In this document: piece after piece, positions 1 to 64,000 of the stretch | How positions within the stretch are numbered: position 1 is the stretch's first letter | Layout: every line of letters starts with the position of its first letter | Origin: a virus | Direction: 5' to 3' (one strand) | Length of the DNA: 64,000 bases | Virus record (IMG/VR): IMGVR_UViG_3300009506_000025 | Location: 8,808 to 72,807 of that record | The notes under the pieces: model-generated | What the model was told of the DNA's origin: nothing | Databases searched by the model: none | Seen by the model: the letters and a program-made list of their open reading frames with translations, nothing else | Position numbers and translations under genes: made by a program

Positions 1-1
1 G

Positions 2-478
2 GAGGGGAAGATCACAAATGTTGCATTCTGGCATCGCACTATTCTACCTGGAGAAATCGTCGAACTCTACGTCGACCCCTGGGCGATGTATAGGCAGCGG
101 AGACGGACGTCATTCCGGGGGGTAACGATCATTGAGGGGACAGTCTGCTGGGGGCACGATACTGCCGTCGAGGAAGACAACACCCGCGACTTTACCGGGG
201 ACTGGACAGGCACAGGGTCGATTTCGGGTGCCGGTGACGCTGAACAGATTGATCTGGACGATGGAGAAACCATGGAGACCAGCCCGGTAGTTCATACCGG
301 CGCTGTCACCGTGACGATCCAAAAGAACAAATACGGCAGCGGCGATGCGGAGGTAGTGGTCAATTATCGCCACGGCGCAACGGTTGCCGCCTGCCAAGCG
401 GCAGCATGGAACGAATACGCCGCTCCTTTCGTGTCCGCAGGTTACGTTCAGGTGCAGGTGGAGAACGAAGTTGCATGA
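2..478 (+). CDS. 5'-truncated LamG/concanavalin-like virion protein
   Basis: Frame is open from base 2: [29 protein letters not shown] resembles the LamG C-terminal G-x-I-xx-V-xx-W-x-R-x-L-xxx-EI-xx-LY motif. Confidence 0.6.
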
Positions 479-543
479 GGGCTCGATCAACGCCGTACCG
501 CTTCTGGCTCATAGCAGCACTCCTGCTTTCGGGAGTGCTGACG

Positions 544-3405
544 ATGGCTAAGAATCTCAACGGCCTTACTCTCACGGCCCCTTCCAGCGATCCCAACATC
601 CTGGTGGGCGAATCGTTCGATTGCACGCTTACTCCTTCGTTCAACGGGTCGGGAACTCCAAACCCATACACTCTACAGTGGGAGTGGAACGAGGGAGAGG
701 GGGCCTATTCGGCAATCGGTACGACGCCGACGAACGGCCTCTACCACGCCGCCACGAACCCGCTAGTCAATATCCAAGTAGACGGTCCTTCTACGCTTGT
801 AGTCTATGGTGGCACTAGCGGCATCTTTCACGTCCGCGGGAATGGAAACAGCGGCAGCTACTACACGTCGGAGCAGCAGGTAACCGTTTCCAGCGGTTCT
901 GCTACTCCGAGTTCCACGCCCTCCGCCACGCCTTCCGCGACTCCCAGCGGCACGCCTTCAGCTACACCGTCAGCCACTCCCTCTTCGACCCCCAGTGCGA
1001 CCCCTTCGGCCACTCCAAGTGCCACCCCGTCCGCCACACCTAGCACCACGCCCACTCCCAGCTCAACCCCGTCGGCGACCCCAAGTTCAACACCCTCGAC
1101 AACGCCCACTCCCTCAAGTACACCCTCCGCCACACCTAGCGCCACACCTTCCACCACCCCGACGCCGTCGAGTACGCCTTCATCTACGCCCTCCGCTACG
1201 CCGAGTACGACACCAACTCCCTCTAGCACACCGAGTGCAACGCCTTCAGCCACGCCGAGCGCAACCCCGTCTTCGACTCCTAGTGCCACCCCGAGCGCAA
1301 CCCCATCTGCAACTCCGAGCACCACGCCGACACCATCGAGTACGCCAAGTTCCACTCCATCGGCAACTCCCAGTACGACTCCGACCCCGAGTTCCACGCC
1401 GTCAGCGACGCCGAGCGCAACCCCCAGTACCACCCCGACGCCTTCTAGTACCCCGTCGGCCACCCCCTCGGCCACACCGTCGACGACCCCGACGCCTTCG
1501 AGCACTCCAAGCGCTACCCCTTCAAGCACGAGGAGTTCCACTCCAAGCTCTACCCCGAGCACTACGCCAACTCCCACAATAACCGGTACGGGGACAGTAT
1601 CAGCTACACCCTCTTCTACGCCGAGTTCCACGCCGTCGACGACCCCGACAGGCACTCCAACTATCACCCCGACCGCTACGCCATCATCCACCCCTTCATC
1701 CACTCCCAGCAATACGCCCTCCACCACCCCTACCCCGTCTTCGACCCCCAGCGCGACACCCTCAGCAACCCCCAGCGCCACTCCCTCGGCCACTCCAAGT
1801 GCCACCCCAAGCACAACCCCCACACCCAGTTCGACTCCTTCGGCCACTCCATCTTCGACGCCGTCTGCCACCCCAACCCCCAGTTCAACTCCGAGCGCCA
1901 CGCCCTCTGCGACGCCCAGTACGACGCCGACACCGAGTTCCACTCCCTCTGCCACCCCCAGCAGTACACCATCCGGTGCCGCGTTGTCCGTAGACGACAT
2001 CGTTGTCACCTGGTCAACAGCGAGTGCCACGCCGAGTTCGACTCCCTCTAGTACGCCGAGCGCTACTCCCTCTAGCACCCCCTCCGCGACCCCCAGCACT
2101 ACGCCGACGCCTTCCAGCACGCCGAGCAGCACGCCCTCCAGCACGCGCAGCTCGACTCCAAGTTCCACACCAAGTACGACCCCCACCCCGACAGTGACTG
2201 GAACGGGAACGGTATCGGCAACGCCGTCTTCTACTCCGAGTTCAACACCGTCCACTACCCCAACCGGAACCCCGACGCCGAGTAATACACCTTCGACTAC
2301 GCCAACTCCCTCTTCAACTCCCAGCTCTACGCCGTCGGCAACGCCCTCGGCAACTCCCAGCGCGACACCTTCAGCGACCCCGTCGGCTACTCCGAGCGCG
2401 ACACCTTCGACTACGCCGACACCCAGTAGCACCCCTTCCGCGACGCCATCAGCGACCCCGAGCACCACGCCAACGCCCTCCAGTACACCGTCGGCTACCC
2501 CTTCTGCGACGCCCTCCACGACACCGACCCCTAGCAGCACGCCCAGCGCCACTCCATCGGCCACCCCGTCAGGGACCCCTTCGTCGACCCCGAGTAGCAC
2601 GCCAAGTAGCACGCCGAGCAACACACCCTCGACGACCCCCACGCCTTCGAGTACCCCCAGTGCGACGCCCTCGGCCACACCCTCGACCACCCCTACTCCA
2701 TCGAGTACGCCGTCTTCCACTCCTAGTGCGACGCCTTCGACTACCCCAACGCCCTCCAGTACGCCCTCCAGCACGCGGAGTTCGACGCCCAGTTCAACTC
2801 CAAGTACAACACCTACTCCAACAATAACTGGCACCGGCACCGTATCCGCCACACCATCTTCCACTCCGAGCACGACCGGGACTCCAACCCTTACCCCGAC
2901 GGCAACTCCATCCTCGACTCCGTCCTCGACACCTAGCAATACTCCCTCGACAACACCAACGCCTTCTTCTACGCCGAGTGCTACACCCTCGGCTACTCCC
3001 TCCGGGACGCCCAGCAGCACAGCCTCTGCGACCCCGAGTAGTACGCCCAGTGCGACGCCAAGCAACACACCGTCGGCGACCCCCACTCCATCCTCAACGC
3101 CAAGCGCAACCCCGTCAGCCACTCCGAGCGCGACGCCGAGCAGCACGCCGTCTGCTACCCCAACCCCATCCAGTACACCGAGCGCGACGCCGTCGACGAC
3201 GCCAACGCCGAGCAGCACGCCCTCATCTACACCCAGCGCGACACCCAGCAGCACCCCCAGCGCTACACCCTCAACGACCCCTACCCCATCCAGCACCCCC
3301 AGCTCCACTCCAAGTTCTACCGGCGCCGCCGCCAGTGCGGTTCCCATTGTCGGGAGCGGAGGAATCCACTCCCTTGTCGGAGGGAGACAGGTCATAAATG
3401 GATGA
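544..3405 (+). CDS. Mucin-like Thr/Pro/Ser-rich repeat protein with an N-terminal beta-rich (Ig-like?) domain; probable virion surface fibre
   Basis: ~120-aa globular N-terminus, then ~800 aa of TPS(A/S/T) repeats. Start is either ATG 544 (GGGAG at 531-535) or ATG 475 (overlaps the upstream stop and would add a signal-like hydrophobic leader). Confidence 0.8.
898..3320 (+). repeat. Coding TPS(A/S/T) tetrapeptide repeat with highly degenerate codons
   Basis: Translation is [12 protein letters not shown]... throughout; the DNA copies differ at synonymous positions. Confidence 0.95.
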
Positions 3406-4108
3406 TCTGACTGTGATCTACATCACCGATAGCGTGCTGGACCCCACGATAGCCCACGGGTGCAGGAAAATACTAGCCAGGGCCGCTGGAGATCACCGAA
3501 TCATAAGCGTATCGCAGGACTTCCTGGAATTTGGGGACAACCTCTGCGTGGGCCGGATCGGACGTTCGGTGTTATCGATGGAACAGCAGATCGAAGCAGG
3601 ACTGGAAGCGGCCACCTCACGGTGGGTTGCGATCGCCGAACACGATTGCATCTACTCAGAGGAACATTTTCGTTTTCGGCCACCAGACGACCGGTTATTC
3701 TGGTACAACAGAAACGTCTGGATCTTGAGGACAGACATCCAACGGTTCTCCTACAGGGAGCGCAAGATTCAATCTCAGATGGTCTGCGACAGGAAGCTAC
3801 TCCTATCGGCGACAAGGATGAAGCTGGAGGTGGTAGCCAATCCGGGCTGGGAAAAGATGCGTCCCATGGGAGAGCCGGGAGCGGCTGGGTACTACAGGTC
3901 GCGCCAAAGGTGTAGAGGGGAGGAGCTGAAGCGAATTGTCGGAGAGTACGCTCTGCGATTTAGCTCGCAGCCATTTGGGACCGCAGTACCCAATGTGGAT
4001 ATTTGGCACGGAGGCAATCTTAGGGGCAGGCGAACCGGACTAAATGGGCGCTATCGATTGGAACCTTGGGGAGAATACGCAGATATATGGAAGACATTCA
4101 GAAGCTAA
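3398..4108 (+). CDS. GT-A-like glycosyltransferase (EHD motif), paralog of 6596-7321
   Basis: IIYxT-like start, [18 protein letters not shown] (vs CEHDVLYHPSHF), [10 protein letters not shown]. Confidence 0.55.
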
Positions 4109-4668
4109 TCCATCGCAGGTTCAAGATAAAGAAGCGCAGCGACAATGTCGTGCGAGGTGCTCGCGGAGATAGAGTAACCCTCGCGGCCCTATGGGGAGAG
4201 GTCGGCCTGAATCGAGGGGTGGAGGTCGGCGTATGCAGGGGGACGTTCTCCAAGATTCTCTGCCTCAACAATCCAAACATAGAGCTGTACTCGATTGATC
4301 CGTGGTTCACCGGAGGGCGGGTTGGGCATCGCCGCGAGAGACATATGCGGAGAGCCATAAAGAAGCTGGCTCCATTTGCAGTCACCATCATCCGCAAGAC
4401 CAGTATGGAGGCACTAGCCGACTTCGAGGACGGTAGCCTCGATTTCGCATTCATCGACGGAAACCACACGTTCGACTACGTAGCCCCGGATATCATCTTC
4501 TGGTCAAAGAAGGTACGTAGCGGGGGAATGATCGGGGTCCATGACTACCACCGGCACCGCTGGGGTGGCGTGATCGAAGCCGTGAACGCCTACACGTTCT
4601 GCCACAACATCAACCCCTGGTACGTCACTTGGGAGGCCACGCCCACGGCGTTTTGGGTCAAGCCATGA
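4087..4668 (+). CDS. Class I SAM methyltransferase (Methyltransf_24-like)
   Basis: GVEVGVCRG, SIDPW, LDFAFIDGNH, GGMIGVHDY. Confidence 0.85.
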   Translation: MEDIQKLIHRRFKIKKRSDNVVRGARGDRVTLAALWGEVGLNRGVEVGVCRGTFSKILCLNNPNIELYSIDPWFTGGRVGHRRERHMRRAIKKLAPFAVTIIRKTSMEALADFEDGSLDFAFIDGNHTFDYVAPDIIFWSKKVRSGGMIGVHDYHRHRWGGVIEAVNAYTFCHNINPWYVTWEATPTAFWVKP

Positions 4669-5357
4669 AGCTCTCGATCATCATCCCGGTCCTCAACAGC
4701 CACGAGATCGTCCGGAGGCAGATGGTGCATTACTCCGCGATGCCTCTTCCTCCAGACGTGGAGGTGATCCTGGTGGACGATGGGAGTGATCCGCCTATCC
4801 CCCAATCCATGGATCGATACATCAACATCCTCCGAACGCACGATACCCGCCCCTGGACCCAGCCCAAGGCCAGGAACATTGGCGCCCGTGCGGCCTGCGG
4901 CGAGTTCCTGCTGTTCACGGACATCGACCACATCGTACCGGAAGACAGCGTGAAGTGGTGCATGGATTGTCAATACGATTTTTCCAAGTTCCGACGCTAC
5001 CTGGGCGTCCTGGACGAGTTCGGCAGGATCACCCAGGATCGACAGGTGCTGGAGCAATACGGGGTCGACAGGAAGAAAGGGCTCCGCGTCTCTTGCCATA
5101 CCCTCAGCATGGTTGTCCGCCGGGACCTGTTCTGGGAGACGGGGGGATACCGAGAGAAACTCGGCAAGCATCCAACCCACGATGATGGACATATGAAGAA
5201 GATGCTGGGGCGTCGAGTTCGTAGAGGGGAAATCACTCGCTGTCCCGACGGACACGGGGAGGACGAGCGTCCAGTGATCTACGTCTTCCCAAACGGGAGG
5301 TTTGGCGGCAGCGAAAACCATAATCCCATGGGCCTGTTCCACAGCTTGCAGCGATGA
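4665..5357 (+). CDS. GT2-family glycosyltransferase
   Basis: LSIIIPVLN, ILVDDGSD, ARNIGA, FTDID. Confidence 0.85.
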   Translation: MKLSIIIPVLNSHEIVRRQMVHYSAMPLPPDVEVILVDDGSDPPIPQSMDRYINILRTHDTRPWTQPKARNIGARAACGEFLLFTDIDHIVPEDSVKWCMDCQYDFSKFRRYLGVLDEFGRITQDRQVLEQYGVDRKKGLRVSCHTLSMVVRRDLFWETGGYREKLGKHPTHDDGHMKKMLGRRVRRGEITRCPDGHGEDERPVIYVFPNGRFGGSENHNPMGLFHSLQR

Positions 5358-5956
5358 AGATACTACCCCCAGCCAGCTATGCCGCATACCGCGCCGGCCA
5401 GCGGAAAAAGTACCGCAAAAAGCGGAACCACGTCTGGATCAATCGTCGAGAGTGGGACTTTCTGGCTGCTACGATTCGCGAATGTGCCAAAGAGCTACGC
5501 CAGGGGATCTGCCACGGCGTCCGGAAGGGGATCGAGTGCGACAGGCTATCGGAACTCCTGGAGATCCCCGTGATCGGGACGGAGATCGGGAACCCTCACT
5601 GGCACAGGGTAGTAGCGAATTGGGATTTTCATAAGACAAAGCCTGAGTGGAACGAGCAGTTTTCGTTTGTGTACTCCAACGCCCTGGACCACTCCTACGA
5701 CCCGAGCCTGGCCCTGGCGACCTGGGCCACGCAGCTTCACGTCGGCGGGATCATGGTCCTGCACTGGGCGACGGATGATTTGGAGCCCAGCAGCCCGGAG
5801 GACTGCTTCGGCGCGACCCTGGAGGAGTACGCAGAATTGGTAGGTGTGCATTGTAGCGAGGTGCGGCTTATACCCTCTCCCGTCAAAAGGGGAAACAGGA
5901 CCCTTGTCGTTGGAACGCGCAATGAGACTCTCCATCGTGACCCCCGTGTTGGATAG
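5354..5956 (+). CDS. Methyltransferase-like protein
   Basis: ICHGVRKG, GTEIG, FSFVYSNALDHSYDP, GGIMVL (degenerate class I MTase pattern). Confidence 0.55.
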   Translation: MKILPPASYAAYRAGQRKKYRKKRNHVWINRREWDFLAATIRECAKELRQGICHGVRKGIECDRLSELLEIPVIGTEIGNPHWHRVVANWDFHKTKPEWNEQFSFVYSNALDHSYDPSLALATWATQLHVGGIMVLHWATDDLEPSSPEDCFGATLEEYAELVGVHCSEVRLIPSPVKRGNRTLVVGTRNETLHRDPRVG

Positions 5957-6599
5957 CCACGAGATCGTCCGTAGGCAGTTGCTCCACTACAATCGGATGG
6001 ATCTGCCGGACTCCGTGGAAATCCTCTTCATGGACGATGGGAGCGATCCGCCGCTGGAAGGGAACGGGCGGGTTACGGTTCACCGGACGAACGACACGCG
6101 CAAATGGACGGAGCACATTGCCCGCAACAAGGGGGCACAACTAGCCCGCGGCGAATACCTGCTGATGATCGACGTCGACTACATCGTACCCGAGCAGACC
6201 ATCCTCCGGGCCATCGCCTTCGACGGGGATCGCATGGACTTCGATAGGAGATTTGGGGTTCTCGATAGGGAGGGGAAGGTCGATACCAGCATCCAAACTC
6301 TTGCCGTGTGGGGCCTGCTTCCGAAGTGGCAACGCAGGCGGACCCCCAACCACCGAAGTCAGTACCTAATGCGAAAGTCGCTGTTTGAGAAGATCGGCGG
6401 TTATCGCGAGGATCGCTGGGGTAAGGCTCACCCGAAGGGAGGCGGGGCGGGGCAGAAGTTCTTCCTGAATTGGCGGAGACAGGAGATCCCACTGCCGGAG
6501 GAACGGCCCATCGTCTACATGTTTCCCAACGGGAAGTATTGCGGAGATCTGGACTACAACCCGTTTGGATACTTTCACAAGCTGACACGCAAAGCATGA
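5922..6599 (+). CDS. GT2-family glycosyltransferase, paralog of 4665-5357
   Basis: LSIVTPVLDSHEIVRRQ, MDDGSD, ARNKGA, IDVD; shares the C-terminal NPxGxFHxL. Confidence 0.85.
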   Translation: MRLSIVTPVLDSHEIVRRQLLHYNRMDLPDSVEILFMDDGSDPPLEGNGRVTVHRTNDTRKWTEHIARNKGAQLARGEYLLMIDVDYIVPEQTILRAIAFDGDRMDFDRRFGVLDREGKVDTSIQTLAVWGLLPKWQRRRTPNHRSQYLMRKSLFEKIGGYREDRWGKAHPKGGGAGQKFFLNWRRQEIPLPEERPIVYMFPNGKYCGDLDYNPFGYFHKLTRKA

Positions 6600-7321
6600 C
6601 CGGAGGCATCGTCTACTACACGCACAACCGGGGTGACCCCATGATCCTCGCTGCCTGCCGCAGGCAGATCGACCGAGCAAGAGGAGAGATTCCTGTGGTA
6701 GCTGTATCGCAGAATCCGCTGGATTGGGGCGATCAGAATATCGTGATGAAGGGGATTGGGAGGACGGACCTGGCCATGTTCCGCCAGCAACTCGCGGGGC
6801 TGGAGGCCGTCGGAACCGACTACGTGTTTTTCTGCGAGCACGACGTACTCTACCACCCGAGCCACTTTACCTTTGTTCCCCCCACAGATGACAAATACTA
6901 CTTCAACTGGAACGTCTGGGCCGTGGATGCTGACACGGGCCAAGCGCTTCACTACGACGGGATGCGGATGACCTCGGGGGTCGTGGCCTATCGCGATATC
7001 CTGATCGAGCACTACAGGAAGAAGATCGAGATAACGAGGAGGCGAGGAAAGTTCTCCCGGCAGCTCCTTGGATATGAGCCCGGTAAGCCGAAGTCCCGGG
7101 AGATGCTGGGGAACTACAGGCAGGGGAAGTTCTACTCCACACTGCCCAACATCGACATCAAGCACGACCGCAACATTACCCGGAAGCGATTCGCCCCAAG
7201 CGATTACCGGAACTGGACGCACATAATGGACTCGTGGACCCTGGCCGATTCCGTTCCCTACTGGGGAACGACCAAGGGTAGGTTCAGGGAATTCCTGGCA
7301 GAGGTGGCGAATGGTAATTGA
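6596..7321 (+). CDS. GT-A-like glycosyltransferase (EHD motif)
   Basis: GIVYYT, VAVSQ, FFCEHDVLY, PNIDIKHDRN; ATGA-coupled. Confidence 0.55.
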   Translation: MTGGIVYYTHNRGDPMILAACRRQIDRARGEIPVVAVSQNPLDWGDQNIVMKGIGRTDLAMFRQQLAGLEAVGTDYVFFCEHDVLYHPSHFTFVPPTDDKYYFNWNVWAVDADTGQALHYDGMRMTSGVVAYRDILIEHYRKKIEITRRRGKFSRQLLGYEPGKPKSREMLGNYRQGKFYSTLPNIDIKHDRNITRKRFAPSDYRNWTHIMDSWTLADSVPYWGTTKGRFREFLAEVANGN

Positions 7322-8126
7322 CTGCTTTCCGTTCTTCAACGAACTGGACCTGCTGGAGATCCGCCTCCACGAGCTGGCTCCCGTGGTGGACGTGTTCGTT
7401 CTCTCCGAGGCGACGCTGACGTTCACCGGGAAGCCAAAGCCCCTCTACTACCACGACAACCGGAGTCGCTTCAGGGAGTTCTCTGATCGCATCCACCACC
7501 TGGTCGTCTCCGATTACACGGGGATGAAGCTCAATGACACCCGCTCCATGGACCGGGAGCAGAAGCAACGGGGGCTGGACTGGATGGTGGAACGCTTCAA
7601 GCCGGGCTTGCAGGATCTCGTGATCATGGCCGACGTGGACGAGATTCCCAGGGCCAGCACGATTGCCCAGGCCGAGAAGGAGACGGGGTGGATTGCGGCG
7701 ATGATTGAGATGCAGTTGTACTACTACTACATGAACTGCCGCGCCAAGGGGCGACCGGGGTCGTGGAGAAACCCCCGCCTGCTTCGCGTAAACAGGGGAG
7801 AGAGGATTCACTACAACAGCACCCGGAAGGGGTGGCGAGACAAGGACTACTGGGACGCTGGGTGGCACTTCAGCTTTCTCCACGGGTCCGTCGCCGACAT
7901 CCAGTACAAGGTCTCCTCGTACACCCACGCGCCGGAGTTCGACAACGACCATTACATGGCGCCTGAGCATATCAGCGACTGTATCGAACAGGGGAGGGAT
8001 ATCTTCCGCAGGAAGAGATACCAGTTTGAGTACCTCGATGACTTGGGATTTCTGCCCGAGTACGTGCAGAACCATCTCGATAGGTTTGCCAAGTACATTC
8101 ACCAGCCATGCGAGACCTTAGCGTAA
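7311..8126 (+). CDS. GT17 (MGAT3-like beta-1,4-GlcNAc transferase) family glycosyltransferase
   Basis: IDCFPFFNELDLLEIRLHEL, EATLTFTGKPKPL, DVDEIP, AGWHFSF. Confidence 0.9.
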   Translation: MVIDCFPFFNELDLLEIRLHELAPVVDVFVLSEATLTFTGKPKPLYYHDNRSRFREFSDRIHHLVVSDYTGMKLNDTRSMDREQKQRGLDWMVERFKPGLQDLVIMADVDEIPRASTIAQAEKETGWIAAMIEMQLYYYYMNCRAKGRPGSWRNPRLLRVNRGERIHYNSTRKGWRDKDYWDAGWHFSFLHGSVADIQYKVSSYTHAPEFDNDHYMAPEHISDCIEQGRDIFRRKRYQFEYLDDLGFLPEYVQNHLDRFAKYIHQPCETLA

Positions 8127-9037
8127 TCATCCCCGCCCGCAACGAGATGTTCCTGAACAGAACGGTCCAGGATGTCCTCGACCATGCGCGGGCCGATACC
8201 GAGGTGATCGTAGTCCTCGATGGCTACTGGCCTGATCCACCGTTGCCGGACAACGACCGGGTGATCGTACTCCACCACACCACGGCGATCGGACAGAGGG
8301 CCGCCACCAACCAGGGGGCCAGGGTCTCGCAGGCGAAGTACGTGATGAAGCTCGACGCCCACTGCTCGCTGGACGAGGGCTTCGACGTGAAGCTCATGGA
8401 GGACTGCCAGCCGGACTGGACGATGATCCCGAGCATGTATAACTTCCACGCCTTTGATTGGAGATGTGTGGCCTGCGGGAACCAGACCTATCAAGGATTC
8501 AAGCCGTCGCTGTGCTCCAAGTGCAAGGCAACCGAGTTCGAGATGGTGGTGACCTGGGAGCCCCGCTGGAACCGAAAGACGGTCTCCTGGCGGTTCGACA
8601 AGAACATGCAGTTCCAGTATTGGCGGAAACACTGCAAGAGGGCCGAGGTCAAGGGCGACCTGATCGAGACGATGTGCTTCATCGGGGCCTGCATGTTGAT
8701 GGAGAGGAAAAGGTTCTGGGACCTCGGGGGGATGGACGAGGCTCACGGAAGCTGGGGCCAGTTCGGCACGGAGATCTCCTGCAAGTCCTGGCTCTCCGGG
8801 GGAAAGCTGATCACGAGCCAGAAGACCTGGTTTGCCCACCTCTTCCGCACCGGGAACTTCAGCCACAATGGCCATTCTACGTTTCCCTACCCGCTGAGCC
8901 AGCAGGCCATTGATCGGGCCAGGGCATACTCCAAGGACCTCTGGCTGAACGACAAGTGGCCCGGAGCGATATTGCCGCTTTCCTGGCTAGTTGATAGATT
9001 TAAGCCAGTTCCCGATTGGCATGAGGGGGCGAGATGA
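8108..9037 (+). CDS. GT-A glycosyltransferase resembling polypeptide GalNAc-transferase (GT27-like), with a Zn-ribbon insertion
   Basis: LSVIIPARNE; LDAHC (DxH); GACMLMERKRFWDLGGMDEAHGSWGQFGTEISCKSWLSGG..FAHLFR; insertion CVAC..CSKC. Confidence 0.75.
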   Translation: MRDLSVIIPARNEMFLNRTVQDVLDHARADTEVIVVLDGYWPDPPLPDNDRVIVLHHTTAIGQRAATNQGARVSQAKYVMKLDAHCSLDEGFDVKLMEDCQPDWTMIPSMYNFHAFDWRCVACGNQTYQGFKPSLCSKCKATEFEMVVTWEPRWNRKTVSWRFDKNMQFQYWRKHCKRAEVKGDLIETMCFIGACMLMERKRFWDLGGMDEAHGSWGQFGTEISCKSWLSGGKLITSQKTWFAHLFRTGNFSHNGHSTFPYPLSQQAIDRARAYSKDLWLNDKWPGAILPLSWLVDRFKPVPDWHEGAR

Positions 9038-9249
9038 AGACCTGCAAGACCTGTATCTGGTGGGACACGAATCATCCGAGACTTTTGTTCGCACCGAAAG
9101 TGTCTGGTATGCACTGTCCTGGCTTCTGCCGGAAACACAAACCCGGGGCCTACTCGGTGGCGACCGGCGAACACGGAAATTTCGCGATTGGAATCCAGCC
9201 CATAACCGACGGCGATGAGGGCTGCGCTGAACACAGGGAGTCGATCTAA
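9034..9249 (+). CDS. Small Cys-rich phage protein
   Basis: CKTC..GFCRKH..CAEH; coupled to both neighbours. Confidence 0.6.
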   Translation: MKTCKTCIWWDTNHPRLLFAPKVSGMHCPGFCRKHKPGAYSVATGEHGNFAIGIQPITDGDEGCAEHRESI

Positions 9250-9869
9250 TGGGTTGTCCTACCTCCTGCGTACTCGGTGAAGATCTGGTCTTCTCGGTCA
9301 CAACCCACGATCCGGATACCGGCGTGCTGACCGACGCGGATTCTGTCCCCAGCTACCGGATCTACGAGGACGAAACCACCGCGGCAATCCTCAATGGCAG
9401 CATGGCAAAGCTCGACGACGTAAACACGACGGGCTTCTATAGCGAGTTGATTGCCGTTACGGCAGGCAACGGATTCGAGGCCGGGAAGAATTACACGGTC
9501 TACATCGAGGCGACGGTTGACTCCGACACCGGCGGTATCAGCTACGCCTTCAAGGTAACACCCGCGGTCCCAGATGCGAACGCGGTTCAGATCAATGACA
9601 GCGCAGCGGCAGCCGCGCAGCTCGCGCTCTCCGCTATCGGTATCGTGTCCGGCGCGGCTATCCTGGGGACCTTGTCCACGACCCAGATGACGACAGACCT
9701 CACCGAAGCGACGGACGATCATTACATCGGCGGGGTGATCGTCTGGACCAGTGGGGCGCTGGCAGGACAGCGGAGCGACGTGACGGACTACGACGGTGCA
9801 GTCAAGATGCTCACCTACACGGCGACTACCGACGCCCCCTCGGCGGCGGATACCTTCGTGATTATCTGA
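9249..9869 (+). CDS. Putative virion structural/decoration protein
   Basis: Thr/Ala/Asp-rich beta protein; C-terminal DDHYxGxxIVWTSG..GQ...DY....T...APxxxDTFVI pattern, recalled from phage virion proteins. Confidence 0.55.
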   Translation: MGCPTSCVLGEDLVFSVTTHDPDTGVLTDADSVPSYRIYEDETTAAILNGSMAKLDDVNTTGFYSELIAVTAGNGFEAGKNYTVYIEATVDSDTGGISYAFKVTPAVPDANAVQINDSAAAAAQLALSAIGIVSGAAILGTLSTTQMTTDLTEATDDHYIGGVIVWTSGALAGQRSDVTDYDGAVKMLTYTATTDAPSAADTFVII

Positions 9870-9870
9870 G

Positions 9871-10101
9871 ATGGCGCAGCTCACCAGACAATCCCTGATG
9901 GCCGTCGCGATGGGCATGTATGGCTCCTTCGCAGGGAAGCTGCCCGCCGAGGTATCGGCACTGGACGGTACGCCCGACGAGACCCTCCGTCGTGGAGAGC
10001 CGGTGACCGACACGCTCAGGAGAGGCGAACAAGTAACCGGGACACTCCGCCGCAGCGGAGACCCGGATGATCCGCTGTGGAAGCATTGGAAACCTAACTG
10101 A
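9871..10101 (+). CDS. Small protein with three TLRR(G/S) repeats
   Basis: ETLRRGEPVTDTLRRGEQVTGTLRRSG. Confidence 0.55.
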   Translation: MAQLTRQSLMAVAMGMYGSFAGKLPAEVSALDGTPDETLRRGEPVTDTLRRGEQVTGTLRRSGDPDDPLWKHWKPN

Positions 10102-10114
10102 AAAGGAGAGCGAG

Positions 10115-10573
10115 ATGAGACGTTGGACAAAAGTGCTATTTAGTGGTCTCCATGTTACGGTGCTGATAGCCCTTCTCGCCGTAGCTATTTACGGAGCCTT
10201 CTGTACGCTTAACTATTTTGCCTCGGCTGGTGTGCCGCCCATCGGCGGCCAATCGATGCAGGTGATCGATGGAATCCTAACCCCCGTGGGATACCACCAG
10301 TACACCTCGCTGGCAACGTCCAAGGATCTCAGTGATGGCGGGACGTTTACAATCCCCGCAAATGCCCAGATTGCCTGGATTCAGGCCGAGACCAAGGACG
10401 TCCGCTGGAGGGACGCCGACTATGCCGACGGCGACACGACCAACCCTACCGCTACGGTGGGCATGGTCCTTGCCGCCGGGAACTCGATCTGGTATCACGG
10501 AAACCTCAAGGCAATCGAGTTCATCGAGACTTCCGCCAGCGCCAAGCTGAACGTCTCGTTCTATGCAAAATAG
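10115..10573 (+). CDS. Putative structural protein with an N-terminal hydrophobic segment
   Basis: AAGGAG RBS; TM-like VTVLIALLAVAIYGAF; IQAETKDVRWRD..PTATVGMVL beta-sandwich pattern. Confidence 0.55.
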   Translation: MRRWTKVLFSGLHVTVLIALLAVAIYGAFCTLNYFASAGVPPIGGQSMQVIDGILTPVGYHQYTSLATSKDLSDGGTFTIPANAQIAWIQAETKDVRWRDADYADGDTTNPTATVGMVLAAGNSIWYHGNLKAIEFIETSASAKLNVSFYAK

Positions 10574-10605
10574 GAACGGACACCCTCGGCTGAGGCTCGG
10601 ATGCC

Positions 10606-11448
10606 ATGCTAAGCCACTCGATCATCATCCCGCACCGGGACTACTCCAAGTACCTAGAGATGTGCCTCTGGTCGATCCGGTGCTCCGCGCACTGCTGCGA
10701 CGTCGATGACTACGAGGTCCTGGTAGTAGACCAGGGCTCGAAGCTGCCCCCGACCCTCTACGATCCGCACGATCGCTTGATCAAGCAGCCCCGCGCGCCA
10801 GCCTATAGGTACATCCGCTACTTCAACAAGCCGATGGCACTGAACGAGGGGATCAGGCAGGCCAAGGGCGAGATCCTGACCTTCCTCGACGCGGACGCGA
10901 TCGTTGGCGAACTCTGGATGGATTGCGTGAGCTGGTTGAAGGGAGAGAATGACCGTAACGCCATGACAAAACTTTGCTACCGCGTCCGCTATCTCCCCGA
11001 GACCGCATTGATTCGGATGGCGGCCCTGGAGCCGGACGCTAGGGAGAAGATGGTCTACGGTGAACGGGGCTTCTTTGACTGCTACCGAGACTTCCAGCGG
11101 GCGGTGGAGTGCTACGGGGAGCCCGACAAGGACCCGCACAACAATCCTCCAGGCAGGAAGTGGGACGGGGATGAGCCACCGGAGCATCCGATCTTCGGGA
11201 ACTCGCAGTTTTCGATCCATCGCGACCAGCTCGGGAAGATCCGGTTCGACGAGAAGTACGTCGGCCGCGGGTTCGAGGACATCGCCATGAACCGGGAGAT
11301 CTGGAGACGGAAGGGGGACAACTACCGAGCGGGGATCGTGCTCGATTCAAGGCACGCGATGTTCCACGTCCGCAACCCCAGCCAGGGGGAGAAGTGGGGG
11401 GCAGGCAAGCAGAACACCGCCAATCTCAGGAGGTACAACAAGACATGA
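10606..11448 (+). CDS. GT2 glycosyltransferase with a GT7-C-like motif
   Basis: SIIIPHRD, VVDQGS, FNKPMALNEG, FLDAD, FDEKYVGRGFED. Confidence 0.85.
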   Translation: MLSHSIIIPHRDYSKYLEMCLWSIRCSAHCCDVDDYEVLVVDQGSKLPPTLYDPHDRLIKQPRAPAYRYIRYFNKPMALNEGIRQAKGEILTFLDADAIVGELWMDCVSWLKGENDRNAMTKLCYRVRYLPETALIRMAALEPDAREKMVYGERGFFDCYRDFQRAVECYGEPDKDPHNNPPGRKWDGDEPPEHPIFGNSQFSIHRDQLGKIRFDEKYVGRGFEDIAMNREIWRRKGDNYRAGIVLDSRHAMFHVRNPSQGEKWGAGKQNTANLRRYNKT

Positions 11449-12446
11449 GAGTCCTGGTTGCGGGGGCTGGAGGGTTCATCGGGGGGCACTTGGCCAGGGC
11501 GCTGGTCAAGGCTGGGCATGAAGTCCACGCCGTCGACATCAAGCCCTACGAGGAATGGTGGCAAGGGGCGGGGGCCGGAGGTCCCGCTTCCCTGTTCTTC
11601 TCGACTAACATTGCCTGCGAGAGAGAGGCAACATACCACTGCACAGGGATGGATTGGGTCTTCAATCTGGCCTGCGATATGGGGGGGATCGAGTTTATCG
11701 AGGGAAACAAGGCCCGCTGCATGGACTCGGTTCTGATCAACGCCAACCTGCTACGGGCTGCCAGGAAGAACAGGGTTAAGCGATACCTCTACACCTCCTC
11801 GGCCTGCGTCTACCGGGCGGATCGGCAGGACGGCCCGGATCAGCCGCCGCTGAAGGAGGAGGATGCTTACCCGGCGATGCCCGAGGATGGCTATGGCTGG
11901 GAGAAACTCTTTTCGGAGCGACACTGCCGGCACTACATGGAGGACTACGGCCTGGACTGCCGCGTGGTCCGGCTGCACAACGTATACGGCCCCCACGGGT
12001 CCTGGTGCGATGGACGCGAGAAGGCCCCGGCGGCGATTTGCCGCAAGGTGGCCGAGGCGAGGCTCCAGGGAGACGGGGAATTTATGATCTACGGGGATGG
12101 GACCCGGACCAGGACCTTCATGTGGATCGAAGACTGTGTCGAGGGGCTCCAGAGGATCATGGAGTCGGAGATCCGCCAACCGATCAACCTGGGTATCCAG
12201 GACGAGGTGGTCACGATCAACCGCCTGGTGGAACTCGTCCAAGAGGTGGCAGGAACGGACCTGGAGGTGAACCACGACCTCTCCCGGGCCCAGGGCGTCT
12301 ACGGCCGATCTAGCGACAATACCATGATTCGCAGAGAGCTAGACTGGGAGCCGAGGACCCCGTTGCTGAGCGGCCTCGCCCGTACCTATCCCTGGATCGA
12401 GGACCAAGTGAGGAAGCGAGAATGCTTGAGTACCCCCACTCGCTGA
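11445..12446 (+). CDS. NAD-dependent epimerase, GDP-mannose 3',5'-epimerase-like
   Basis: GAGGFIG, NLACDMGG, SSACVY, PEDGYGWEKL (YxxxK), REKAPAAICRKV, TRTFMWIEDC. Confidence 0.9.
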   Translation: MRVLVAGAGGFIGGHLARALVKAGHEVHAVDIKPYEEWWQGAGAGGPASLFFSTNIACEREATYHCTGMDWVFNLACDMGGIEFIEGNKARCMDSVLINANLLRAARKNRVKRYLYTSSACVYRADRQDGPDQPPLKEEDAYPAMPEDGYGWEKLFSERHCRHYMEDYGLDCRVVRLHNVYGPHGSWCDGREKAPAAICRKVAEARLQGDGEFMIYGDGTRTRTFMWIEDCVEGLQRIMESEIRQPINLGIQDEVVTINRLVELVQEVAGTDLEVNHDLSRAQGVYGRSSDNTMIRRELDWEPRTPLLSGLARTYPWIEDQVRKRECLSTPTR

Positions 12447-13069
12447 CAGCGGAGGAGATCCGGGACCTCGTGGGCGTGGCCCCCCTGATGCTGGAGATCG
12501 GCTGCCACGACGGCTCGGACACGGCGAAGTTTCTCAGGGCGATGCCCGAGGCGATCATCCACTGCTTCGAGCCCTACGAGAACCCGAGGCGGAGATTCCG
12601 TGAGAGCGTCGGGACCTCCAAGCGGGTCCGTCTCTATCCGGTGGCGGTCTGTGACATCGATGGTCAAGTTGAGTTCTACGCCTCGACCGGCGCCGCCGGT
12701 GGCCGGGAGGACTGGGACTACTCCGGGAGCATCAACCGGCCGACGGGCCACCTCAAGCGGTCCCCGGAGATCGCCTTCAAGCCCCCGATCACGGTCGAAG
12801 GGATGCGACTGGACACCTGGTTCGAGGAGCACTCGCTGCCGAAGATCGACTTCATCTGGGCCGATGTCCAGGGTGCCCAACGGAAGGTGATCGAGGGTGG
12901 ACAGCGAGCCCTACTGGCGACCCGGTATCTCTATATCGAGAGGCACCGATGGCCGTTGTACCAGGACGAGCCCACCCCGGACGAGCTGCTCAGACTCCTA
13001 CCGGGATTCAACCCCCTGGCGGAGTACGCCCGAGAGAACGTACTCCTGGAAAACAGGTACGCCAAGTGA
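12422..13069 (+). CDS. FkbM-family O-methyltransferase (NoeI-like)
   Basis: LEIGCHDGSDT, CFEP, WDYSGSI, RLDTW, IDFIWADVQGA. Confidence 0.85.
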   Translation: MLEYPHSLTAEEIRDLVGVAPLMLEIGCHDGSDTAKFLRAMPEAIIHCFEPYENPRRRFRESVGTSKRVRLYPVAVCDIDGQVEFYASTGAAGGREDWDYSGSINRPTGHLKRSPEIAFKPPITVEGMRLDTWFEEHSLPKIDFIWADVQGAQRKVIEGGQRALLATRYLYIERHRWPLYQDEPTPDELLRLLPGFNPLAEYARENVLLENRYAK

Positions 13070-13965
13070 GCTGCGAGTTTCACAGAGCGGCGGATACGCT
13101 GCGGAAGATCAACAGCCTGGGCGTGGCCGGACGCGCGAAGGATGCCTCGGACAGCATCAAGGTGATCGACTCCCTGCTCTCGACCTACAACCAGGCGAAG
13201 TCAGCTAACCACCTGGCAAAGTTTCAACCGGCGATGGACGGGTTCCTAGCAGCCACACGCAAGTCGATGACGGAACTCGTCTACGCGGTGGAACAGATGG
13301 CCGAGATCGTCGGTCCCCAAAACTTCAACGCCTCGCCCCCGGCGTTGGAGTCGATGGCCGCCATGCGTAGCCGCAACTTCCCGGAGGCACCCCAGGTGGG
13401 CGCCCTGCACGGGGAGGATGCGATTATAAGGGATCTGCTTCCGGAGTCGGTCGGCCACTACGTCGACATCGGGGCCTGGCGCCCAGTAGAGCAGTCGAAC
13501 ACCTGGGCCCTCTACCAGCGGGGATGGAGGGGGCTGTTGATCGAACCGGTCCCCCAGGCTTGGGGCGCTATTTTGCATCAGCGACCAGGGGATTTTCTGG
13601 CGCCCTGGGCAGTGAGCGACACCGCAGGACCGACCCGCATGTGGGTCAACGGCCCCCTGAGCACGATCCGGCCGGACAAGGCCCTGGCGGAGTCGAGTGA
13701 GATCGTGGTGCAAGGGCTTCCCTTGAATCAGATCTTGAAATTCTTTCCCACCATCCGTGATCAGTGCCTGATGTGCAGCATCGACGTCGAAGGCGCTGAA
13801 GAGGCGATCCTGAAATCTACCGACTGGAAGAAGTTCTCGCCCAGGATTCTAGTGGTGGAGTTCATCCACGGAAACCAAGACTCCATCAAGGCGATCCTGA
13901 CCGCAGCGGGTTACCGGAAGCAGGCCGACACCCGCAACAACCTGATCTTCAGCCGGAAGGAATAG
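13066..13965 (+). CDS. FkbM-family methyltransferase with an N-terminal helical extension
   Basis: YVDIGAWRPVEQSNT, GWRGLLIEP, SIDVEGAE. Confidence 0.85.
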   Translation: MSCEFHRAADTLRKINSLGVAGRAKDASDSIKVIDSLLSTYNQAKSANHLAKFQPAMDGFLAATRKSMTELVYAVEQMAEIVGPQNFNASPPALESMAAMRSRNFPEAPQVGALHGEDAIIRDLLPESVGHYVDIGAWRPVEQSNTWALYQRGWRGLLIEPVPQAWGAILHQRPGDFLAPWAVSDTAGPTRMWVNGPLSTIRPDKALAESSEIVVQGLPLNQILKFFPTIRDQCLMCSIDVEGAEEAILKSTDWKKFSPRILVVEFIHGNQDSIKAILTAAGYRKQADTRNNLIFSRKE

Positions 13966-13968
13966 CTG

Positions 13969-14727
13969 GTGAGTACGATCCGCTGGCGAGAGATCGAATG
14001 GTGGTACGTCAACCTCTCCACCCGCCCCGACCGCCGGGAGCACGCCGAGGAGCAATTCGCCCGCCATGGCCTCCAGGCCCGGCGCTTCGAGGCGTACACA
14101 CCGGACCAGTGGAATGGGCCCGGCGCGGACGTCGCCATGATGCGTCCGACTCCCGGGGCGATCGGTTGCTTTATGTCCCAACGCGAGGTCACACGAACTG
14201 TGGAGGGGACAGATAGGGTGGTGGCCGTCTGCGAGGACGACGTGCTGTTCTGCGACGATCTCTGCGATCGCCTCCAGTACATCGAGGAGAACTTCCATAA
14301 ACCCTGGGACGTCTTCTGGCTGGGATCGACCTACCACGTCAACCCGCCAGTCTGGCACACCAAGGATCTGGGAAGGGATTTCTGCCAGACAGACGTGAAA
14401 CATATCCACCGGGCCTACGGGCTCTGGGGGACCTACGCCTACCTGGTCAACGGCCGTAGTGTCTCCAGGATCATGGAACTCTTCCAGCGGGACCTGCCAA
14501 AGGCCCGGGGGATCGACGATCTCTACATCATGCTGGAGCCGGAGATCAACAGCTACTGCTTCACCCCCGGGATGGCGTTTCAGATCGACGGGAAGACGAA
14601 CATCGGCGTAGGGGGAGACGGGATGACCATCTTCTCGAACTTCCACAAGCTGGGGCCCTATGTCTTCACGAAGCGGCTGGAGGATTTCGACTACGACTCG
14701 TTCAATTGGGCGGAGGGGAAGCGATGA
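13969..14727 (+). CDS. GT25-family glycosyltransferase
   Basis: YVNLSTRPDRREH, GAIGCFMSQ, VCEDDV, GTYAYLVN. Confidence 0.85.
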   Translation: MSTIRWREIEWWYVNLSTRPDRREHAEEQFARHGLQARRFEAYTPDQWNGPGADVAMMRPTPGAIGCFMSQREVTRTVEGTDRVVAVCEDDVLFCDDLCDRLQYIEENFHKPWDVFWLGSTYHVNPPVWHTKDLGRDFCQTDVKHIHRAYGLWGTYAYLVNGRSVSRIMELFQRDLPKARGIDDLYIMLEPEINSYCFTPGMAFQIDGKTNIGVGGDGMTIFSNFHKLGPYVFTKRLEDFDYDSFNWAEGKR

Positions 14728-15485
14728 GCGAACTCACCGAGAAGGAATTTCACGATCAGGTCGAGGACACCTACCGGAGGATGTACCTTGAGCCCGATGC
14801 GCCCGCCCCATCGATGACGGCCGCGGAGTACCGCGGGCTCTACGGCGAGGTGGTGACCAACGACTGCTACGGACTGGGGGCGATAGAGTTTCAGCCCGAG
14901 GTGATCTTCGATCTAGGGGCGAACGTGGGGGTGTTTACCAACTTTGCACGCCGGCTTTTTCCCGAGGCAACGATCATAGCCGTCGAGCCCGACGAGCAGA
15001 ACATGCAGAACATGAGCTACCTGGCAACGGATCACAGCCAGACGGTGTTCATGGAGTACGCAATCGGACTTGGTCTGGTCTATTCTGCCGGAAGCCTAGC
15101 GAACGGAGCCCACCGTTCCTATATCTGCGATGGATCAGAGTACCTCCGACCATTTACCCAGGAGGGCGGGCGGTACAAGCTCTCCGATGTTCCTGCAATC
15201 ACCCTCTCCGCACTGATGGACCTTTTTCCGATCCAGCCGCGTTTCATCAAGGTGGATATTGAAGGAGGGGAGGCGGCGATTTTCGAGCACGAGAAATCGA
15301 TGCTGGCGCTCGCCGAAACGGAGGCATTTGCAATAGAGCTACACGATCGGTGGTGGGCGACCAGACTACAATCGCTGCTATCTGAGACCCACTCTGCCGA
15401 GTGGGAGCCTCGGACCTGCGTGCTGAAGGCAAGGAAGAGATCGCCGGCGACACCCCCATCGCGAGGAAGACCAACTCAGGAGTAA
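14724..15485 (+). CDS. FkbM-family methyltransferase
   Basis: FDLGANVG, IAVEP, IKVDIEGGE. Confidence 0.85.
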   Translation: MSELTEKEFHDQVEDTYRRMYLEPDAPAPSMTAAEYRGLYGEVVTNDCYGLGAIEFQPEVIFDLGANVGVFTNFARRLFPEATIIAVEPDEQNMQNMSYLATDHSQTVFMEYAIGLGLVYSAGSLANGAHRSYICDGSEYLRPFTQEGGRYKLSDVPAITLSALMDLFPIQPRFIKVDIEGGEAAIFEHEKSMLALAETEAFAIELHDRWWATRLQSLLSETHSAEWEPRTCVLKARKRSPATPPSRGRPTQE

Positions 15486-15488
15486 CCC

Positions 15489-16034
15489 GTGGAAAAGATC
15501 ACGAGCAGGGCACACTTCTACAAGCTCCTCGACAGACCGGAGTTGAAGCAGGCGGCGGCGGAGGTCGGGGTAGCTGAAGGCAGGTATTCCCGCGAGATCC
15601 TTTCGTGGGGAATAGGTAAGCTCTACCTTGTAGACCTGTGGGAGGAGATCGGGGGGATGAAGGGGTGCCCAAGCACCGGGCAACACCAGCAGAACTACGA
15701 CTCCTGCCTCCGTATCGTCGAACAATTTCCTGGTCGGGTGATCCTCCTGAAGGGATGGTCCTGGGAGCAGGCCAAGAATGTTCCCGACAATTCGCTGGGC
15801 CTGGTCCATCTCGACGCGCACCACTACTACGAGTCGGCGGTCAAAGACCTGGCGGCATGGTGGCCGAAGCTCCTGCCCGGGGGTGTGATGTCGGGCCATG
15901 ATTATCTGGCCCACGAGTACACGGTCAGACAGGCAGTGGACGAGTTTGCTACAGCAAGAAAGATCGAGGTCCTTGTTGATAGGCCAGACGATCCCCGCAA
16001 TGCCTCGTTCTATTTCAGAAAGCCCCCGGCATGA
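15489..16034 (+). CDS. Class I SAM methyltransferase (Methyltransf_24-like)
   Basis: AEVGVAEG, LVDLW, VHLDAHH, GGVMSGHDY. Confidence 0.85.
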   Translation: MEKITSRAHFYKLLDRPELKQAAAEVGVAEGRYSREILSWGIGKLYLVDLWEEIGGMKGCPSTGQHQQNYDSCLRIVEQFPGRVILLKGWSWEQAKNVPDNSLGLVHLDAHHYYESAVKDLAAWWPKLLPGGVMSGHDYLAHEYTVRQAVDEFATARKIEVLVDRPDDPRNASFYFRKPPA

Positions 16035-16807
16035 ACATCAAGGTCCTCACGGGCTACCAGGGCGATTGCCTCTATCGCGAGCTGACGCTGGCGAACCTTG
16101 GAGAATACTGCGCCAGGTGGGGCCACACGTTCGTATCTCGATTCGGCGACTGGATGGACGAGCGTGGCGAGATGGAGGAAACGGCCCGGAGGTTTTTGGA
16201 GAGATCCGGAGGAAGGATCTCGGAAGAGGAATACGCCATCCGTCCAGAGCACGCGACCCGCAAGATGACCCTTACCTGGGCCAAGCATCTACTGATCCGG
16301 GAGGAACTAGGCGGCTGCGACTGGCTCCTGTGGCTGGACGCCGACTGCAAGATTATGGATATGCGGGTGTCCCTGGATTCGCTGATAGACAGCGACCACG
16401 ATCTTGTCCTTTCTGGAATGTTTCCCGAGTGCTGGGCGGCCAATACCAAGGCAGTGATGTGCAAGGAAGCGCCAGAGGGGCACGGGGTCGTCTCGCTTGG
16501 GATCATGTTGATGAGGAACTGTACCTGGACTTGGGATCTTCTGGACGCCTGGTGGGCGTCGCGCAACAAGGACTGGGCGAGAGAGAAACCCTACGAGTGC
16601 ATGTACCATGGAGACAATCAGTGGTTCTCGTGCCATTTCATGCTCAAGGCCCCCGGCCGGGATCGAGTAAAGGTCGTGCCCAAGGAGACGATGGGTTGGT
16701 GCCACCACAAGCCAGACCTCCAGCAGTTCATAATCCACCTCTACGGGAGCATCGAGGTGAATCGGCTGGCCATGCTCCGGGACTTGGAACGCTTTGTGAA
16801 ACGATAG
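16031..16807 (+). CDS. GT34 (GMA12/MNN10-like) glycosyltransferase
   Basis: NLGEYCARWGH, WAKHLLI, DWLLWLDAD, GIMLMRN, FIIHLYG. Confidence 0.75.
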   Translation: MNIKVLTGYQGDCLYRELTLANLGEYCARWGHTFVSRFGDWMDERGEMEETARRFLERSGGRISEEEYAIRPEHATRKMTLTWAKHLLIREELGGCDWLLWLDADCKIMDMRVSLDSLIDSDHDLVLSGMFPECWAANTKAVMCKEAPEGHGVVSLGIMLMRNCTWTWDLLDAWWASRNKDWAREKPYECMYHGDNQWFSCHFMLKAPGRDRVKVVPKETMGWCHHKPDLQQFIIHLYGSIEVNRLAMLRDLERFVKR

Positions 16808-16817
16808 GTGGATCATA

Positions 16818-17480
16818 GTGGACGTCAGATTCACGAACATCACGCCCGTAGAGCCGCTGGTCCGAAACCCCGATAGCATCTCGGATGGGGAGAAGACAGT
16901 TATCGTCGTGGGTCTCGGCCGGGGAGGGACATCCGTCGTTGCGGCGGTGCTGGATGCCTTGGGGGTCTACATGGGACCGCGGGAGGAGCTGAGTACACAA
17001 GGGGCATTTGAGTCCGCCGTGTTCATCCATGGAACCCGCCAGGATCGCGAGGCGGAGATCGCCAGACTCAATGAATTGCATTCCATCTGGGGCTGGAAAT
17101 GGCCCTATGGCGCTGATTTGCTTAGCGATATGTATGCCGGAGTGAGGAACCTCCATCCGATCTTTGTCTTCCGGGATGTCGTCGCCCTAATGCAGTCCTA
17201 CGCGGTCCACGCCAACGAGTCGGTGGACGAAGTTGCCGAGAACCTTTGGGGGAGGTACTGCAATCTTTACGAGGCGGCGATGGGGACGGAACTCCCGGCA
17301 CTACTGGTCAGTTTCGAGCGGGTGAAGATGCGCCCGGTGGATTTCGTCCACAGCGTAGCAGACTTCCTGCGTCTTGAGATCACTAGTTCCCAAGTTTCGG
17401 AGGCAGCGTCCCGGGTCAGTTTCCGTGGAGGATACCTGATCATGCCGGACGAGTACACGGATCGGAGGAAGGCCAAATGA
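16818..17480 (+). CDS. Sulfotransferase-family protein
   Basis: IVVGLGRGGTS (PAPS loop), WGWKWP, FVFRD, LVSFE. Confidence 0.75.
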   Translation: MDVRFTNITPVEPLVRNPDSISDGEKTVIVVGLGRGGTSVVAAVLDALGVYMGPREELSTQGAFESAVFIHGTRQDREAEIARLNELHSIWGWKWPYGADLLSDMYAGVRNLHPIFVFRDVVALMQSYAVHANESVDEVAENLWGRYCNLYEAAMGTELPALLVSFERVKMRPVDFVHSVADFLRLEITSSQVSEAASRVSFRGGYLIMPDEYTDRRKAK

Positions 17481-18265
17481 GCTTTAGCTTTGCAGTGACG
17501 GCCTACAATGAACTGTCCGAGGAGGGACGGCACGGCGACTTCATCCTCCGCTGCATCCGTCCCGCCCAGGAGCACCCCGCGATCGATGAGATCGTGGTGG
17601 TGGACGACAGCCCGTCAGACGAGGGCCTCGGCGCGTTCCTCGATGGTCAGGCGAAGGTTCAGTTCTTCCGCAACCCCCAGAACCTCGGGGTCTTCGGCAA
17701 CAAGCTCGAAGCGGTGGCCCGCTGCCGGGGGGACTGGGTGATCAACTGTGACTCTGACAACTTCATGGACCGGGCCTATCTGGACAGCGTCATAGCCCAC
17801 GCGCAGCTCGGTGACACCTGGATCTCGGCCAGCTTCGCCAGGCCAGAGTTCGATTATCGGGGTCTCACGGGACTCTGGTCACGCGAGAACCTCCGAGAAT
17901 TGCTCAGCCGTCCCCGGGCGGGATGCCTCCTGAACACCGGCAACCAGACAGTCTACCGTCCGGCCTTCATGGAACTCTTCGAGCGGGTGCGTGGTCTCCG
18001 GCCCGACCTGCTGATGCCCAACTGGCTCAATATCCCCGATGACCAGCGGCCAGCCCACCACTGGAGATTGGTCTTCGACGCCCTGGATTCCACAATCTAC
18101 AACATGATCTGGCTGCGGGCCGGTAATCGAATCCGGGTGGTCGAGGGGTTGGAGTACGATCACCACTACTCCTCCGGCGCCGACTCCAACTACTCCCGCG
18201 CCCCCCGGGACAAGGACCGGCTCTCGGACGTCCTGCTACGCGAACTAGAACAGCTTGCAAGATGA
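17477..18265 (+). CDS. GT2 glycosyltransferase
   Basis: FAVTAYN, IVVVDDS, NPQNLGVFGNK, CDSDN. Confidence 0.8.
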   Translation: MSFSFAVTAYNELSEEGRHGDFILRCIRPAQEHPAIDEIVVVDDSPSDEGLGAFLDGQAKVQFFRNPQNLGVFGNKLEAVARCRGDWVINCDSDNFMDRAYLDSVIAHAQLGDTWISASFARPEFDYRGLTGLWSRENLRELLSRPRAGCLLNTGNQTVYRPAFMELFERVRGLRPDLLMPNWLNIPDDQRPAHHWRLVFDALDSTIYNMIWLRAGNRIRVVEGLEYDHHYSSGADSNYSRAPRDKDRLSDVLLRELEQLAR

Positions 18266-19194
18266 ACACGATCACGATGCGGGAATTTGGCAAGTGGGGG
18301 CGCTGGGGAAACCAGCTCTTTCAGTACGCCTTTCTGAAGATCTATGCGAGTAAGTGGGGATGTGAACTCCAGCTGCCTCCCTGGGTAGGCAACGTGCTAC
18401 TGGCAGCGAACGATCCACCGATCACCGTGGCGCTACCGCAGACGAGAGAGACCACCGACAAGCTGGAACAGGGGCAGCCACCCAACGGTGCCGAGCTGGT
18501 CGGCAGGGACTACCAGGGCTACGCCCAGTTCCACACGGGGTACTATCGGCCACACGAGGAGCGAATCCGAAACGACCTTTGGCTCCCCTCGCCCCAGCTC
18601 AGGGGCAGGATGCGTCCGGCCATGGAGAAGCTCTGGGGCATGGGCAAGTCCAGGATCGGAATCCATCTCCGCCGCGGCGACTTCGGACGGCTCTGCTTCT
18701 ACGTCACCCCGGTCGACTGGTATCTCCGGTGGTTAGACGAGCATTGGAAGCGGTTTGAGGAGCCCGTGCTTTTCATCGCCACGGAGACTCCAGATCTCGT
18801 AAGGGAGTTCTCCGACTATCACCCCGTCACAACGACCGACCTCGGGATAGATCTCACTGGAGGACCGATGGAACACTACCAGTACCTCCGCCCCGACCTG
18901 CGGATGCGCGAGCCATGGCAGATGGATTTCTTCCCAGACTGGTGTATGCTGGCGTCCTGCGATGTGGTCCTGGCGCCGAATAGCACGTTCTCGTTCACCG
19001 CAGCGATGGCCGGCGACCCTCCGGAATTCTGGAGATCCTCGCTGCCTGCGGGCGCCTTCGTACAGGAAGACGTCTGGGACACCTTCCCCTTTCAGCACGT
19101 TAGGGCCGAGGACTATTGCCATATCCCCGGGGTCTGTCTGGACGAGACGGAATACTGGGTGCGGCTGCCCGATGGGAGGTTCAGGGAGAAATGA
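18262..19194 (+). CDS. GT11 alpha-1,2-fucosyltransferase-like protein
   Basis: GRWGNQLFQYA, GYAQ, GIHLRRGD, NSTFSF. Confidence 0.88.
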   Translation: MNTITMREFGKWGRWGNQLFQYAFLKIYASKWGCELQLPPWVGNVLLAANDPPITVALPQTRETTDKLEQGQPPNGAELVGRDYQGYAQFHTGYYRPHEERIRNDLWLPSPQLRGRMRPAMEKLWGMGKSRIGIHLRRGDFGRLCFYVTPVDWYLRWLDEHWKRFEEPVLFIATETPDLVREFSDYHPVTTTDLGIDLTGGPMEHYQYLRPDLRMREPWQMDFFPDWCMLASCDVVLAPNSTFSFTAAMAGDPPEFWRSSLPAGAFVQEDVWDTFPFQHVRAEDYCHIPGVCLDETEYWVRLPDGRFREK

Positions 19195-19718
19195 GAGATC
19201 TCGACGAAACCACGCTCAGCAGAATCGTCAGCGAAATGCTCTGCAATCGCTGGCGGAACATTCCCGAGCTAAAGGAGATGCTGGAGTGCTCCGTGGATGG
19301 CTATGGTCCTGGACGTACTAGCGATCGGGTGTCCCGCCAGATGGAGTTCACAATTAGGATTCCAAAAGCGGAATATATGTGCGAGAAGTCGTGGAAGAGG
19401 CCGGTAGAGAAAATCCCCTGGGACCCCGAGGGCCTAATGAACCCGGAGGCATGGAGTCGTCACTTGCACGATGCGATCGACGAGATCACCGAGGTCTTTC
19501 AGGAATGGCTAACGTATGCCACCTGCGCCGCGCCCATGCTGGGACTGCCCCACCCCCAGCCGCGTCTCGCCTGGCCTGGACCGCTCACAGCAGAAGTATC
19601 GCGAGATTTTTGCTACGCGTCGCTCGTGGTAGCCCTTGAGCTGTGGGTGACTATCATTGACGGCTCGCAGGAGCTGATGGTGTTAGGAAATATCTCCCAC
19701 AGAGGAGTCGGAAGATGA
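19191..19718 (+). CDS. Hypothetical protein
   Basis: ORF coupled by ATGA overlaps on both sides. Confidence 0.55.
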   Translation: MRDLDETTLSRIVSEMLCNRWRNIPELKEMLECSVDGYGPGRTSDRVSRQMEFTIRIPKAEYMCEKSWKRPVEKIPWDPEGLMNPEAWSRHLHDAIDEITEVFQEWLTYATCAAPMLGLPHPQPRLAWPGPLTAEVSRDFCYASLVVALELWVTIIDGSQELMVLGNISHRGVGR

Positions 19719-20377
19719 ACGCAGTCACGGTATGCGTCAACTATGACGATTACCTGGCACTGACGTTGCCATGGAACGTCGGGCACTTTGACGCCTGGCT
19801 GATCATCACCGATCTGGAGGACGAAGCTACCCGGCGGCTGGTCGAGGACTCCCCCTGGGACAATGTCGAATGCTACGCCACGGACGCCTTCTATCGAGGC
19901 GGCGCGCCGTTCCGCAAGGGCCTGGCGATCGAGGAGGGCTTCGACGCCCTGGGTCGCGAGGGATGGATGATGGTCCTGGACGCTGACGTGATCCTCCCCG
20001 AGGCGTTGACCAGACCGAGAGAGGGCTGGCTGGAAGACTGCATCTACTCGCCCCAGCGGCGGCTTTGCGAGGACGTCCGCTGGTTCACGCACGAACTGGA
20101 GTGGGACACACTCCCCTACGGGAACGAGAAGGTGATCTTCCCTTTCGAGTTCGCCGGATACTGCCAGCTATTTCATGCCTCCGCAAGCTGCCTGAAGAAA
20201 CGCCCTTGGTACGGAGTAGATCACCCAACCGCCCAGGCGTGCGACAGCGACTTCTACTCGAAGTGGCCCAAGGCGAAGCGGGTACGGCCACCCTTTGAGG
20301 TCCTGCACCTCGGGCCGACGCGGGTGAACTGGAGCGGGAGGGTGAGTCCCAGGCTGGGGATCAATCGTGACCACTGA
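19715..20377 (+). CDS. GT-A-like glycosyltransferase
   Basis: AVTVCVNYDDYL, FRKGLAI, VLDADVILP, GYCQLFH, DSDF, VLHLG. Confidence 0.65.
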   Translation: MNAVTVCVNYDDYLALTLPWNVGHFDAWLIITDLEDEATRRLVEDSPWDNVECYATDAFYRGGAPFRKGLAIEEGFDALGREGWMMVLDADVILPEALTRPREGWLEDCIYSPQRRLCEDVRWFTHELEWDTLPYGNEKVIFPFEFAGYCQLFHASASCLKKRPWYGVDHPTAQACDSDFYSKWPKAKRVRPPFEVLHLGPTRVNWSGRVSPRLGINRDH

Positions 20378-20392
20378 AGCGAGGACAATCTC

Positions 20393-20542
20393 ATGCCAAG
20401 GGTTCTCGACGGAAGGCGACTGACCGCCAAGGAACACCGGATCTGGAAGGCGGTGATGGAATCCAGTGGGTCGGGAGGCGCGGCCACCAACGCGGTGAGG
20501 GTCCACCGGAAGATGAGGCGCAAGCGATCGGGAAAGCAGTGA
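20393..20542 (+). CDS. 49-aa basic protein (not in ORF track)
   Basis: GAGGA RBS; MPRVLDGRRLTAKEHRIWKAVMESSGSGGAATNAVRVHRKMRRKRSGKQ; stop overlaps the next start. Confidence 0.55.
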   Translation: MPRVLDGRRLTAKEHRIWKAVMESSGSGGAATNAVRVHRKMRRKRSGKQ

Positions 20543-20871
20543 GTATACACTACTACGGAGTCACGGCCGCCCGCGCCAAGGGACACGAGGGCCACTGGCA
20601 GGTCCAGATCCGCGCCGGGGCCAAGATCCTCACCTGGCCGCGACGATTCGCGGACCAGGTAGAAGCGGCCCGGCTCGCTGACGCCCTGGCCCTCTGCGTT
20701 CGGGGACCGGACGCGAGACTGAACTTCGATGGAGTCTGTCCCCCATGGGTCACACCCGAGATTCTCAGGGCCTTTTTTGAGGATCGAGGCGCCCTGGAAT
20801 CGGCCCCCTGGATCAAAAACTACCCCCCGGACGGCGAAATTCCCCTTGCCGAGCCAGCCGGTGGCGATTAA
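20539..20871 (+). CDS. Stand-alone AP2/ERF-domain DNA-binding protein
   Basis: YYGV...WQVQIR...FADQVEAARLADALALCVRGPDARLNF. Confidence 0.75.
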   Translation: MSIHYYGVTAARAKGHEGHWQVQIRAGAKILTWPRRFADQVEAARLADALALCVRGPDARLNFDGVCPPWVTPEILRAFFEDRGALESAPWIKNYPPDGEIPLAEPAGGD

Positions 20872-20874
20872 AGT
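20846..20874 (+). promoter_or_regulatory. Possible sigma70-type promoter for the head operon
   Basis: TTGCCG-N17-TAAAGT upstream of the scaffold gene. Confidence 0.3.
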
Positions 20875-20987
20875 GCATCTATCCTCCGCATAACACTACC
20901 TCCCCCTGGCTTACACAGACAACGTGTATGCCGTAGTTAGGCGACCAGCTCTCCTCCGCCAGCGAGAGTCGCCGAGGTGATCTATTG

Positions 20988-21998
20988 ATGGCGGAGACTG
21001 CTAGCGCGGCGGCGGAGGAATCTACCCAGCCCGACGGATCTCTTGCGAGCATCGTGGCCAAGGAGGAGGCAGAAGCCGCCAAGGCCACCAAGGCGGCCGA
21101 CGACAAGGCCGCCGCAGATCCGGACGATTCTGACGGGCCGGAGGATGGACTCTCCAAGGAGACCGACGAGGACTACGACGCCCTCTCGGTGACCAAATAC
21201 TACGACGAGACCCAGGGGAGTCGCAAGGCAGAGGTCTTCAAGGATGACGAGAACTTCTTCCGTTGGGTCCGCGAGATGGAAGCCAGCCAGGGACGCCGGG
21301 ACGAGGACGCGATCCTCGGGAAGCAGATCCGCGAGCGGCTATCGGGCAACCCCGAGCTGCTCGACGGAATTCTCGGGGGCAAGAACGGCCAGGCCGCCAA
21401 GGCGTCGGACGAGGAGCCGGAGTTCGACACAGCTTGGGTCACGACGGACGCCCAGGGACGGGTGATCCCCGCTCCGGGTGCCCCCCCGGACGCCATGAGG
21501 AAGCACGCCGCCTGGCAGCGGAAGATCCAGCGATTCGCGGCCAACCCCGAGAAGTTCGTCGAGGAGGCGGTCGCCAAGAGGCTAGAGCAGTTCGAGGCCC
21601 GCTTTCAGCAGACCGAGGAGAAGCTCCAGCGCCAACAGCAGGAGGCAGCCCTGGGGCAGTGGCTGGGGGCCAACAGCCAGGCCCTCTATCTTGAAGGCGA
21701 CTACCGTAAGGGCATGACCCGTCCCGGCAAACAGACGACGGAGCTGGCCCAGGCCATCGCCGAGCGTGGCGGCGAGGTGGACATGGAGCTGCTGGACAAG
21801 ATCCTCAAGCTGGCGGTGGCATCTGGCCCCAAGCCCGCGCCGAGGAAGGTTCCACCCAAGGCCGTCCGGACCCCGGGCGTCGCCAAGCAGCCACCCCCGT
21901 CGCAGGACGAAGAGAGCCTATTCCGCGAGGCAGAGAAACAAGGTAAATCCTTTGCCGAGGTCTTCGCCGAGATCTCGGCCAGGGACGCAACGACCTGA
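20988..21998 (+). CDS. Putative capsid scaffolding protein
   Basis: Acidic disordered N-terminus, coiled coil, position directly before the capsid gene. Confidence 0.65.
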   Translation: MAETASAAAEESTQPDGSLASIVAKEEAEAAKATKAADDKAAADPDDSDGPEDGLSKETDEDYDALSVTKYYDETQGSRKAEVFKDDENFFRWVREMEASQGRRDEDAILGKQIRERLSGNPELLDGILGGKNGQAAKASDEEPEFDTAWVTTDAQGRVIPAPGAPPDAMRKHAAWQRKIQRFAANPEKFVEEAVAKRLEQFEARFQQTEEKLQRQQQEAALGQWLGANSQALYLEGDYRKGMTRPGKQTTELAQAIAERGGEVDMELLDKILKLAVASGPKPAPRKVPPKAVRTPGVAKQPPPSQDEESLFREAEKQGKSFAEVFAEISARDATT

Positions 21999-22185
21999 GT
22001 AAAGCGATAACCGTGGCGGCGATTTCGGCGGAGGGGTCGCCGTCGCGTAACGCCCGGGGGGCCGGGCGGATAATCCTTCTCCGGAAGGACCCATCCCGCC
22101 CCCTGTTTTTCCCCTCCGCCAGGTTTCCTCCGCTATAGCCCTCCCCGGACCCTCCATGGCAATCCGAATCGGTCCCTTGTGACCG

Positions 22186-23301
22186 ATGGCTTATAGCGTA
22201 GGGGACCACCAAATGGCCCACATCGAAGCCACGGCGAGGATCAAAACCACCACACTGGACGCCGCCCTGCGGGTCAAGGTGGAGCCGGTCTTTCGCAAGA
22301 GCTACTTTCTCGAAGCGCTCCGCAGCCGCGGACGAATCAGCTTCAACGAGTCCGGCGAGTACATGACCTGGCGGCCTCGGAAGCGGGCGCGGAGCATCAC
22401 GGCGGGAAGCGGGACGAACATCGAAATCCCCTTCCCCCAGACCAACATCCGGGCCAAGGTCAGCCTGCCCTGGCGGCACTACTACCTTGGCGAGTCGATC
22501 GAGTATTACGAGCTGCTGGTGAACAAGGGCGAGAACGCCGTGTTCTCGATCATGGACGATGCCGTGGACGCCGCGGCCGATGACTTCGTCCGCAGCTTCC
22601 GGCCCAAGCTCTACTCGGATGGCGACGCCGGCGCGGGGAACGAGCTGCACGGCCTGGAGTCGTGTATGGCCGTCAACGGCCTGATCACCAACTCGAAGTG
22701 CTGCAACCCCAACGACACCTACGCCACGACCTCGACGGCCCTGGGCGTCGGCGGGGCATGGACCGCAGACACGGGCGATGGATGGCCCACCGGGACGGGG
22801 GACCCAGAGTACCATTGGTGGTCCCCCATAGTGATTGACTACAATCACCCAGATTGGGCGGGAGCCAACAACTGGACGACTTCCTGGCAGCAGGTGCTCC
22901 GGTACGGCCAGACCTACCTGAGCAACCTCCAGCAGGAGGACCCGGACGTCTGCCTGCTCCACCCCGAGCTGTTGCGCGAGGCCAAGGACTCCCTGGAATC
23001 GGCCCAGCGCTTCGAGCTGACCCAGCAGGAGGGCCGGACCAACGTCGGCCACAAGACGCTGCTGTTCGAGGACATCGAGATCGCCACGGAGTACGGGATG
23101 CCCGACGGCGTGGGCTACTTCCTCTCCTTCGAGAACCTCCAGCTGCGGTGCCTGACGAGCCAGCTCGTCGAGACCCAGCAGGACACCGACATCGTCTCTG
23201 GGGGGACGAAACTCGTTTCGTTCCAGTTCTTCGGGAACCTGATGATCTACGCCCCCAGCTTCCTAGCCAAGCTCCTCGGGTACTCGGCCGCCGGAACCTA
23301 A
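22186..23301 (+). CDS. Putative major capsid protein
   Basis: 371 aa; lies between scaffold-like and decoration-like genes; LYSDG..GNELHGL and C-terminal FFGNL patterns typical of phage coat proteins. Confidence 0.75.
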   Translation: MAYSVGDHQMAHIEATARIKTTTLDAALRVKVEPVFRKSYFLEALRSRGRISFNESGEYMTWRPRKRARSITAGSGTNIEIPFPQTNIRAKVSLPWRHYYLGESIEYYELLVNKGENAVFSIMDDAVDAAADDFVRSFRPKLYSDGDAGAGNELHGLESCMAVNGLITNSKCCNPNDTYATTSTALGVGGAWTADTGDGWPTGTGDPEYHWWSPIVIDYNHPDWAGANNWTTSWQQVLRYGQTYLSNLQQEDPDVCLLHPELLREAKDSLESAQRFELTQQEGRTNVGHKTLLFEDIEIATEYGMPDGVGYFLSFENLQLRCLTSQLVETQQDTDIVSGGTKLVSFQFFGNLMIYAPSFLAKLLGYSAAGT

Positions 23302-23366
23302 CCGGCAGCTCCAGTGTGAGAGGGTTACTTTCGTTTCAATAGGGGCATTTTCAAGGAGAAAACCCG

Positions 23367-23936
23367 ATGGGAATGACAAACCATTGCCTCCCGTTTCCCC
23401 GGGGTTCGACGTACTCGGACGGCGGGACACTGACGATGACGGACACCTTCAAGAACGACCTGCTGGGGCGGGTCTTCCTGACGCCCGATACCGTCCACGG
23501 CACGGGAAAGACCGTCGCCCTGCGTGTCGTGAAGAACGATACGGGCGCGGCGATTACGGTGGCCCGCAATCTCTGCGAGTTCGATGGCGCCGACGCCTAC
23601 GACTTCGGTCGAAAGGTGACCAGCTTCGGGAACAACCTTTCCGCCCAGGGCGCCGTCTGCAAACCGCTGGACGACGCCTACACCGTGGGGGCGAGCATCC
23701 CGGCCAACGACCTCTTCTACGTGATTGAGGAGGGCTACGCTACGGTCCTGACCGAGAGCGGGGCCGTCTCGCTCCCGAGGGGCACGGCTGTCTGCGCCAA
23801 CGCGACCGGGACCCTGGACGGCGCCCGCGCCGCCGCGGGGACCTATGTGATCGGGACGATGGTGAATCCCTGCTACGCAGCGAGCACCAACGCGATCATC
23901 GACGTCAACGCCGGGCTCTTGAACGCCTCGGCCTAA
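23367..23936 (+). CDS. Putative capsid decoration protein
   Basis: Small Ala/Gly/Thr beta protein directly after the capsid gene; FYVIEEG motif. Confidence 0.6.
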   Translation: MGMTNHCLPFPRGSTYSDGGTLTMTDTFKNDLLGRVFLTPDTVHGTGKTVALRVVKNDTGAAITVARNLCEFDGADAYDFGRKVTSFGNNLSAQGAVCKPLDDAYTVGASIPANDLFYVIEEGYATVLTESGAVSLPRGTAVCANATGTLDGARAAAGTYVIGTMVNPCYAASTNAIIDVNAGLLNASA

Positions 23937-24000
23937 CGACCCGATCCTTCAGCACGGCCCCCGGGCGGTCCCAACTGCCTCCCGGGCCCCCGGAGGGCCG

Positions 24001-24429
24001 GTGCTGATCGATCAGAGCAAAGCGATGTTTGTACGCGACCTTCATAACCAGCCTGTTCCGGAGAATCTCCAAGACATCTTCGCTGGTCTGGAGTGCATCA
24101 AGCGGTGGTCGAAGAGGATGCAGGAAATGATCGCCCAGCTGGGCAGCCTGGCTATGGAGCCCTACGGGAGGGCGATCGATTACGAGTGGGCGAGGGTGGT
24201 CTTGCTGGAGGTGGTGGCGCACGTCGCCGATGCTGCCCCGGCCAGGCCCTGTCGCTGCGAAGCCTTTGATCTGTCATGCGAGCTATGCCATGGGAGCCGC
24301 TGGTACAACCGAGCAGACTACTACCGCACACTCCGCCCTCGTCACGGTGACGGGGATCTATCGCAGGCCCTGGACGACGCGCCTACGGAGCCCATCGCTT
24401 CGTGCGGTGGTTCAGTTCGAGGGCGGTGA
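24001..24429 (+). CDS. Hypothetical protein with Cys cluster
   Basis: CRC..CELCHG; overlaps the next ORF. Confidence 0.4.
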   Translation: MLIDQSKAMFVRDLHNQPVPENLQDIFAGLECIKRWSKRMQEMIAQLGSLAMEPYGRAIDYEWARVVLLEVVAHVADAAPARPCRCEAFDLSCELCHGSRWYNRADYYRTLRPRHGDGDLSQALDDAPTEPIASCGGSVRGR

Positions 24430-24625
24430 GATCGAGGTGGTCAGCAACGAGCAGGAGATCATGGACCGGCTCAGTGAGATCGGCGAGGAAAGCCTCGTGC
24501 GGATCAGTGGTGAACTGATCGAGCATCGCTGGAGCAGAGGAGATGGAGTAGAGCTGCGCCGTCACCAGATCAAACCGAACGAGATTGTGGTCATCCGCAA
24601 CGCCAGACACCCTTCACAGACGTAG
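24290..24625 (+). CDS. Small SSB-like OB-fold protein
   Basis: VTVTG....SLVRISGELIEHRWSRGDG..RHQI resembles SSB beta strands; lacks an acidic tail. Confidence 0.45.
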   Translation: MGAAGTTEQTTTAHSALVTVTGIYRRPWTTRLRSPSLRAVVQFEGGEIEVVSNEQEIMDRLSEIGEESLVRISGELIEHRWSRGDGVELRRHQIKPNEIVVIRNARHPSQT

Positions 24626-24633
24626 GCGCGCCG

Positions 24634-24954
24634 ATGGAGAAGCTCAGCTCACCCTTGAACATTATCGATCGCCTCCGGCAAGAGGGCGTGGATTACCGCA
24701 CGGATATTCCCGCGGTGAGGGCCTGTGCGGTGGCCGCCTTCGGCGGCGCCAAAGGTCTCGCGGAGATGCTAGCGCAGGAGTACGAAGCCGCCCGCCCGGG
24801 GAGCGCGGTCCGAGCCAAGATCCTCACGACGATCCTCGATATGATCAAGGATGACCCAGGCGAGGAAGAGGAGTTCGATGACGAGGACTACGAAGCGGTC
24901 GATCGGCTGATCTCGGGGGGGTCGCCAGGAGGTGCCAATGGCGATTCCACTTGA
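24634..24954 (+). CDS. Possible terminase small subunit
   Basis: Small helical protein overlapping the start of the large terminase. Confidence 0.4.
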   Translation: MEKLSSPLNIIDRLRQEGVDYRTDIPAVRACAVAAFGGAKGLAEMLAQEYEAARPGSAVRAKILTTILDMIKDDPGEEEEFDDEDYEAVDRLISGGSPGGANGDST

Positions 24955-26677
24955 TATGTCGGCCCTGGTCGCCCGGACCTCCTCGGCGCCTCGCCTGGAC
25001 GCCGGGGCGATGACCTCGCAGATAGCCTACCTGGCTAGTCGAGCCAGCCGCCGCCGCAAGATCAAGAAGATCCTCGCCCGGCACATGGAGGGGCTGAGGC
25101 TGGTCCGCCCGCTTCCACACCTGGAATGCTTTCACCGATCAGGAAAAGCCTGGAGGATAATCGACGGCAGCAACCGCTCCTCGAAAACCATGAGCGCCTG
25201 CATTGAGCTGTGCCGGGCGATCCTCTCCGCTGACCCCTACAAGAAGTACATTCCCTACCAAGGGAACGTGATTGTCGTAGGGATGAAACTCGACCATGTC
25301 GAGATGATCTGGAGGAAGTGCGCCATGCCGGGCGCCTTCAAGATCATCCGAGACGAGATCAACGGGCTCTATCGGGCAGTTCGCCCTGACCCCAACGATC
25401 CCCTCCATCTCGATCCTTACGACGAGGCGTACCGGGAGAAGTGGCGGGACGGTCCACCGTTGATCCCCGCCAGGATGATCAGGGGTAACATCGCCTGGGA
25501 GGATCGGGCCAGGGCAATCCCCTCCTTCGCCAAGTTCGCGACCGGATGGCAGATCCACTTCCACTCCTCGAAGTCCGTCCCCCCCCAAGGCGACCACTAC
25601 CACTTTGCCCTGCTCGATGAGGAACTCCTCAACCCGATGTTCCTCACGGAGATCCGCCGCGGACTGGTGGCCCTGGACGAGCCGGTCGATCAGCGCCCCC
25701 GAGGGATCTGGTCCGCTACCGCCCAGACCACCAACCCCGAGCTGCTGCGGATGCGGGAGCAGGCCGATGCCGGATCGGCGCGGGTGGACGCCTTCCAGGC
25801 CCTGATCAAGGACAACCCCTACGTCCCCGACGAGGAGAAGCAGGCTTTCCACGATTCCCTGAGCCCCGAGGACCGGAGGGTCCGCTACTACGGCGAGTAC
25901 ACTCTGGCCGGGATGCGGTGCTACCCCAACTTCGATGCCCAGACGATCCACGGCTACGAGCCGATGGAGATCCCGGATACCTGGTGCCGCTATCTGATCC
26001 TCGACCCCGGGACCCGGCACTGCGGGACGCTGTTTGCGGCGGTCGATCCCCAGGAGGCCCACGTTTGGGTCTACGACGGTTTCGATCTCCAAAACGGCGA
26101 CCCGGCGACCTGGGCCCAGCGGATTGCCGCGCGCCACGAGCAGTTCCAGGCGGGGATCATCGACACCAAGGCGGGCAAGCAGCGCTCGATGGGGATGTCA
26201 AGCCAGACCGTCAACGTAGCCACCGCGTACTTCAGCGCCCTGAAGGACGAGGGTGTGCGGTTCATCCAGGAGGGACCTCTCTACGGGTTTTTTGCGGGCA
26301 GCGAAGATCAGCCGGGCAGGCAGACCGCGCTCCAGACCTGGCTGACGATCAGGGAGCATGGTCCGTTCTCCGGGACCTGCAAACTCCAGGTAGCCCGGGG
26401 AGCGATTCCCGAGCTTGAGGATCAGGTCCGCTTCGCCCACATGGACCTCCAGAACCCGGATCGGCGGGCCAAGCCTAAGTGGAATCGCTTCCAGGAGGAC
26501 TTGCTGGTCTGCCTGGAGTACCTGGCCGCCTTCGAGCCCCGCTACTTCGCGCCGAAGATCGTCGAGGACCCGCGAGGGGCGGAAGTCTACTGGCAATACA
26601 AGAACTCAAGACGGGTCCACGCCCGCCGTCGTGCCGCCACTTCCAGCCAGGCGAGTTCGATGATCGAAATGGGCTGA
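24938..26677 (+). CDS. terL: Terminase large subunit
   Basis: Walker A-like GSNRSSKT, Walker B FALLDEE, coupling motif SAT, DNPY, RNase H-like LILDPG. Confidence 0.9.
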   Translation: MAIPLDMSALVARTSSAPRLDAGAMTSQIAYLASRASRRRKIKKILARHMEGLRLVRPLPHLECFHRSGKAWRIIDGSNRSSKTMSACIELCRAILSADPYKKYIPYQGNVIVVGMKLDHVEMIWRKCAMPGAFKIIRDEINGLYRAVRPDPNDPLHLDPYDEAYREKWRDGPPLIPARMIRGNIAWEDRARAIPSFAKFATGWQIHFHSSKSVPPQGDHYHFALLDEELLNPMFLTEIRRGLVALDEPVDQRPRGIWSATAQTTNPELLRMREQADAGSARVDAFQALIKDNPYVPDEEKQAFHDSLSPEDRRVRYYGEYTLAGMRCYPNFDAQTIHGYEPMEIPDTWCRYLILDPGTRHCGTLFAAVDPQEAHVWVYDGFDLQNGDPATWAQRIAARHEQFQAGIIDTKAGKQRSMGMSSQTVNVATAYFSALKDEGVRFIQEGPLYGFFAGSEDQPGRQTALQTWLTIREHGPFSGTCKLQVARGAIPELEDQVRFAHMDLQNPDRRAKPKWNRFQEDLLVCLEYLAAFEPRYFAPKIVEDPRGAEVYWQYKNSRRVHARRRAATSSQASSMIEMG

Positions 26678-26696
26678 AGCTGAAGGAGAATCTGCA

Positions 26697-27146
26697 ATGA
26701 GGGAGGAATTCGTTTATCCCGACATCAGAATGGGAATGTTCGTCGAGGTGAGCAACGATCCCAGCCGGAGCGACCGGATGCTGGGGATCGTGATCGACCC
26801 GAAGAACGAGTGCGCCGACATCTGCACGATCACCCGAACCGGGCTCGGGATGCGCCGAAACTGTTGGTACGAGGGCGACCCCCGATGTGACCACGAGCTT
26901 GAGCACTTCCACAGGAACCAGTCCGGGGTGTTCAACATCGCGCCCAGGGAGCTGGAGATCATCCACCTCCGCGAGGACCTCGACAAACTGACGCAGGAAC
27001 TAGAGGAGGCGAAAGCGAGGGAGGCCGTCAAGCCACTCCGGAAGCAAGATCCTCCGCAGATTGCCGAGGCCGCTGACCTCCCCGCGCCAAAGCGCAAGGG
27101 ACGCCCCCCCAAGAGCACCCGACCAGAACCGGTGATCGCCCAATAG
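26697..27146 (+). CDS. Hypothetical protein
   Basis: AAGGAG RBS; C-terminal KRKGRPPK (AT-hook-like). Confidence 0.65.
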   Translation: MREEFVYPDIRMGMFVEVSNDPSRSDRMLGIVIDPKNECADICTITRTGLGMRRNCWYEGDPRCDHELEHFHRNQSGVFNIAPRELEIIHLREDLDKLTQELEEAKAREAVKPLRKQDPPQIAEAADLPAPKRKGRPPKSTRPEPVIAQ

Positions 27147-27165
27147 TCACCCCCGGACTTGACCT

Positions 27166-29049
27166 ATGGACATCCAGGGATTTCTCCAGTCGATTACTTC
27201 GCTTTGGCTGAAGCAGATCGAGATCTGCGAAGAGTCCAAGGAGGCCAAGTTTGGCAAGACCGCGCGCCGCCTCTGGGACTTCCTGGGAAAGTCCTACCGC
27301 CAACTCTACCTGGAAGGGGAAGGTGACCTAGCCTTTGCCAACGCGCGCAAACCGCTCTACAAGAGCAGGATCAGCAAGTCCGCCGAGGCCGTGGCGATCC
27401 TGGTCCCCTGGGTCCTGAGCCAGTTGCCCCACCGCCGCGTCACCCCGCGGCGCCCGGCCCTCTCCCTAGAACTCCAACAGATGGTCCCGCAGGCAGCTAC
27501 GCTGCGGCAGGCGATCGATCAGCAAGACCTCCTGGGGGCGTATCTCCTGGAGTGGTTCTTGAACTACACGGTCAACGAGTTCGGGCTCAAGCGGGAGGCC
27601 CGCACTGCACTACCCGAGGCGTTCGTTAAGGGGCGAGGGATTCTCTGGCACGAGATGGTAGACTCGGCGGCGGGGCTGATTCCCTCCAGCCAATTCGAGT
27701 CGGTAGATAATCTCCTGATCGACAGCGATGCCATCAGGCCCAAGGATGCGGGATTCATCATGCGGGGCCGGGACATCAGCGTCTGGAAGCTGTCCGAGAT
27801 CTCCGGGCTGCCGCGGGAGTATCTCCGCGGCGTAGCCAAGTCCGGTTTCAGAAAGGCCAGCGGGGGCGGGACCGGAAAAGAGGACCGCGACGTCTGCCGA
27901 TGCTACGAGGTCTATTCCAGGGTGGGAATCGGGCACTGGCTCGATCGCAGCGACGATGCACTGAAACGATTGGGCGACATTCTCGACGACATAGGACGCC
28001 ATATCCACCTGATGGTAATGGACGGCGTACCGTTCCCGCTGAATCTCAATCCCGCGAATCTGACCTTGCTCGATGAGCCGATCAGTGAGATCGGGGACCG
28101 GCTCCGCTGGCCGATCCCCTTCTGGGCCGATATGTCGGAGAATCCCTGGCCCTACAGCGCCCTGGACTTCTACCCGCACCAGGCAGACCCCTGGGCGACG
28201 TCCCCGCTGGAGCCCGGGCTGCCGATGCAGGTCTACCTGGACCACTTGTATTCGTTCGCGATGAGCCGGATCGCGATCACCAGCCGCAACATCGGGTTCG
28301 TGGCTAAGGCCCTGGAACAGGCGGCAAGGGATGCAATCGAGGCCGGTAACGATCTGACGCTCGTGCCCGTGGATGGGGAGCCGGGACTGGAACTCGATAG
28401 GTTCTTCAAGATGCTGGAGTTCCCTAAAACCAACGAGGACCTCTGGACGATCGCCGCGATGGTCGAGCGGGCCTACGAACGGGCCACGGGGCTCGACCCC
28501 AGGCTCTATGGGTCGCAGGGCGAGACGCAGTTGCGATCCGCCAAGGAGGCGGCGCTGCTGGAGTCGCACGTCAGCTCACGCCCCGATGACTACGCCGACG
28601 CCACGGAGGATTGGCTTTCCGCCGCCGCCGGAAAAGAGCAGCAGATGGCCCGCCAGATGGTGGATCATACCGTCGTGGCCCCGATCTTCGGCGAGCAGTT
28701 GCCAGCAGAGAACGACCCCAATCCGATCTTCGGCCCACTTACGGAGAAGTGGCTGGAGCTGGTCTATACCGAGGACCCCTTCACGGCCGCGGCCCAATAC
28801 GCCTGCCGAGTTGAGGCAGGGCAGGCCCGACGGCAGAACAAGGCCAAGGACCTCGCCGACGTTGAGCAGACGATCCAGACCCTGGGCCAGCCCCTGGTGG
28901 CACTGGCCTTGCAGGGCCTGCCGGGGCCGTTCAACGCCCTGATGGAGATGATGGGGGAGGCCCACGGAATCGACGTGACGAAGTTTATGATCCCCGAGGG
29001 CTTCCGTCCGGCGGGGCAGGAAGAGGAAGGCGCTGAAGGAGAAGTCTGA
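27166..29049 (+). CDS. Putative portal protein (P22/podovirus-like size)
   Basis: 627 aa after the terminase; KGRGILW, NLLIDSDA, ATG..YG.....SAKEA patterns. Confidence 0.75.
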   Translation: MDIQGFLQSITSLWLKQIEICEESKEAKFGKTARRLWDFLGKSYRQLYLEGEGDLAFANARKPLYKSRISKSAEAVAILVPWVLSQLPHRRVTPRRPALSLELQQMVPQAATLRQAIDQQDLLGAYLLEWFLNYTVNEFGLKREARTALPEAFVKGRGILWHEMVDSAAGLIPSSQFESVDNLLIDSDAIRPKDAGFIMRGRDISVWKLSEISGLPREYLRGVAKSGFRKASGGGTGKEDRDVCRCYEVYSRVGIGHWLDRSDDALKRLGDILDDIGRHIHLMVMDGVPFPLNLNPANLTLLDEPISEIGDRLRWPIPFWADMSENPWPYSALDFYPHQADPWATSPLEPGLPMQVYLDHLYSFAMSRIAITSRNIGFVAKALEQAARDAIEAGNDLTLVPVDGEPGLELDRFFKMLEFPKTNEDLWTIAAMVERAYERATGLDPRLYGSQGETQLRSAKEAALLESHVSSRPDDYADATEDWLSAAAGKEQQMARQMVDHTVVAPIFGEQLPAENDPNPIFGPLTEKWLELVYTEDPFTAAAQYACRVEAGQARRQNKAKDLADVEQTIQTLGQPLVALALQGLPGPFNALMEMMGEAHGIDVTKFMIPEGFRPAGQEEEGAEGEV

Positions 29050-29585
29050 TGCCGACCTACCGATACCGATGCACCGGATGTGGGCACCTCGTCGAGGCGT
29101 TCCAGTCCGTCGAGGAGATGCGGCGGCGCCGGGACTCGATGCGATGCGTCCGTTGCGAGTCAAAGATGCAGTGGCTATTCCCCTGCCCCAACCTGAGCAC
29201 CGAGACTAGCTTCATGGCCAACCGCAGCGACTTGGGCTTTGGGTTGGACGAGAAGACCCGCAGGCAGCGGGTGGCCAAGGCCAAGCGGGAGGGGATCGAT
29301 ATCGGCGGGAAGTTCTGGGCCCCGGAGCTGAATGCCTGGGTGGGATCGAAGGCGGAGGTCAAGGCCCTGGCCGCCGCCAAGGGACGCGGGGTGAACGGCC
29401 TGGTCCACGCCCCCGCCCCCGACCTCCCCCCGCCGGAGAAGAGACGCTACGAGGTCGCCGAAGACATCGTCCAGGATCGGGTCGCGGAGGTAGTGGAGGC
29501 CCACGGCGGAGACGTGACACCCAAGGAGGTCGCCCAGATCACCGAGGGGGTCCGGGAGAAGGCCCGAGGAAAGCAGTTTGACTAG
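29049..29585 (+). CDS. FmdB-type zinc-ribbon protein
   Basis: MPTYRYRCTGCGH...CVRC. Confidence 0.8.
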   Translation: MPTYRYRCTGCGHLVEAFQSVEEMRRRRDSMRCVRCESKMQWLFPCPNLSTETSFMANRSDLGFGLDEKTRRQRVAKAKREGIDIGGKFWAPELNAWVGSKAEVKALAAAKGRGVNGLVHAPAPDLPPPEKRRYEVAEDIVQDRVAEVVEAHGGDVTPKEVAQITEGVREKARGKQFD

Positions 29586-29593
29586 GAGCGGTC

Positions 29594-30775
29594 ATGGCAC
29601 TTCCCGAAGCCTACACCTACGGTGACGCGATCGACGCGCTGACGGACCTGGCGACGCCCTACGGACGCTCCGCGCCCCAGCCCACGATCCGCCGGGCGAT
29701 CCGCATGGCCCGGGACGAGATCGCCGCCAGCTTCGGTTGGTCCTTTCTCCAGGAGAACGGTCGCGTCCTGCTACGGGCAGCCCAGACCGATGGGACAGTG
29801 GCCTACGACCACACCGGAGGTGCCACCTGCGAGAGGCAGGTTACGCTCACCCACGCTACCGCCACCTGGCCGACCTGGGCGATCAGCGCGGCGATCAGGA
29901 TCGGAACGACCGTCTGCGACGTCCAGGAGGTCAAGACGGATACAGTCCTCCAGCTCGATTCCGTGATGAACCCGGGGCAGGACATTGCAGCGGGCACGAC
30001 CTACAGTCTCTACCCCAGGTGGTATCGCCTGCCCGCCGACTTCGCCGGGATGGTCCGCACCTACGAGGAGACGGCCTGGCGACTGGGCCGAGAGATCCCC
30101 TTTGAGGAGATGATCGCCCGGCAGAAATACCTCACGTCATCGGGTGACATCAACCTCTACGCGATCGGACCAACGCAGGACGAGATCGGGACGCAGGCGA
30201 TCTACGTGGCCCCCCCCAGCGACACCACCGAGCCCATCGACTTCCTCTACCGACGGCGGCTGCGGGACCTGCGGTACACGGGGCACGACGCTCCGAACTT
30301 TGCGGGCACGGTAGCGGTGACGGCGGACTCCTACACGGTCACGGGAAGCGGTACTTCCTTCCAGACCGGGATGGTGAACTCGATCTTCCGGGTCTCCAGC
30401 AGCACGACGATCCCGACCGGACTGGAGGGGCTCAATCCCTGGGTGGAGCAGCGGGTGATCCGATCGGTGGAGTCCACGACCTCGCTCACCCTGGACAATG
30501 TGATCGCCACCAGCCGTAGCGGAGTGAAGTACGTTGTCTCCGATCCGATCGATGTCGCCCCGGGCGCCTGGAACGCATTCGTAGCCTGCGCCGCGAAGAA
30601 CTACGCGATCGCCGTCAACCTGAAAGAGAAGGGCGAGTTGATCGCCCTCTGGAAAGAGGCCCTGCGAGTAGCCAGGCAGGCGGATTGCCGGACCCTGGGG
30701 CCCAGCGTGATGCACATTGGCCCGGTGATCGCCGGCAGGATGGCCGACTCACAGGACCGGGAGGTGGTGGAGTAA
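29594..30775 (+). CDS. Putative head-tail adaptor with inserted beta domains
   Basis: Helical N-terminus with WSFL, YRLPADF, IYVAPP; inserts such as GTVAVTADSYTVTGSGTSF. Confidence 0.6.
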   Translation: MALPEAYTYGDAIDALTDLATPYGRSAPQPTIRRAIRMARDEIAASFGWSFLQENGRVLLRAAQTDGTVAYDHTGGATCERQVTLTHATATWPTWAISAAIRIGTTVCDVQEVKTDTVLQLDSVMNPGQDIAAGTTYSLYPRWYRLPADFAGMVRTYEETAWRLGREIPFEEMIARQKYLTSSGDINLYAIGPTQDEIGTQAIYVAPPSDTTEPIDFLYRRRLRDLRYTGHDAPNFAGTVAVTADSYTVTGSGTSFQTGMVNSIFRVSSSTTIPTGLEGLNPWVEQRVIRSVESTTSLTLDNVIATSRSGVKYVVSDPIDVAPGAWNAFVACAAKNYAIAVNLKEKGELIALWKEALRVARQADCRTLGPSVMHIGPVIAGRMADSQDREVVE

Positions 30776-31167
30776 TGGCAACCTACAGCGCCGACAGCGA
30801 CATCGTGGCCGTCTTCGGGAACGAGAGCGTCGACAAGTGGGCGGACCTCGACGGGGACGCCGACGCTGCCAAGATGACGGCCCGCAAACTGCTGGCGCGG
30901 AGCATCGCTTACGCCCATATCAACGACCTGGCACGGGAGACTCACTACACGATACCCCTGGCCGATGCCTCGGGGGCGGTCCCGGACACGGTGACCAACT
31001 GGGAGGCAACCCTGGCGGGGATCTGGTTGTACGAGGCCAGCGGCACTATCGACTTCGACCCCCGCAGCGGGGCCCCCGGGCACCGTTTCACCTATCTGGA
31101 ATCGTCGATCAGACACACCCTGGAAGAGTTCCGCACGGGGCGACGGAAGATCGACGCGATGAGCTAA
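30775..31167 (+). CDS. Mu gp36/DUF1320-like neck protein
   Basis: MATYSADSDIVAVFG...INDL..THYTIPL....LAGIWLY. Confidence 0.65.
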   Translation: MATYSADSDIVAVFGNESVDKWADLDGDADAAKMTARKLLARSIAYAHINDLARETHYTIPLADASGAVPDTVTNWEATLAGIWLYEASGTIDFDPRSGAPGHRFTYLESSIRHTLEEFRTGRRKIDAMS

Positions 31168-31185
31168 TCTCTCAAGGAGACAAGC

Positions 31186-31689
31186 ATGTCCGAAGTGACG
31201 AGAATCAACGGGGACCTCGTGGTGATCGGGGCCTTCCTTGGGGCCACCGAGATCGCCTACCCGACAGGTTCGATCACCAATGCTGCCATCTCGGCGTCGG
31301 CGGCGATCGCGGCGTCCAAATCACAGCGATCGTTCCCGGCTACCGCTCAACAGAGTGGGACCGTGGCGGACGAGACGATCATCATCCACATCGTCCAGGG
31401 CAGCACGGGGATACTCAAGAGCTTCACCTGCTCCCAGGTCACCGCGCCCACCGGAGTCTCCACCTTCACGGTGGATCTCCAGAAGAACGGGGTCACGATG
31501 CTCTCCGCCCCAGTCACCGTAAACGCAGCCACCGGGGCGCTGGGCGAGGCTACGGGGACACTGACCGTGACGGCCCTGGCGGATGGCGACGTGTTGACCG
31601 TGGTGATCGACGCCACGGCAAGTGGGACCGACACTCCGGCCACCGGCGCCTTTGCCATGGCGATGATCGACGAAGACTACGCCTCGTAG
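31186..31689 (+). CDS. Putative virion structural protein
   Basis: GSITNAAISASAAI; TVDLQKNG; LADGDVLTVVID. Confidence 0.6.
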   Translation: MSEVTRINGDLVVIGAFLGATEIAYPTGSITNAAISASAAIAASKSQRSFPATAQQSGTVADETIIIHIVQGSTGILKSFTCSQVTAPTGVSTFTVDLQKNGVTMLSAPVTVNAATGALGEATGTLTVTALADGDVLTVVIDATASGTDTPATGAFAMAMIDEDYAS

Positions 31690-31699
31690 GTCGAGATGA

Positions 31700-32212
31700 A
31701 TGGCGACCACCAACCCAATCCGACTGGTCCACGAGAAGATCTGGGCGATGCTCCGCGCCAATTCGGATCTGTTGGGTGCTACCGGGCTGGTGACTGCGCC
31801 GAATCAGGTCGACTACACGGTCAGCACCCGCGTTCCTCCCCGCGATGTGGTGACTGAGGGAAAGACGCCTGAGATGGAGGTCGTCGCCTCCTCGATGCGA
31901 CCCCATCTCCAGGAGACCAGCAGCGGGTCCTCCCTGGTAGTCCGCTGGGAGATCCGGGTCACCAGCGGCAGCGAGCTGTTTGCCAACCTGATGGACATCG
32001 AATGGGAGACCTACCGGGCCATGGAGGATTGGGAGACACACTTCTCGGTCCTGACCTGGGCGGAGAAACGATTCGTGACCCTCTGCCGCCCCCTGGCTAG
32101 CCGGGATACCCTGGGGACCCCTATGAGCCGGGGCATCCGGGGTTGGGTATGCGTCTGGGCCTGCGAGACCCAGCTTGACTTCACCACCAGCGACATTGCG
32201 GTAGGGGCCTGA
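31700..32212 (+). CDS. Putative tail terminator/completion protein
   Basis: Size, alpha/beta pattern and position before the tail tube. Confidence 0.45.
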   Translation: MATTNPIRLVHEKIWAMLRANSDLLGATGLVTAPNQVDYTVSTRVPPRDVVTEGKTPEMEVVASSMRPHLQETSSGSSLVVRWEIRVTSGSELFANLMDIEWETYRAMEDWETHFSVLTWAEKRFVTLCRPLASRDTLGTPMSRGIRGWVCVWACETQLDFTTSDIAVGA

Positions 32213-33069
32213 TGGGAATCGTCTCTGGAATCGGCGCGGTGATCCACCTCGACGGCAGTGCAGAGAGCACCGTCCGCCGCTGGGAGATCGCCTATCGCGG
32301 CCTGGTCGATGCCGAGGTGGCAACCAACACCCAGGGCGGGACGCACCGCATCCCGGGGAACACGGATTGGAGGGGATATTACCTGGGATACGGACACACT
32401 CCCAGCGTCTTCCCGGGCGACAGCTTCGCGTTCAAGGGGACCACGGACGGGACCAAGGGCTGTTATGGGACGGCGATCTGTGACTCGATCCTGATCCGCT
32501 GCCCTATTCGGCAGGGGACCAAGATCGAATACCGCGTGGACTTCAGCGCCGATGGATCACTGAAGCTCGCCGCCGACGTGGGCTCCACCCCCTTGGTGGA
32601 CGACACCTCGGTCGCGGCCTTTCAATCGATCGGCAGAAAGGTAGCTCTCGGGGGGACGTCGCAGACCGTCGACGGAACCGACGTGCCCCAGTTGCACTTC
32701 TGGGATTTCCTGGTGGCCTCGCGGAACAGGCCCTACGTCCACACCAACACGGCGGGGAGCGTGCAGCGCAATCCGGGTAACCTCGACGCCAGGTTCAGGT
32801 ACGGGGTCTACGTAGACAACCCCGCCGATACGACCCAGTTGCCCACGCTCCAGGACGAGGGGATGCTGAAGTTCTACGTTACCTCCACGACCTTCTGGGA
32901 GTTGCGGTGGGGATTGATTGAGGAGATCGCGCAGTTCGGCGCCAACGTGGAGAGCGCCGAGAACGTGATTGCCGTAGTCAGCGGTGGGCTTACTACCACC
33001 AGCGGCGACGTGAAGGGATCGATCTACAACCCGGCGGGCGAACTGAAGTGGGGAACCGCAGCGGCATAG
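32212..33069 (+). CDS. Putative tail tube protein with an internally duplicated domain
   Basis: RWEI..TNTQGGTHRIPGNTDW and FWDF..TNTAGSVQRNPGNLDA are two homologous halves. Confidence 0.6.
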   Translation: MGIVSGIGAVIHLDGSAESTVRRWEIAYRGLVDAEVATNTQGGTHRIPGNTDWRGYYLGYGHTPSVFPGDSFAFKGTTDGTKGCYGTAICDSILIRCPIRQGTKIEYRVDFSADGSLKLAADVGSTPLVDDTSVAAFQSIGRKVALGGTSQTVDGTDVPQLHFWDFLVASRNRPYVHTNTAGSVQRNPGNLDARFRYGVYVDNPADTTQLPTLQDEGMLKFYVTSTTFWELRWGLIEEIAQFGANVESAENVIAVVSGGLTTTSGDVKGSIYNPAGELKWGTAAA

Positions 33070-33074
33070 GATGA

Positions 33075-33428
33075 ATGATGGCAGAGTGGTTTGACGACCT
33101 CTGGAGTAAGGCGGGAGACCTCTGGGATCAGGCGGGTCGGGAGATCGACCAGACCCGCGAGGAGCAGGAGGCAATCGCCAAGAGCAGGCGGCTCTCCCGC
33201 AGGCGAGGAGACTCCCAGGACATCTCGGACTGGGTGATCGGATCGCTGGATGGACTACGTGGGGCGGCTGAACCCGCGGCGGGTGGAGGCGGAGGCGCCG
33301 GGCTGGGGAGCACCGACCAGCAGATGATCCAGCTGTTGACTGAGATCCGTGACACTCTGAAGGAGAGCCAAGAGACCTTGAAGGCTATCCAAGAGAAGAA
33401 CAACTCGGTAGGAGTCTACGGCCCGTGA
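33075..33428 (+). CDS. Small helical protein at the tape-measure position
   Basis: 117 aa; helical with a Gly linker and C-terminal QLLTEIRDTLK..LKAIQ. Confidence 0.5.
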   Translation: MMAEWFDDLWSKAGDLWDQAGREIDQTREEQEAIAKSRRLSRRRGDSQDISDWVIGSLDGLRGAAEPAAGGGGGAGLGSTDQQMIQLLTEIRDTLKESQETLKAIQEKNNSVGVYGP

Positions 33429-34264
33429 CGTATCTCACACCGACCAGTCCCTTGAACCCCGTTCCCGAGTGCCCCGTGGACTACTACGAGGTCAACGGGT
33501 TTCCCCAGTCGAACTGGCAGAACGGGAAGTTCGAGGCGGTACGCCGGGTCCGCACTGCCTGGGCGGATCGAACCAACTTCATCTTGTGGATCGACACCTA
33601 CCCTAACAACATGTACCCCTACGACGAAGGGCCCCCGGACGCCTGGGTCTCTTCGATCTCCACGGTGCCGGTCGCCAGGCAAGGCAAGGAGAATTACAAC
33701 CCTCGAAGCGGCAGCCCCGGCGATCCCAGAACGTACATCATTGAGCGGGCTACCTATCTCGAAGCGGAAATCACCATCCGCTACAACACCGAGACCATCG
33801 GATACCTGGGCGGGATCAAGGTAGCCGAGTGGATCAGGCCGGACACGGAGATGTATAAGCGGGACTACTCGATCTTCCAATGGTCGGGAGGCACGCTTCT
33901 GAGGGAGGGCGAGAGCCCGACGCACACGCTCTACACGTTCCAGTACGTGGTGAAGTATCTGAACATCATGGCCTTCCCGGATTGGGTGCAGTCCAACATC
34001 GGAACCTGCAACACAAACACCTTCTGGACCTACGGACTCTGGAGCAGCTTCCCCCCGCAGACCTTGCTCTATCAGCCGCCCACGATCGAGGCCACGCTGA
34101 CCACAGGAAACGTGCGGACCTACAACCTCACCTGCTACTACCGATACCGGCCCTGGAGTTGGAACTATCACTGGCGGCAGGACACGCAGGCTTGGGAGCC
34201 GGTCTACCTGCTCGACGGCACGCAATATATTCAGTACCCCCTGGCTACCTATCTCCATCCATGA
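33425..34264 (+). CDS. Putative distal tail/baseplate protein
   Basis: Tyr/Trp/Thr-rich beta protein in the tail operon. Confidence 0.5.
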   Translation: MTYLTPTSPLNPVPECPVDYYEVNGFPQSNWQNGKFEAVRRVRTAWADRTNFILWIDTYPNNMYPYDEGPPDAWVSSISTVPVARQGKENYNPRSGSPGDPRTYIIERATYLEAEITIRYNTETIGYLGGIKVAEWIRPDTEMYKRDYSIFQWSGGTLLREGESPTHTLYTFQYVVKYLNIMAFPDWVQSNIGTCNTNTFWTYGLWSSFPPQTLLYQPPTIEATLTTGNVRTYNLTCYYRYRPWSWNYHWRQDTQAWEPVYLLDGTQYIQYPLATYLHP

Positions 34265-35211
34265 GCAACACCGACCATATCCGCCGAGTCGTCCAGGGCG
34301 ATGAGCTTTCCGCCGAGCGGGACGCCCAGATCCTGGAGGCGATCGACCGCAAGTGGAGCGGCGCAGGATCGGTCACCGACTTCAAGGGCACGGCACTCAG
34401 CTCCCCGTTCAAGAGGAGGATCTGCCGGTTCGAGATGGTCGACGAGCTGCTTCTTCCCCAGAATGGCTCCGGCACCGCGGACGCCTACTTCCTCTCTTGG
34501 GCCGAGGGGGCGCTGGGCAACCTCACGGGGATCGAGGACAAGACGATCAAAGTCGTCGACACCATGCGCTGCCACAGCAAGATGGAAAATCCTGCACACC
34601 CAGACACAGGCGCGATGGATGTGGGTGCCTATGGTCTGGCTTGGATTCCCGACGATCCGCTGGTCCACAGCCCGTACAATGCCCACTGGGAGATCCTCTG
34701 GATGCAGACCCCGGGCGATTTCATCGGGATCATTCTCTCCGGAGAGAGCCTGACGCACTACAACTCCTCGCCGCCCTCCGACGGGGATAGCTGTTGGGTG
34801 GCCGTCTTCGACCCCTGGCCCTTTCCATCGATCGGGCACAGGACCTTCGGTGGATTCGATCCGTTTGGTATCAACTGGACGGCCAACTACGGGAGCGGAG
34901 ACATACCCTACTGCCAGGTTTACAACCTACCCCGAGAGTGGACGGAATCCGTCGAGCCCCCCACGGTGCCTCAATACTACTGGTTCGAGGCCAACGAGGA
35001 CCAGTTCGTCTACTGCCGCTGGCTGATGAGGGAGAGCAAATACTACGTGATCGGGGTGCCGAACAATCTCAGCGTGATGGGGGATGATCCCTCCCTTGCC
35101 CCTGGCCCCACGGTGCATACCTACCCCCAAACGATGCACCTGACGTTCGACATCGCAGATTTCAACGTGGTCGATGACGGAGACGGTCACCTCACCGTGT
35201 CCCTGAAGTAA
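34261..35211 (+). CDS. Putative tail tip protein
   Basis: ATGA-coupled to the previous gene; beta-rich. Confidence 0.5.
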   Translation: MSNTDHIRRVVQGDELSAERDAQILEAIDRKWSGAGSVTDFKGTALSSPFKRRICRFEMVDELLLPQNGSGTADAYFLSWAEGALGNLTGIEDKTIKVVDTMRCHSKMENPAHPDTGAMDVGAYGLAWIPDDPLVHSPYNAHWEILWMQTPGDFIGIILSGESLTHYNSSPPSDGDSCWVAVFDPWPFPSIGHRTFGGFDPFGINWTANYGSGDIPYCQVYNLPREWTESVEPPTVPQYYWFEANEDQFVYCRWLMRESKYYVIGVPNNLSVMGDDPSLAPGPTVHTYPQTMHLTFDIADFNVVDDGDGHLTVSLK

Positions 35212-35220
35212 AAGGAGAGT

Positions 35221-37116
35221 GTGATGCCCAGCAACTTTAAGGCGGGTCTCAACCAGGCGTTCCCCGGACTGGGAGGGACCGTCCCAAAGAAGAAGAAGCG
35301 GCCGATCACCGCAGCCCAGAAGGCATATGTCACGCCGGCAGCACTCGAAGAGGCACGCCTCGGGATCGCCCAGTGGATGGGGATGAAGCCGACCACCAAG
35401 GCAGCGTACCCGCTCACACAGGCCCCGGCCCCCGTGCCAGCGCCTACCTCCCCCTACAACATCACCCCGGAGATGATCGCAGCCTGGACGGGACCAGTGG
35501 CGGGCCCCGCTGCGGCCTCTGTGCTCCCGGGAGTAAGGGCCCGCTCCCGCGCCGGGCAGCCTCTCGCCCTTCCTTCTTCGGCAGCCACGTACACTCCGAC
35601 GAGCGACCTTCGGGCAGCCATGGCTGGATGGCAGGGAACCCCGCCCGCAGTACCTGCCGTCGCCGCCGGGATGACCTCCGGCCAGGCCGCACAGCTCGCC
35701 AGCCTCCGGCAGCTTAGCACGGATCTGCGATCGATCGGCGCCAACATGGCGGCTCGACGGACCAGCCCCCTCGGTCCCGTCGCCTCCGTCACCAGGCCCC
35801 TAGCTCAGCAGGCTGCGCCCTCGGTGGCCTCGATGATCGAGAACCCCGTTTCCTACCAGCGGCACCTCGCGGCGGGGACGTACTCCCGGCCGACCCCGGG
35901 GCTGGAGAGGCTCACCGCGCAGGCTGCACCGACCCCACAACAGGAGTTGGCCGCGGCGATCTCCGCAGCGTCGCCTGGACTTGCCGAGCAGCAGGCCGTC
36001 CAGTCTACGCTTGAGCCCGGGAAAAGCCTGGGTTACGCCGCACCTGCGGCAGACGCCGCCAACATCCAGGAGTACGCCGCAGCGATGAGGAACTGGCGGG
36101 ACACGATCGCAGCGGGAGGCACCGCTCCCTATCCGGGATCGTTCAGGACAGTCTGGGACCAGGGTCCACGCTACGATGCCGGGACCGCGTCCCTGGTTTC
36201 CGGGGGACGCCCGGGGGCCGAAGCAGCCCTAGCTGCGGAAGCCAAGGCGAAGGAACGTCGCGAGTCCCGGCGTGCGGAGTTCGCAGGGATGTACGTCGCC
36301 AAAGACATCCGGCAACGGGTAGCCACCGCACAACGCCAGGGACGCAACATCACCCCGGCCATGGCGATGATCGAAAAGAAGATTGAGAACGACAAACCAC
36401 TATCGCCGGCCGAGATGCTGGCTTACTTCGGAGCCCTCGGTCAGCAGCAAGTCGCTACGGAAACCGCCGCAAAGACAGCCGAGGCGGAACAGAAAGCTGC
36501 CGCTAAGGCCCAGTCAGACGCCGCGATTGCTACGATCCTCTCGGGACCGTTGGCCGGGAGCCTTCCCCGGCAGGTCGTTGGACAGCTAATAGCCTCGATC
36601 CAGGGCGCTGCCGCCGGAGCAGCCTCCGGATTGGCAGGCGCGATCGGTGAGGGCGTTAAGCTCACCTCGCTAGAGCTTGACGATCTTGCTGGTAAGAGCA
36701 ACACGAAGGAGGACTTCATCAGCCAAGGATTAGCACTCGGCGGAGACGAGAAGCAGCTAACACAGGAGGCCAATAGGCGGTTCAAGCCTGGAGCCATACA
36801 GAAGTTTCAAAATCTGGTGGCGAATGCCTACCCACAATACGAGAAATACCAGGCTGGAGCCGGGCCCGGGACGGTTCTCCCCAGCGAAGCTCTCGACTGG
36901 CTGACGATCGTTCCGAGGCTGGTTCGCGGCGATCCCACGATCCCCAAGATGAACATCCCCTCGAAGATTCTGAGCCAGGTCCAGAAGATGGCCCGCAGTG
37001 GTGATCAGGACGCCAAGCGAATCCTGAATCAAATTGCGCTGACGCAAAAGCGAGTTGCGCAACACCGCAATATCTGGCAGCGACTTCCTGGGGTCCTAAG
37101 TGCGCTCAACCCATGA
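35221..37116 (+). CDS. Ala/Pro-rich putative internal virion (ejection) protein
   Basis: AAGGAG RBS; 631-aa low-complexity helical protein preceding the large ejection-type gene. Confidence 0.55.
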   Translation: MMPSNFKAGLNQAFPGLGGTVPKKKKRPITAAQKAYVTPAALEEARLGIAQWMGMKPTTKAAYPLTQAPAPVPAPTSPYNITPEMIAAWTGPVAGPAAASVLPGVRARSRAGQPLALPSSAATYTPTSDLRAAMAGWQGTPPAVPAVAAGMTSGQAAQLASLRQLSTDLRSIGANMAARRTSPLGPVASVTRPLAQQAAPSVASMIENPVSYQRHLAAGTYSRPTPGLERLTAQAAPTPQQELAAAISAASPGLAEQQAVQSTLEPGKSLGYAAPAADAANIQEYAAAMRNWRDTIAAGGTAPYPGSFRTVWDQGPRYDAGTASLVSGGRPGAEAALAAEAKAKERRESRRAEFAGMYVAKDIRQRVATAQRQGRNITPAMAMIEKKIENDKPLSPAEMLAYFGALGQQQVATETAAKTAEAEQKAAAKAQSDAAIATILSGPLAGSLPRQVVGQLIASIQGAAAGAASGLAGAIGEGVKLTSLELDDLAGKSNTKEDFISQGLALGGDEKQLTQEANRRFKPGAIQKFQNLVANAYPQYEKYQAGAGPGTVLPSEALDWLTIVPRLVRGDPTIPKMNIPSKILSQVQKMARSGDQDAKRILNQIALTQKRVAQHRNIWQRLPGVLSALNP

Positions 37117-37228
37117 ACCAAGGGCGCAAGGGGTAATCGAAGAACAGTACACCGATCACGTAGACCAGGAGCACGTAGGTCACAACGACCGCGACGGCCC
37201 CCAGGATTCCGAAAACAACGTGCCGCAT
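37106..37228 (-). CDS. 40-aa membrane protein, antisense within the virion operon
   Basis: GGAGG RBS; MRHVVFGILGAVAVVVTYVLLVYVIGVLFFDYPLRPWFMG. Confidence 0.6.
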   Translation of the reverse strand: MRHVVFGILGAVAVVVTYVLLVYVIGVLFFDYPLRPWFMG

Positions 37229-37294
37229 GGGTGTAACCTCCAAAAATTTCATGCCCAAGCACAGTGTATGCCGTAAAGGGCTTCGCTGAAACCC

Positions 37295-40200
37295 ATGGCC
37301 ACTATTCCGCGACCCAAACTGCCCAAGCTGACCCTGGGGGGGGCCAATGCGGCAATCAAGCTGCCCAAGGCTCCCAGCCAGGCGGATCTCAGCCCCGAGG
37401 AGGAACATGGGCTCCTCTCGGAGATCCTCCGTACCAGCCTGGGCGGTGTGCAGTATATCGGGGAGTCGCTAGACAAACCGGGGTCTGCGGTACGGGGCTT
37501 CCTGGCCACGGGAGACCCCTCACAGCTCATCCACGCTGTCCCCTTCTCCGAAACCCTGGGGATCGATACCGAGAAGAAGTACAGCGGGCGCGAGCTGCTC
37601 CACAAGTTGGGCCTGGCGAGCAAGAACAAGCCCGGGTTCCGGGGTGACGTCCTCGGGGACCTGGCTGGGTTTGGAACCGAGGTCGCGCTCGATCCCCTCT
37701 GGCTCCTGGCGGGGCTGCCGTTGGTCAAGGGCGCCGTTAAGGGCGGAGAGGTAGGGGTCAAAGCGATTGCCAGCGCCAAGACGCTGGGCGAGGCCCAGAA
37801 GGCGTTCAAGGCGGGCTCCGAGGCGATCAAGGCGGGGGAGCAGGTCCTCGGCCGAGTCCCCCCAACCGTCCCGGCGGCGCTCTCGAAGCAGATTCGCCAA
37901 GGGGTCCGGGGCGTTGTCGGACTGCGAATCCCCGGGACCAAGGAGCCGTTTGTTACCTTCGGCGCGGGATCGAAGTTCGTCCCCTGGGTGATCGACCACA
38001 CGGCCTACGGGCGCTACAGTCCCATCCAATGGATGCGGGGCCTGTTCTCCCGTTCCTCGGGTGCCAAGAGCGTCTATCAGTTTGGCAAGGGTGGGATCGC
38101 CAGGGCCTACGACCTGGCCTACGCCGAGAGGATGCTCCGTGATGACCTGGTCCTGGAACTCAGCTCGAAGATGGACCAGAAGGCGGCGGGGCTCTTTAAG
38201 CATCTCGCTCAGATTGCCGAGCACCACGGGGGGCTGGGCGACACGTCTGCGGTTGATGGATTCAACCGCCTCCTGGCCGAGCTTCAGAGCGGGATGCCCA
38301 AGGGAAAGCAGTTCGCCCAGTTGTTCCGGGAGTCAATGCAGATTCCCGAAAACATTCCCCTGGACCAGCTCGTCGAAGTGCTGGACGGCCAGACGCAGCA
38401 ACTCCACACCTACATCGACATGGTCCTGGACCTCCAGAACCAGGGTTACCATAGGGTTCTCGACCTTGGGGGCCATGGTGAATTGCTGGAGGATCTCTAC
38501 GTCCAGCACACCGCCCGATCCAGGTCGATGATCTCCCAGTTACGAAAGGAGGGGAAGCAGTACCGGGAACGTGCCAACTTCCAACCGGCCACCCGGAGAA
38601 AGGACATCTACCGCGACGTTCCGGGCGGCAGTACGACGATAAACGGAATCGCTCATGATGCAAGGCTCACGGGGACGAAGGGCCTCGACAAAGAGGCCAA
38701 GATAGCACTGAAGGCCACGATTCGCCAAGACCTCAAGAACCTCGGCGTGGATATGCCCAAAAACTCCACACTAGAGGATCTTCAAGGCAACCTGATGTGG
38801 CACCAGTACATCAAGCGGCAGCTTCACGATGCCTGGGACAAAAAGATCACCGATCCGCTCGGCAATGCCACCGATGATCTTGGGAACACCCGCTTCTACA
38901 AGGACGGACCCCTTCGAGGCAGTCCGATCAACCGTGAGAATGAGGTCCGGTTATGGACGGACGACGAGATGCGGGTCCCTGCTCGGGTTCCGGCTGATCA
39001 AGAGCCCTTCATGGAGCGCATTCCCCCGAAGATCGAGAGAATGGTCAAGCGGTTTTCGGGGATGGACCCCCGCGTCCGGGAGCGTGGGATTTTTGATAAG
39101 GCGATCATGGATGACGCCCTGGAGTACACCAAGGCGATTCACGAGTGGGAGTCGACCCTTCGCAGCGCACACCATCTTTTGGGCCAACCTGGAGTCGTTC
39201 GCAAGGCGGCCGAGGGGTTGGGGCCGGGAGGCAAGGACACCTGGCAGTCGCTCCGCGAAGTCTGGCAGAACACCCGCGTCCACTACCCCGGCAAGAAGAA
39301 GGGGCGCCGGGTGCTGACCGACAGGGGGCTGGAGACCTTTGTCCGGGAGAACGCAGAGCAGTTGGGGATCGGAGCCGACGTACTCGCGGACCCCAAGCGA
39401 TTCACTGAGGCGATCGACAACCTCCGCGTCGCGCCGAAGGTCGACCGGATGCTCCATTCCCTGATGCAGACCAGTCTGCCCCAGACACAGACCGAGATCG
39501 GCAAGCTGGTCGACAAGGTCAACTCGCTCTGGAAGGGCTGGCTCTTTACCCCCTGGATCGCGGCCCACACCCGAAACCTCGTTTCGGGATTGTACCAGTC
39601 CTGGTCCGACGGCCATGTGAGTCTCCCGGAACTCTTGCGGGGGTACTACGCGGCGTACAAGTTCCTGAAGAAGGGCGGGAAGCTGGAAAGCCTGGCCCTC
39701 CTGCAACGGGAGGGGATACTTACCAAGGTCGGCTACCTCGGCGACGTGCTCACCCCCGAGGCACTCAAGGAATTCGGCCTGCCCGAGGGCGGGGTGAAGT
39801 GGGTTGCGGAGCGATACCTCCACCCGATCAAGGCAATCAGGGAGGGGGGGAAGACCAAGTACGGCCCCCTGAATATCCCCACGGCGCTCGATCCCTTCGC
39901 TCAACGCGGCTGGAGAAAGGCCACCCCGGAGGCCAGGGCGCTGGGGCTGGGTGTACCCACCAATATCCCGATGGAGACCGGCGAGCGGGCCTACAAGCTG
40001 GTCGAGTTTCTCAACCGGGCAGGTTACGCCGAGGCACTGCTGAAGAAGGGCTACACCCCCAGCGAGATCAAACACCTCGTCACCCGGGCGCAGTTCGACT
40101 ACTCCGCCATGAGCCACTTCGAGCGGAGCTACCTCTCCCGTGCAGTGCTGTTCTACCAGTGGCCCAGGAACAACCTGCCCTTCACGCTCTCGAAGCTGAT

Positions 40201-40891
40201 CGACCGGCCCGGCGGCCGGACAGCCCAGACGCTGCGTGCCCTGAACTCCAGCCTGGGGCAGGACCCCAACGACGAGTACATCCCCAGCTTCCTCCGGGAG
40301 ACGATCGCGGCGAGGATCGGCGGAACGCCCCAGGCGGCGCACTTCATCAGGGGCTCGGGTATCCCGGTCGAGGACCTCAACAAGATCGTGGTCGGGAGCC
40401 CCACCCGGACGGCCAAGAAGTTCGCCTCGTTCCTGCACCCCGCGCTCCTGGCAGGCCCCGAGGCGGCACTCAACGAGCAATTCTTCACCGGGAGGGAACT
40501 GACGGACCTCGAACCGATCACCGGAAACAGGCTCCTCGACTTTCTCATTGCACGCTCACCGGGCTCGCGCGTGGTAAGCGAGTTCCGCGGGTTGGCCGAC
40601 GAGCGGAAGGCGTACTGGCAGCGGCTGTTGAACGCTACTACGGGAATCAAGACGGCCACCTACGACACGGAGTATTGGCGGACCAGGGACCTCAAGTCGG
40701 CCCTGGAGCGGCTGATGGCGGAGGACCCCCTGATCAAGGAGTCTACCTACCAGTGGGTTGTCAAGTCGGAACGGGAGACGGCGGCCGGGAAGGAATCGGC
40801 TAAGCTGCTGAGCCAGAAACGTAAGCTCTTGGCCAAGCTGGCAGAACTCCGCCGGCAAAAGGACCTTCAGTCACAAAAGGAGGGTAAGTGA
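37295..40891 (+). CDS. Large putative internal virion/DNA ejection protein
   Basis: 1198 aa helical; GFGTEVALDPL near the N-terminus and AHTRNLVS, AQFDYS..ER...LFYQW patterns, recalled from podovirus-like large virion proteins. Confidence 0.6.
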   Translation: MATIPRPKLPKLTLGGANAAIKLPKAPSQADLSPEEEHGLLSEILRTSLGGVQYIGESLDKPGSAVRGFLATGDPSQLIHAVPFSETLGIDTEKKYSGRELLHKLGLASKNKPGFRGDVLGDLAGFGTEVALDPLWLLAGLPLVKGAVKGGEVGVKAIASAKTLGEAQKAFKAGSEAIKAGEQVLGRVPPTVPAALSKQIRQGVRGVVGLRIPGTKEPFVTFGAGSKFVPWVIDHTAYGRYSPIQWMRGLFSRSSGAKSVYQFGKGGIARAYDLAYAERMLRDDLVLELSSKMDQKAAGLFKHLAQIAEHHGGLGDTSAVDGFNRLLAELQSGMPKGKQFAQLFRESMQIPENIPLDQLVEVLDGQTQQLHTYIDMVLDLQNQGYHRVLDLGGHGELLEDLYVQHTARSRSMISQLRKEGKQYRERANFQPATRRKDIYRDVPGGSTTINGIAHDARLTGTKGLDKEAKIALKATIRQDLKNLGVDMPKNSTLEDLQGNLMWHQYIKRQLHDAWDKKITDPLGNATDDLGNTRFYKDGPLRGSPINRENEVRLWTDDEMRVPARVPADQEPFMERIPPKIERMVKRFSGMDPRVRERGIFDKAIMDDALEYTKAIHEWESTLRSAHHLLGQPGVVRKAAEGLGPGGKDTWQSLREVWQNTRVHYPGKKKGRRVLTDRGLETFVRENAEQLGIGADVLADPKRFTEAIDNLRVAPKVDRMLHSLMQTSLPQTQTEIGKLVDKVNSLWKGWLFTPWIAAHTRNLVSGLYQSWSDGHVSLPELLRGYYAAYKFLKKGGKLESLALLQREGILTKVGYLGDVLTPEALKEFGLPEGGVKWVAERYLHPIKAIREGGKTKYGPLNIPTALDPFAQRGWRKATPEARALGLGVPTNIPMETGERAYKLVEFLNRAGYAEALLKKGYTPSEIKHLVTRAQFDYSAMSHFERSYLSRAVLFYQWPRNNLPFTLSKLIDRPGGRTAQTLRALNSSLGQDPNDEYIPSFLRETIAARIGGTPQAAHFIRGSGIPVEDLNKIVVGSPTRTAKKFASFLHPALLAGPEAALNEQFFTGRELTDLEPITGNRLLDFLIARSPGSRVVSEFRGLADERKAYWQRLLNATTGIKTATYDTEYWRTRDLKSALERLMAEDPLIKESTYQWVVKSERETAAGKESAKLLSQKRKLLAKLAELRRQKDLQSQKEGK

Positions 40892-41082
40892 TGGCCAAGA
40901 CCCACTGGATCGCCGGGGCGATCAAAAACCCCGGGGCCCTGACCAGGACGGCGAAGCGGGCGGGGAAGACGGTGGCCCAATACACAGCGCATCCCCCCAA
41001 GAACGCCAGCGCCAAGACGAAGCGGCGGATCGCCCTGGCTAAGACCCTGCGGAAGCTGGCAAAGCGGCGGAAGCACAACTAA
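40888..41082 (+). CDS. Small basic phage protein
   Basis: WIAGAIKNPGAL...RIALAKTLRKL; AGGAGG RBS. Confidence 0.7.
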   Translation: MMAKTHWIAGAIKNPGALTRTAKRAGKTVAQYTAHPPKNASAKTKRRIALAKTLRKLAKRRKHN

Positions 41083-41602
41083 CGCCCCTCAATTCCTCCA
41101 TAAGGAGGCGATGGAGGCGCTTACCATGCGCCCCGCGTGTAATTGTCTGATTACATGCTCTGGAAAACACCGAAGCGTCAAAGGCATCCGAGCAACTGTA
41201 GTATGGTTTTCCATTTGGCAATAGCGTAGGGCAGACGGCGCGGCGAGCCGCTAGCCGTGCGAACTTGGGGGTGCGTAGGAGGAGCCCAGAAGGTTCGCGC
41301 AGGCACGCTCTTGCGGCAGAGGCCCGGAAGCAATCCTTTCCAGTGCGCAGGTACTTCTCTACGGAGGGAGGCCGATCCCAAAGGTCAACAACGTCCAGGG
41401 CACATAGCCTGGAAAAGTGACGGAAAATCCCGCTAGCGTTGATGGCTGCCAGATAGTCAATATCGGTCTTCCAGCGGACACGGTAGGCAATGTCCCCCCT
41501 GGCGGCACCTAGAGCTACGATGGCAGTATAGTGTGGCTTGAGGCCAACCACCGCATCCCAGTCCGTAGGGCCAAATATCCACCCGTACTTCCACCTGCTC
41601 AC
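41039..41602 (-). CDS. Hypothetical phage protein
   Basis: RHFSRLCALDVVDLWD..VEKYLRTG; coupled to the recombinase stop. Confidence 0.5.
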   Translation of the reverse strand: MSRWKYGWIFGPTDWDAVVGLKPHYTAIVALGAARGDIAYRVRWKTDIDYLAAINASGIFRHFSRLCALDVVDLWDRPPSVEKYLRTGKDCFRASAARACLREPSGLLLRTPKFARLAARRAVCPTLLPNGKPYYSCSDAFDASVFSRACNQTITRGAHGKRLHRLLMEELRGVSCASAALPASAGS

Positions 41603-42555
41603 TGAAACATCCTCCGGTAGCGGTTGAGGTTATCCATGCCCGGACGTTTGGCGGGCCCTCTCCTCCGGGCGGCCAGAAGATCCTTGGCCTCCTGCTCCTG
41701 CTCGGGTGTGGCTGGCTTATCCCATAGATCAGAGCCCTTGGCCAGGCGCTTGACGTGCCACCAGAAAGCCGAGTAGAGCGAGTAGGTCCGGTAGACGTGG
41801 TAGCCGTTCTCGACCGCTTGGGCGCACCAGAGCCGCCCCTCTTTGTTCCTCTCCTGCCTCCGGTAGAAGTCCTCGGCGATCGCAATCATCGCCTCGCCGC
41901 TGCTGTAGCGGAGGAAGATCTCCTGGATCAGGGCGCACTGCTTGTCGTCCCAGATGTCGAGCTTGCCGCATCCGTTCTTCCTCCCCGGGGGCGGAGGCCC
42001 TTTCATGGCCACCCTCCGCTTGGCAGGGCCCCCGCTGACGCCCATGGCCAGGCCGTGGGCGCGGCGGTACTTGTACTCCGCCTTGATCGTCTCGGAGAGC
42101 TGCTCGCTGAATAGCTGGGCCATCCCGGCGTAGATCGCCAGGAAGATGCCGCCCATCACCGTGTCCAGGTCGAAGCAGAGGCCCCCCATATCGAGAATAT
42201 GGAGGTTCACGCCGCGGTCCAGCAGGAACCGGACGCAGTTGATCCCCTCGTGCATACTCCGTTCCAGCCGGTCGAGTCGCCAGACAAACATGTGATCCTC
42301 GCGCTCGATCGCGTCCAGGAGTTTCGCCAACTCGGGTCGGCGCTTCCGGTCATACCACCGGGTCTTGGTGGCTGAGCGGCCCTCGTCGCAGTAGAAAAAG
42401 ACCTCCAGGGCCTTGCCGGTGCGGGGGTCGGTGGGCCAGAGCTGCGTAGCTCGCTCCAGGACCAGCTCCCGCTGCTTCTCGGGGGAGGCTACCTGTTCGA
42501 GGGTTGAGGCCCGGACGTAGCCGAAGACTCGGGCCTTGGGGTGTAGTTTGCTCAT
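41599..42555 (-). CDS. Serine recombinase (resolvase/integrase family)
   Basis: FGYVRASTLEQ..S...Q, DEGRSA, RPEL, VWRLDRLERS. Confidence 0.92.
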   Translation of the reverse strand: MSKLHPKARVFGYVRASTLEQVASPEKQRELVLERATQLWPTDPRTGKALEVFFYCDEGRSATKTRWYDRKRRPELAKLLDAIEREDHMFVWRLDRLERSMHEGINCVRFLLDRGVNLHILDMGGLCFDLDTVMGGIFLAIYAGMAQLFSEQLSETIKAEYKYRRAHGLAMGVSGGPAKRRVAMKGPPPPGRKNGCGKLDIWDDKQCALIQEIFLRYSSGEAMIAIAEDFYRRQERNKEGRLWCAQAVENGYHVYRTYSLYSAFWWHVKRLAKGSDLWDKPATPEQEQEAKDLLAARRRGPAKRPGMDNLNRYRRMFQ

Positions 42556-43235
42556 GGTTTCACTCCATTCACCCGTACTAAGGCAGTAAGGTAGCGGAGG
42601 GGCCGCCGCTTCCCCTCCGCATTGACGAGATTGTCGCCGTTCACGGCAAGCAACTTGCGATCGGCTTTGCGGCGGAGGTAGATCTCCTTGTTAGAGCTGA
42701 TCCAGCGGTATCCGTGGGGGTGGGGAAAGAAGTAGGTCTCCCCGTAGAAGTGATAGCGGAGGCCCCGGTGGGAGATGAACCCCCAGCTCTCCACGCACGG
42801 CTGGTAGATGTACTTGGTGTACGTGCAGCGGCTTGAGTACCTGCCCTCGTTGTGCGTGAGAACAATGAGTGGACTGCCGTTTATCCCGGCAAGCCCAGCG
42901 CAGGCCGCAATCCAGTTCTTATACCTCGGACAAGCCTCCCGGCCCCTTTCGAGGGCCCATCGCGCCTGCATTGGCCCTAGAGGGATCAGGTGTCGCCGGC
43001 ACCTTAGTCGCTCCTGAAGTGGAGGCGGCCAGCGCCTACTGCGGCGCCTGGCACGCCGTTTTGCCTTGACGATGGCCGCGGGGATCGTGTCGTGGAGCCT
43101 CCCGAAGAGTTTTAGCGCCTGGTAGTGCTTCTTGATAGAGCGGGATTCAAGGCACTCGGCGCTGCTCATATCCGCGATCTGGGCAGCCCAGATCAGGTCC
43201 TCGAACCCCGTGATTGCTCTGGTAGTTGTGGGCAT
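42552..43235 (-). CDS. Hypothetical basic protein
   Basis: Coupled to the recombinase start; start position uncertain. Confidence 0.5.
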   Translation of the reverse strand: MPTTTRAITGFEDLIWAAQIADMSSAECLESRSIKKHYQALKLFGRLHDTIPAAIVKAKRRARRRSRRWPPPLQERLRCRRHLIPLGPMQARWALERGREACPRYKNWIAACAGLAGINGSPLIVLTHNEGRYSSRCTYTKYIYQPCVESWGFISHRGLRYHFYGETYFFPHPHGYRWISSNKEIYLRRKADRKLLAVNGDNLVNAEGKRRPLRYLTALVRVNGVKP

Positions 43236-43447
43236 GATTCTTTCCAGCATTCTCGAAGGGAACGGATAAACTGCTCCAGGCCCGCGGCAGCGGTGCAGAG
43301 CAAGAATGCACGATTGACGATCTTGGGTTCCTCGAACTCAGGGATTCCCCCCTCCGTTTTCAGCGTGCCGCAGCGCGGGCACCAGAAGACCTTGGGCAGG
43401 CCGCCGTTCACTCGCTGCATCGTGTGGTCGCAGGTTTTGCAGGCCAT
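43193..43447 (-). CDS. Small zinc-finger protein
   Basis: CKTC..WCPRCG. Confidence 0.6.
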   Translation of the reverse strand: MACKTCDHTMQRVNGGLPKVFWCPRCGTLKTEGGIPEFEEPKIVNRAFLLCTAAAGLEQFIRSLRECWKESCPQLPEQSRGSRT

Positions 43448-43451
43448 GTTC

Positions 43452-43679
43452 TTAATCTCCAGTCTTGATATCTGTGTGATCCTCGTACCAGGCGCAATCG
43501 TTGCAGATTACTCGCGGATCATAAGGTTCGCTCTCATGCTGATGGGGGCGCCCATAGACTTCACCGCTCTGCGATACCGCGAGGTAAGCATAGTGCGTCA
43601 CGTCGCAGGCGTAGACTAGGCACTCGCTTCCGCACTGCGGACATACGGCCTTGCCGTCCTGTACCCTGACTTGCGTCAT
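43452..43679 (-). CDS. Small zinc-ribbon protein
   Basis: CPQCG..CNDC; AAGGAG RBS. Confidence 0.65.
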   Translation of the reverse strand: MTQVRVQDGKAVCPQCGSECLVYACDVTHYAYLAVSQSGEVYGRPHQHESEPYDPRVICNDCAWYEDHTDIKTGD

Positions 43680-43696
43680 CGCTCACTCCTTTCGTG

Positions 43697-43972
43697 TTAG
43701 AAGTTGCACATATTCTCCACCCAGCGGTTCGGGTCCTTGGACTTGAGGAATCGCTTTGCAGGCTCCAGCAGTTCGCCCACATTGACCCCCAGAACTTGCT
43801 CGGCAATCGTCACCAGGGCCGAGGGATAGGTTATGAAAGCGAGTTCGGCCGCTACCTTTCCTCGCTCCTCCCCGGAGAGATTGTGGTCAGCTTTGGCTGT
43901 CACCACCAGCAGAGACGCTATCCGGTTGGTCCACATCGCCCTCTCCGACTCGGTCCACTCCATCTTGGCCAT
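43697..43972 (-). CDS. Hypothetical protein
   Basis: AGGAGG RBS before MAKMEW. Confidence 0.6.
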   Translation of the reverse strand: MAKMEWTESERAMWTNRIASLLVVTAKADHNLSGEERGKVAAELAFITYPSALVTIAEQVLGVNVGELLEPAKRFLKSKDPNRWVENMCNF

Positions 43973-44246
43973 CACTATCCTCCTTTCGAGGTTCGGGTTT
44001 CCGCTCTCCGCTTCCAAGGACCTTGTCGATCCGTGCTCTTAGGTTCGGCGGTAATTCCCAGCCGCCGGGTATAGTGCGCGCCTGCTCGGCCCGCAGCTTG
44101 GCTCTTTCCTGGGCAATCTCCGTAGAGAGCCCCTGTGCCCAGACCGTCCCGGGGATCAGGTGCAGCGAGGCTTCCCCTACGGAAGGCCCCGCGTACACAT
44201 TGATCCCCGTGGAGATCCTGGTCACGCAGTAGATGGTTTCGATCAT
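43887..44246 (-). CDS. Hypothetical protein
   Basis: Start MIETIY coupled to the upstream stop. Confidence 0.45.
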   Translation of the reverse strand: MIETIYCVTRISTGINVYAGPSVGEASLHLIPGTVWAQGLSTEIAQERAKLRAEQARTIPGGWELPPNLRARIDKVLGSGERKPEPRKEDSDGQDGVDRVGEGDVDQPDSVSAGGDSQS

Positions 44247-44425
44247 TGCTTCTCCTCTGAGATCAGGCAGATGAGGTGATCCCCGGCCCATTTCTTCAGC
44301 TTGTCTTCCGGGAACACGTCCTCGGGTTTCATGTTCTCTCCGATCCACGTCATGGCCTTGGCAAGGAGCGCGTCAGATACCATAGCGTTTCGGAATAGAA
44401 CCTTTGGGGAATTCCAGCTACTCAT
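44243..44425 (-). CDS. 60-aa protein, tandem paralog of 44427-44600
   Basis: VSDALLAKAMTWIGENMKPEDVFPEDKLKKWA. Confidence 0.7.
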   Translation of the reverse strand: MSSWNSPKVLFRNAMVSDALLAKAMTWIGENMKPEDVFPEDKLKKWAGDHLICLISEEKQ

Positions 44426-44426
44426 T

Positions 44427-44600
44427 TCATTCCTCCTCGTAATGAAGCCCATTGTCCAGTGCCCACGTTTCCAGCTCCGATTCACCAAACACATCTTCGG
44501 GTTTCAGATTCTCCGCGATCCAGTCTATCGCTTCGTCGAGCAGGGAATCTGATACGATGAACTCCTTGAACTTCTTGTTGGCGGAAAAACTGACGGTCAT
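44427..44600 (-). CDS. 57-aa acidic protein (not in ORF track)
   Basis: MTVSFSANKKFKEFIVSDSLLDEAIDWIAENLKPEDVFGESELETWALDNGLHYEEE. Confidence 0.7.
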   Translation of the reverse strand: MTVSFSANKKFKEFIVSDSLLDEAIDWIAENLKPEDVFGESELETWALDNGLHYEEE

Positions 44601-44601
44601 C

Positions 44602-45891
44602 TCACTTATCCTCCATCACGAGTTTGGTAATCCAGTCCGGTACGCGATCGGCGCGATGCTTTCGTGTGAGGCACGCCACCACGGCGGGCTGGAGACGGTG
44701 CCTGGGCCAGCCGGTGTCTCCATCGGTGACCACGATGATTGCGTTGGGGGCCGGGCGGAGCTTTGCCGCCTCTTCGATCAGCCGCCCCATATCGGTGCCC
44801 CCGCCGCCCGCCAGCTTGACATCCTGGGCGCGGAAGACCTTTTGGGTGGATCGGATACAGGTGTCCCCGGCCACCACCGTCAGCCCCTCGGCGGGGACGT
44901 TCCTGAGCCCCTGGGCGATCAGCCCCAGTCCCTTCTCCAGGTCGGCGGTGCCCATCGACCCCGAGGTATCCACGCCCACGACCACCCGGGGCATCGGTTT
45001 GTGCTGGGCAGGGAGTCGCAGTCCACCGGGCGGGGACCTCCGGGGGAACTTCTTCCAGGTATAGTCCCCTCGGCCGTTCTCGTGGTGAGCAGCGAACCGG
45101 ACCAGGGAAGGGAGAACCTTCCAGGGGTCCACGGTGGGGTGGAGTTTCTGCTGGGCGAACCGGGTCAAGTAGCCCGGTACGTCGCCCCGCCCCGAGGCCC
45201 CCTCGACCCGCTGGGCGACGTCACGCTCCAACATCTCCCGGTTGAAGGCATCCATGCCGGGGGTGTCGCACTGATCCGGTGGAGGGTCATCCCAGGGGCG
45301 TTTCCGGCCATCGGCCCCGCTGCCCCCTCCCTGCCTCCCAGGCTCGGGAGGCTCAGAGGGCTCTGTGGAGACATCCTGGCCGCCTCCCTCTCCGCCGCCT
45401 CTGCCTTCTCCGCTCCCGGGCTTCGGCTTTCCCTGCTGCTGGGGGAGCTGGTCGTAATACTGCTCCACCGAGAGGTTGGGCTCCAGCCCGAACTTCTCGG
45501 GGATCAGCCAGTCCTTGCCGATGGGAACCCTGCACTCCCGGACTACCTGGTTTACCACCAGGTCCGCGGCGATGTTCCACCGCTTCCAATCCCCCTCCGT
45601 GGCAGCGGCCCCCACATGCGCCTCGGCCCGCTCGAAGTGGCGCAGGAGGACGTGGAGGGCCTCGTGCAGGATCATCCCCGAGCACTCGTCGATTTCCCGC
45701 TCTGCGAATACTGCGGGGTCGTAATAGAGCCTCATGTACTCGTCCACGGCCAGCGTCCCCATGCCCGGCCTTTCGACCGGGATGAGCGACGCTACGTGGC
45801 TGTAGAGGTACGGGGCATAGACGTTGGTGCGATACCTGGCTTCGCAGAGCCCAAAGGGGTACTGCTTGGCCGGTTTACTGGTGCGCTTCAT
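44602..45891 (-). CDS. DUF2201-type HExxH metallopeptidase-vWA protein
   Basis: ILHEALHVLLRH, WNIAADLVVN, MIDAS DTSGSM, GGGGTDM, VVTDG. Confidence 0.9.
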   Translation of the reverse strand: MKRTSKPAKQYPFGLCEARYRTNVYAPYLYSHVASLIPVERPGMGTLAVDEYMRLYYDPAVFAEREIDECSGMILHEALHVLLRHFERAEAHVGAAATEGDWKRWNIAADLVVNQVVRECRVPIGKDWLIPEKFGLEPNLSVEQYYDQLPQQQGKPKPGSGEGRGGGEGGGQDVSTEPSEPPEPGRQGGGSGADGRKRPWDDPPPDQCDTPGMDAFNREMLERDVAQRVEGASGRGDVPGYLTRFAQQKLHPTVDPWKVLPSLVRFAAHHENGRGDYTWKKFPRRSPPGGLRLPAQHKPMPRVVVGVDTSGSMGTADLEKGLGLIAQGLRNVPAEGLTVVAGDTCIRSTQKVFRAQDVKLAGGGGTDMGRLIEEAAKLRPAPNAIIVVTDGDTGWPRHRLQPAVVACLTRKHRADRVPDWITKLVMEDK

Positions 45892-46190
45892 CTCTCCCTC
45901 CTTTCTAATGCGGCACTGCCCCCAGAGGCTTTACGGTCCTCTAGCACCTTAACCACCTCGGCTCTGTCCTCGTCTTTTCGCTCCTGGAACCACTTGTGGG
46001 CCAGGGTCGCCCCCAGCCCGGTGATCCCGTTGGCTACTGCGCTGCTGGTGTGGCCCTCTGCCTCCAGGAGCCCACGCCACTTGGCGCTGTCGTACTTCTT
46101 CATCGTGATCACCGTCCCCACGGGGAGGTCGCGCAGGGCCGCAGCCTTCTGCTTACTGCGGCGCTGACGGTAGGCTTTGCTGCCTGGCAT
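45888..46190 (-). CDS. Hypothetical protein
   Basis: Coupled between the MoxR and vWA genes. Confidence 0.55.
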   Translation of the reverse strand: MPGSKAYRQRRSKQKAAALRDLPVGTVITMKKYDSAKWRGLLEAEGHTSSAVANGITGLGATLAHKWFQERKDEDRAEVVKVLEDRKASGGSAALERRER

Positions 46191-46192
46191 GT

Positions 46193-47413
46193 TCAGTTCC
46201 TCCCACTCGGGGTTCCACGGAGGGCCCGGTCGATGCGGGGGAAGAGTTCCTTCAGGAACTCACCGGACCACTTGGCCCCCTGCGGCATGGCCGAAGCCAG
46301 GGGCTTCGCACACGCCAGGGCCACGTCCATCGCCTGCTGGGAGGCGAGGTAGAGGATGTGCATCCCCGCTTCCCATCGCGGCGGGGTGTTGTCGGAGATC
46401 ACCGCCTGGTTGATCCCCGCCATCATGGCCATCACCTTGTCCGGGCGGTCGGGGTGATGGTAGTCCATCGGATTACCGGAGCTGAGGGCGTCCAGCGCCT
46501 TCTGGATCAGCTCCTCGGGGTCCGGGAGATCGAGGTTCTCCAGCCACTGGAACAACTCCAGGGCCACGGCCTCGCCTACCAAGCCGCGGGCGAGCTGGAG
46601 GGAGATCCCCTTCTCTGCGTTGACGCTACGCGCCGCAGCCATGCACCGGATGGTGTACTCCCAGGTCCGGGGGCTCGGCCACGGGCCGCCCTGCTGCATC
46701 CGATCCTCGGGGAACTGGCTCAGTCGGCCGGGCAGGTGGCGGTGAAACGCGGAAACCAGTCCACCGATCCCCACGATATGCTGCTCCCAGTCGTCCGGGA
46801 GGACGGGAAACTGCGGCGCGCCGAACTTGAGCCCGTTGGCATAGCCGTCCAGCACGGCATCCGTATCCCGCTCCCACTGGTGGTGATACAAACGATTCGC
46901 CATTGGGGGAGAGAACTCGATCCCGTTGGCCGCCTGGTCGGGAGGATTGCAGGCGCCCATTATCCAGGTGTCTTCGGGGAGTTTTAGGTCTCCCACGTAG
47001 CGCTCGACGAGAATCCTGAGCATGGCTGCCTGGACGGCCGGGGGAATGGTGGTCAGCTCGTCCAGGAAGATGATCCACTTTCTGGACTCGTCACAGCACG
47101 CGGCGGCCCACTCGGGCGGGATGATCTTCATCACGTCCCGGGAATCGCCATTGACCCCGATCTTGGCGGGGTAGGGATAGCCACCGATGTCGGCGGGGTC
47201 ACGCAGACCGCCGATCAGGGTGTAGAGGGATCGATCCACCGCATTTCCGAAAGCATAGGTGGTCATGGATTTTGCGTCCCCGGGCATCCCTATGGCCACG
47301 GGGGTCACTCCGGTCTGCACGCAGATCCAGAACGCCTCATTGGGCCAGGTCTGTCGCCCGGAGGCATTGCTCCAGGCCGGGGCGGCGGGGGCGGAGGTTG
47401 CAGCGGACATCAC
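46193..47413 (-). CDS. MoxR-like AAA+ ATPase
   Basis: GMPGDAKS, IIFLDEL, VQAAML, ACNP, PMANR, PSPRTWE. Confidence 0.9.
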   Translation of the reverse strand: MMSAATSAPAAPAWSNASGRQTWPNEAFWICVQTGVTPVAIGMPGDAKSMTTYAFGNAVDRSLYTLIGGLRDPADIGGYPYPAKIGVNGDSRDVMKIIPPEWAAACCDESRKWIIFLDELTTIPPAVQAAMLRILVERYVGDLKLPEDTWIMGACNPPDQAANGIEFSPPMANRLYHHQWERDTDAVLDGYANGLKFGAPQFPVLPDDWEQHIVGIGGLVSAFHRHLPGRLSQFPEDRMQQGGPWPSPRTWEYTIRCMAAARSVNAEKGISLQLARGLVGEAVALELFQWLENLDLPDPEELIQKALDALSSGNPMDYHHPDRPDKVMAMMAGINQAVISDNTPPRWEAGMHILYLASQQAMDVALACAKPLASAMPQGAKWSGEFLKELFPRIDRALRGTPSGRN

Positions 47414-47554
47414 AGCTCCTTTCAGTTGGGGGTTTTCCTCCAGTCAACTCGAATAAAGCCCTTGGCGTTCGGGTGTCGGCTCAGCCCCTCTCCGCCGTCC
47501 CTCGACGGCGGGTGAGGGCGGGGCGGGCGTTGATTTTCACGATAGTGGTGGCGG

Positions 47555-47746
47555 TCAATCGCCCTCGTCTTCAGAAAGTGGGCTTTCGAGTGAAGTCACC
47601 CACCATGTTTCGTCGGTCAAGTCTGTTTTTCCATTGCAGTCAGCCCACTTTACAGCTTCATCGGCCGACTCAAATGGTCCCCAAAATACTAAGCCTCCCT
47701 CAATGGGGTTCCCAGAAATTACGATGTGTTGCAGTTTGTTACTCAT
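47555..47746 (-). CDS. Small hypothetical protein
   Basis: GNPIEGGLVFWGPF; preceded by the conserved TAGCGAAAGGGAA leader. Confidence 0.65.
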   Translation of the reverse strand: MSNKLQHIVISGNPIEGGLVFWGPFESADEAVKWADCNGKTDLTDETWWVTSLESPLSEDEGD

Positions 47747-47779
47747 CGCGTTTTCCCTTTCGCTAGTGGTGGTTACTGT

Positions 47780-47980
47780 TCACTGCTTTGTTTTGTTTGC
47801 CTTCTGGCACAGCGGACATTTTCTGCATGGTTTGTTACAATGTGCCCCGTCGTAGTAGTGTTTTACTGCTTCTAGGACTCCCGAAAGTGTCTTAGATTGT
47901 ACTCGGAAGCCTCTGGCTCCCATTCCAGGGCACGATACCAGTATCGAATACCCGTAACCGTGATTACTAATAGTCAACAT
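47780..47980 (-). CDS. Small Cys/His protein
   Basis: HC..CRKCPLC; same leader motif. Confidence 0.6.
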   Translation of the reverse strand: MLTISNHGYGYSILVSCPGMGARGFRVQSKTLSGVLEAVKHYYDGAHCNKPCRKCPLCQKANKTKQ

Positions 47981-48048
47981 CGGTTTCCCTTTCGCTAGTG
48001 GTGAACCTCCCGCTCCACTCTGCGGGCGAGTTGCCGGCTTGGCCGCAA

Positions 48049-48264
48049 TTAACCGCAAAACGGAATGAATACGATATTGCCGATCTCCCACCCGATAGTA
48101 TCGCGCTTGACATAAAATCCGTAGTCAGCAGCGTATTTTTTAGCCTTGCCTTCCTCGGTGAAAACTGCTACCACCTGTCCAGAATACTGGCCCTTTAGCG
48201 GCTCGCACACCAGGTAGCGTGTGGGCCGCTCGCGTGCTGGGGTCTTCATCACCTCACCTCCCAT
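48049..48264 (-). CDS. Small hypothetical protein
   Basis: GGAGGTGAGG RBS before an internal ATG. Confidence 0.5.
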   Translation of the reverse strand: MGGEVMKTPARERPTRYLVCEPLKGQYSGQVVAVFTEEGKAKKYAADYGFYVKRDTIGWEIGNIVFIPFCG

Positions 48265-48375
48265 TGCTAGAGTTACGCTGCCGGAAGTCGGCCAGCCCCT
48301 CTCCGCCGTCCCTCGACGGCGGTGAGGGCGGGTGCTGTTTTGATTCTCATGGTATTCCCTTTCGCTAGATGGTAA

Positions 48376-48570
48376 TTACCAGTCAACCTCGATTTCGTCG
48401 GTGCCGTAAGCTAATTTGAGCCTTCCCACACAACCAGATCTTCCGCATAGTTCACAGTTCACGTCGATGTAAACTGCATCACCTTCCCAGTCAGCATGAA
48501 ATGAGCACATATCTGGAACATGCTTGCCCGACTTGGATTTGGGGCAATGATCGGGGTCTTTCTCGATCAT
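48376..48570 (-). CDS. Small Zn-binding protein
   Basis: HCPK..KH..CELCGRSGC; same leader motif. Confidence 0.65.
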   Translation of the reverse strand: MIEKDPDHCPKSKSGKHVPDMCSFHADWEGDAVYIDVNCELCGRSGCVGRLKLAYGTDEIEVDW

Positions 48571-48584
48571 GGTATTCCCTTTCG

Positions 48585-49124
48585 CTATTGGGTGTTGGTG
48601 GTGATATTGACGCCAACGTGGGTCAGCGCCTTCAGGCAGGGGGCAAGCGGGCCGTCCTCTCCGTCCCAGATGCCTTGGTGAAACTGCGCGGCCTCCGATA
48701 GCTTCGCGGCCAGGTACTCGTCACAGAGCATCGCCCTTGCCGCGAGGTCGGAAACGTCCTCAAACCGGTGTTGGGCATAGGAGTACAGCACCACATGCTC
48801 GGGGGTTTGGAAGGCTTCGGTGTAATGCTCCTCGGCTACCTTCTGGAGTTCCTCTCGGGGGATGTCATCAAGCCAGTTTCCAGGATCAGCATAGTCCCCC
48901 GCCACCACAATCCGGTCGCCCGCCCAGCTCCCCACGATCTCGTGGTCCTCCGCATTGTCGAGATCTCCCCCACCGCGCCCATTGCCGTCGGAGAGCAGCA
49001 CAGCAAGGGCGCACATCGTATTGCCACCGTACCCGAACTCCAGGAGCTTCAGCCCATCGCCGAAGCGGTGGGGGTGGATGTACTGCCGCTTGTCCAGGTT
49101 CACGATCATGTAATACTGACCCAT
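48585..49124 (-). CDS. Conserved phage hypothetical protein
   Basis: MGQYYMIVNLDKRQYI..GLKLLEF..GSWAGDRIVVAGDY. Confidence 0.75.
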   Translation of the reverse strand: MGQYYMIVNLDKRQYIHPHRFGDGLKLLEFGYGGNTMCALAVLLSDGNGRGGGDLDNAEDHEIVGSWAGDRIVVAGDYADPGNWLDDIPREELQKVAEEHYTEAFQTPEHVVLYSYAQHRFEDVSDLAARAMLCDEYLAAKLSEAAQFHQGIWDGEDGPLAPCLKALTHVGVNITTNTQ

Positions 49125-49172
49125 CGCTTTTCCTCCCTTGTTGGTGGTGTGGTTGCGGCGTCCTGGACGACC

Positions 49173-49745
49173 CTACCAGGACGAGTGATACTCAAACTCC
49201 CAATCAGCCAGACGAGGATCACCGAGCACGGCCTCCAGCATCTTCACGGTGTTCCGCAGATCCTCCAGGTAGTATTCGTCGTAATCCGTGCCGCCGAAGA
49301 AGAACCCCTCCTGCGTGGGCAGCAGCTCGGCCGCAAGTCCCTCCTGGGCCACCACTTCCCCTCGCTTGGTTTCCTGAACCACCCGGCCGTCTGGGTAATA
49401 AGCAGTCCCGGTGCGAACCTCGCCCTCTATCGTCTCGACCGTACCGAGGACCTGCTTACACAGCGCCACCAGTCCTACAAGTTGCTCGCGGGAGACGTAA
49501 TACTCGCCGCAATCGTCGTTGCCGCCCTGGCAGTTCTCGACGAACCACCTGTGAATCTGGTTTGCCTTCCGCCAGTACGCCACGGTGACTGAAACCTCCA
49601 GGCTCGGAGTGTGGCAGTCCCGGGAAAGGGAGTCGCCCATCCCCACTGCGGCAAGCACGCCCTGAAATGCAGCAGACTCCTGTCCTTTCTGGTACTGATA
49701 ATCAGAGAGGTGGAGCTTGGCACGCAGATACATATCCAAACCCAT
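49173..49745 (-). CDS. Conserved phage hypothetical protein
   Basis: MGLDMYL..YWRKANQIHRWFV..LLPTQEGFFFG..YDEYY..YHSSW. Confidence 0.8.
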   Translation of the reverse strand: MGLDMYLRAKLHLSDYQYQKGQESAAFQGVLAAVGMGDSLSRDCHTPSLEVSVTVAYWRKANQIHRWFVENCQGGNDDCGEYYVSREQLVGLVALCKQVLGTVETIEGEVRTGTAYYPDGRVVQETKRGEVVAQEGLAAELLPTQEGFFFGGTDYDEYYLEDLRNTVKMLEAVLGDPRLADWEFEYHSSW

Positions 49746-49785
49746 GATTGGGTTCCTTTCACTTGTTGGCGGTGTGAAAAATTGG

Positions 49786-49980
49786 TCAGTTCTCGACTTG
49801 CTGGTGCAGGCCCCGGTAATGGTTTGTCTGAACTCGCGGCTCTCCGTTTTTGAGCACACCGTAAACCCTGAAGTGGGGCCACTTAATATGGAGGATCTCG
49901 GCTTCTCGGAGAGAATTACCAAACGCTACGATAACGGTATCTCCCACTTCTAGCCGTCTCGCTTGCTTTGCGTTCATCAC
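49786..49980 (-). CDS. Small hypothetical protein
   Basis: Coupled to the upstream gene; LEVGDTVIV (SH3-like). Confidence 0.5.
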   Translation of the reverse strand: MMNAKQARRLEVGDTVIVAFGNSLREAEILHIKWPHFRVYGVLKNGEPRVQTNHYRGLHQQVEN

Positions 49981-50783
49981 ATCCCCACAGTCTGAAGGGT
50001 GGCGATAGTGGCCGCCTGCTCAATCGTGTCGATCACCTGATGCAAGTTACTCAGGCTCTCCTCCAGGACCTCCTCGTACTCCTTCACCCTGCGGTGCATG
50101 GCCATCGCCGCGTCTTTGCGGTTTTCCAGGGCCTTCTCACCGAGCTGCTTCCCCACAATGTCCTCGGTGAGCTGGGCAGCAGCCGCCACGATCTCCGCTT
50201 GCAGGGCGTCGCGGACCTCCCTGGCGGTGTGGCTGTCCATCACGGTGGTCATCTGCCGGATGCGGTTGCCCTCGGCCAGCTTCTCCATGTCCTCGGAGAG
50301 CCACTGCCAGTGACCCAGCTTGTCCTGCGGCATCCAGAACGTCCCCGGATAGACGACCACCGCCCCGAGCTTCAGGGCGATGGACTTCAGGGACTCGCTC
50401 ACCGCATGGGGAGCTAAGAGCCCCTTGCAGTAGATGAACTTCTCCTGCAACTTCCCGGTGTCGCAGTAGCCGTAGCCCGTGGAGATCACCCCATCGTGGA
50501 CCCACGCGCTGAAGTTGTTGACGTAGTGATTGCGGGAGGTGTCCCGCTCCACGTTGACCACCTCGTATCCGTTCACTGAGGGGCTCTTGAGGGCTTGGAC
50601 GATCTGGTCCTTGCCCTTGAGGTCTTCCAGGGCCGCCTTCAGGGCAGCCCGATCACCGGTCTCCGCCGGCAGGTGGTCCTCATAATCGTGAACCCGGTAC
50701 ACCTCGGCCAGGGCATCACGATTGGTAGGGACCAGGGACCAGGAAACCGTGGCCCCACTCACGCGAACTTGCGAAGTCAACAT
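49977..50783 (-). CDS. DUF3150/DUF6744-like protein
   Basis: GATVSWSL, GTFWMP, helical C-terminus with YEEVL; family recalled as co-occurring with MoxR-vWA. Confidence 0.5.
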   Translation of the reverse strand: MLTSQVRVSGATVSWSLVPTNRDALAEVYRVHDYEDHLPAETGDRAALKAALEDLKGKDQIVQALKSPSVNGYEVVNVERDTSRNHYVNNFSAWVHDGVISTGYGYCDTGKLQEKFIYCKGLLAPHAVSESLKSIALKLGAVVVYPGTFWMPQDKLGHWQWLSEDMEKLAEGNRIRQMTTVMDSHTAREVRDALQAEIVAAAAQLTEDIVGKQLGEKALENRKDAAMAMHRRVKEYEEVLEESLSNLHQVIDTIEQAATIATLQTVGM

Positions 50784-50828
50784 GATCTAACTCCTTGGGT
50801 CTGAAGGAAACAGGAAAACGGTGGATAG

Positions 50829-51119
50829 TTACAGCAGCCAATCAAGGCTGCCAGGTATCCCGTGCTGCACGTCCATGACGAAGCGATCCTCGGGCGAAGG
50901 CGTAACCCTATCACAGTGCAGGCACCACAGGTGAGCTATGCTCCAGCAAAGCCCGTTGGCGGGCCATGTGCCGTGCTCGTACACCAGCCAGTGGGGGCCG
51001 GTCGTGCCGCAGTGGGCGCAGGTAAGCTCGACTTGCTTGGCTTCGCTGAATGCGTCTTTCCGCGCACTGAATGAGGGAATACCTCTTTGCATGTAAACCG
51101 ATTTGCGATCCATGCTCAT
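50829..51119 (-). CDS. Small Zn-ribbon protein
   Basis: CAHCG..CLHC. Confidence 0.45.
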   Translation of the reverse strand: MSMDRKSVYMQRGIPSFSARKDAFSEAKQVELTCAHCGTTGPHWLVYEHGTWPANGLCWSIAHLWCLHCDRVTPSPEDRFVMDVQHGIPGSLDWLL

Positions 51120-51192
51120 AGCAGCACCTTTTTCGGAGGGAACGTCCGCCACCACTCCGCCGTGCTGCCCCACGGCGGGTAGGGGGAGGACG

Positions 51193-51981
51193 TCAGTCCA
51201 GATCACACTTGGGCAGCAGGGAGTCCTTGTCGTAGCTGGCATCCCGAGGCATGATCGCCCCGAAGATCGCCGTCCCATCCCGGGCAATCGTGGTCACGGT
51301 GACCATGTTGTGCCGCGCCCGGGCAGCTAGCGGCTTGAAGTTCTTCGGCCCGCCCCCGTCGGTCAGAACCTCCGACATCTTCGCAGCTATGCCGGTAAGC
51401 TCCTCCCCGGGCTCCAGCCGCAGCGTGATCACGATCTTCCCATCCTCGTCACTCTTGGGGTCGAGCTGCGCCGCCATCCCGTCCAGCAGCCGCTTGAGGT
51501 TCCAGATGTCGAGCTGAACGCTCACGCTATTGTGCTCGTTGATCGGTGAGCTGGGCTTTACGGCGGAAAGATCGGGAAACTTCCCCTCCAGCGGCCGGAT
51601 CTCCACCCTGTTGACGTGCTCCAGATCGGTGCTGAGCGCCTGCACTCGACCGTTGGCGTTCTGCTCGTCCAGGGCGACGTTGTGCAGGATCGCCTTGGGG
51701 GACTTCCTGAGCTTGGTGCGGAGCTTGAACAGCTCCTTGCACTGATCGGCAGGGATCATCGCAGAGAAGTCATCCCGAGGCACTGCGGAGAAGCCCTCGG
51801 GGGAAGGGAATTCCATGAAGTCGGGCTCCTCCCAGGTGCTTACCAGGAGGATTCTCGCATCCGTGGCAGCGGCCCGCGCCTTGCCCTTGTGGCGGTCCAG
51901 CCGGACGCCACCGAGGCAGTATCGTGTACCGTCGGGACCGCCGCAGACGTGCATACCGAAACGCTTGGGATTGACCAGCAT
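51193..51981 (-). CDS. DNA polymerase III beta-clamp (DnaN)-like protein, shortened
   Basis: TRYCLGGVRL..AAATDARIL (cf. DnaN RxxLNG..VATDGHRL), EGKFPD...P, C-terminal AIMP; AAGGAG RBS. Confidence 0.65.
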   Translation of the reverse strand: MLVNPKRFGMHVCGGPDGTRYCLGGVRLDRHKGKARAAATDARILLVSTWEEPDFMEFPSPEGFSAVPRDDFSAMIPADQCKELFKLRTKLRKSPKAILHNVALDEQNANGRVQALSTDLEHVNRVEIRPLEGKFPDLSAVKPSSPINEHNSVSVQLDIWNLKRLLDGMAAQLDPKSDEDGKIVITLRLEPGEELTGIAAKMSEVLTDGGGPKNFKPLAARARHNMVTVTTIARDGTAIFGAIMPRDASYDKDSLLPKCDLD

Positions 51982-52135
51982 ACATGGCTCCTTTTTCACT
52001 GTAGCTCCGGGGCTAAAAGACCGCGGGGACCTCCGCGGAGCTACACGACGGAGGTCCCCTTCACCGAGTCCCCACTCGGCTAGCGGTCAATCGTTAATGC
52101 GATCCTAAGCGTACCCACATGACTTGGCTCCTTGG

Positions 52136-52393
52136 CTAGGGAAACATCTTGTCCAGGAGGCACCGGAATGCCTCCTTCTTCAGGTCCTCATAGTACCCAC
52201 CTCCCTTGAAATCTTCCTCGGACTTGTAAAGACAGCACCCGAGGTAAGCTGAGCCCTCAAGGCACCCCCAGCGCGCCGTCACAATCACGTAGCACCAGTT
52301 GCCCCGAGGAGGCGGAGGGGCACCGACGGGCTTTTTCCCCACTGCACGCTCTGCCTCCACGGTGAACTCCACTCCCTCGGGGATAGCACACAT
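52136..52393 (-). CDS. Small hypothetical protein
   Basis: WCYVIVTARW..EGSAYLGCCLY..EDF..GYYED. Confidence 0.55.
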   Translation of the reverse strand: MCAIPEGVEFTVEAERAVGKKPVGAPPPPRGNWCYVIVTARWGCLEGSAYLGCCLYKSEEDFKGGGYYEDLKKEAFRCLLDKMFP

Positions 52394-52395
52394 AG

Positions 52396-52605
52396 TCAGC
52401 TCCCCTCCCGCTCACAGGCCAGCAGCTTCACCAGCTCCTCCTGCACCGCCATCGCAGCCTTCCCCGCGACGGCCCCACAATCAAGCCCGTCAAACTCCAC
52501 GGCGAACACCACCTCCATGTACTGGAAGACGTGGTCCCACACGTCCTTGTAAGCGAGGTTGATCCGGTTCGCGTCACGCAGAGCCAACTTGTTCAGCATG
52601 TCCAT
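52396..52605 (-). CDS. Small hypothetical protein
   Basis: CAGGAG RBS before MDMLNK. Confidence 0.55.
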   Translation of the reverse strand: MDMLNKLALRDANRINLAYKDVWDHVFQYMEVVFAVEFDGLDCGAVAGKAAMAVQEELVKLLACEREGS

Positions 52606-52769
52606 GATAAGCTCCTGAAAGAATGAGGGAAACAGTAATTGCGATGCTCTGAGGTTCTCGAAAAGGCCATGCTCTGAGGTTCTGAGAGCGGGCCGCCGCC
52701 GGGCAGTGGGGGAAAAAGCCCACCGGCGCCCCGAGGAGGCAGAGGGGCGCCGGTGGGCCGGAGGGGGCA

Positions 52770-52955
52770 CTAGGCGTCCGGTAACCAGCGCTTGGCAACC
52801 ACATGGGTTTCCCCACGTAGGCTAGGGTGGCGCCCCCTAAACTCTCGGCACGCGACCTCTTGTGAGGGGGCATAACAGGTATCTGCTACGTGCACGTGGC
52901 CGGTCTTGGCCACGACTTGTAGCAGGAACAGCAGGGGGGGGCGTTTGCGTTTCAT
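52770..52955 (-). CDS. Small hypothetical protein
   Basis: GGAG RBS. Confidence 0.45.
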   Translation of the reverse strand: MKRKRPPLLFLLQVVAKTGHVHVADTCYAPSQEVACREFRGRHPSLRGETHVVAKRWLPDA

Positions 52956-53043
52956 GGTAGCTCCGCGGTTTGGGGGAACGGGAACGGGTTACATCCTCCG
53001 CCCGGTGCCCACACCACCGGGCGGGAGTCTAACCCGTCACCCG

Positions 53044-53619
53044 TCACGCTACGGAGGGTTCGGGCTGCGGGATTTGGTCAGCGACCCAATCGGCCAGGTC
53101 AGCCACCGTCGCACGCGCCGCGCTCAGATCGGCAGGGGTGAGTTTGTCCGCGTGTTTTGCGGCCGCCAACAGGCACCCGACTACCGCTTCGCCGATTGCG
53201 CTGTCAAGCGTATCGGGATTCGCAGCCTTGAACGCCTCCCCCCTCTTTCCGCTGGCCACCACGTCGTCCATCGCCCCGCTGCGCGTACGGTCTGTCACGA
53301 AAGCAAGGCCCGTATCGGCGTTGGCCAGCGTGGCCAGATATTCGCGCGGCTTGTAGTTCTTGGCGCCGACCATTGCGCTGCCGCGCACCACAAGGCCGCG
53401 CTTTGTCCCAATGGCGTATTCCACCGGGGGGCGCGACGCGGCGGGTTTGGCGGCCGCGCTTTCCTTGCGCTGTCTCTCCTCGAGCGCAGACTGAGTGCGC
53501 TCATACGCGATACGCTTGGCGAGATACTCCGCCAGCTGGCCGTCGGTGATCTCGTGCTTGGCGTGCTTGGCCAGCACGACAGCTGTGGGGGTGGTGACGT
53601 TAATGGGCTCGTGTGACAT
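53044..53619 (-). CDS. Ala-rich hypothetical protein, first gene of the leftward operon
   Basis: GGAG RBS before MSHEP. Confidence 0.65.
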   Translation of the reverse strand: MSHEPINVTTPTAVVLAKHAKHEITDGQLAEYLAKRIAYERTQSALEERQRKESAAAKPAASRPPVEYAIGTKRGLVVRGSAMVGAKNYKPREYLATLANADTGLAFVTDRTRSGAMDDVVASGKRGEAFKAANPDTLDSAIGEAVVGCLLAAAKHADKLTPADLSAARATVADLADWVADQIPQPEPSVA

Positions 53620-53886
53620 AACTATGGCTCCGTTTTCGGGGAATGACGGTCGATCGGTCCCGATTGTCGGGTCGATTCCGCCACCCAACGGTCGATTTGT
53701 GGCATTTTGCCCCGTTTTGATCAAAATTTTTTTTCGTGCCCCCCGAAGACGAATCAATCGCAAATCGTTCGACAATCGCGAGTTACGTCGGCAGAAAAAA
53801 AGTCGAGAATTCCAATCGGGGGTTCTGTCAAAATACGATACTCGCCACCCAATCGAACGAGACCCAATTTACCCCATTTGCGTAGC

Positions 53887-53915
53887 TTGACCGAAAATGA
53901 GGCGATGCCTAGAAT
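53887..53915 (+). promoter_or_regulatory. sigma70-type promoter
   Basis: TTGACC-N17-TAGAAT in an intergenic region. Confidence 0.55.
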
Positions 53916-54153
53916 TGCAGCATACCCCCCGATAGCGAATCGAATCGAAAGCCAGCCGAGCCAATGGCTTGCGTCGAAAATCAGCCGATTGCCCACAAAA
54001 CGGGCGGATGCGCAACAATTAGGCACCCGCCCGGGACCGGAGTTCTCGGACAGTGCGCACGACCACAGGGAACGGGAGGTGGTTCATCCCGGTGGTGACG
54101 CCCTTAGCCCGGCGCAGCCGGGCAAAGTCTCTAGGCTAGGGCAGGGGACTAGG

Positions 54154-54189
<36 letters not shown>

Positions 54190-54544
54190 GACGGCAGCGC
54201 TTGGCTCCCACCCAAGGAACGTACCGAAGGCCCGTGGAACGTAGCTAGCTCGGCTCTCAGAACCCCCCCAAAAGGCCCCCCCTTCCAATTCCCTGCAATC
54301 ACTTGGACCTGCCGGCCGCATGATTCCGGCCGAAACGTGGCTTTGTTGGGGTCCGGGAGCTTTCCCATGCCCCGGTCCCCCCCGGCAGCCGCCCTCCTTC
54401 ATCAAGTACCATCCTCCCCATCCCTCTTAATCGCGTAGTATGCTTTCTGAGGGCGTTTTGTCTTGGGGTGCCAAGAGGTACGGGTTTGGGGCGGAACGCG
54501 ATTCTGGGGCGTTCTAGGTGGCTTCTCGGGGCCATTGGGGTTTA

Positions 54545-54581
54545 GTGACGCGATTCGTCACTTAGTGACGATTGTCGTCAC
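54545..54581. promoter_or_regulatory. Two tandem 17-bp palindromes GTGACG-N5-CGTCAC (operator-like)
   Basis: 54545-54561 and 54565-54581, ~200 bp upstream of the XRE gene. Confidence 0.6.
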
Positions 54582-54640
54582 AGGAGCTTTATGGAGTCTT
54601 GATGGGGTACAAATGGGGGCAAGTGAGGTCCTTGTCCCCG

Positions 54641-54740
54641 GTTTCGGTCCGTTTCGGTCAGTTTCGGTCAGCTCACCGCAAGGTTGCCACTCTATGTCAT
54701 CTTGTGCCATTTCGTGTCATCTTGTGCCGTCTTGTGTCGG
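54641..54740. repeat. Two blocks of 10-bp phased direct repeats
   Basis: GTTTCGGTC(C/A) x3 at 54641-54670; degenerate YTYGTGYCRT x5 at 54691-54740. Confidence 0.85.
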
Positions 54741-54749
54741 TTCGAGATC

Positions 54750-54779
54750 TTGACAGAATCGTCAGCCATAGAGTAAGAT
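54750..54779 (+). promoter_or_regulatory. sigma70-type promoter of the XRE gene (near-leaderless transcript)
   Basis: TTGACA-N18-TAAGAT, 8 nt before ATG 54788. Confidence 0.5.
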
Positions 54780-54787
54780 TGTGTGGC

Positions 54788-55072
54788 ATGAGCAGATCTG
54801 GTGCTACCATGGCGGTTGACGAGGCAGGTTTGGGAAGTGGGGCAATCCGGGAGGCCCGGACGCGGACGTTTCGGGTGAGGGTCCGGGAGGAGCTTGAGCA
54901 TGGGGCGATGAACCAGAAGAAGTTGGCGGAGGCGACGGGGTTGTCGGCGGGATGGTTGTCGTCGATGCTCAACGGACATGCTCATCCTAGTCTGGCGACG
55001 TGCTATCGGATTGCTGACGCGTTGGGGGTGCCGCTGATCTATCTGTTGGACGAGGCAGACTCGGAGAGATAG
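54788..55072 (+). CDS. XRE-family HTH regulator
   Basis: MNQKKLAEATGLSAGWLSSMLNGHAHPSLATCYRIADALGV. Confidence 0.9.
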   Translation: MSRSGATMAVDEAGLGSGAIREARTRTFRVRVREELEHGAMNQKKLAEATGLSAGWLSSMLNGHAHPSLATCYRIADALGVPLIYLLDEADSER

Positions 55073-55074
55073 CC

Positions 55075-55290
55075 ATGGGATGGTGGATCACTTGGGAAGG
55101 CCGCCCGAAGCTATTCATCTCACGGGAGGTGGCGGAGAAGTTCGCCATGGCCAGGGATTCGGGGATGATACGGTTGCCTGAGCCCGACCTGTCGATCGTT
55201 GACCGGTATTTGCCGAGGGTGCCGTTGGGGGACCTTCCTGATCTTCCCGAGACGTCTGTTCGTCGTCGGGAGCCTTTGGCGTTCTGTTGA
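55075..55290 (+). CDS. Small hypothetical protein
   Basis: GGAG RBS directly after the XRE gene. Confidence 0.45.
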   Translation: MGWWITWEGRPKLFISREVAEKFAMARDSGMIRLPEPDLSIVDRYLPRVPLGDLPDLPETSVRRREPLAFC

Positions 55291-55358
55291 GGGTCTGCTG
55301 TCGATCTTGGCAGAACCTTCTGTGTGGCAATGACTTAGCCGAATCTGTCTGATTGGGG

Positions 55359-55386
55359 TTGACTCGATTCCTGAATACAGTAAGAT
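55359..55386 (+). promoter_or_regulatory. sigma70-type promoter
   Basis: TTGACT-N16-TAAGAT. Confidence 0.45.
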
Positions 55387-55552
55387 AGTTGAAGATCCTG
55401 ACTGACCGATCTTGAGGCGAGGCGGTTCTAAGATGGTTCAGGTCTTCGACTTACGGTGCTCTTTTTGGCGTCCTTCTCCGAGGGGGGTGTTCGCCTCAGA
55501 GGCGGATCTTGCTGGCACCGAGCAGTCCGCTTCTTTATCCTCCCCCTTGTTC

Positions 55553-55605
55553 GGCGCGGCGGGGGCCAATCCCGACTCACAGACCCCTCGCCGCGCCTCT
55601 TTCTT
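55553..55605 (+). terminator. Probable intrinsic terminator
   Basis: GGCGCGGCGGGGG...CCCTCGCCGCGCC followed by TCTTTCTT. Confidence 0.5.
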
Positions 55606-55782
55606 GTACCAACTGCGCGGGAGCCCCGTCTGGCCAACCAACGCATGGCGCCAGGCGGGGCGCCGCCCGTTTTGTTTCGAGTCACTCCAACCGGTTGGCG
55701 GGGAACCTGAATAGGCCCAGGCCGGCGGCTAGTTGTCGCCAACCCGCCTCCCGGTTTTTTGAGGGAGGTTTAGTGGTGCGGA

Positions 55783-55881
55783 ATGAGCGGTTCTGTAATC
55801 CTAGTCTTCATCGCTATCTTCTTCGTGCTGCCGGTGGCCCTGTGGCTCAGTGGATTCTATGAGGAGAACGACGATGACTGA
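55783..55881 (+). CDS. 32-aa single-TM peptide (not in ORF track)
   Basis: MSGSVILVFIAIFFVLPVALWLSGFYEENDDD; overlaps the next start. Confidence 0.5.
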   Translation: MSGSVILVFIAIFFVLPVALWLSGFYEENDDD

Positions 55882-56185
55882 GGACACCGACCGCCTGGTT
55901 CACCGCGATGACCCCGAGTCGAGCTTCGAGGCGATCGAGCGCCACGACGCCAGCGGCGTAAGGGGGTCAAACCGAGAAGCGGTTTATGCTTTCCTCAAGG
56001 GAAGGGAGGGCAGGACGTCTCGGGAGTACGCTGAAGAGATGCCGATGGACGTCCACGAGGTCCGTCGACGATTGACCGATCTGCTGAACGACGGACTCAT
56101 TATGCAGGGCGGGTCGCGTAAGTGTTCGGTTGCAAATACTAAGGCAGTCACATGGTATCCGTTGCCACGTAGGCGCGAGGAGTAG
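55874..56185 (+). CDS. Winged-helix DNA-binding protein
   Basis: DPESSFEA..GRTSREYA..HEVRRRLTDLLNDGLI. Confidence 0.7.
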   Translation: MTEDTDRLVHRDDPESSFEAIERHDASGVRGSNREAVYAFLKGREGRTSREYAEEMPMDVHEVRRRLTDLLNDGLIMQGGSRKCSVANTKAVTWYPLPRRREE

Positions 56186-56190
56186 TACAG

Positions 56191-56385
56191 ATGCAAATGC
56201 TAAGTGATGAAGAGGTAAGATCGAGGGCGAATCTGCTCCAGAAGTTGAAAACCAGGGTGATCTTCAATCGTGAGCACGGCCGGGAGGAGGAGGCTTCCCA
56301 GGCTGAGCAGCAGCTATCGCTGTTTGGATTCAGCGACGCTCAATTAGAGGAAGCCGACACCGAGCTTCTCTATGTGGAGGACTAA
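56191..56385 (+). CDS. Small hypothetical protein
   Basis: GAGGAG RBS. Confidence 0.5.
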   Translation: MQMLSDEEVRSRANLLQKLKTRVIFNREHGREEEASQAEQQLSLFGFSDAQLEEADTELLYVED

Positions 56386-56548
56386 CAAGTCGCGGCGCCT
56401 CAGGGCCACGGTACAGGGCTGTCAGGCCGAATCGAACAAGGAGGCTCCTCCGGGGACCGGTAGGATCATGGAGCCGTAGGATGCGGCGGGGGTAGGAATC
56501 GCCGGGGCCCGGTAGGAAACTGGGCCCCGGCATGATTGAGGAAGCATC

Positions 56549-56692
56549 GTGTACGAGCCGCTGCCCGATTATCGGATCGATCCGCCCGAGGAGCCGGAGT
56601 TCGACTTCGACGAACTCCAGGCACAGCGGGAGCGCTGGGGGGACGTAGCCTACGATCAATGGGTGATGGAGCAGCTTGAAGATGAGCGTTGA
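56549..56692 (+). CDS. 47-aa acidic protein (not in ORF track)
   Basis: GAGGA RBS, GTG start; YEPLPDYRIDPPEEPEFDFDELQAQRERWGDVAYDQWVMEQLEDER; overlaps the exonuclease start. Confidence 0.55.
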   Translation: MYEPLPDYRIDPPEEPEFDFDELQAQRERWGDVAYDQWVMEQLEDER

Positions 56693-57344
56693 CGAGCGGA
56701 GGAAACTGAGACTGCAAGGGACGCCGGAGTGGCAGGAGGATCGGCTGGGGAAGATCACCGCCAGCCGGTTCGCCGCTGTGATCACTCAACCGCGATCGAA
56801 AGCCGCCAGGGATCTTGGTGAATTCTCAGAGACCGCCAAAAGGTATGCTTGGGACAAAGTGGCCGAGATCCTCACCGGAAAGTCGCAGGACCCTCCCGAG
56901 AATGCCGCGATGCGGTGGGGGACTAGCACGGAGCCCGACGCCAGGGGACTCTATGAGGAACTGACGGGGATCGAAGTCCAGGAGGTTGGATTTATCACGC
57001 ATCCCGAGGAACCCATGGTGGGTGGTTCACCAGATGGTTTGGTGGGCACGGATGGGGGGATTGAGATAAAGTGCCCATTCAACACGAGAATCCACTTAGG
57101 GTATCGTGTCGAGGGGATACTTCCACCTGAGTATGTCGCTCAGGTCCAAGGGCTGCTCTGGATCACAGGCCGAGAGTGGTGGGATTTTGTGAGCTATGAC
57201 CCCCGGATCGTCAAAGACCTGCGGATCGCCTTCTGGCGGCTGCGGGTCAAGCGACACGAGTCTTTTATCGATCAACTCCAGGAGCGGGTTTTCGAGATCC
57301 GAAACTACATCCTGGAGATGCTCTGCCAACTCAAAGGAGGATAG
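56682..57344 (+). CDS. Lambda-exonuclease/YqaJ-family recombination nuclease
   Basis: QGTPEW..R.GKITAS, WGTSTE, GSPDGLV, IEIKCP, QVQGLLW. Confidence 0.92.
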   Translation: MSVDERRKLRLQGTPEWQEDRLGKITASRFAAVITQPRSKAARDLGEFSETAKRYAWDKVAEILTGKSQDPPENAAMRWGTSTEPDARGLYEELTGIEVQEVGFITHPEEPMVGGSPDGLVGTDGGIEIKCPFNTRIHLGYRVEGILPPEYVAQVQGLLWITGREWWDFVSYDPRIVKDLRIAFWRLRVKRHESFIDQLQERVFEIRNYILEMLCQLKGG

Positions 57345-57346
57345 AA

Positions 57347-58432
57347 GTGGGTACGGACCTAGCAGTGACTACGCACCGCGAGGCCGGGACTTCGATGATC
57401 GAGGTCAGTGGTCAGCGGGCGATGGCGGAAATCCAGGCGGCGATGACGATCGCCAAGCGGTTCCCGCGGGACGAGACGGCGGCAATCGAGAGGATCAGGC
57501 GGGCCTGCCAGCGTACAGGGCTGGCTGAGCAGGCGGTCTACCAGTATCCCCGAGGCGGGACCAAGGTGGAGGGCCCGTCGATCAGACTGGCTGAGTGCAT
57601 GGCACAGAACTGGGGCAACTTGGACTTCGGGATCATCGAGCTGGAGCAGCGCGACGGCGACAGCGACGTCATGGCCTACGCCTGGGATTTGGAGACGAAT
57701 ACCCGGCAGACGAAGGTGTTCACCGTCAAGCACGAGCGCCGCACCAGGCAAGGCGTGAGCAAGCTGGACGACCCCCGCGACGTCTACGAGATGGTGGCCA
57801 ACCAGGGCGCCAGAAGGCTCCGGGCCTGTATCCTGGGCGTGATCCCCGGTGACGTGCAAGACAAGGCGCTGGCTGAATGCCGCAAGACGCTCACGGGGGG
57901 CTCCAAGCAGCCGCTGGGGGACAGGGTCCAGGCCATGGTCGGCGCCTTCAGCGACCTCGGGGTGAGCCAGACCATGATCGAGGGGCGGCTGGGATACCGG
58001 ATCGCCTCCTGCGACGAGCACGGACTGGTGAAGTTGCGGAGCATCTACACTAGCCTCCGAGACGGCATGAGCAGCCGGGAGGACTGGTTCGACGTGGCCA
58101 AGGCGGAGGCAGTGGCTACTCACCGAGAGCAGGCCCAAGAGATCCGGCGCGCCCAGGGCGTGGATGCGCCCGCGCCAGAGGAGCCGGAGTACCATCCCCC
58201 GACGCTACAGCAAGACGAGAAATGCAGCGTCGACCGGGTTAAAGAGATGCAGTTTTCCATGGAGCAGATCGCCGGACTGATGGGGATTCGGGAGGTCAAG
58301 GATTATCGGGCGGACCTTGGTTCCTATCCCTGGTTCCTGCCACAAGACATCGAAGACCTGGAGGCCGCCTGCGACAAGCGGATCGAGGAGATCCGGGCGA
58401 GCCGGGGCGGGCGGAAGGGGAGCGACGCGTAG
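57347..58432 (+). CDS. Putative single-strand annealing (recombination) protein
   Basis: Adjacent to the exonuclease; IAKRFPRD, YQYPRGG..VEGPSIRLAE, AWDLETN. Confidence 0.6.
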   Translation: MGTDLAVTTHREAGTSMIEVSGQRAMAEIQAAMTIAKRFPRDETAAIERIRRACQRTGLAEQAVYQYPRGGTKVEGPSIRLAECMAQNWGNLDFGIIELEQRDGDSDVMAYAWDLETNTRQTKVFTVKHERRTRQGVSKLDDPRDVYEMVANQGARRLRACILGVIPGDVQDKALAECRKTLTGGSKQPLGDRVQAMVGAFSDLGVSQTMIEGRLGYRIASCDEHGLVKLRSIYTSLRDGMSSREDWFDVAKAEAVATHREQAQEIRRAQGVDAPAPEEPEYHPPTLQQDEKCSVDRVKEMQFSMEQIAGLMGIREVKDYRADLGSYPWFLPQDIEDLEAACDKRIEEIRASRGGRKGSDA

Positions 58433-58587
58433 GCAAAATTGCCGTTGCAGGGAATCAGGTTGGGGGGTTTAATGGTGGCGTGATGATTGACGATCCCAAG
58501 GACCATTGCCCCTCCCCGGAATTCTCTGGGCCATCTGCCCGGGTCATTCATCACAACGGGGAGGGGCATACTTTTGGGGAGTTCGCT

Positions 58588-59316
58588 ATGGCTGGCGATT
58601 GGATTAAGGTGGAGAACGTCACCCCCAATAAGCCGGAGGTATTCCAGATCGCCGAGATCATGGATATCACCCCAGATGACGCCCTCGGTAAGCTCATCAG
58701 GCTGTGGGTTTGGGCGGATGAGCAGACCTACGACGGTAACGCTTCTGTAACGACGCGAGCGCTAGTCGATCGTGTCGCTGGCGCAACAGGTTTTGCAAAC
58801 GCGCTGATTGACGCTGGCTGGCTGGTAGTAGAATCTGGGGGTTTGGTCTTTCCGAACTTTCTCCGCCACAACGGGCAAAGTGCTAAGACGAGAGCACTTA
58901 CGGCAAAACGAGTGCAGGCACATAGGGCAAGAAAAACTAACGATGTTGGCGTTACGCAAGCGTTACCAGAGAAGAGAAGAGTAAAGAGAAGAGTATACCC
59001 CCCTTTATCCCCCCAGGGGGAAACGGGGGAAACCACACCGACAGAGTTCTGTTTTCCTCAAGAGATCGATACCGACGACTTCCATGATGCTTGGAGTGAG
59101 TGGGAGTCCCATCGCGCTGAGATCCACAAGGATCTCACTCCTACGTCGGCCAAAGTACAGTTAGACAAACTAGCAAAGATGGGTGAGCAGAGGGCGATTG
59201 CGGCAATTAGGCACTCTATAGGTCAGAGTTACGTTGGGATCGTCGAGCCGACACAGATCTCGGGAGTCAAAAAGAAGTTCACCACCCGCGGCATGGATTT
59301 GGGGGGCGTCACATGA
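58588..59316 (+). CDS. Phage replication initiator-like protein
   Basis: MAGDWIKV..KPEV..LIRLWVWAD..FPNF.RHNGQSAK.R; C-terminal AWSEW..HR. Confidence 0.75.
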   Translation: MAGDWIKVENVTPNKPEVFQIAEIMDITPDDALGKLIRLWVWADEQTYDGNASVTTRALVDRVAGATGFANALIDAGWLVVESGGLVFPNFLRHNGQSAKTRALTAKRVQAHRARKTNDVGVTQALPEKRRVKRRVYPPLSPQGETGETTPTEFCFPQEIDTDDFHDAWSEWESHRAEIHKDLTPTSAKVQLDKLAKMGEQRAIAAIRHSIGQSYVGIVEPTQISGVKKKFTTRGMDLGGVT

Positions 59317-59729
59317 CGAGATGGGAGTTCGATGATTGGATGGACTTGCACACCTCGCACTTCCCCGGCTTGGCGATCTGGCTGGAGAAGATGGACGAGG
59401 CACAACGGAAGGGTGTGATGGCCGTCTGGCTTGAGACCCTCTCTCCGCACACGCGAGACGACGCGCTGAAGGCGACCAAGAAGTTGTTCGCCATGAATCC
59501 CCGGAAGCTGTTTTACGAGCACCACCCCCAGGTCCTGCGATCGATCATCGAGGAGATCGAGGTGGCGCGCCGAGCGGAGGAGGATGGGGGCGACTCCAAG
59601 CGACTCCGCGAGGAGGGCGATCGTTGGAGGGCAGAGATGGAGGCGAATCCCTGGGAGCCGATCCTCCCCGAGATCAAGCGGGTGATGGGAGGAGAGGGAG
59701 TTCCTTCAGAAGAGGAGGTGCCGTTTTGA
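59313..59729 (+). CDS. Possible helicase loader/inhibitor
   Basis: Directly follows the initiator; MTRWEF..W..L helical pattern. Confidence 0.4.
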   Translation: MTRWEFDDWMDLHTSHFPGLAIWLEKMDEAQRKGVMAVWLETLSPHTRDDALKATKKLFAMNPRKLFYEHHPQVLRSIIEEIEVARRAEEDGGDSKRLREEGDRWRAEMEANPWEPILPEIKRVMGGEGVPSEEEVPF

Positions 59730-60265
59730 GTCTGCCGCCTATCGTTTTCCACGTCATCGGAAAGCCCGCCACGCAGGGCAGCAAGGTTCAACATATCCTC
59801 CGTGGCAGGAATGGCCAGCCGATCACCAAGGACGGCAGGCCGATTACAGTGATGCGGGAGATGAACCCAAAGTTGCTGGCTTGGCGACAAGAGGTCGCCT
59901 ACGCAGCTTCCATGGCCTACCAAGGCCCTTTGCTGAGCGGCGCCGTCGAACTGCATGTTGCATTTTCCAAGCCCCGCCCCAAGTCACATTACCGCACAGG
60001 CAGGTACGCAGGAGTTCTTCGCGAGGACGCCCCTGCATACCCCACGACCGCCCCCGATCTCGACAAGCTGGAGCGGGCCGTGTGCGATGCCTTAACTGGG
60101 GTAATTTGGGTAAACGACGCACAGATTGTTCAAAAGCTAAGCGACAAAGCATGGGGGTTATTCAAGGTGACCGTAGTGGTCCAGAGCCTTGACGGCCTGG
60201 TGCGGAAGCCCGAAGAGAAAAAACTGGGGTCGACAGATTCTGGAGATCCCTGTCAAATCACGTAG
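59726..60265 (+). CDS. rusA: RusA-family Holliday junction resolvase
   Basis: GKPATQGSK, PRPKSH, PDLDKLERAVCDALTG..WVNDAQIV. Confidence 0.9.
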   Translation: MSLPPIVFHVIGKPATQGSKVQHILRGRNGQPITKDGRPITVMREMNPKLLAWRQEVAYAASMAYQGPLLSGAVELHVAFSKPRPKSHYRTGRYAGVLREDAPAYPTTAPDLDKLERAVCDALTGVIWVNDAQIVQKLSDKAWGLFKVTVVVQSLDGLVRKPEEKKLGSTDSGDPCQIT

Positions 60266-60303
60266 TACGGAAACCACCTTTCATTCAATCAAGGAGTCGA
60301 GTA

Positions 60304-60957
60304 ATGGAAACGCTCTACGGAGTGGCGATGGAATCTGAGTTCTACGAACACCTCAAGGCTGAGTTCACGGCCTTGAAGCAGACGATTGTGGCGGAGTTGG
60401 GCGATGGCCTCGACCTCTCGGACATCCCGCCGATTGTGAGCCAGTTTGTTCGGTCTGGCGTGACGATTGTTGGCGAGCTTCAGGCGGCAGGACCGGACAA
60501 GGAGGCGATACTGCTGGGGGCATTGATGGAGTTCTACGACCAGGAAGTCGAGCCACGTATCAGCTTTCCCTACGCTGACCAGACCAAGCCGATGATTCGG
60601 AGCAACGTCCAGGGCGTGGCTAAGGCTCTGATTGCGATTGTTGTGCCGCTGTTTGAATCGAAGCCGATGGCTGGTGCTGAAGACCCCGCTGCATCCGTCG
60701 AGCGACTGGGCTTTTTTCAGCGGCGTCAACTTGGTCTGACGCTAATCAATGTGTCCCGTAAGAATCTCAAGGATAGCGGCGAGATACGGGATGGCATGGA
60801 TAACGCCACGATGGCTTTGGCGGTGGCGAACGCTCTGATAGCAGAAGAGCCAGAAGCCTACAAGGCTGCCGCCGGTCGTGACTGGTCGACCTTCTTCGAG
60901 TCCCTGATCGCTTTTCTGGAGAAGTTCATCCCGCTCCTGATTACCATTTTGTTCTGA
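60304..60957 (+). CDS. Hypothetical protein with an amphipathic/hydrophobic C-terminus
   Basis: AAGGAG RBS; DWSTFFESLIAFLEKFIPLLITILF. Confidence 0.65.
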   Translation: METLYGVAMESEFYEHLKAEFTALKQTIVAELGDGLDLSDIPPIVSQFVRSGVTIVGELQAAGPDKEAILLGALMEFYDQEVEPRISFPYADQTKPMIRSNVQGVAKALIAIVVPLFESKPMAGAEDPAASVERLGFFQRRQLGLTLINVSRKNLKDSGEIRDGMDNATMALAVANALIAEEPEAYKAAAGRDWSTFFESLIAFLEKFIPLLITILF

Positions 60958-61108
60958 TGTTAGCCGAGGCCATGAGATCCTACGAGAGACTGACGCCTCC
61001 GAGCCAGCTTGTCGAGGTGACTACAGCCCTCAAAAATGGCGAGTTGATTCACAAAATGGGTCGAGAGGTGATGAAGATGCTTGATAGCCAAAAGGAGGTT
61101 CAAGAGAA

Positions 61109-61804
61109 ATGATTTGCTCACTCGTTCTTGTCCTCGGCCTGATGATTGCCGGGGACGCCTATGCCGCCTCTCCACAGGCGGCGATTGTAGTACCTGACTC
61201 AGTTCAGGAGCATCATCTCGTGAAGGCAGCGAGCGAGTTGCCAGGCACGGGCTATGCTTGGTTTGTACTTGGGCCTACTGGATTTGCTGAATGGGAGCCA
61301 GTTCGTGGAGACAGGTCGGCTATCGTCTTCACTGGAGCACCGGGCAAGTATCAGTTAATGCTGGTGGTGCAGATTGAGGGTGGCGGGCTTGAGCAGGCAC
61401 AGAAGATGATTGCGATAGTTGGGGCGGAACCTCAACCGCAACCCAACCCACAGCCCAATCCCAACCCGCAGCCAAACCCGACACCGGGCAAGGCTACCTA
61501 CGGCGTGATAATCGAGGAGCGAGATTACAGAGACGACCTCGGACCAAAACGAGCGATGGTTTTTGAGTCGAAACTTATCAGAGACCTTTTTGGACCGGGC
61601 CGTTTCCAATGCCGAGATGACGATGTTGTTGATGAGAATGGCAATCCGCCTGCTGATATTGAACCGTACATTGTTAGAGCAAGACGACTAGGGCTGCCTT
61701 CGTTGTTTTTGGTGGACGACAGCGGCGAGGTGGTATTTGAGGGTCCGGTCCCTGCGGACGTGCCAGCGGCGGTGAAGCTGATTCAGAGATATCAGGAGAA
61801 CTAA
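61109..61804 (+). CDS. Exported protein with a PQPN linker and a thioredoxin-like C-terminal domain
   Basis: Signal peptide ending AYA; FTGAPGKY; PQPQPNPQPNPNPQPNP; LPSLFLVD..G.V. Confidence 0.65.
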   Translation: MICSLVLVLGLMIAGDAYAASPQAAIVVPDSVQEHHLVKAASELPGTGYAWFVLGPTGFAEWEPVRGDRSAIVFTGAPGKYQLMLVVQIEGGGLEQAQKMIAIVGAEPQPQPNPQPNPNPQPNPTPGKATYGVIIEERDYRDDLGPKRAMVFESKLIRDLFGPGRFQCRDDDVVDENGNPPADIEPYIVRARRLGLPSLFLVDDSGEVVFEGPVPADVPAAVKLIQRYQEN

Positions 61805-61869
61805 TCAGCGGCGGCGGATGGGCCGTTTGTAATACAGCGGAGTCGGTATCCGCTGACCTGGAGGATGAA

Positions 61870-62067
61870 ATGAGTGGGCATCGATGGATTGGCAGGCGCT
61901 TCCTGCCCGATCGCTATGGTTGTCGGTGCAGAATGCTGGTTGCTTCCCGCGGCAAGTTTCTCCTGTAGTTTGAGGATGGTTGGCAGGTCGCAACAGTTCG
62001 GGGGACGTTTCGGCGATCGAGGAGTGATCCAGCGGATGAGTCATCCGCTGTACCAAGGGCATCATGA
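61870..62067 (+). pseudogene. Small phage ORF interrupted by an in-frame TAG at 61966
   Basis: GGAGG RBS; MSGHRW..RGKFLL*FEDGWQVATVRG..; the frame runs on to a TGA overlapping the MTase ATG. Confidence 0.5.
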
Positions 62068-62747
62068 GTTTACCTAACTGCTACCGTTGCGAGCGCCAGC
62101 CGTGCGAGTGCCACGACGGGATAACGCTGTACCATGCCGACTGTAGAGACATCCTGCTGCTGCTGGAAAAGGGGAGCGTGGACTTGGTGTTGACGGACCC
62201 GCCGTATGGGATTCTTAACCTCAACGGGAAAAACGGGGCGATCAGAAAATCCCCACGGGCATCTGATTCTGGCAAGTTGAAAAATCGGAAAATCAATACG
62301 GCTTCATTTCAATGGGACAATGAACGGCCCACTCGGGAAGAGTTGGAAAACCTGCGTGCGATCTCCGGGCACCAAATTATCTGGGGTGGCAACTACCTGG
62401 AACTGCCACCAACACGTTGCATTCTGGCTTGGGACAAAATCCAACCCTGGCCAAATTTCAGCCAAGTCGAGCTGGCTTGGACGTCGCTAGATCGTCCGGC
62501 AGCACTCTTCCGATACGATTGCTGTCGCGTACACGAAAAGCAGCATCCGACCCAGAAACCACTGCCATTGATCCTATGGTGTCTCAATTTCATTCCCAAT
62601 GCTAAGACCGTCCTTGACCCCTTCGCCGGTTCCGGCACGACTGGCCGGGCGTGCAAGGACCTCGGCCGCAAGTGCATCATGGTGGAGATCGAGGAGCGGT
62701 ACTGCGAGATCGCCGCCCGCCGGCTTGAACAAGAGGTGCTGTTTTGA
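62064..62747 (+). CDS. Orphan beta-class DNA N6-adenine/N4-cytosine methyltransferase
   Basis: TDPPYG, HPTQKP, VLDPFAGSGTT. Confidence 0.92.
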   Translation: MSLPNCYRCERQPCECHDGITLYHADCRDILLLLEKGSVDLVLTDPPYGILNLNGKNGAIRKSPRASDSGKLKNRKINTASFQWDNERPTREELENLRAISGHQIIWGGNYLELPPTRCILAWDKIQPWPNFSQVELAWTSLDRPAALFRYDCCRVHEKQHPTQKPLPLILWCLNFIPNAKTVLDPFAGSGTTGRACKDLGRKCIMVEIEERYCEIAARRLEQEVLF

Positions 62748-62792
62748 CTGGACGTACAGCGGACTAGGCATCCGCTGACCCGGGAGGATGAA

Positions 62793-62891
62793 ATGATCAT
62801 TACGGAATGCCCGTACTGCGGCCATGTTTGGGAAGTCGACCACGACCTGGGCGACACGTGCCCGTGTCCCAACTGTGGCGAATTGAGCTAA
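62793..62891 (+). CDS. 32-aa Zn-ribbon microprotein (not in ORF track)
   Basis: GGAGG RBS; MIITECPYCGHVWEVDHDLGDTCPCPNCGELS. Confidence 0.6.
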   Translation: MIITECPYCGHVWEVDHDLGDTCPCPNCGELS

Positions 62892-63037
62892 CCACGGCGG
62901 CGGCGTGGCTGTCTGCGAGAAGGTCAAGGCGAAAGCACAGCCGAGGGACAACGACAGCGGAAGCAAACCGGAGTGCTGTCGGAGTGCTAGCCAGCCGACG
63001 GACTCCGGCCCGCCGTGGATGTTACAGGAGAATAAAG

Positions 63038-63391
63038 GTGGCCGGTTATTTAGTAAGGGAGTTGATAGCAGAGAATGAGCGCCTAAAGGCACAGGTATCC
63101 TCTCAAGAGAATAACCTTCAAGAGTGGGAAGCAACAGGCGACCGCATTATGGAGTATGTCACCGGGAAGCGAGCCATGCTTTCTGAGTCGGATGTGATGG
63201 GCGAGTTCGACCAGTGTATCCACATGTTGAAAGAACTACTCGATGTGGCCGACGCATTCCTGGCGGAACCGCCAAAGGATGCCTTAGACTGGGAGCCGTT
63301 CAACCAGTACACGACGGTCAAAGATTGTCGTGAGTTAAACGCAGCCTACAAAAAAGCCAGAGCGTTTCTCAAGGAAAGGAGAGTCTCGTGA
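63038..63391 (+). CDS. Hypothetical coiled-coil protein
   Basis: CAGGAG RBS before GTG 63038. Confidence 0.55.
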   Translation: MAGYLVRELIAENERLKAQVSSQENNLQEWEATGDRIMEYVTGKRAMLSESDVMGEFDQCIHMLKELLDVADAFLAEPPKDALDWEPFNQYTTVKDCRELNAAYKKARAFLKERRVS

Positions 63392-63699
63392 GCAACGAGT
63401 TCCTAGAGCATCCCGTCTATGTGCAACTCGTCTCTTTCGGAATGCCGGAAGGACTGCCTGGAGACGAACAGGCAATGTGGTTGAACGGCGCCTTCCACGG
63501 TTATGCTCGACGGGATGCCGAGCGGTTCAGTCGGATACTTGAATTGGAGACAGAGAACAAACAGCTAAAGGGACTGCTGAATGAAGCCTGTGCAAAGTTT
63601 GGGCATACGATGGTTTCTCCAGACCCAGACACAAGTGACTACGTATGTACCGATTGGTGTCTACGCTGTCGAATCGAAAAGTTAGGAGAACAGACGTGA
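63388..63699 (+). CDS. Hypothetical protein
   Basis: AAGGAG RBS; coupled on both sides. Confidence 0.55.
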   Translation: MSNEFLEHPVYVQLVSFGMPEGLPGDEQAMWLNGAFHGYARRDAERFSRILELETENKQLKGLLNEACAKFGHTMVSPDPDTSDYVCTDWCLRCRIEKLGEQT

Positions 63700-64000
63700 G
63701 CAACGACCCCCAATACGATGCGGAGCAGGCAACGATGCACGCCCGCTACCACAAACTGCTTGCCCAATACACGGAGAAGCCTTTTGCCACCCGCCATACC
63801 GACGAGGACGTGGAGGCATCTCTGACGCTGGTGGAAGAAGCAATGCTGGCCCATCCGCCGTTGTGCGAGTGTGAGACGGAGGACGGGCGAAAGGTGTGGA
63901 TGCCGAGGAAGCCTGGCATCCTGGAGGAGTCACCGCTGCCAGCAGGAAAACGGTTGCCGTTGGAGGTGCAGTCGCTTGCCGAGTCTGGCATCAAGGTGAT

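Follow-up and report, generated by a model that had tools for sequence, protein, structure and literature searches.

To our knowledge, family GT27, the polypeptide GalNAc-transferases (ppGalNAc-Ts), is considered an innovation of eukaryotes, and very few examples are documented of phages that glycosylate their virion proteins. Among the systems closest to the one considered here, the serine-rich-repeat adhesins of Gram-positive cocci are primed by GtfA/GtfB, a GT4 pair with the GT-B fold, and then modified by Gtf3, dGT1/GalT1 and GlyE; cytoplasmic hydroxyproline glycosylation of Skp1 is begun by the GT60 enzyme Gnt1 and continued by PgtA and AgtA; and giant viruses encode their own machinery for glycosylating virion fibrils. 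In mycobacteriophages, according to PMC12619734, phage glycosyltransferases place glycans on the phages' own structural proteins (Freeman et al. 2023), where the C-terminal ends of the capsid and tail-tube subunits are decorated.

The locus described here lies in a window of 64,000 nucleotides, the whole stretch of DNA analysed (positions 8,808 to 72,807 of IMG/VR record IMGVR_UViG_3300009506_000025), which forms part of the complete 72.8-kb genome of a phage of prokaryotes encoding a serine integrase. Within the window, the gene for a 953-residue fibre-like protein is followed by a 17-kb island encoding soluble glycosyltransferases and methyltransferases, and this island contains at 8108–9037 the gene for a GT27-like enzyme that forms the subject of this report. 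As with the mycobacteriophages, phage-encoded glycosyltransferases would be deployed on the phage's own structural proteins, but the sugars would presumably be attached along fibre-like proteins whose arrays run to hundreds of residues, rather than at subunit C-termini. The resemblance to the serine-rich-repeat adhesin system would extend to sequential cytoplasmic O-glycosylation of long Ser-rich repeats, to soluble enzymes encoded beside the substrate gene and to bifunctional fusions; the differences reside in a GT-B primer as opposed to the GT27-like GT-A candidate of the present locus, in the repeat motif and in the phage host, and GalT1 (5hea) and GlyE (5gvw) gave only weak matches in the PDB sequence and profile searches with the 8108–9037 enzyme and in the fold search with the neighbouring 6596–7321 protein. 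The Skp1 enzymes likewise are soluble GT-A proteins, related to the GT27/GT60 lineage, that act on cytoplasmic proteins; their acceptor is a single hydroxyproline, and that of the giant virus machinery fibril proteins, in contrast to the repeat arrays presumed here, and none of the searches made here returned a GT60 match.

The presumed acceptor (544–3405; all features lie on the plus strand) comprises an N-terminal globular domain of ~110 residues, ~820 residues of [AS]-T-P-S repeats and a C-terminal motif of 20 letters, with 164 TPS triplets and 526 Ser plus Thr residues in total. The frame is open from 406, and the homologous N-terminus in locus L031 starts at a Met matching 544; a signal peptide was considered and rejected, the relevant hydrophobic stretch falling upstream of the homology-supported start. 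All six Ser codons are used in the repeats (AGC 64, AGT 49, TCG 48, TCC 40, TCT 31 and TCA 25) while the repeats matched one another only at 69–86% as DNA, which argues that the repeat frame is under selection at the protein level.

Downstream of this gene, and in several instances overlapping one another, are an unnamed GT-A family member (UNK paralogue 1, 3398–4108; A-E-H-D motif, no Pfam or NCBIfam match), a Methyltransf_24 methyltransferase (PF13578, 4066–4668) whose family occurs elsewhere among phages as a fusion with GT27-like domains, a GT2 glycosyltransferase (4629–5357) and its paralogue (5844–6599), one or other of which recurs in 24–25 of 80 related loci, UNK paralogue 2 (6596–7321) with an invariant ExD (E81/D83), and a GT17-like glycosyltransferase (7311–8126; PF04724, E 8.5e-41). 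The remainder of the island (10606–20377), devoid of membrane segments throughout, encodes, besides unnamed ORFs, GT2 enzymes (at 10606 and 17477), an SDR epimerase/dehydratase (11394), three FkbM methyltransferases (12422, 12949 and 14706), GT25 (13969) and GT34-like (16031) glycosyltransferases, a Methyltransf_24/TylF protein (15489) and a weakly sulfotransferase-like protein (16818). Pfam searches of 24 island ORFs detected no flippase, polymerase or polyprenyl-phosphate transferase, and a Kyte-Doolittle scan detected no membrane segment in any island glycosyltransferase.

The 8108–9037 gene specifies a soluble protein of 309 residues in an intact frame that overlaps the GT17-like gene by 19 nt and its other neighbour by 4 nt. 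A conserved LSVIIPARNE strand located upstream of the alternative Met14 supports the start at 8108. One gene call begins at residue 14. Each of the motif strings that the first-pass annotation had quoted was recovered from the translation, namely KLDAHC (D83-x-H85), GACMLMERKRFWDLGGMDEAHGSWGQFGTEISCKSWLSGG, AHLFR (H244, F246 and R247) and the CxxC insert CVACGNQTYQGFKPSLCSKC (C120, C123, C136 and C139). Its claims that the enzyme lacks both a membrane anchor and a lectin domain were likewise borne out: the highest Kyte-Doolittle mean over 19 residues was 1.06, the chain stops ~60 residues past the catalytic His, and Pfam returned only PF00535 (Glycos_transf_2; residues 5–98, 49.3 bits, gathering threshold 23.3). 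PF02709 (Glyco_transf_7C), the C-terminal half common to GT7 and GT27, gave no match at E ≤ 0.01. The AF2 model had a pLDDT of 92.1 and a pTM of 0.91.

Searches by sequence and by predicted fold gave concordant results. When phmmer was run against the PDB, GalNAc-T2 was the top match (E 6.9e-8, over stretches 5–109 and 163–249), and 16 of the 18 matches at E ≤ 1 were ppGalNAc-Ts. A family profile built from 40 rows gave 21 PDB matches at E ≤ 0.01, of which the 16 to ppGalNAc-Ts reached the C-terminal half (positions 152–276) while the other five were confined to positions 2–94. With Foldseek, ppGalNAc-Ts accounted for all 31 of the PDB matches listed (ranks 1–47), the best having an E of 9.3e-17 and a TMq of 0.67 at an identity to GT27 of ~20%. 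In the ESM Atlas, three phage clusters were followed by six structural rows, every one of them a eukaryotic ppGalNAc-T cluster (TM 0.77 for five, 0.70 for one); PF02709 was present on 52% of the members of one neighbouring Atlas cluster. The GT7 beta4-galactosyltransferases, weighed as a nearer family and set aside, were absent from both the 31 Foldseek matches listed and the 21 profile matches. By sequence and predicted fold, the nearest solved relatives of the enzyme are thus GT27 members only. The alignment to GT27 originally made by eye was therefore upheld by all three methods, and the fold comparison placed the enzyme with GT27 rather than with ordinary polysaccharide GT2s.

The GT27 members compared were human GalNAc-T1, T2, T4, T7, T10 and T12, Drosophila PGANT9 and Toxoplasma GalNAc-T3. 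Common to these and the phage enzyme are the GT-A catalytic domain, the DxH and C-terminal His metal ligands, the region of the Gal/GalNAc-T motif, the F-R pair past the His, a flexible loop (252–257 in the phage enzyme) and the helix that follows; the presumed acceptors, Pro-rich Ser/Thr repeats, are also alike. Unlike GT27, the phage enzyme has no ricin-type lectin domain, membrane anchor or stem and would be cytoplasmic rather than resident in the Golgi lumen, it carries a putative 30-residue zinc ribbon in the hairpin matching T2 251–273, it has lost the equivalent of Glu334, and it belongs to a phage-encoded family whose members are often fused to a second GT-A domain or a sugar methyltransferase.

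Alignment of 116 family domains confirmed D38, D83, H85 and G193 as invariant (116/116), with H244 retained in 115 and E222 in 114. The HMMER alignment to GalNAc-T2 equates H244 with His359 and R247 with Arg362; the Mn2+ ligands of GalNAc-T2 are Asp224, His226 and His359, the last of these placed by alignment to 571-residue T2 chains. The same alignment pairs F169 with Phe280, Y171 with Tyr284 and F246 with Phe361, while T2 Trp282 has no aligned partner and falls opposite a gap beside Y171/W172. According to PMC4432651, Phe361, Phe280 and Trp282 of GalNAc-T2 are key to the recognition of Pro-containing acceptor motifs, and the F361A and W282A substitutions nearly abolish activity. The Gal/GalNAc-T motif of the phage enzyme is degenerate (W216-G-Q-F-G-T-E222): as the first-pass annotation had noted, the Glu of WGGE is replaced, F219 standing in its position, and the Trp, first Gly and last Glu are retained. 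Of the 116 domains, 39 have E at this position, T2 Glu334, with Q and M in 19 domains each and F in 16. None of the 54 domains of the subtype to which the enzyme belongs (subtype A) has E there, so that chemistry of the UDP-GalNAc type cannot be assumed; as read from these alignments, the loss points rather to a donor that is not UDP-GalNAc.

The insert (C120-x2-C123-x12-C136-x2-C139), modelled with a pLDDT of 95–96, stands in place of the stretch aligned to GalNAc-T2 251–273, and a rubredoxin-like NCBIfam domain matched it weakly (E 0.0056; 16.2 bits, cut-off 45). The four cysteines occur together in 49 to 54 of the 116 domains and are gapped or replaced in the others, a pattern that marks the putative ribbon as an all-or-none insertion. 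The hairpin that it interrupts lines the peptide groove in GalNAc-T2, and the ribbon probably reshapes acceptor binding.

Relatives of the enzyme numbered 3323 at E ≤ 1e-3, the best 120 of the 3323 being 63–87% identical over their full length, and the family is almost wholly viral. A tblastn search (E ≤ 1e-5) of 50,697 GenBank phage records found no relative, and hence no cultured system; as these records presumably include the mycobacteriophages, the enzymes that glycosylate mycobacteriophage virions are probably not of the same family. A search of the main texts of openly available articles turned up neither a GT27-like enzyme from a phage nor a [ST]PS-repeat glycosylation module. The family divides into three subtypes, for which no polarity is claimed as the quick tree was unrooted: A, which carries the ribbon and forms one clade (54/54, support 94), B, and the naturally ribbon-less C. 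Among the 54 subtype A domains the groove reads F-Y-[WF] in 45 and F-R in 53; both motifs have been lost from subtype B, in which G-x-W and H-K are the most frequent forms. Tallied by locus, A+B occurred in 27, A only in 23, C only in 13, C+C in four, A+C in two, A with two or three B in two, and B only in seven. In four of the B-only loci the contig ends 0.8–2.9 kb past the glycosyltransferase, and the other three were retrieved via an 8108–9037-like match elsewhere in the locus, with ribbon cysteines present there in L041 and L075. Almost all loci that are not cut short contain a single A or C enzyme. The UNK domain represented by paralogue 2 is fused C-terminally to 27 of the 54 subtype A domains, Methyltransf_24 is fused to family members in other phages, and none of 12 fused relatives scanned carried a lectin domain.

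The constancy of UNK bears directly on the order in which these enzymes act. Members of the family were found at 61 of 80 related loci and, among the reverse-search loci (see below), at all seven that had the glycosyltransferase, a constancy matching that of the GT27-like enzyme itself; with UNK both constant and often fused, presence alone does not tell which of the two enzymes acts first. One or other UNK paralogue (3398–4108 or 6596–7321) might accordingly add the first sugar to Ser/Thr, leaving the 8108–9037 enzyme as an elongating or branching transferase of the second step. This reading draws further on the fusion, which recalls bifunctional enzymes catalysing two consecutive sugar additions, on the invariant ExD and confident GT-A model of UNK, and on the remodelled sugar pocket that loss of the Glu334 equivalent reveals in the GT27-like enzyme. 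However, the model of 6596–7321 (pLDDT 89.8) gave only generic GT-A matches in Foldseek (best E 5.5e-7, TMq ≤ 0.52), which favoured no family of protein-glycosylating enzymes, whereas the 8108–9037 enzyme specifically matches the peptide-directed GT27 and keeps equivalents of the groove residues Phe280, Tyr284 and Phe361; moreover, the two or three UNK paralogues found per locus are better suited to elongation than to a single priming step. Priming by UNK is on balance considered somewhat unlikely. What survives of the role first put forward for the 8108–9037 enzyme, that of a probable priming peptide O-glycosyltransferase, is the GT27 grouping, the soluble and lectin-less architecture, the equivalents of Phe280, Tyr284 and Phe361 in its subtype and the linkage to [ST]PSx repeats, whereas the priming step itself did not gain the same support, UNK being equally constant, and nor did the HexNAc donor first put forward.

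That linkage was established in both search directions. Arrays were scored as same-strand open frames with an 80-residue window of at least 60% S/T/P within 10 kb of the glycosyltransferase gene, and were present at 48 of 80 related viral loci as against none of 19 control loci, the latter being relatives of window positions 57347–58432 (Fisher p 5.6e-7); after de-replication at 90% identity they remained in 43 of 70 clusters. An upstream LamG-like fibre protein (L084:8161–9285) had no relatives in viral contigs and so could not serve as a neighbourhood control. Many of the 32 loci with no array inside 10 kb were short contigs. The glycosyltransferase was directly adjacent to the array gene (≤ 200 nt) in three of 36 loci, with a median gap of 1.8 kb. 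In the reverse direction, a generic pattern of six P-[ST]-x-[ST] units searched on DNA retrieved mostly TPT and (TP)n linkers, with the glycosyltransferase nearby in three of 80 loci, and was therefore narrowed to five units of [ST]-P-S(TCN)-x; this pattern recovers only 17 of 81 known glycosyltransferase loci, picks up mainly short (SP)n linkers, and had the glycosyltransferase nearby in seven of 75 loci. Seven of the 80 [ST]-P-S-x loci from the reverse search contained at least 40 [ST]PS triplets, and five of these seven carried the GT27-like gene together with UNK. In contigs from metagenome-assembled genomes, all 14 full-length relatives carried the glycosyltransferase, five of the 14 with arrays of at least 40 triplets, and in one complete chromosome, of a Woesebacteria member, the same module adjoins an SPS-array protein amid cellular genes. 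The repeat proteins share a constant class of repeat but begin with diverse, fibre-like N-terminal domains, as would be expected of an enzyme that recognises the repeat. Most phage S/T/P linkers, which are of the TPT or (SP)n type, lie away from any such glycosyltransferase, so that repeats can be unglycosylated or served by other enzymes.

This last observation, that S/T/P linkers without this glycosyltransferase nearby are common in phage and giant-virus proteins, also favours a different interpretation, in which the repeats are plain linkers in a variable tail-fibre region and the island makes or alters some other glycan, whether on phage DNA or, in the course of infection or lysogeny, the surface polysaccharide or LPS of the host. 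The best-known roles of phage glycosyltransferases are the glucosylation of DNA and the conversion of serotype (PMC12619734), and the serine integrase makes lysogenic conversion conceivable. Against this stand the specificity of the association for long [ST]PSx arrays in both search directions, an island with no membrane glycosyltransferase, flippase, polymerase or lipid-phosphate transferase, a core enzyme whose nearest relatives are peptide-directed, and the presence of the module beside an SPS-array protein in the Woesebacteria chromosome; the interpretation is accordingly judged improbable. That the 8108–9037 enzyme might be a decayed, inactive relic whose likeness to GT27 is functionless, as the missing canonical WGGE Glu could imply, is scarcely credible in the face of its intact, overlapping frame, the near-universal retention of its metal ligands (D83 and H85 in 116/116 domains, H244 in 115/116) and the size and full-length conservation of the family.

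The candidate role preferred for the 8108–9037 enzyme is that of an initiating protein O-glycosyltransferase for phage repeat fibres, the chances of which are regarded as evenly balanced. The enzyme would be a cytoplasmic, metal-dependent GT-A protein with the architecture of the GT27 catalytic domain, and during infection would transfer the first sugar from a nucleotide sugar to Ser/Thr hydroxyls in the long [ST]-P-S-x arrays of the fibre-like protein that the same phage encodes (544–3405). Both this protein acceptor and the priming position we infer from kinship and genomic neighbourhood. The neighbouring soluble glycosyltransferases may then extend the glycan and the sugar methyltransferases methylate it, and the product, presumably located on the virion, would be a mucin-like, bottle-brush appendage.

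The family thus combines, in more than 3000 almost exclusively viral sequences, a GT27-type domain with a dedicated class of substrate and a conserved set of partners that includes an unnamed GT-A enzyme and sugar methyltransferases. A wider and doubtful proposition is that uncultured phages and some CPR bacteria run a mucin-type O-glycosylation of their own, in which a lectin-less GT27-like enzyme acts directly on Ser/Thr of [ST]-P-S-x arrays running to hundreds of residues to yield methylated bottle-brush virion fibres, and that this clade represents the closest non-eukaryotic kin, and possibly the source, of the enzymes that initiate animal mucin glycosylation. Should the proposed role hold, these enzymes would provide a simple, soluble and lectin-free model of the GT27-type reading of Pro-rich Ser/Thr repeats, as well as compact catalysts for the production of mucin-like glycoproteins in bacteria. 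It would further mean that environmental phages coat their fibres with mucin-like glycans, with effects on adsorption, protease resistance and stickiness, and would have a bearing on the origin of mucin-type O-glycosylation.

The open reading frame at 8108-9037 (+) codes for a 309 aa protein, P0001, the translation of which contained each of the motifs quoted in the first-pass annotation: LDAHC (D83-x-H85), GACMLMERKRFWDLGGMDEAHGSWGQFGTEISCKSWLSGG, AHLFR and CVAC-x12-CSKC. The frame overlaps by 19 nt with an upstream GT17-like gene and by 4 nt with the downstream ORF, and 8108 is the correct start, since a conserved strand, LSVIIPARNE, lies ahead of the alternative Met14. PF00535, corresponding to the N-terminal GT2 half (residues 5-98, E 6.9e-13), was the sole Pfam match, and, in agreement with the absence of a membrane anchor claimed previously, no hydrophobic segment was present (peak Kyte-Doolittle 19-residue mean, 1.06).

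The resemblance to GT27 polypeptide GalNAc-transferases, initially proposed by eye, proved to be real when assessed by phmmer, family profile, Foldseek and ESM Atlas. A phmmer search of all PDB chains returned human GalNAc-T2 as the best match (E 6.9e-8) over two stretches, 5-109 and 163-249, and polypeptide GalNAc-transferases made up 16 of the 18 matches at E <= 1. A 40-member family profile matched GalNAc-T1 best (E 1.4e-14); GT27 enzymes accounted for 16 of its 21 matches at E <= 0.01, extending over the C-terminal half as far as position 276, and the other five (GalT1, 3bcv, 6p61 and chondroitin synthase twice) covered only the generic nucleotide-binding part at positions 2-94. With the AF2 model of P0001 (pLDDT 92.1, pTM 0.91, only loop 252-257 below 50), all 31 of the Foldseek matches to PDB listed (ranks 1-47) were GT27 enzymes from human, mouse, fly or Toxoplasma, the best being 4d0z_F (E 9.3e-17, TMq 0.67). 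The nearest ESM Atlas clusters were viral, followed as structural neighbours by six animal ppGalNAc-T clusters (five with TM 0.77, one with 0.70). The nearest solved relatives in both the sequence and the fold searches were thus GT27 enzymes only, and P0001 therefore does not group with ordinary polysaccharide GT2s, so that the refutation set for the original proposal did not come about.

HMMER alignment equated F169, Y171, H244, F246 and R247 of P0001 with Phe280, Tyr284, His359, Phe361 and Arg362 of GalNAc-T2 respectively, and gave Trp282 of the latter no aligned partner. Passages of a GalNAc-T2 study describe Phe361, Phe280 and Trp282 as key to the recognition of Pro-containing acceptor motifs, the F361A and W282A variants as almost devoid of activity, and Val255 and Leu270 as additional residues lining the same hydrophobic groove (PMC4432651). 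Judged from sequence, subtype A of the family, to which P0001 belongs, looks peptide-directed. The Zn ribbon belongs to residues 110-162, a segment standing in place of GalNAc-T2 251-273, the hairpin bearing Val255 and Leu270, and would thus border the acceptor groove. The reported replacement of the Glu334 equivalent extended to 54 of 54 subtype A domains, the residue being kept in subtype B, and this loss points to a different sugar pocket in subtype A.

Relatives of P0001 numbered 3323 at E <= 1e-3, the best 120 of which were 63-87% identical, ~309 aa in length, and carried no name beyond 'glycosyltransferase'. IMG/VR held at least 88 related loci, 80 of which were fetched (31-68% identity). 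Subtype A (54 domains) has the Zn ribbon and a residue other than Glu at position 219, with F169-Y171-[WF]172 in 45 of the 54 and F246-R247 in 53; 27 are fused to UNK, an unnamed GT-A family with window paralogues at 3398-4108 and 6596-7321. Subtype B (39 domains, eight fused to Methyltransf_24) has no ribbon, Glu at 219, and most commonly G-x-W and H-K. Subtype C (23 domains, 10 fused to another domain) has neither ribbon nor Glu at 219, carries F/H-R, and yielded a CmcI methyltransferase in a Pfam scan of its fused forms. Tallied per locus, A with B occurred in 27, A only in 23, C only in 13, two C in four and A with C in two; a further two loci combined A with two or three B. In four of the seven B-only loci the contig ends 0.8-2.9 kb past the GT27-like gene; the remaining three had come in by a P0001-like match in another part of the locus, which in L041 and L075 carries ribbon cysteines. 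Subtype A formed one clade (54/54, support 94) in a quick tree without a root, on which the A/B/C label changed three times.

The presumed acceptor is the fibre-like protein encoded at 544-3405 (+). Of its 953 aa, 526 are Ser or Thr, and TPS triplets number 164. Its frame is open from 406, and homology supports the start at 544; a start at 406 would confer a signal-peptide-like N-terminal stretch (406-543). Because the homologous N-terminus in locus L031 (2096-2977) begins at a Met matching window position 544, this hydrophobic stretch is probably not translated. The DNA repeats match at only 69-86% and Ser uses all six codons; the conserved entity is the peptide repeat, not the DNA repeat. 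Two other long open frames over the repeat region, 861-3395 on the opposite strand (-) and 995-1582 in another frame (+), with GVGVVEGV and PRPP repeats, were rejected as genes, being shadows of the TPS frame. GT27 enzymes prefer acceptors with Pro at -1, +1 and +3, and the four-residue [ST]-P-S-x period would presumably supply such prolines for each hydroxyl.

Arrays, scored as same-strand open frames of at least 120 aa containing a stretch of 80 aa that is at least 60% S/T/P, were present in 48 of 80 GT loci versus 0 of 19 control loci (Fisher p 5.6e-7), and in 43 of 70 once near-identical loci were merged at 90% identity. Almost all repeats in the GT loci belonged to one class, x-[ST]-P-S, attached to widely differing N-terminal domains resembling fibre or spike modules. 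Five of the proteins, including that of the window, share the C-terminal motif PIV...GIHS..G.QV.NG, a possible tag for virion attachment or assembly; this ~24-residue motif (window 3330-3402; L002, L066, L028 and L030) follows unrelated N-terminal domains. A reverse search with a generic P-[ST]-x-[ST] pattern recovered mainly TPT and (TP)n linkers, and the GT in just three of 80 loci, all of SPSx type. With the narrower [ST]-P-S-x pattern, also giving 80 loci, GT plus UNK accompanied five of the seven frames with at least 40 [ST]PS triplets (one of the two exceptions coming from a locus of only 2.7 kb), and the corresponding counts were 5/14 at a threshold of at least 20 triplets and 7/30 at 10. 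Among the matches listed from metagenome-assembled genomes (MAGs), 5/14 loci had arrays of at least 40 triplets. The forward, reverse and MAG counts thus link the GT specifically with long [ST]PSx arrays and not with S/T/P linkers generally. Very long arrays of the (TP)n, TPTx and (SP)n types are frequent among IMG/VR contigs, including giant-virus bins (loci L104-L183), with the GT27-like gene absent nearby.

In the favoured reading, to which we give an even chance, P0001 is a protein O-glycosyltransferase that initiates glycosylation of the [ST]PSx fibre protein of the phage. It would add the first sugar in the cytoplasm, and neighbouring enzymes would then extend and methylate the glycan. 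No description of a GT27-like/[ST]PSx module was found in the literature searched, where mycobacteriophage capsid and tail-tube glycosylation, as cited in PMC12619734, was the sole phage precedent encountered.

Four window families recurred in the 80 related loci: the GT itself (80/80), UNK (58-60 by one count, 61 by another), Methyltransf_24 (44-46) and a GT2 pair (24-25). The GT27-like domain lay within a longer protein in 49 ORFs, fused to UNK, Methyltransf_24, a rhamnosyl-O-methyltransferase/CmcI domain or a second GT27-like copy. One such chain, L039:4032-6869 (946 aa), combines two tandem GT27-like domains and then Methyltransf_24 in a three-domain glycosylation enzyme. UNK, with an invariant ExD motif, comes as two or three paralogues in a locus and in many cases forms one chain with the GT27-like domain. 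The main rival reading, in which UNK primes and P0001 extends, is one that we consider rather unlikely. UNK had no match in Pfam or NCBIfam, and its confident predicted model (pLDDT 89.8) matched generic GT-A folds only, from many families (best E 5.5e-7, TMq <= 0.52). It merits a family description of its own.

The source record (72,807 bp, window at bases 8808-72807) has direct terminal repeats, is rated complete, and gave PHROGs matches to a major head protein, large terminase, serine integrase and replication genes, with tailspike- and LamG-like genes upstream of the window. A large serine recombinase/integrase at 41599-42555 (-), in a genome with such repeats, suggests a temperate lifestyle. 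After the fibre-like protein, an unbroken same-strand string at 3398-20377 (+) forms a glycan island of ~17 kb (23% of the 72.8-kb genome), an unusually large share for a phage genome of that length to commit to glycans. It codes for five GT2 enzymes including P0001, GT17-like (E 8.5e-41), GT25 and GT34-like enzymes, three FkbM and two Methyltransf_24 methyltransferases, an SDR epimerase/dehydratase, a weak sulfotransferase-like protein and several unnamed ORFs. Scanning revealed no membrane segment in any island transferase, and Pfam no flippase, polymerase or lipid-phosphate transferase in the island; a non-protein glycan as the product seems improbable. That the P0001 gene is a relic is scarcely credible: D38, D83, H85 and G193 are invariant in all 116 family domains from the fetched loci, with H244 in 115 and E222 in 114.

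No P0001 relative was found in 50,697 GenBank phage records. At least 14 full-length relatives were present among 185,579 species genomes, all those among the matches listed being in MAGs from very different phyla. In L346, titled a complete 916-kb Candidatus Woesebacteria chromosome, a GT27-like, UNK and Methyltransf_24 module sits among cellular genes (TatC, ComM-like, DUF1361), includes a glycine-rich-domain protein with 89 [ST]PS triplets, and adjoins FnlA-like, WecB and WbcJ-like genes, which suggest a UDP-2-acetamido-2,6-dideoxy-L-hexose as the donor at that locus. No phage genes were seen within 10 kb of this module, which may therefore act on the surface proteins of CPR bacterial cells as well.
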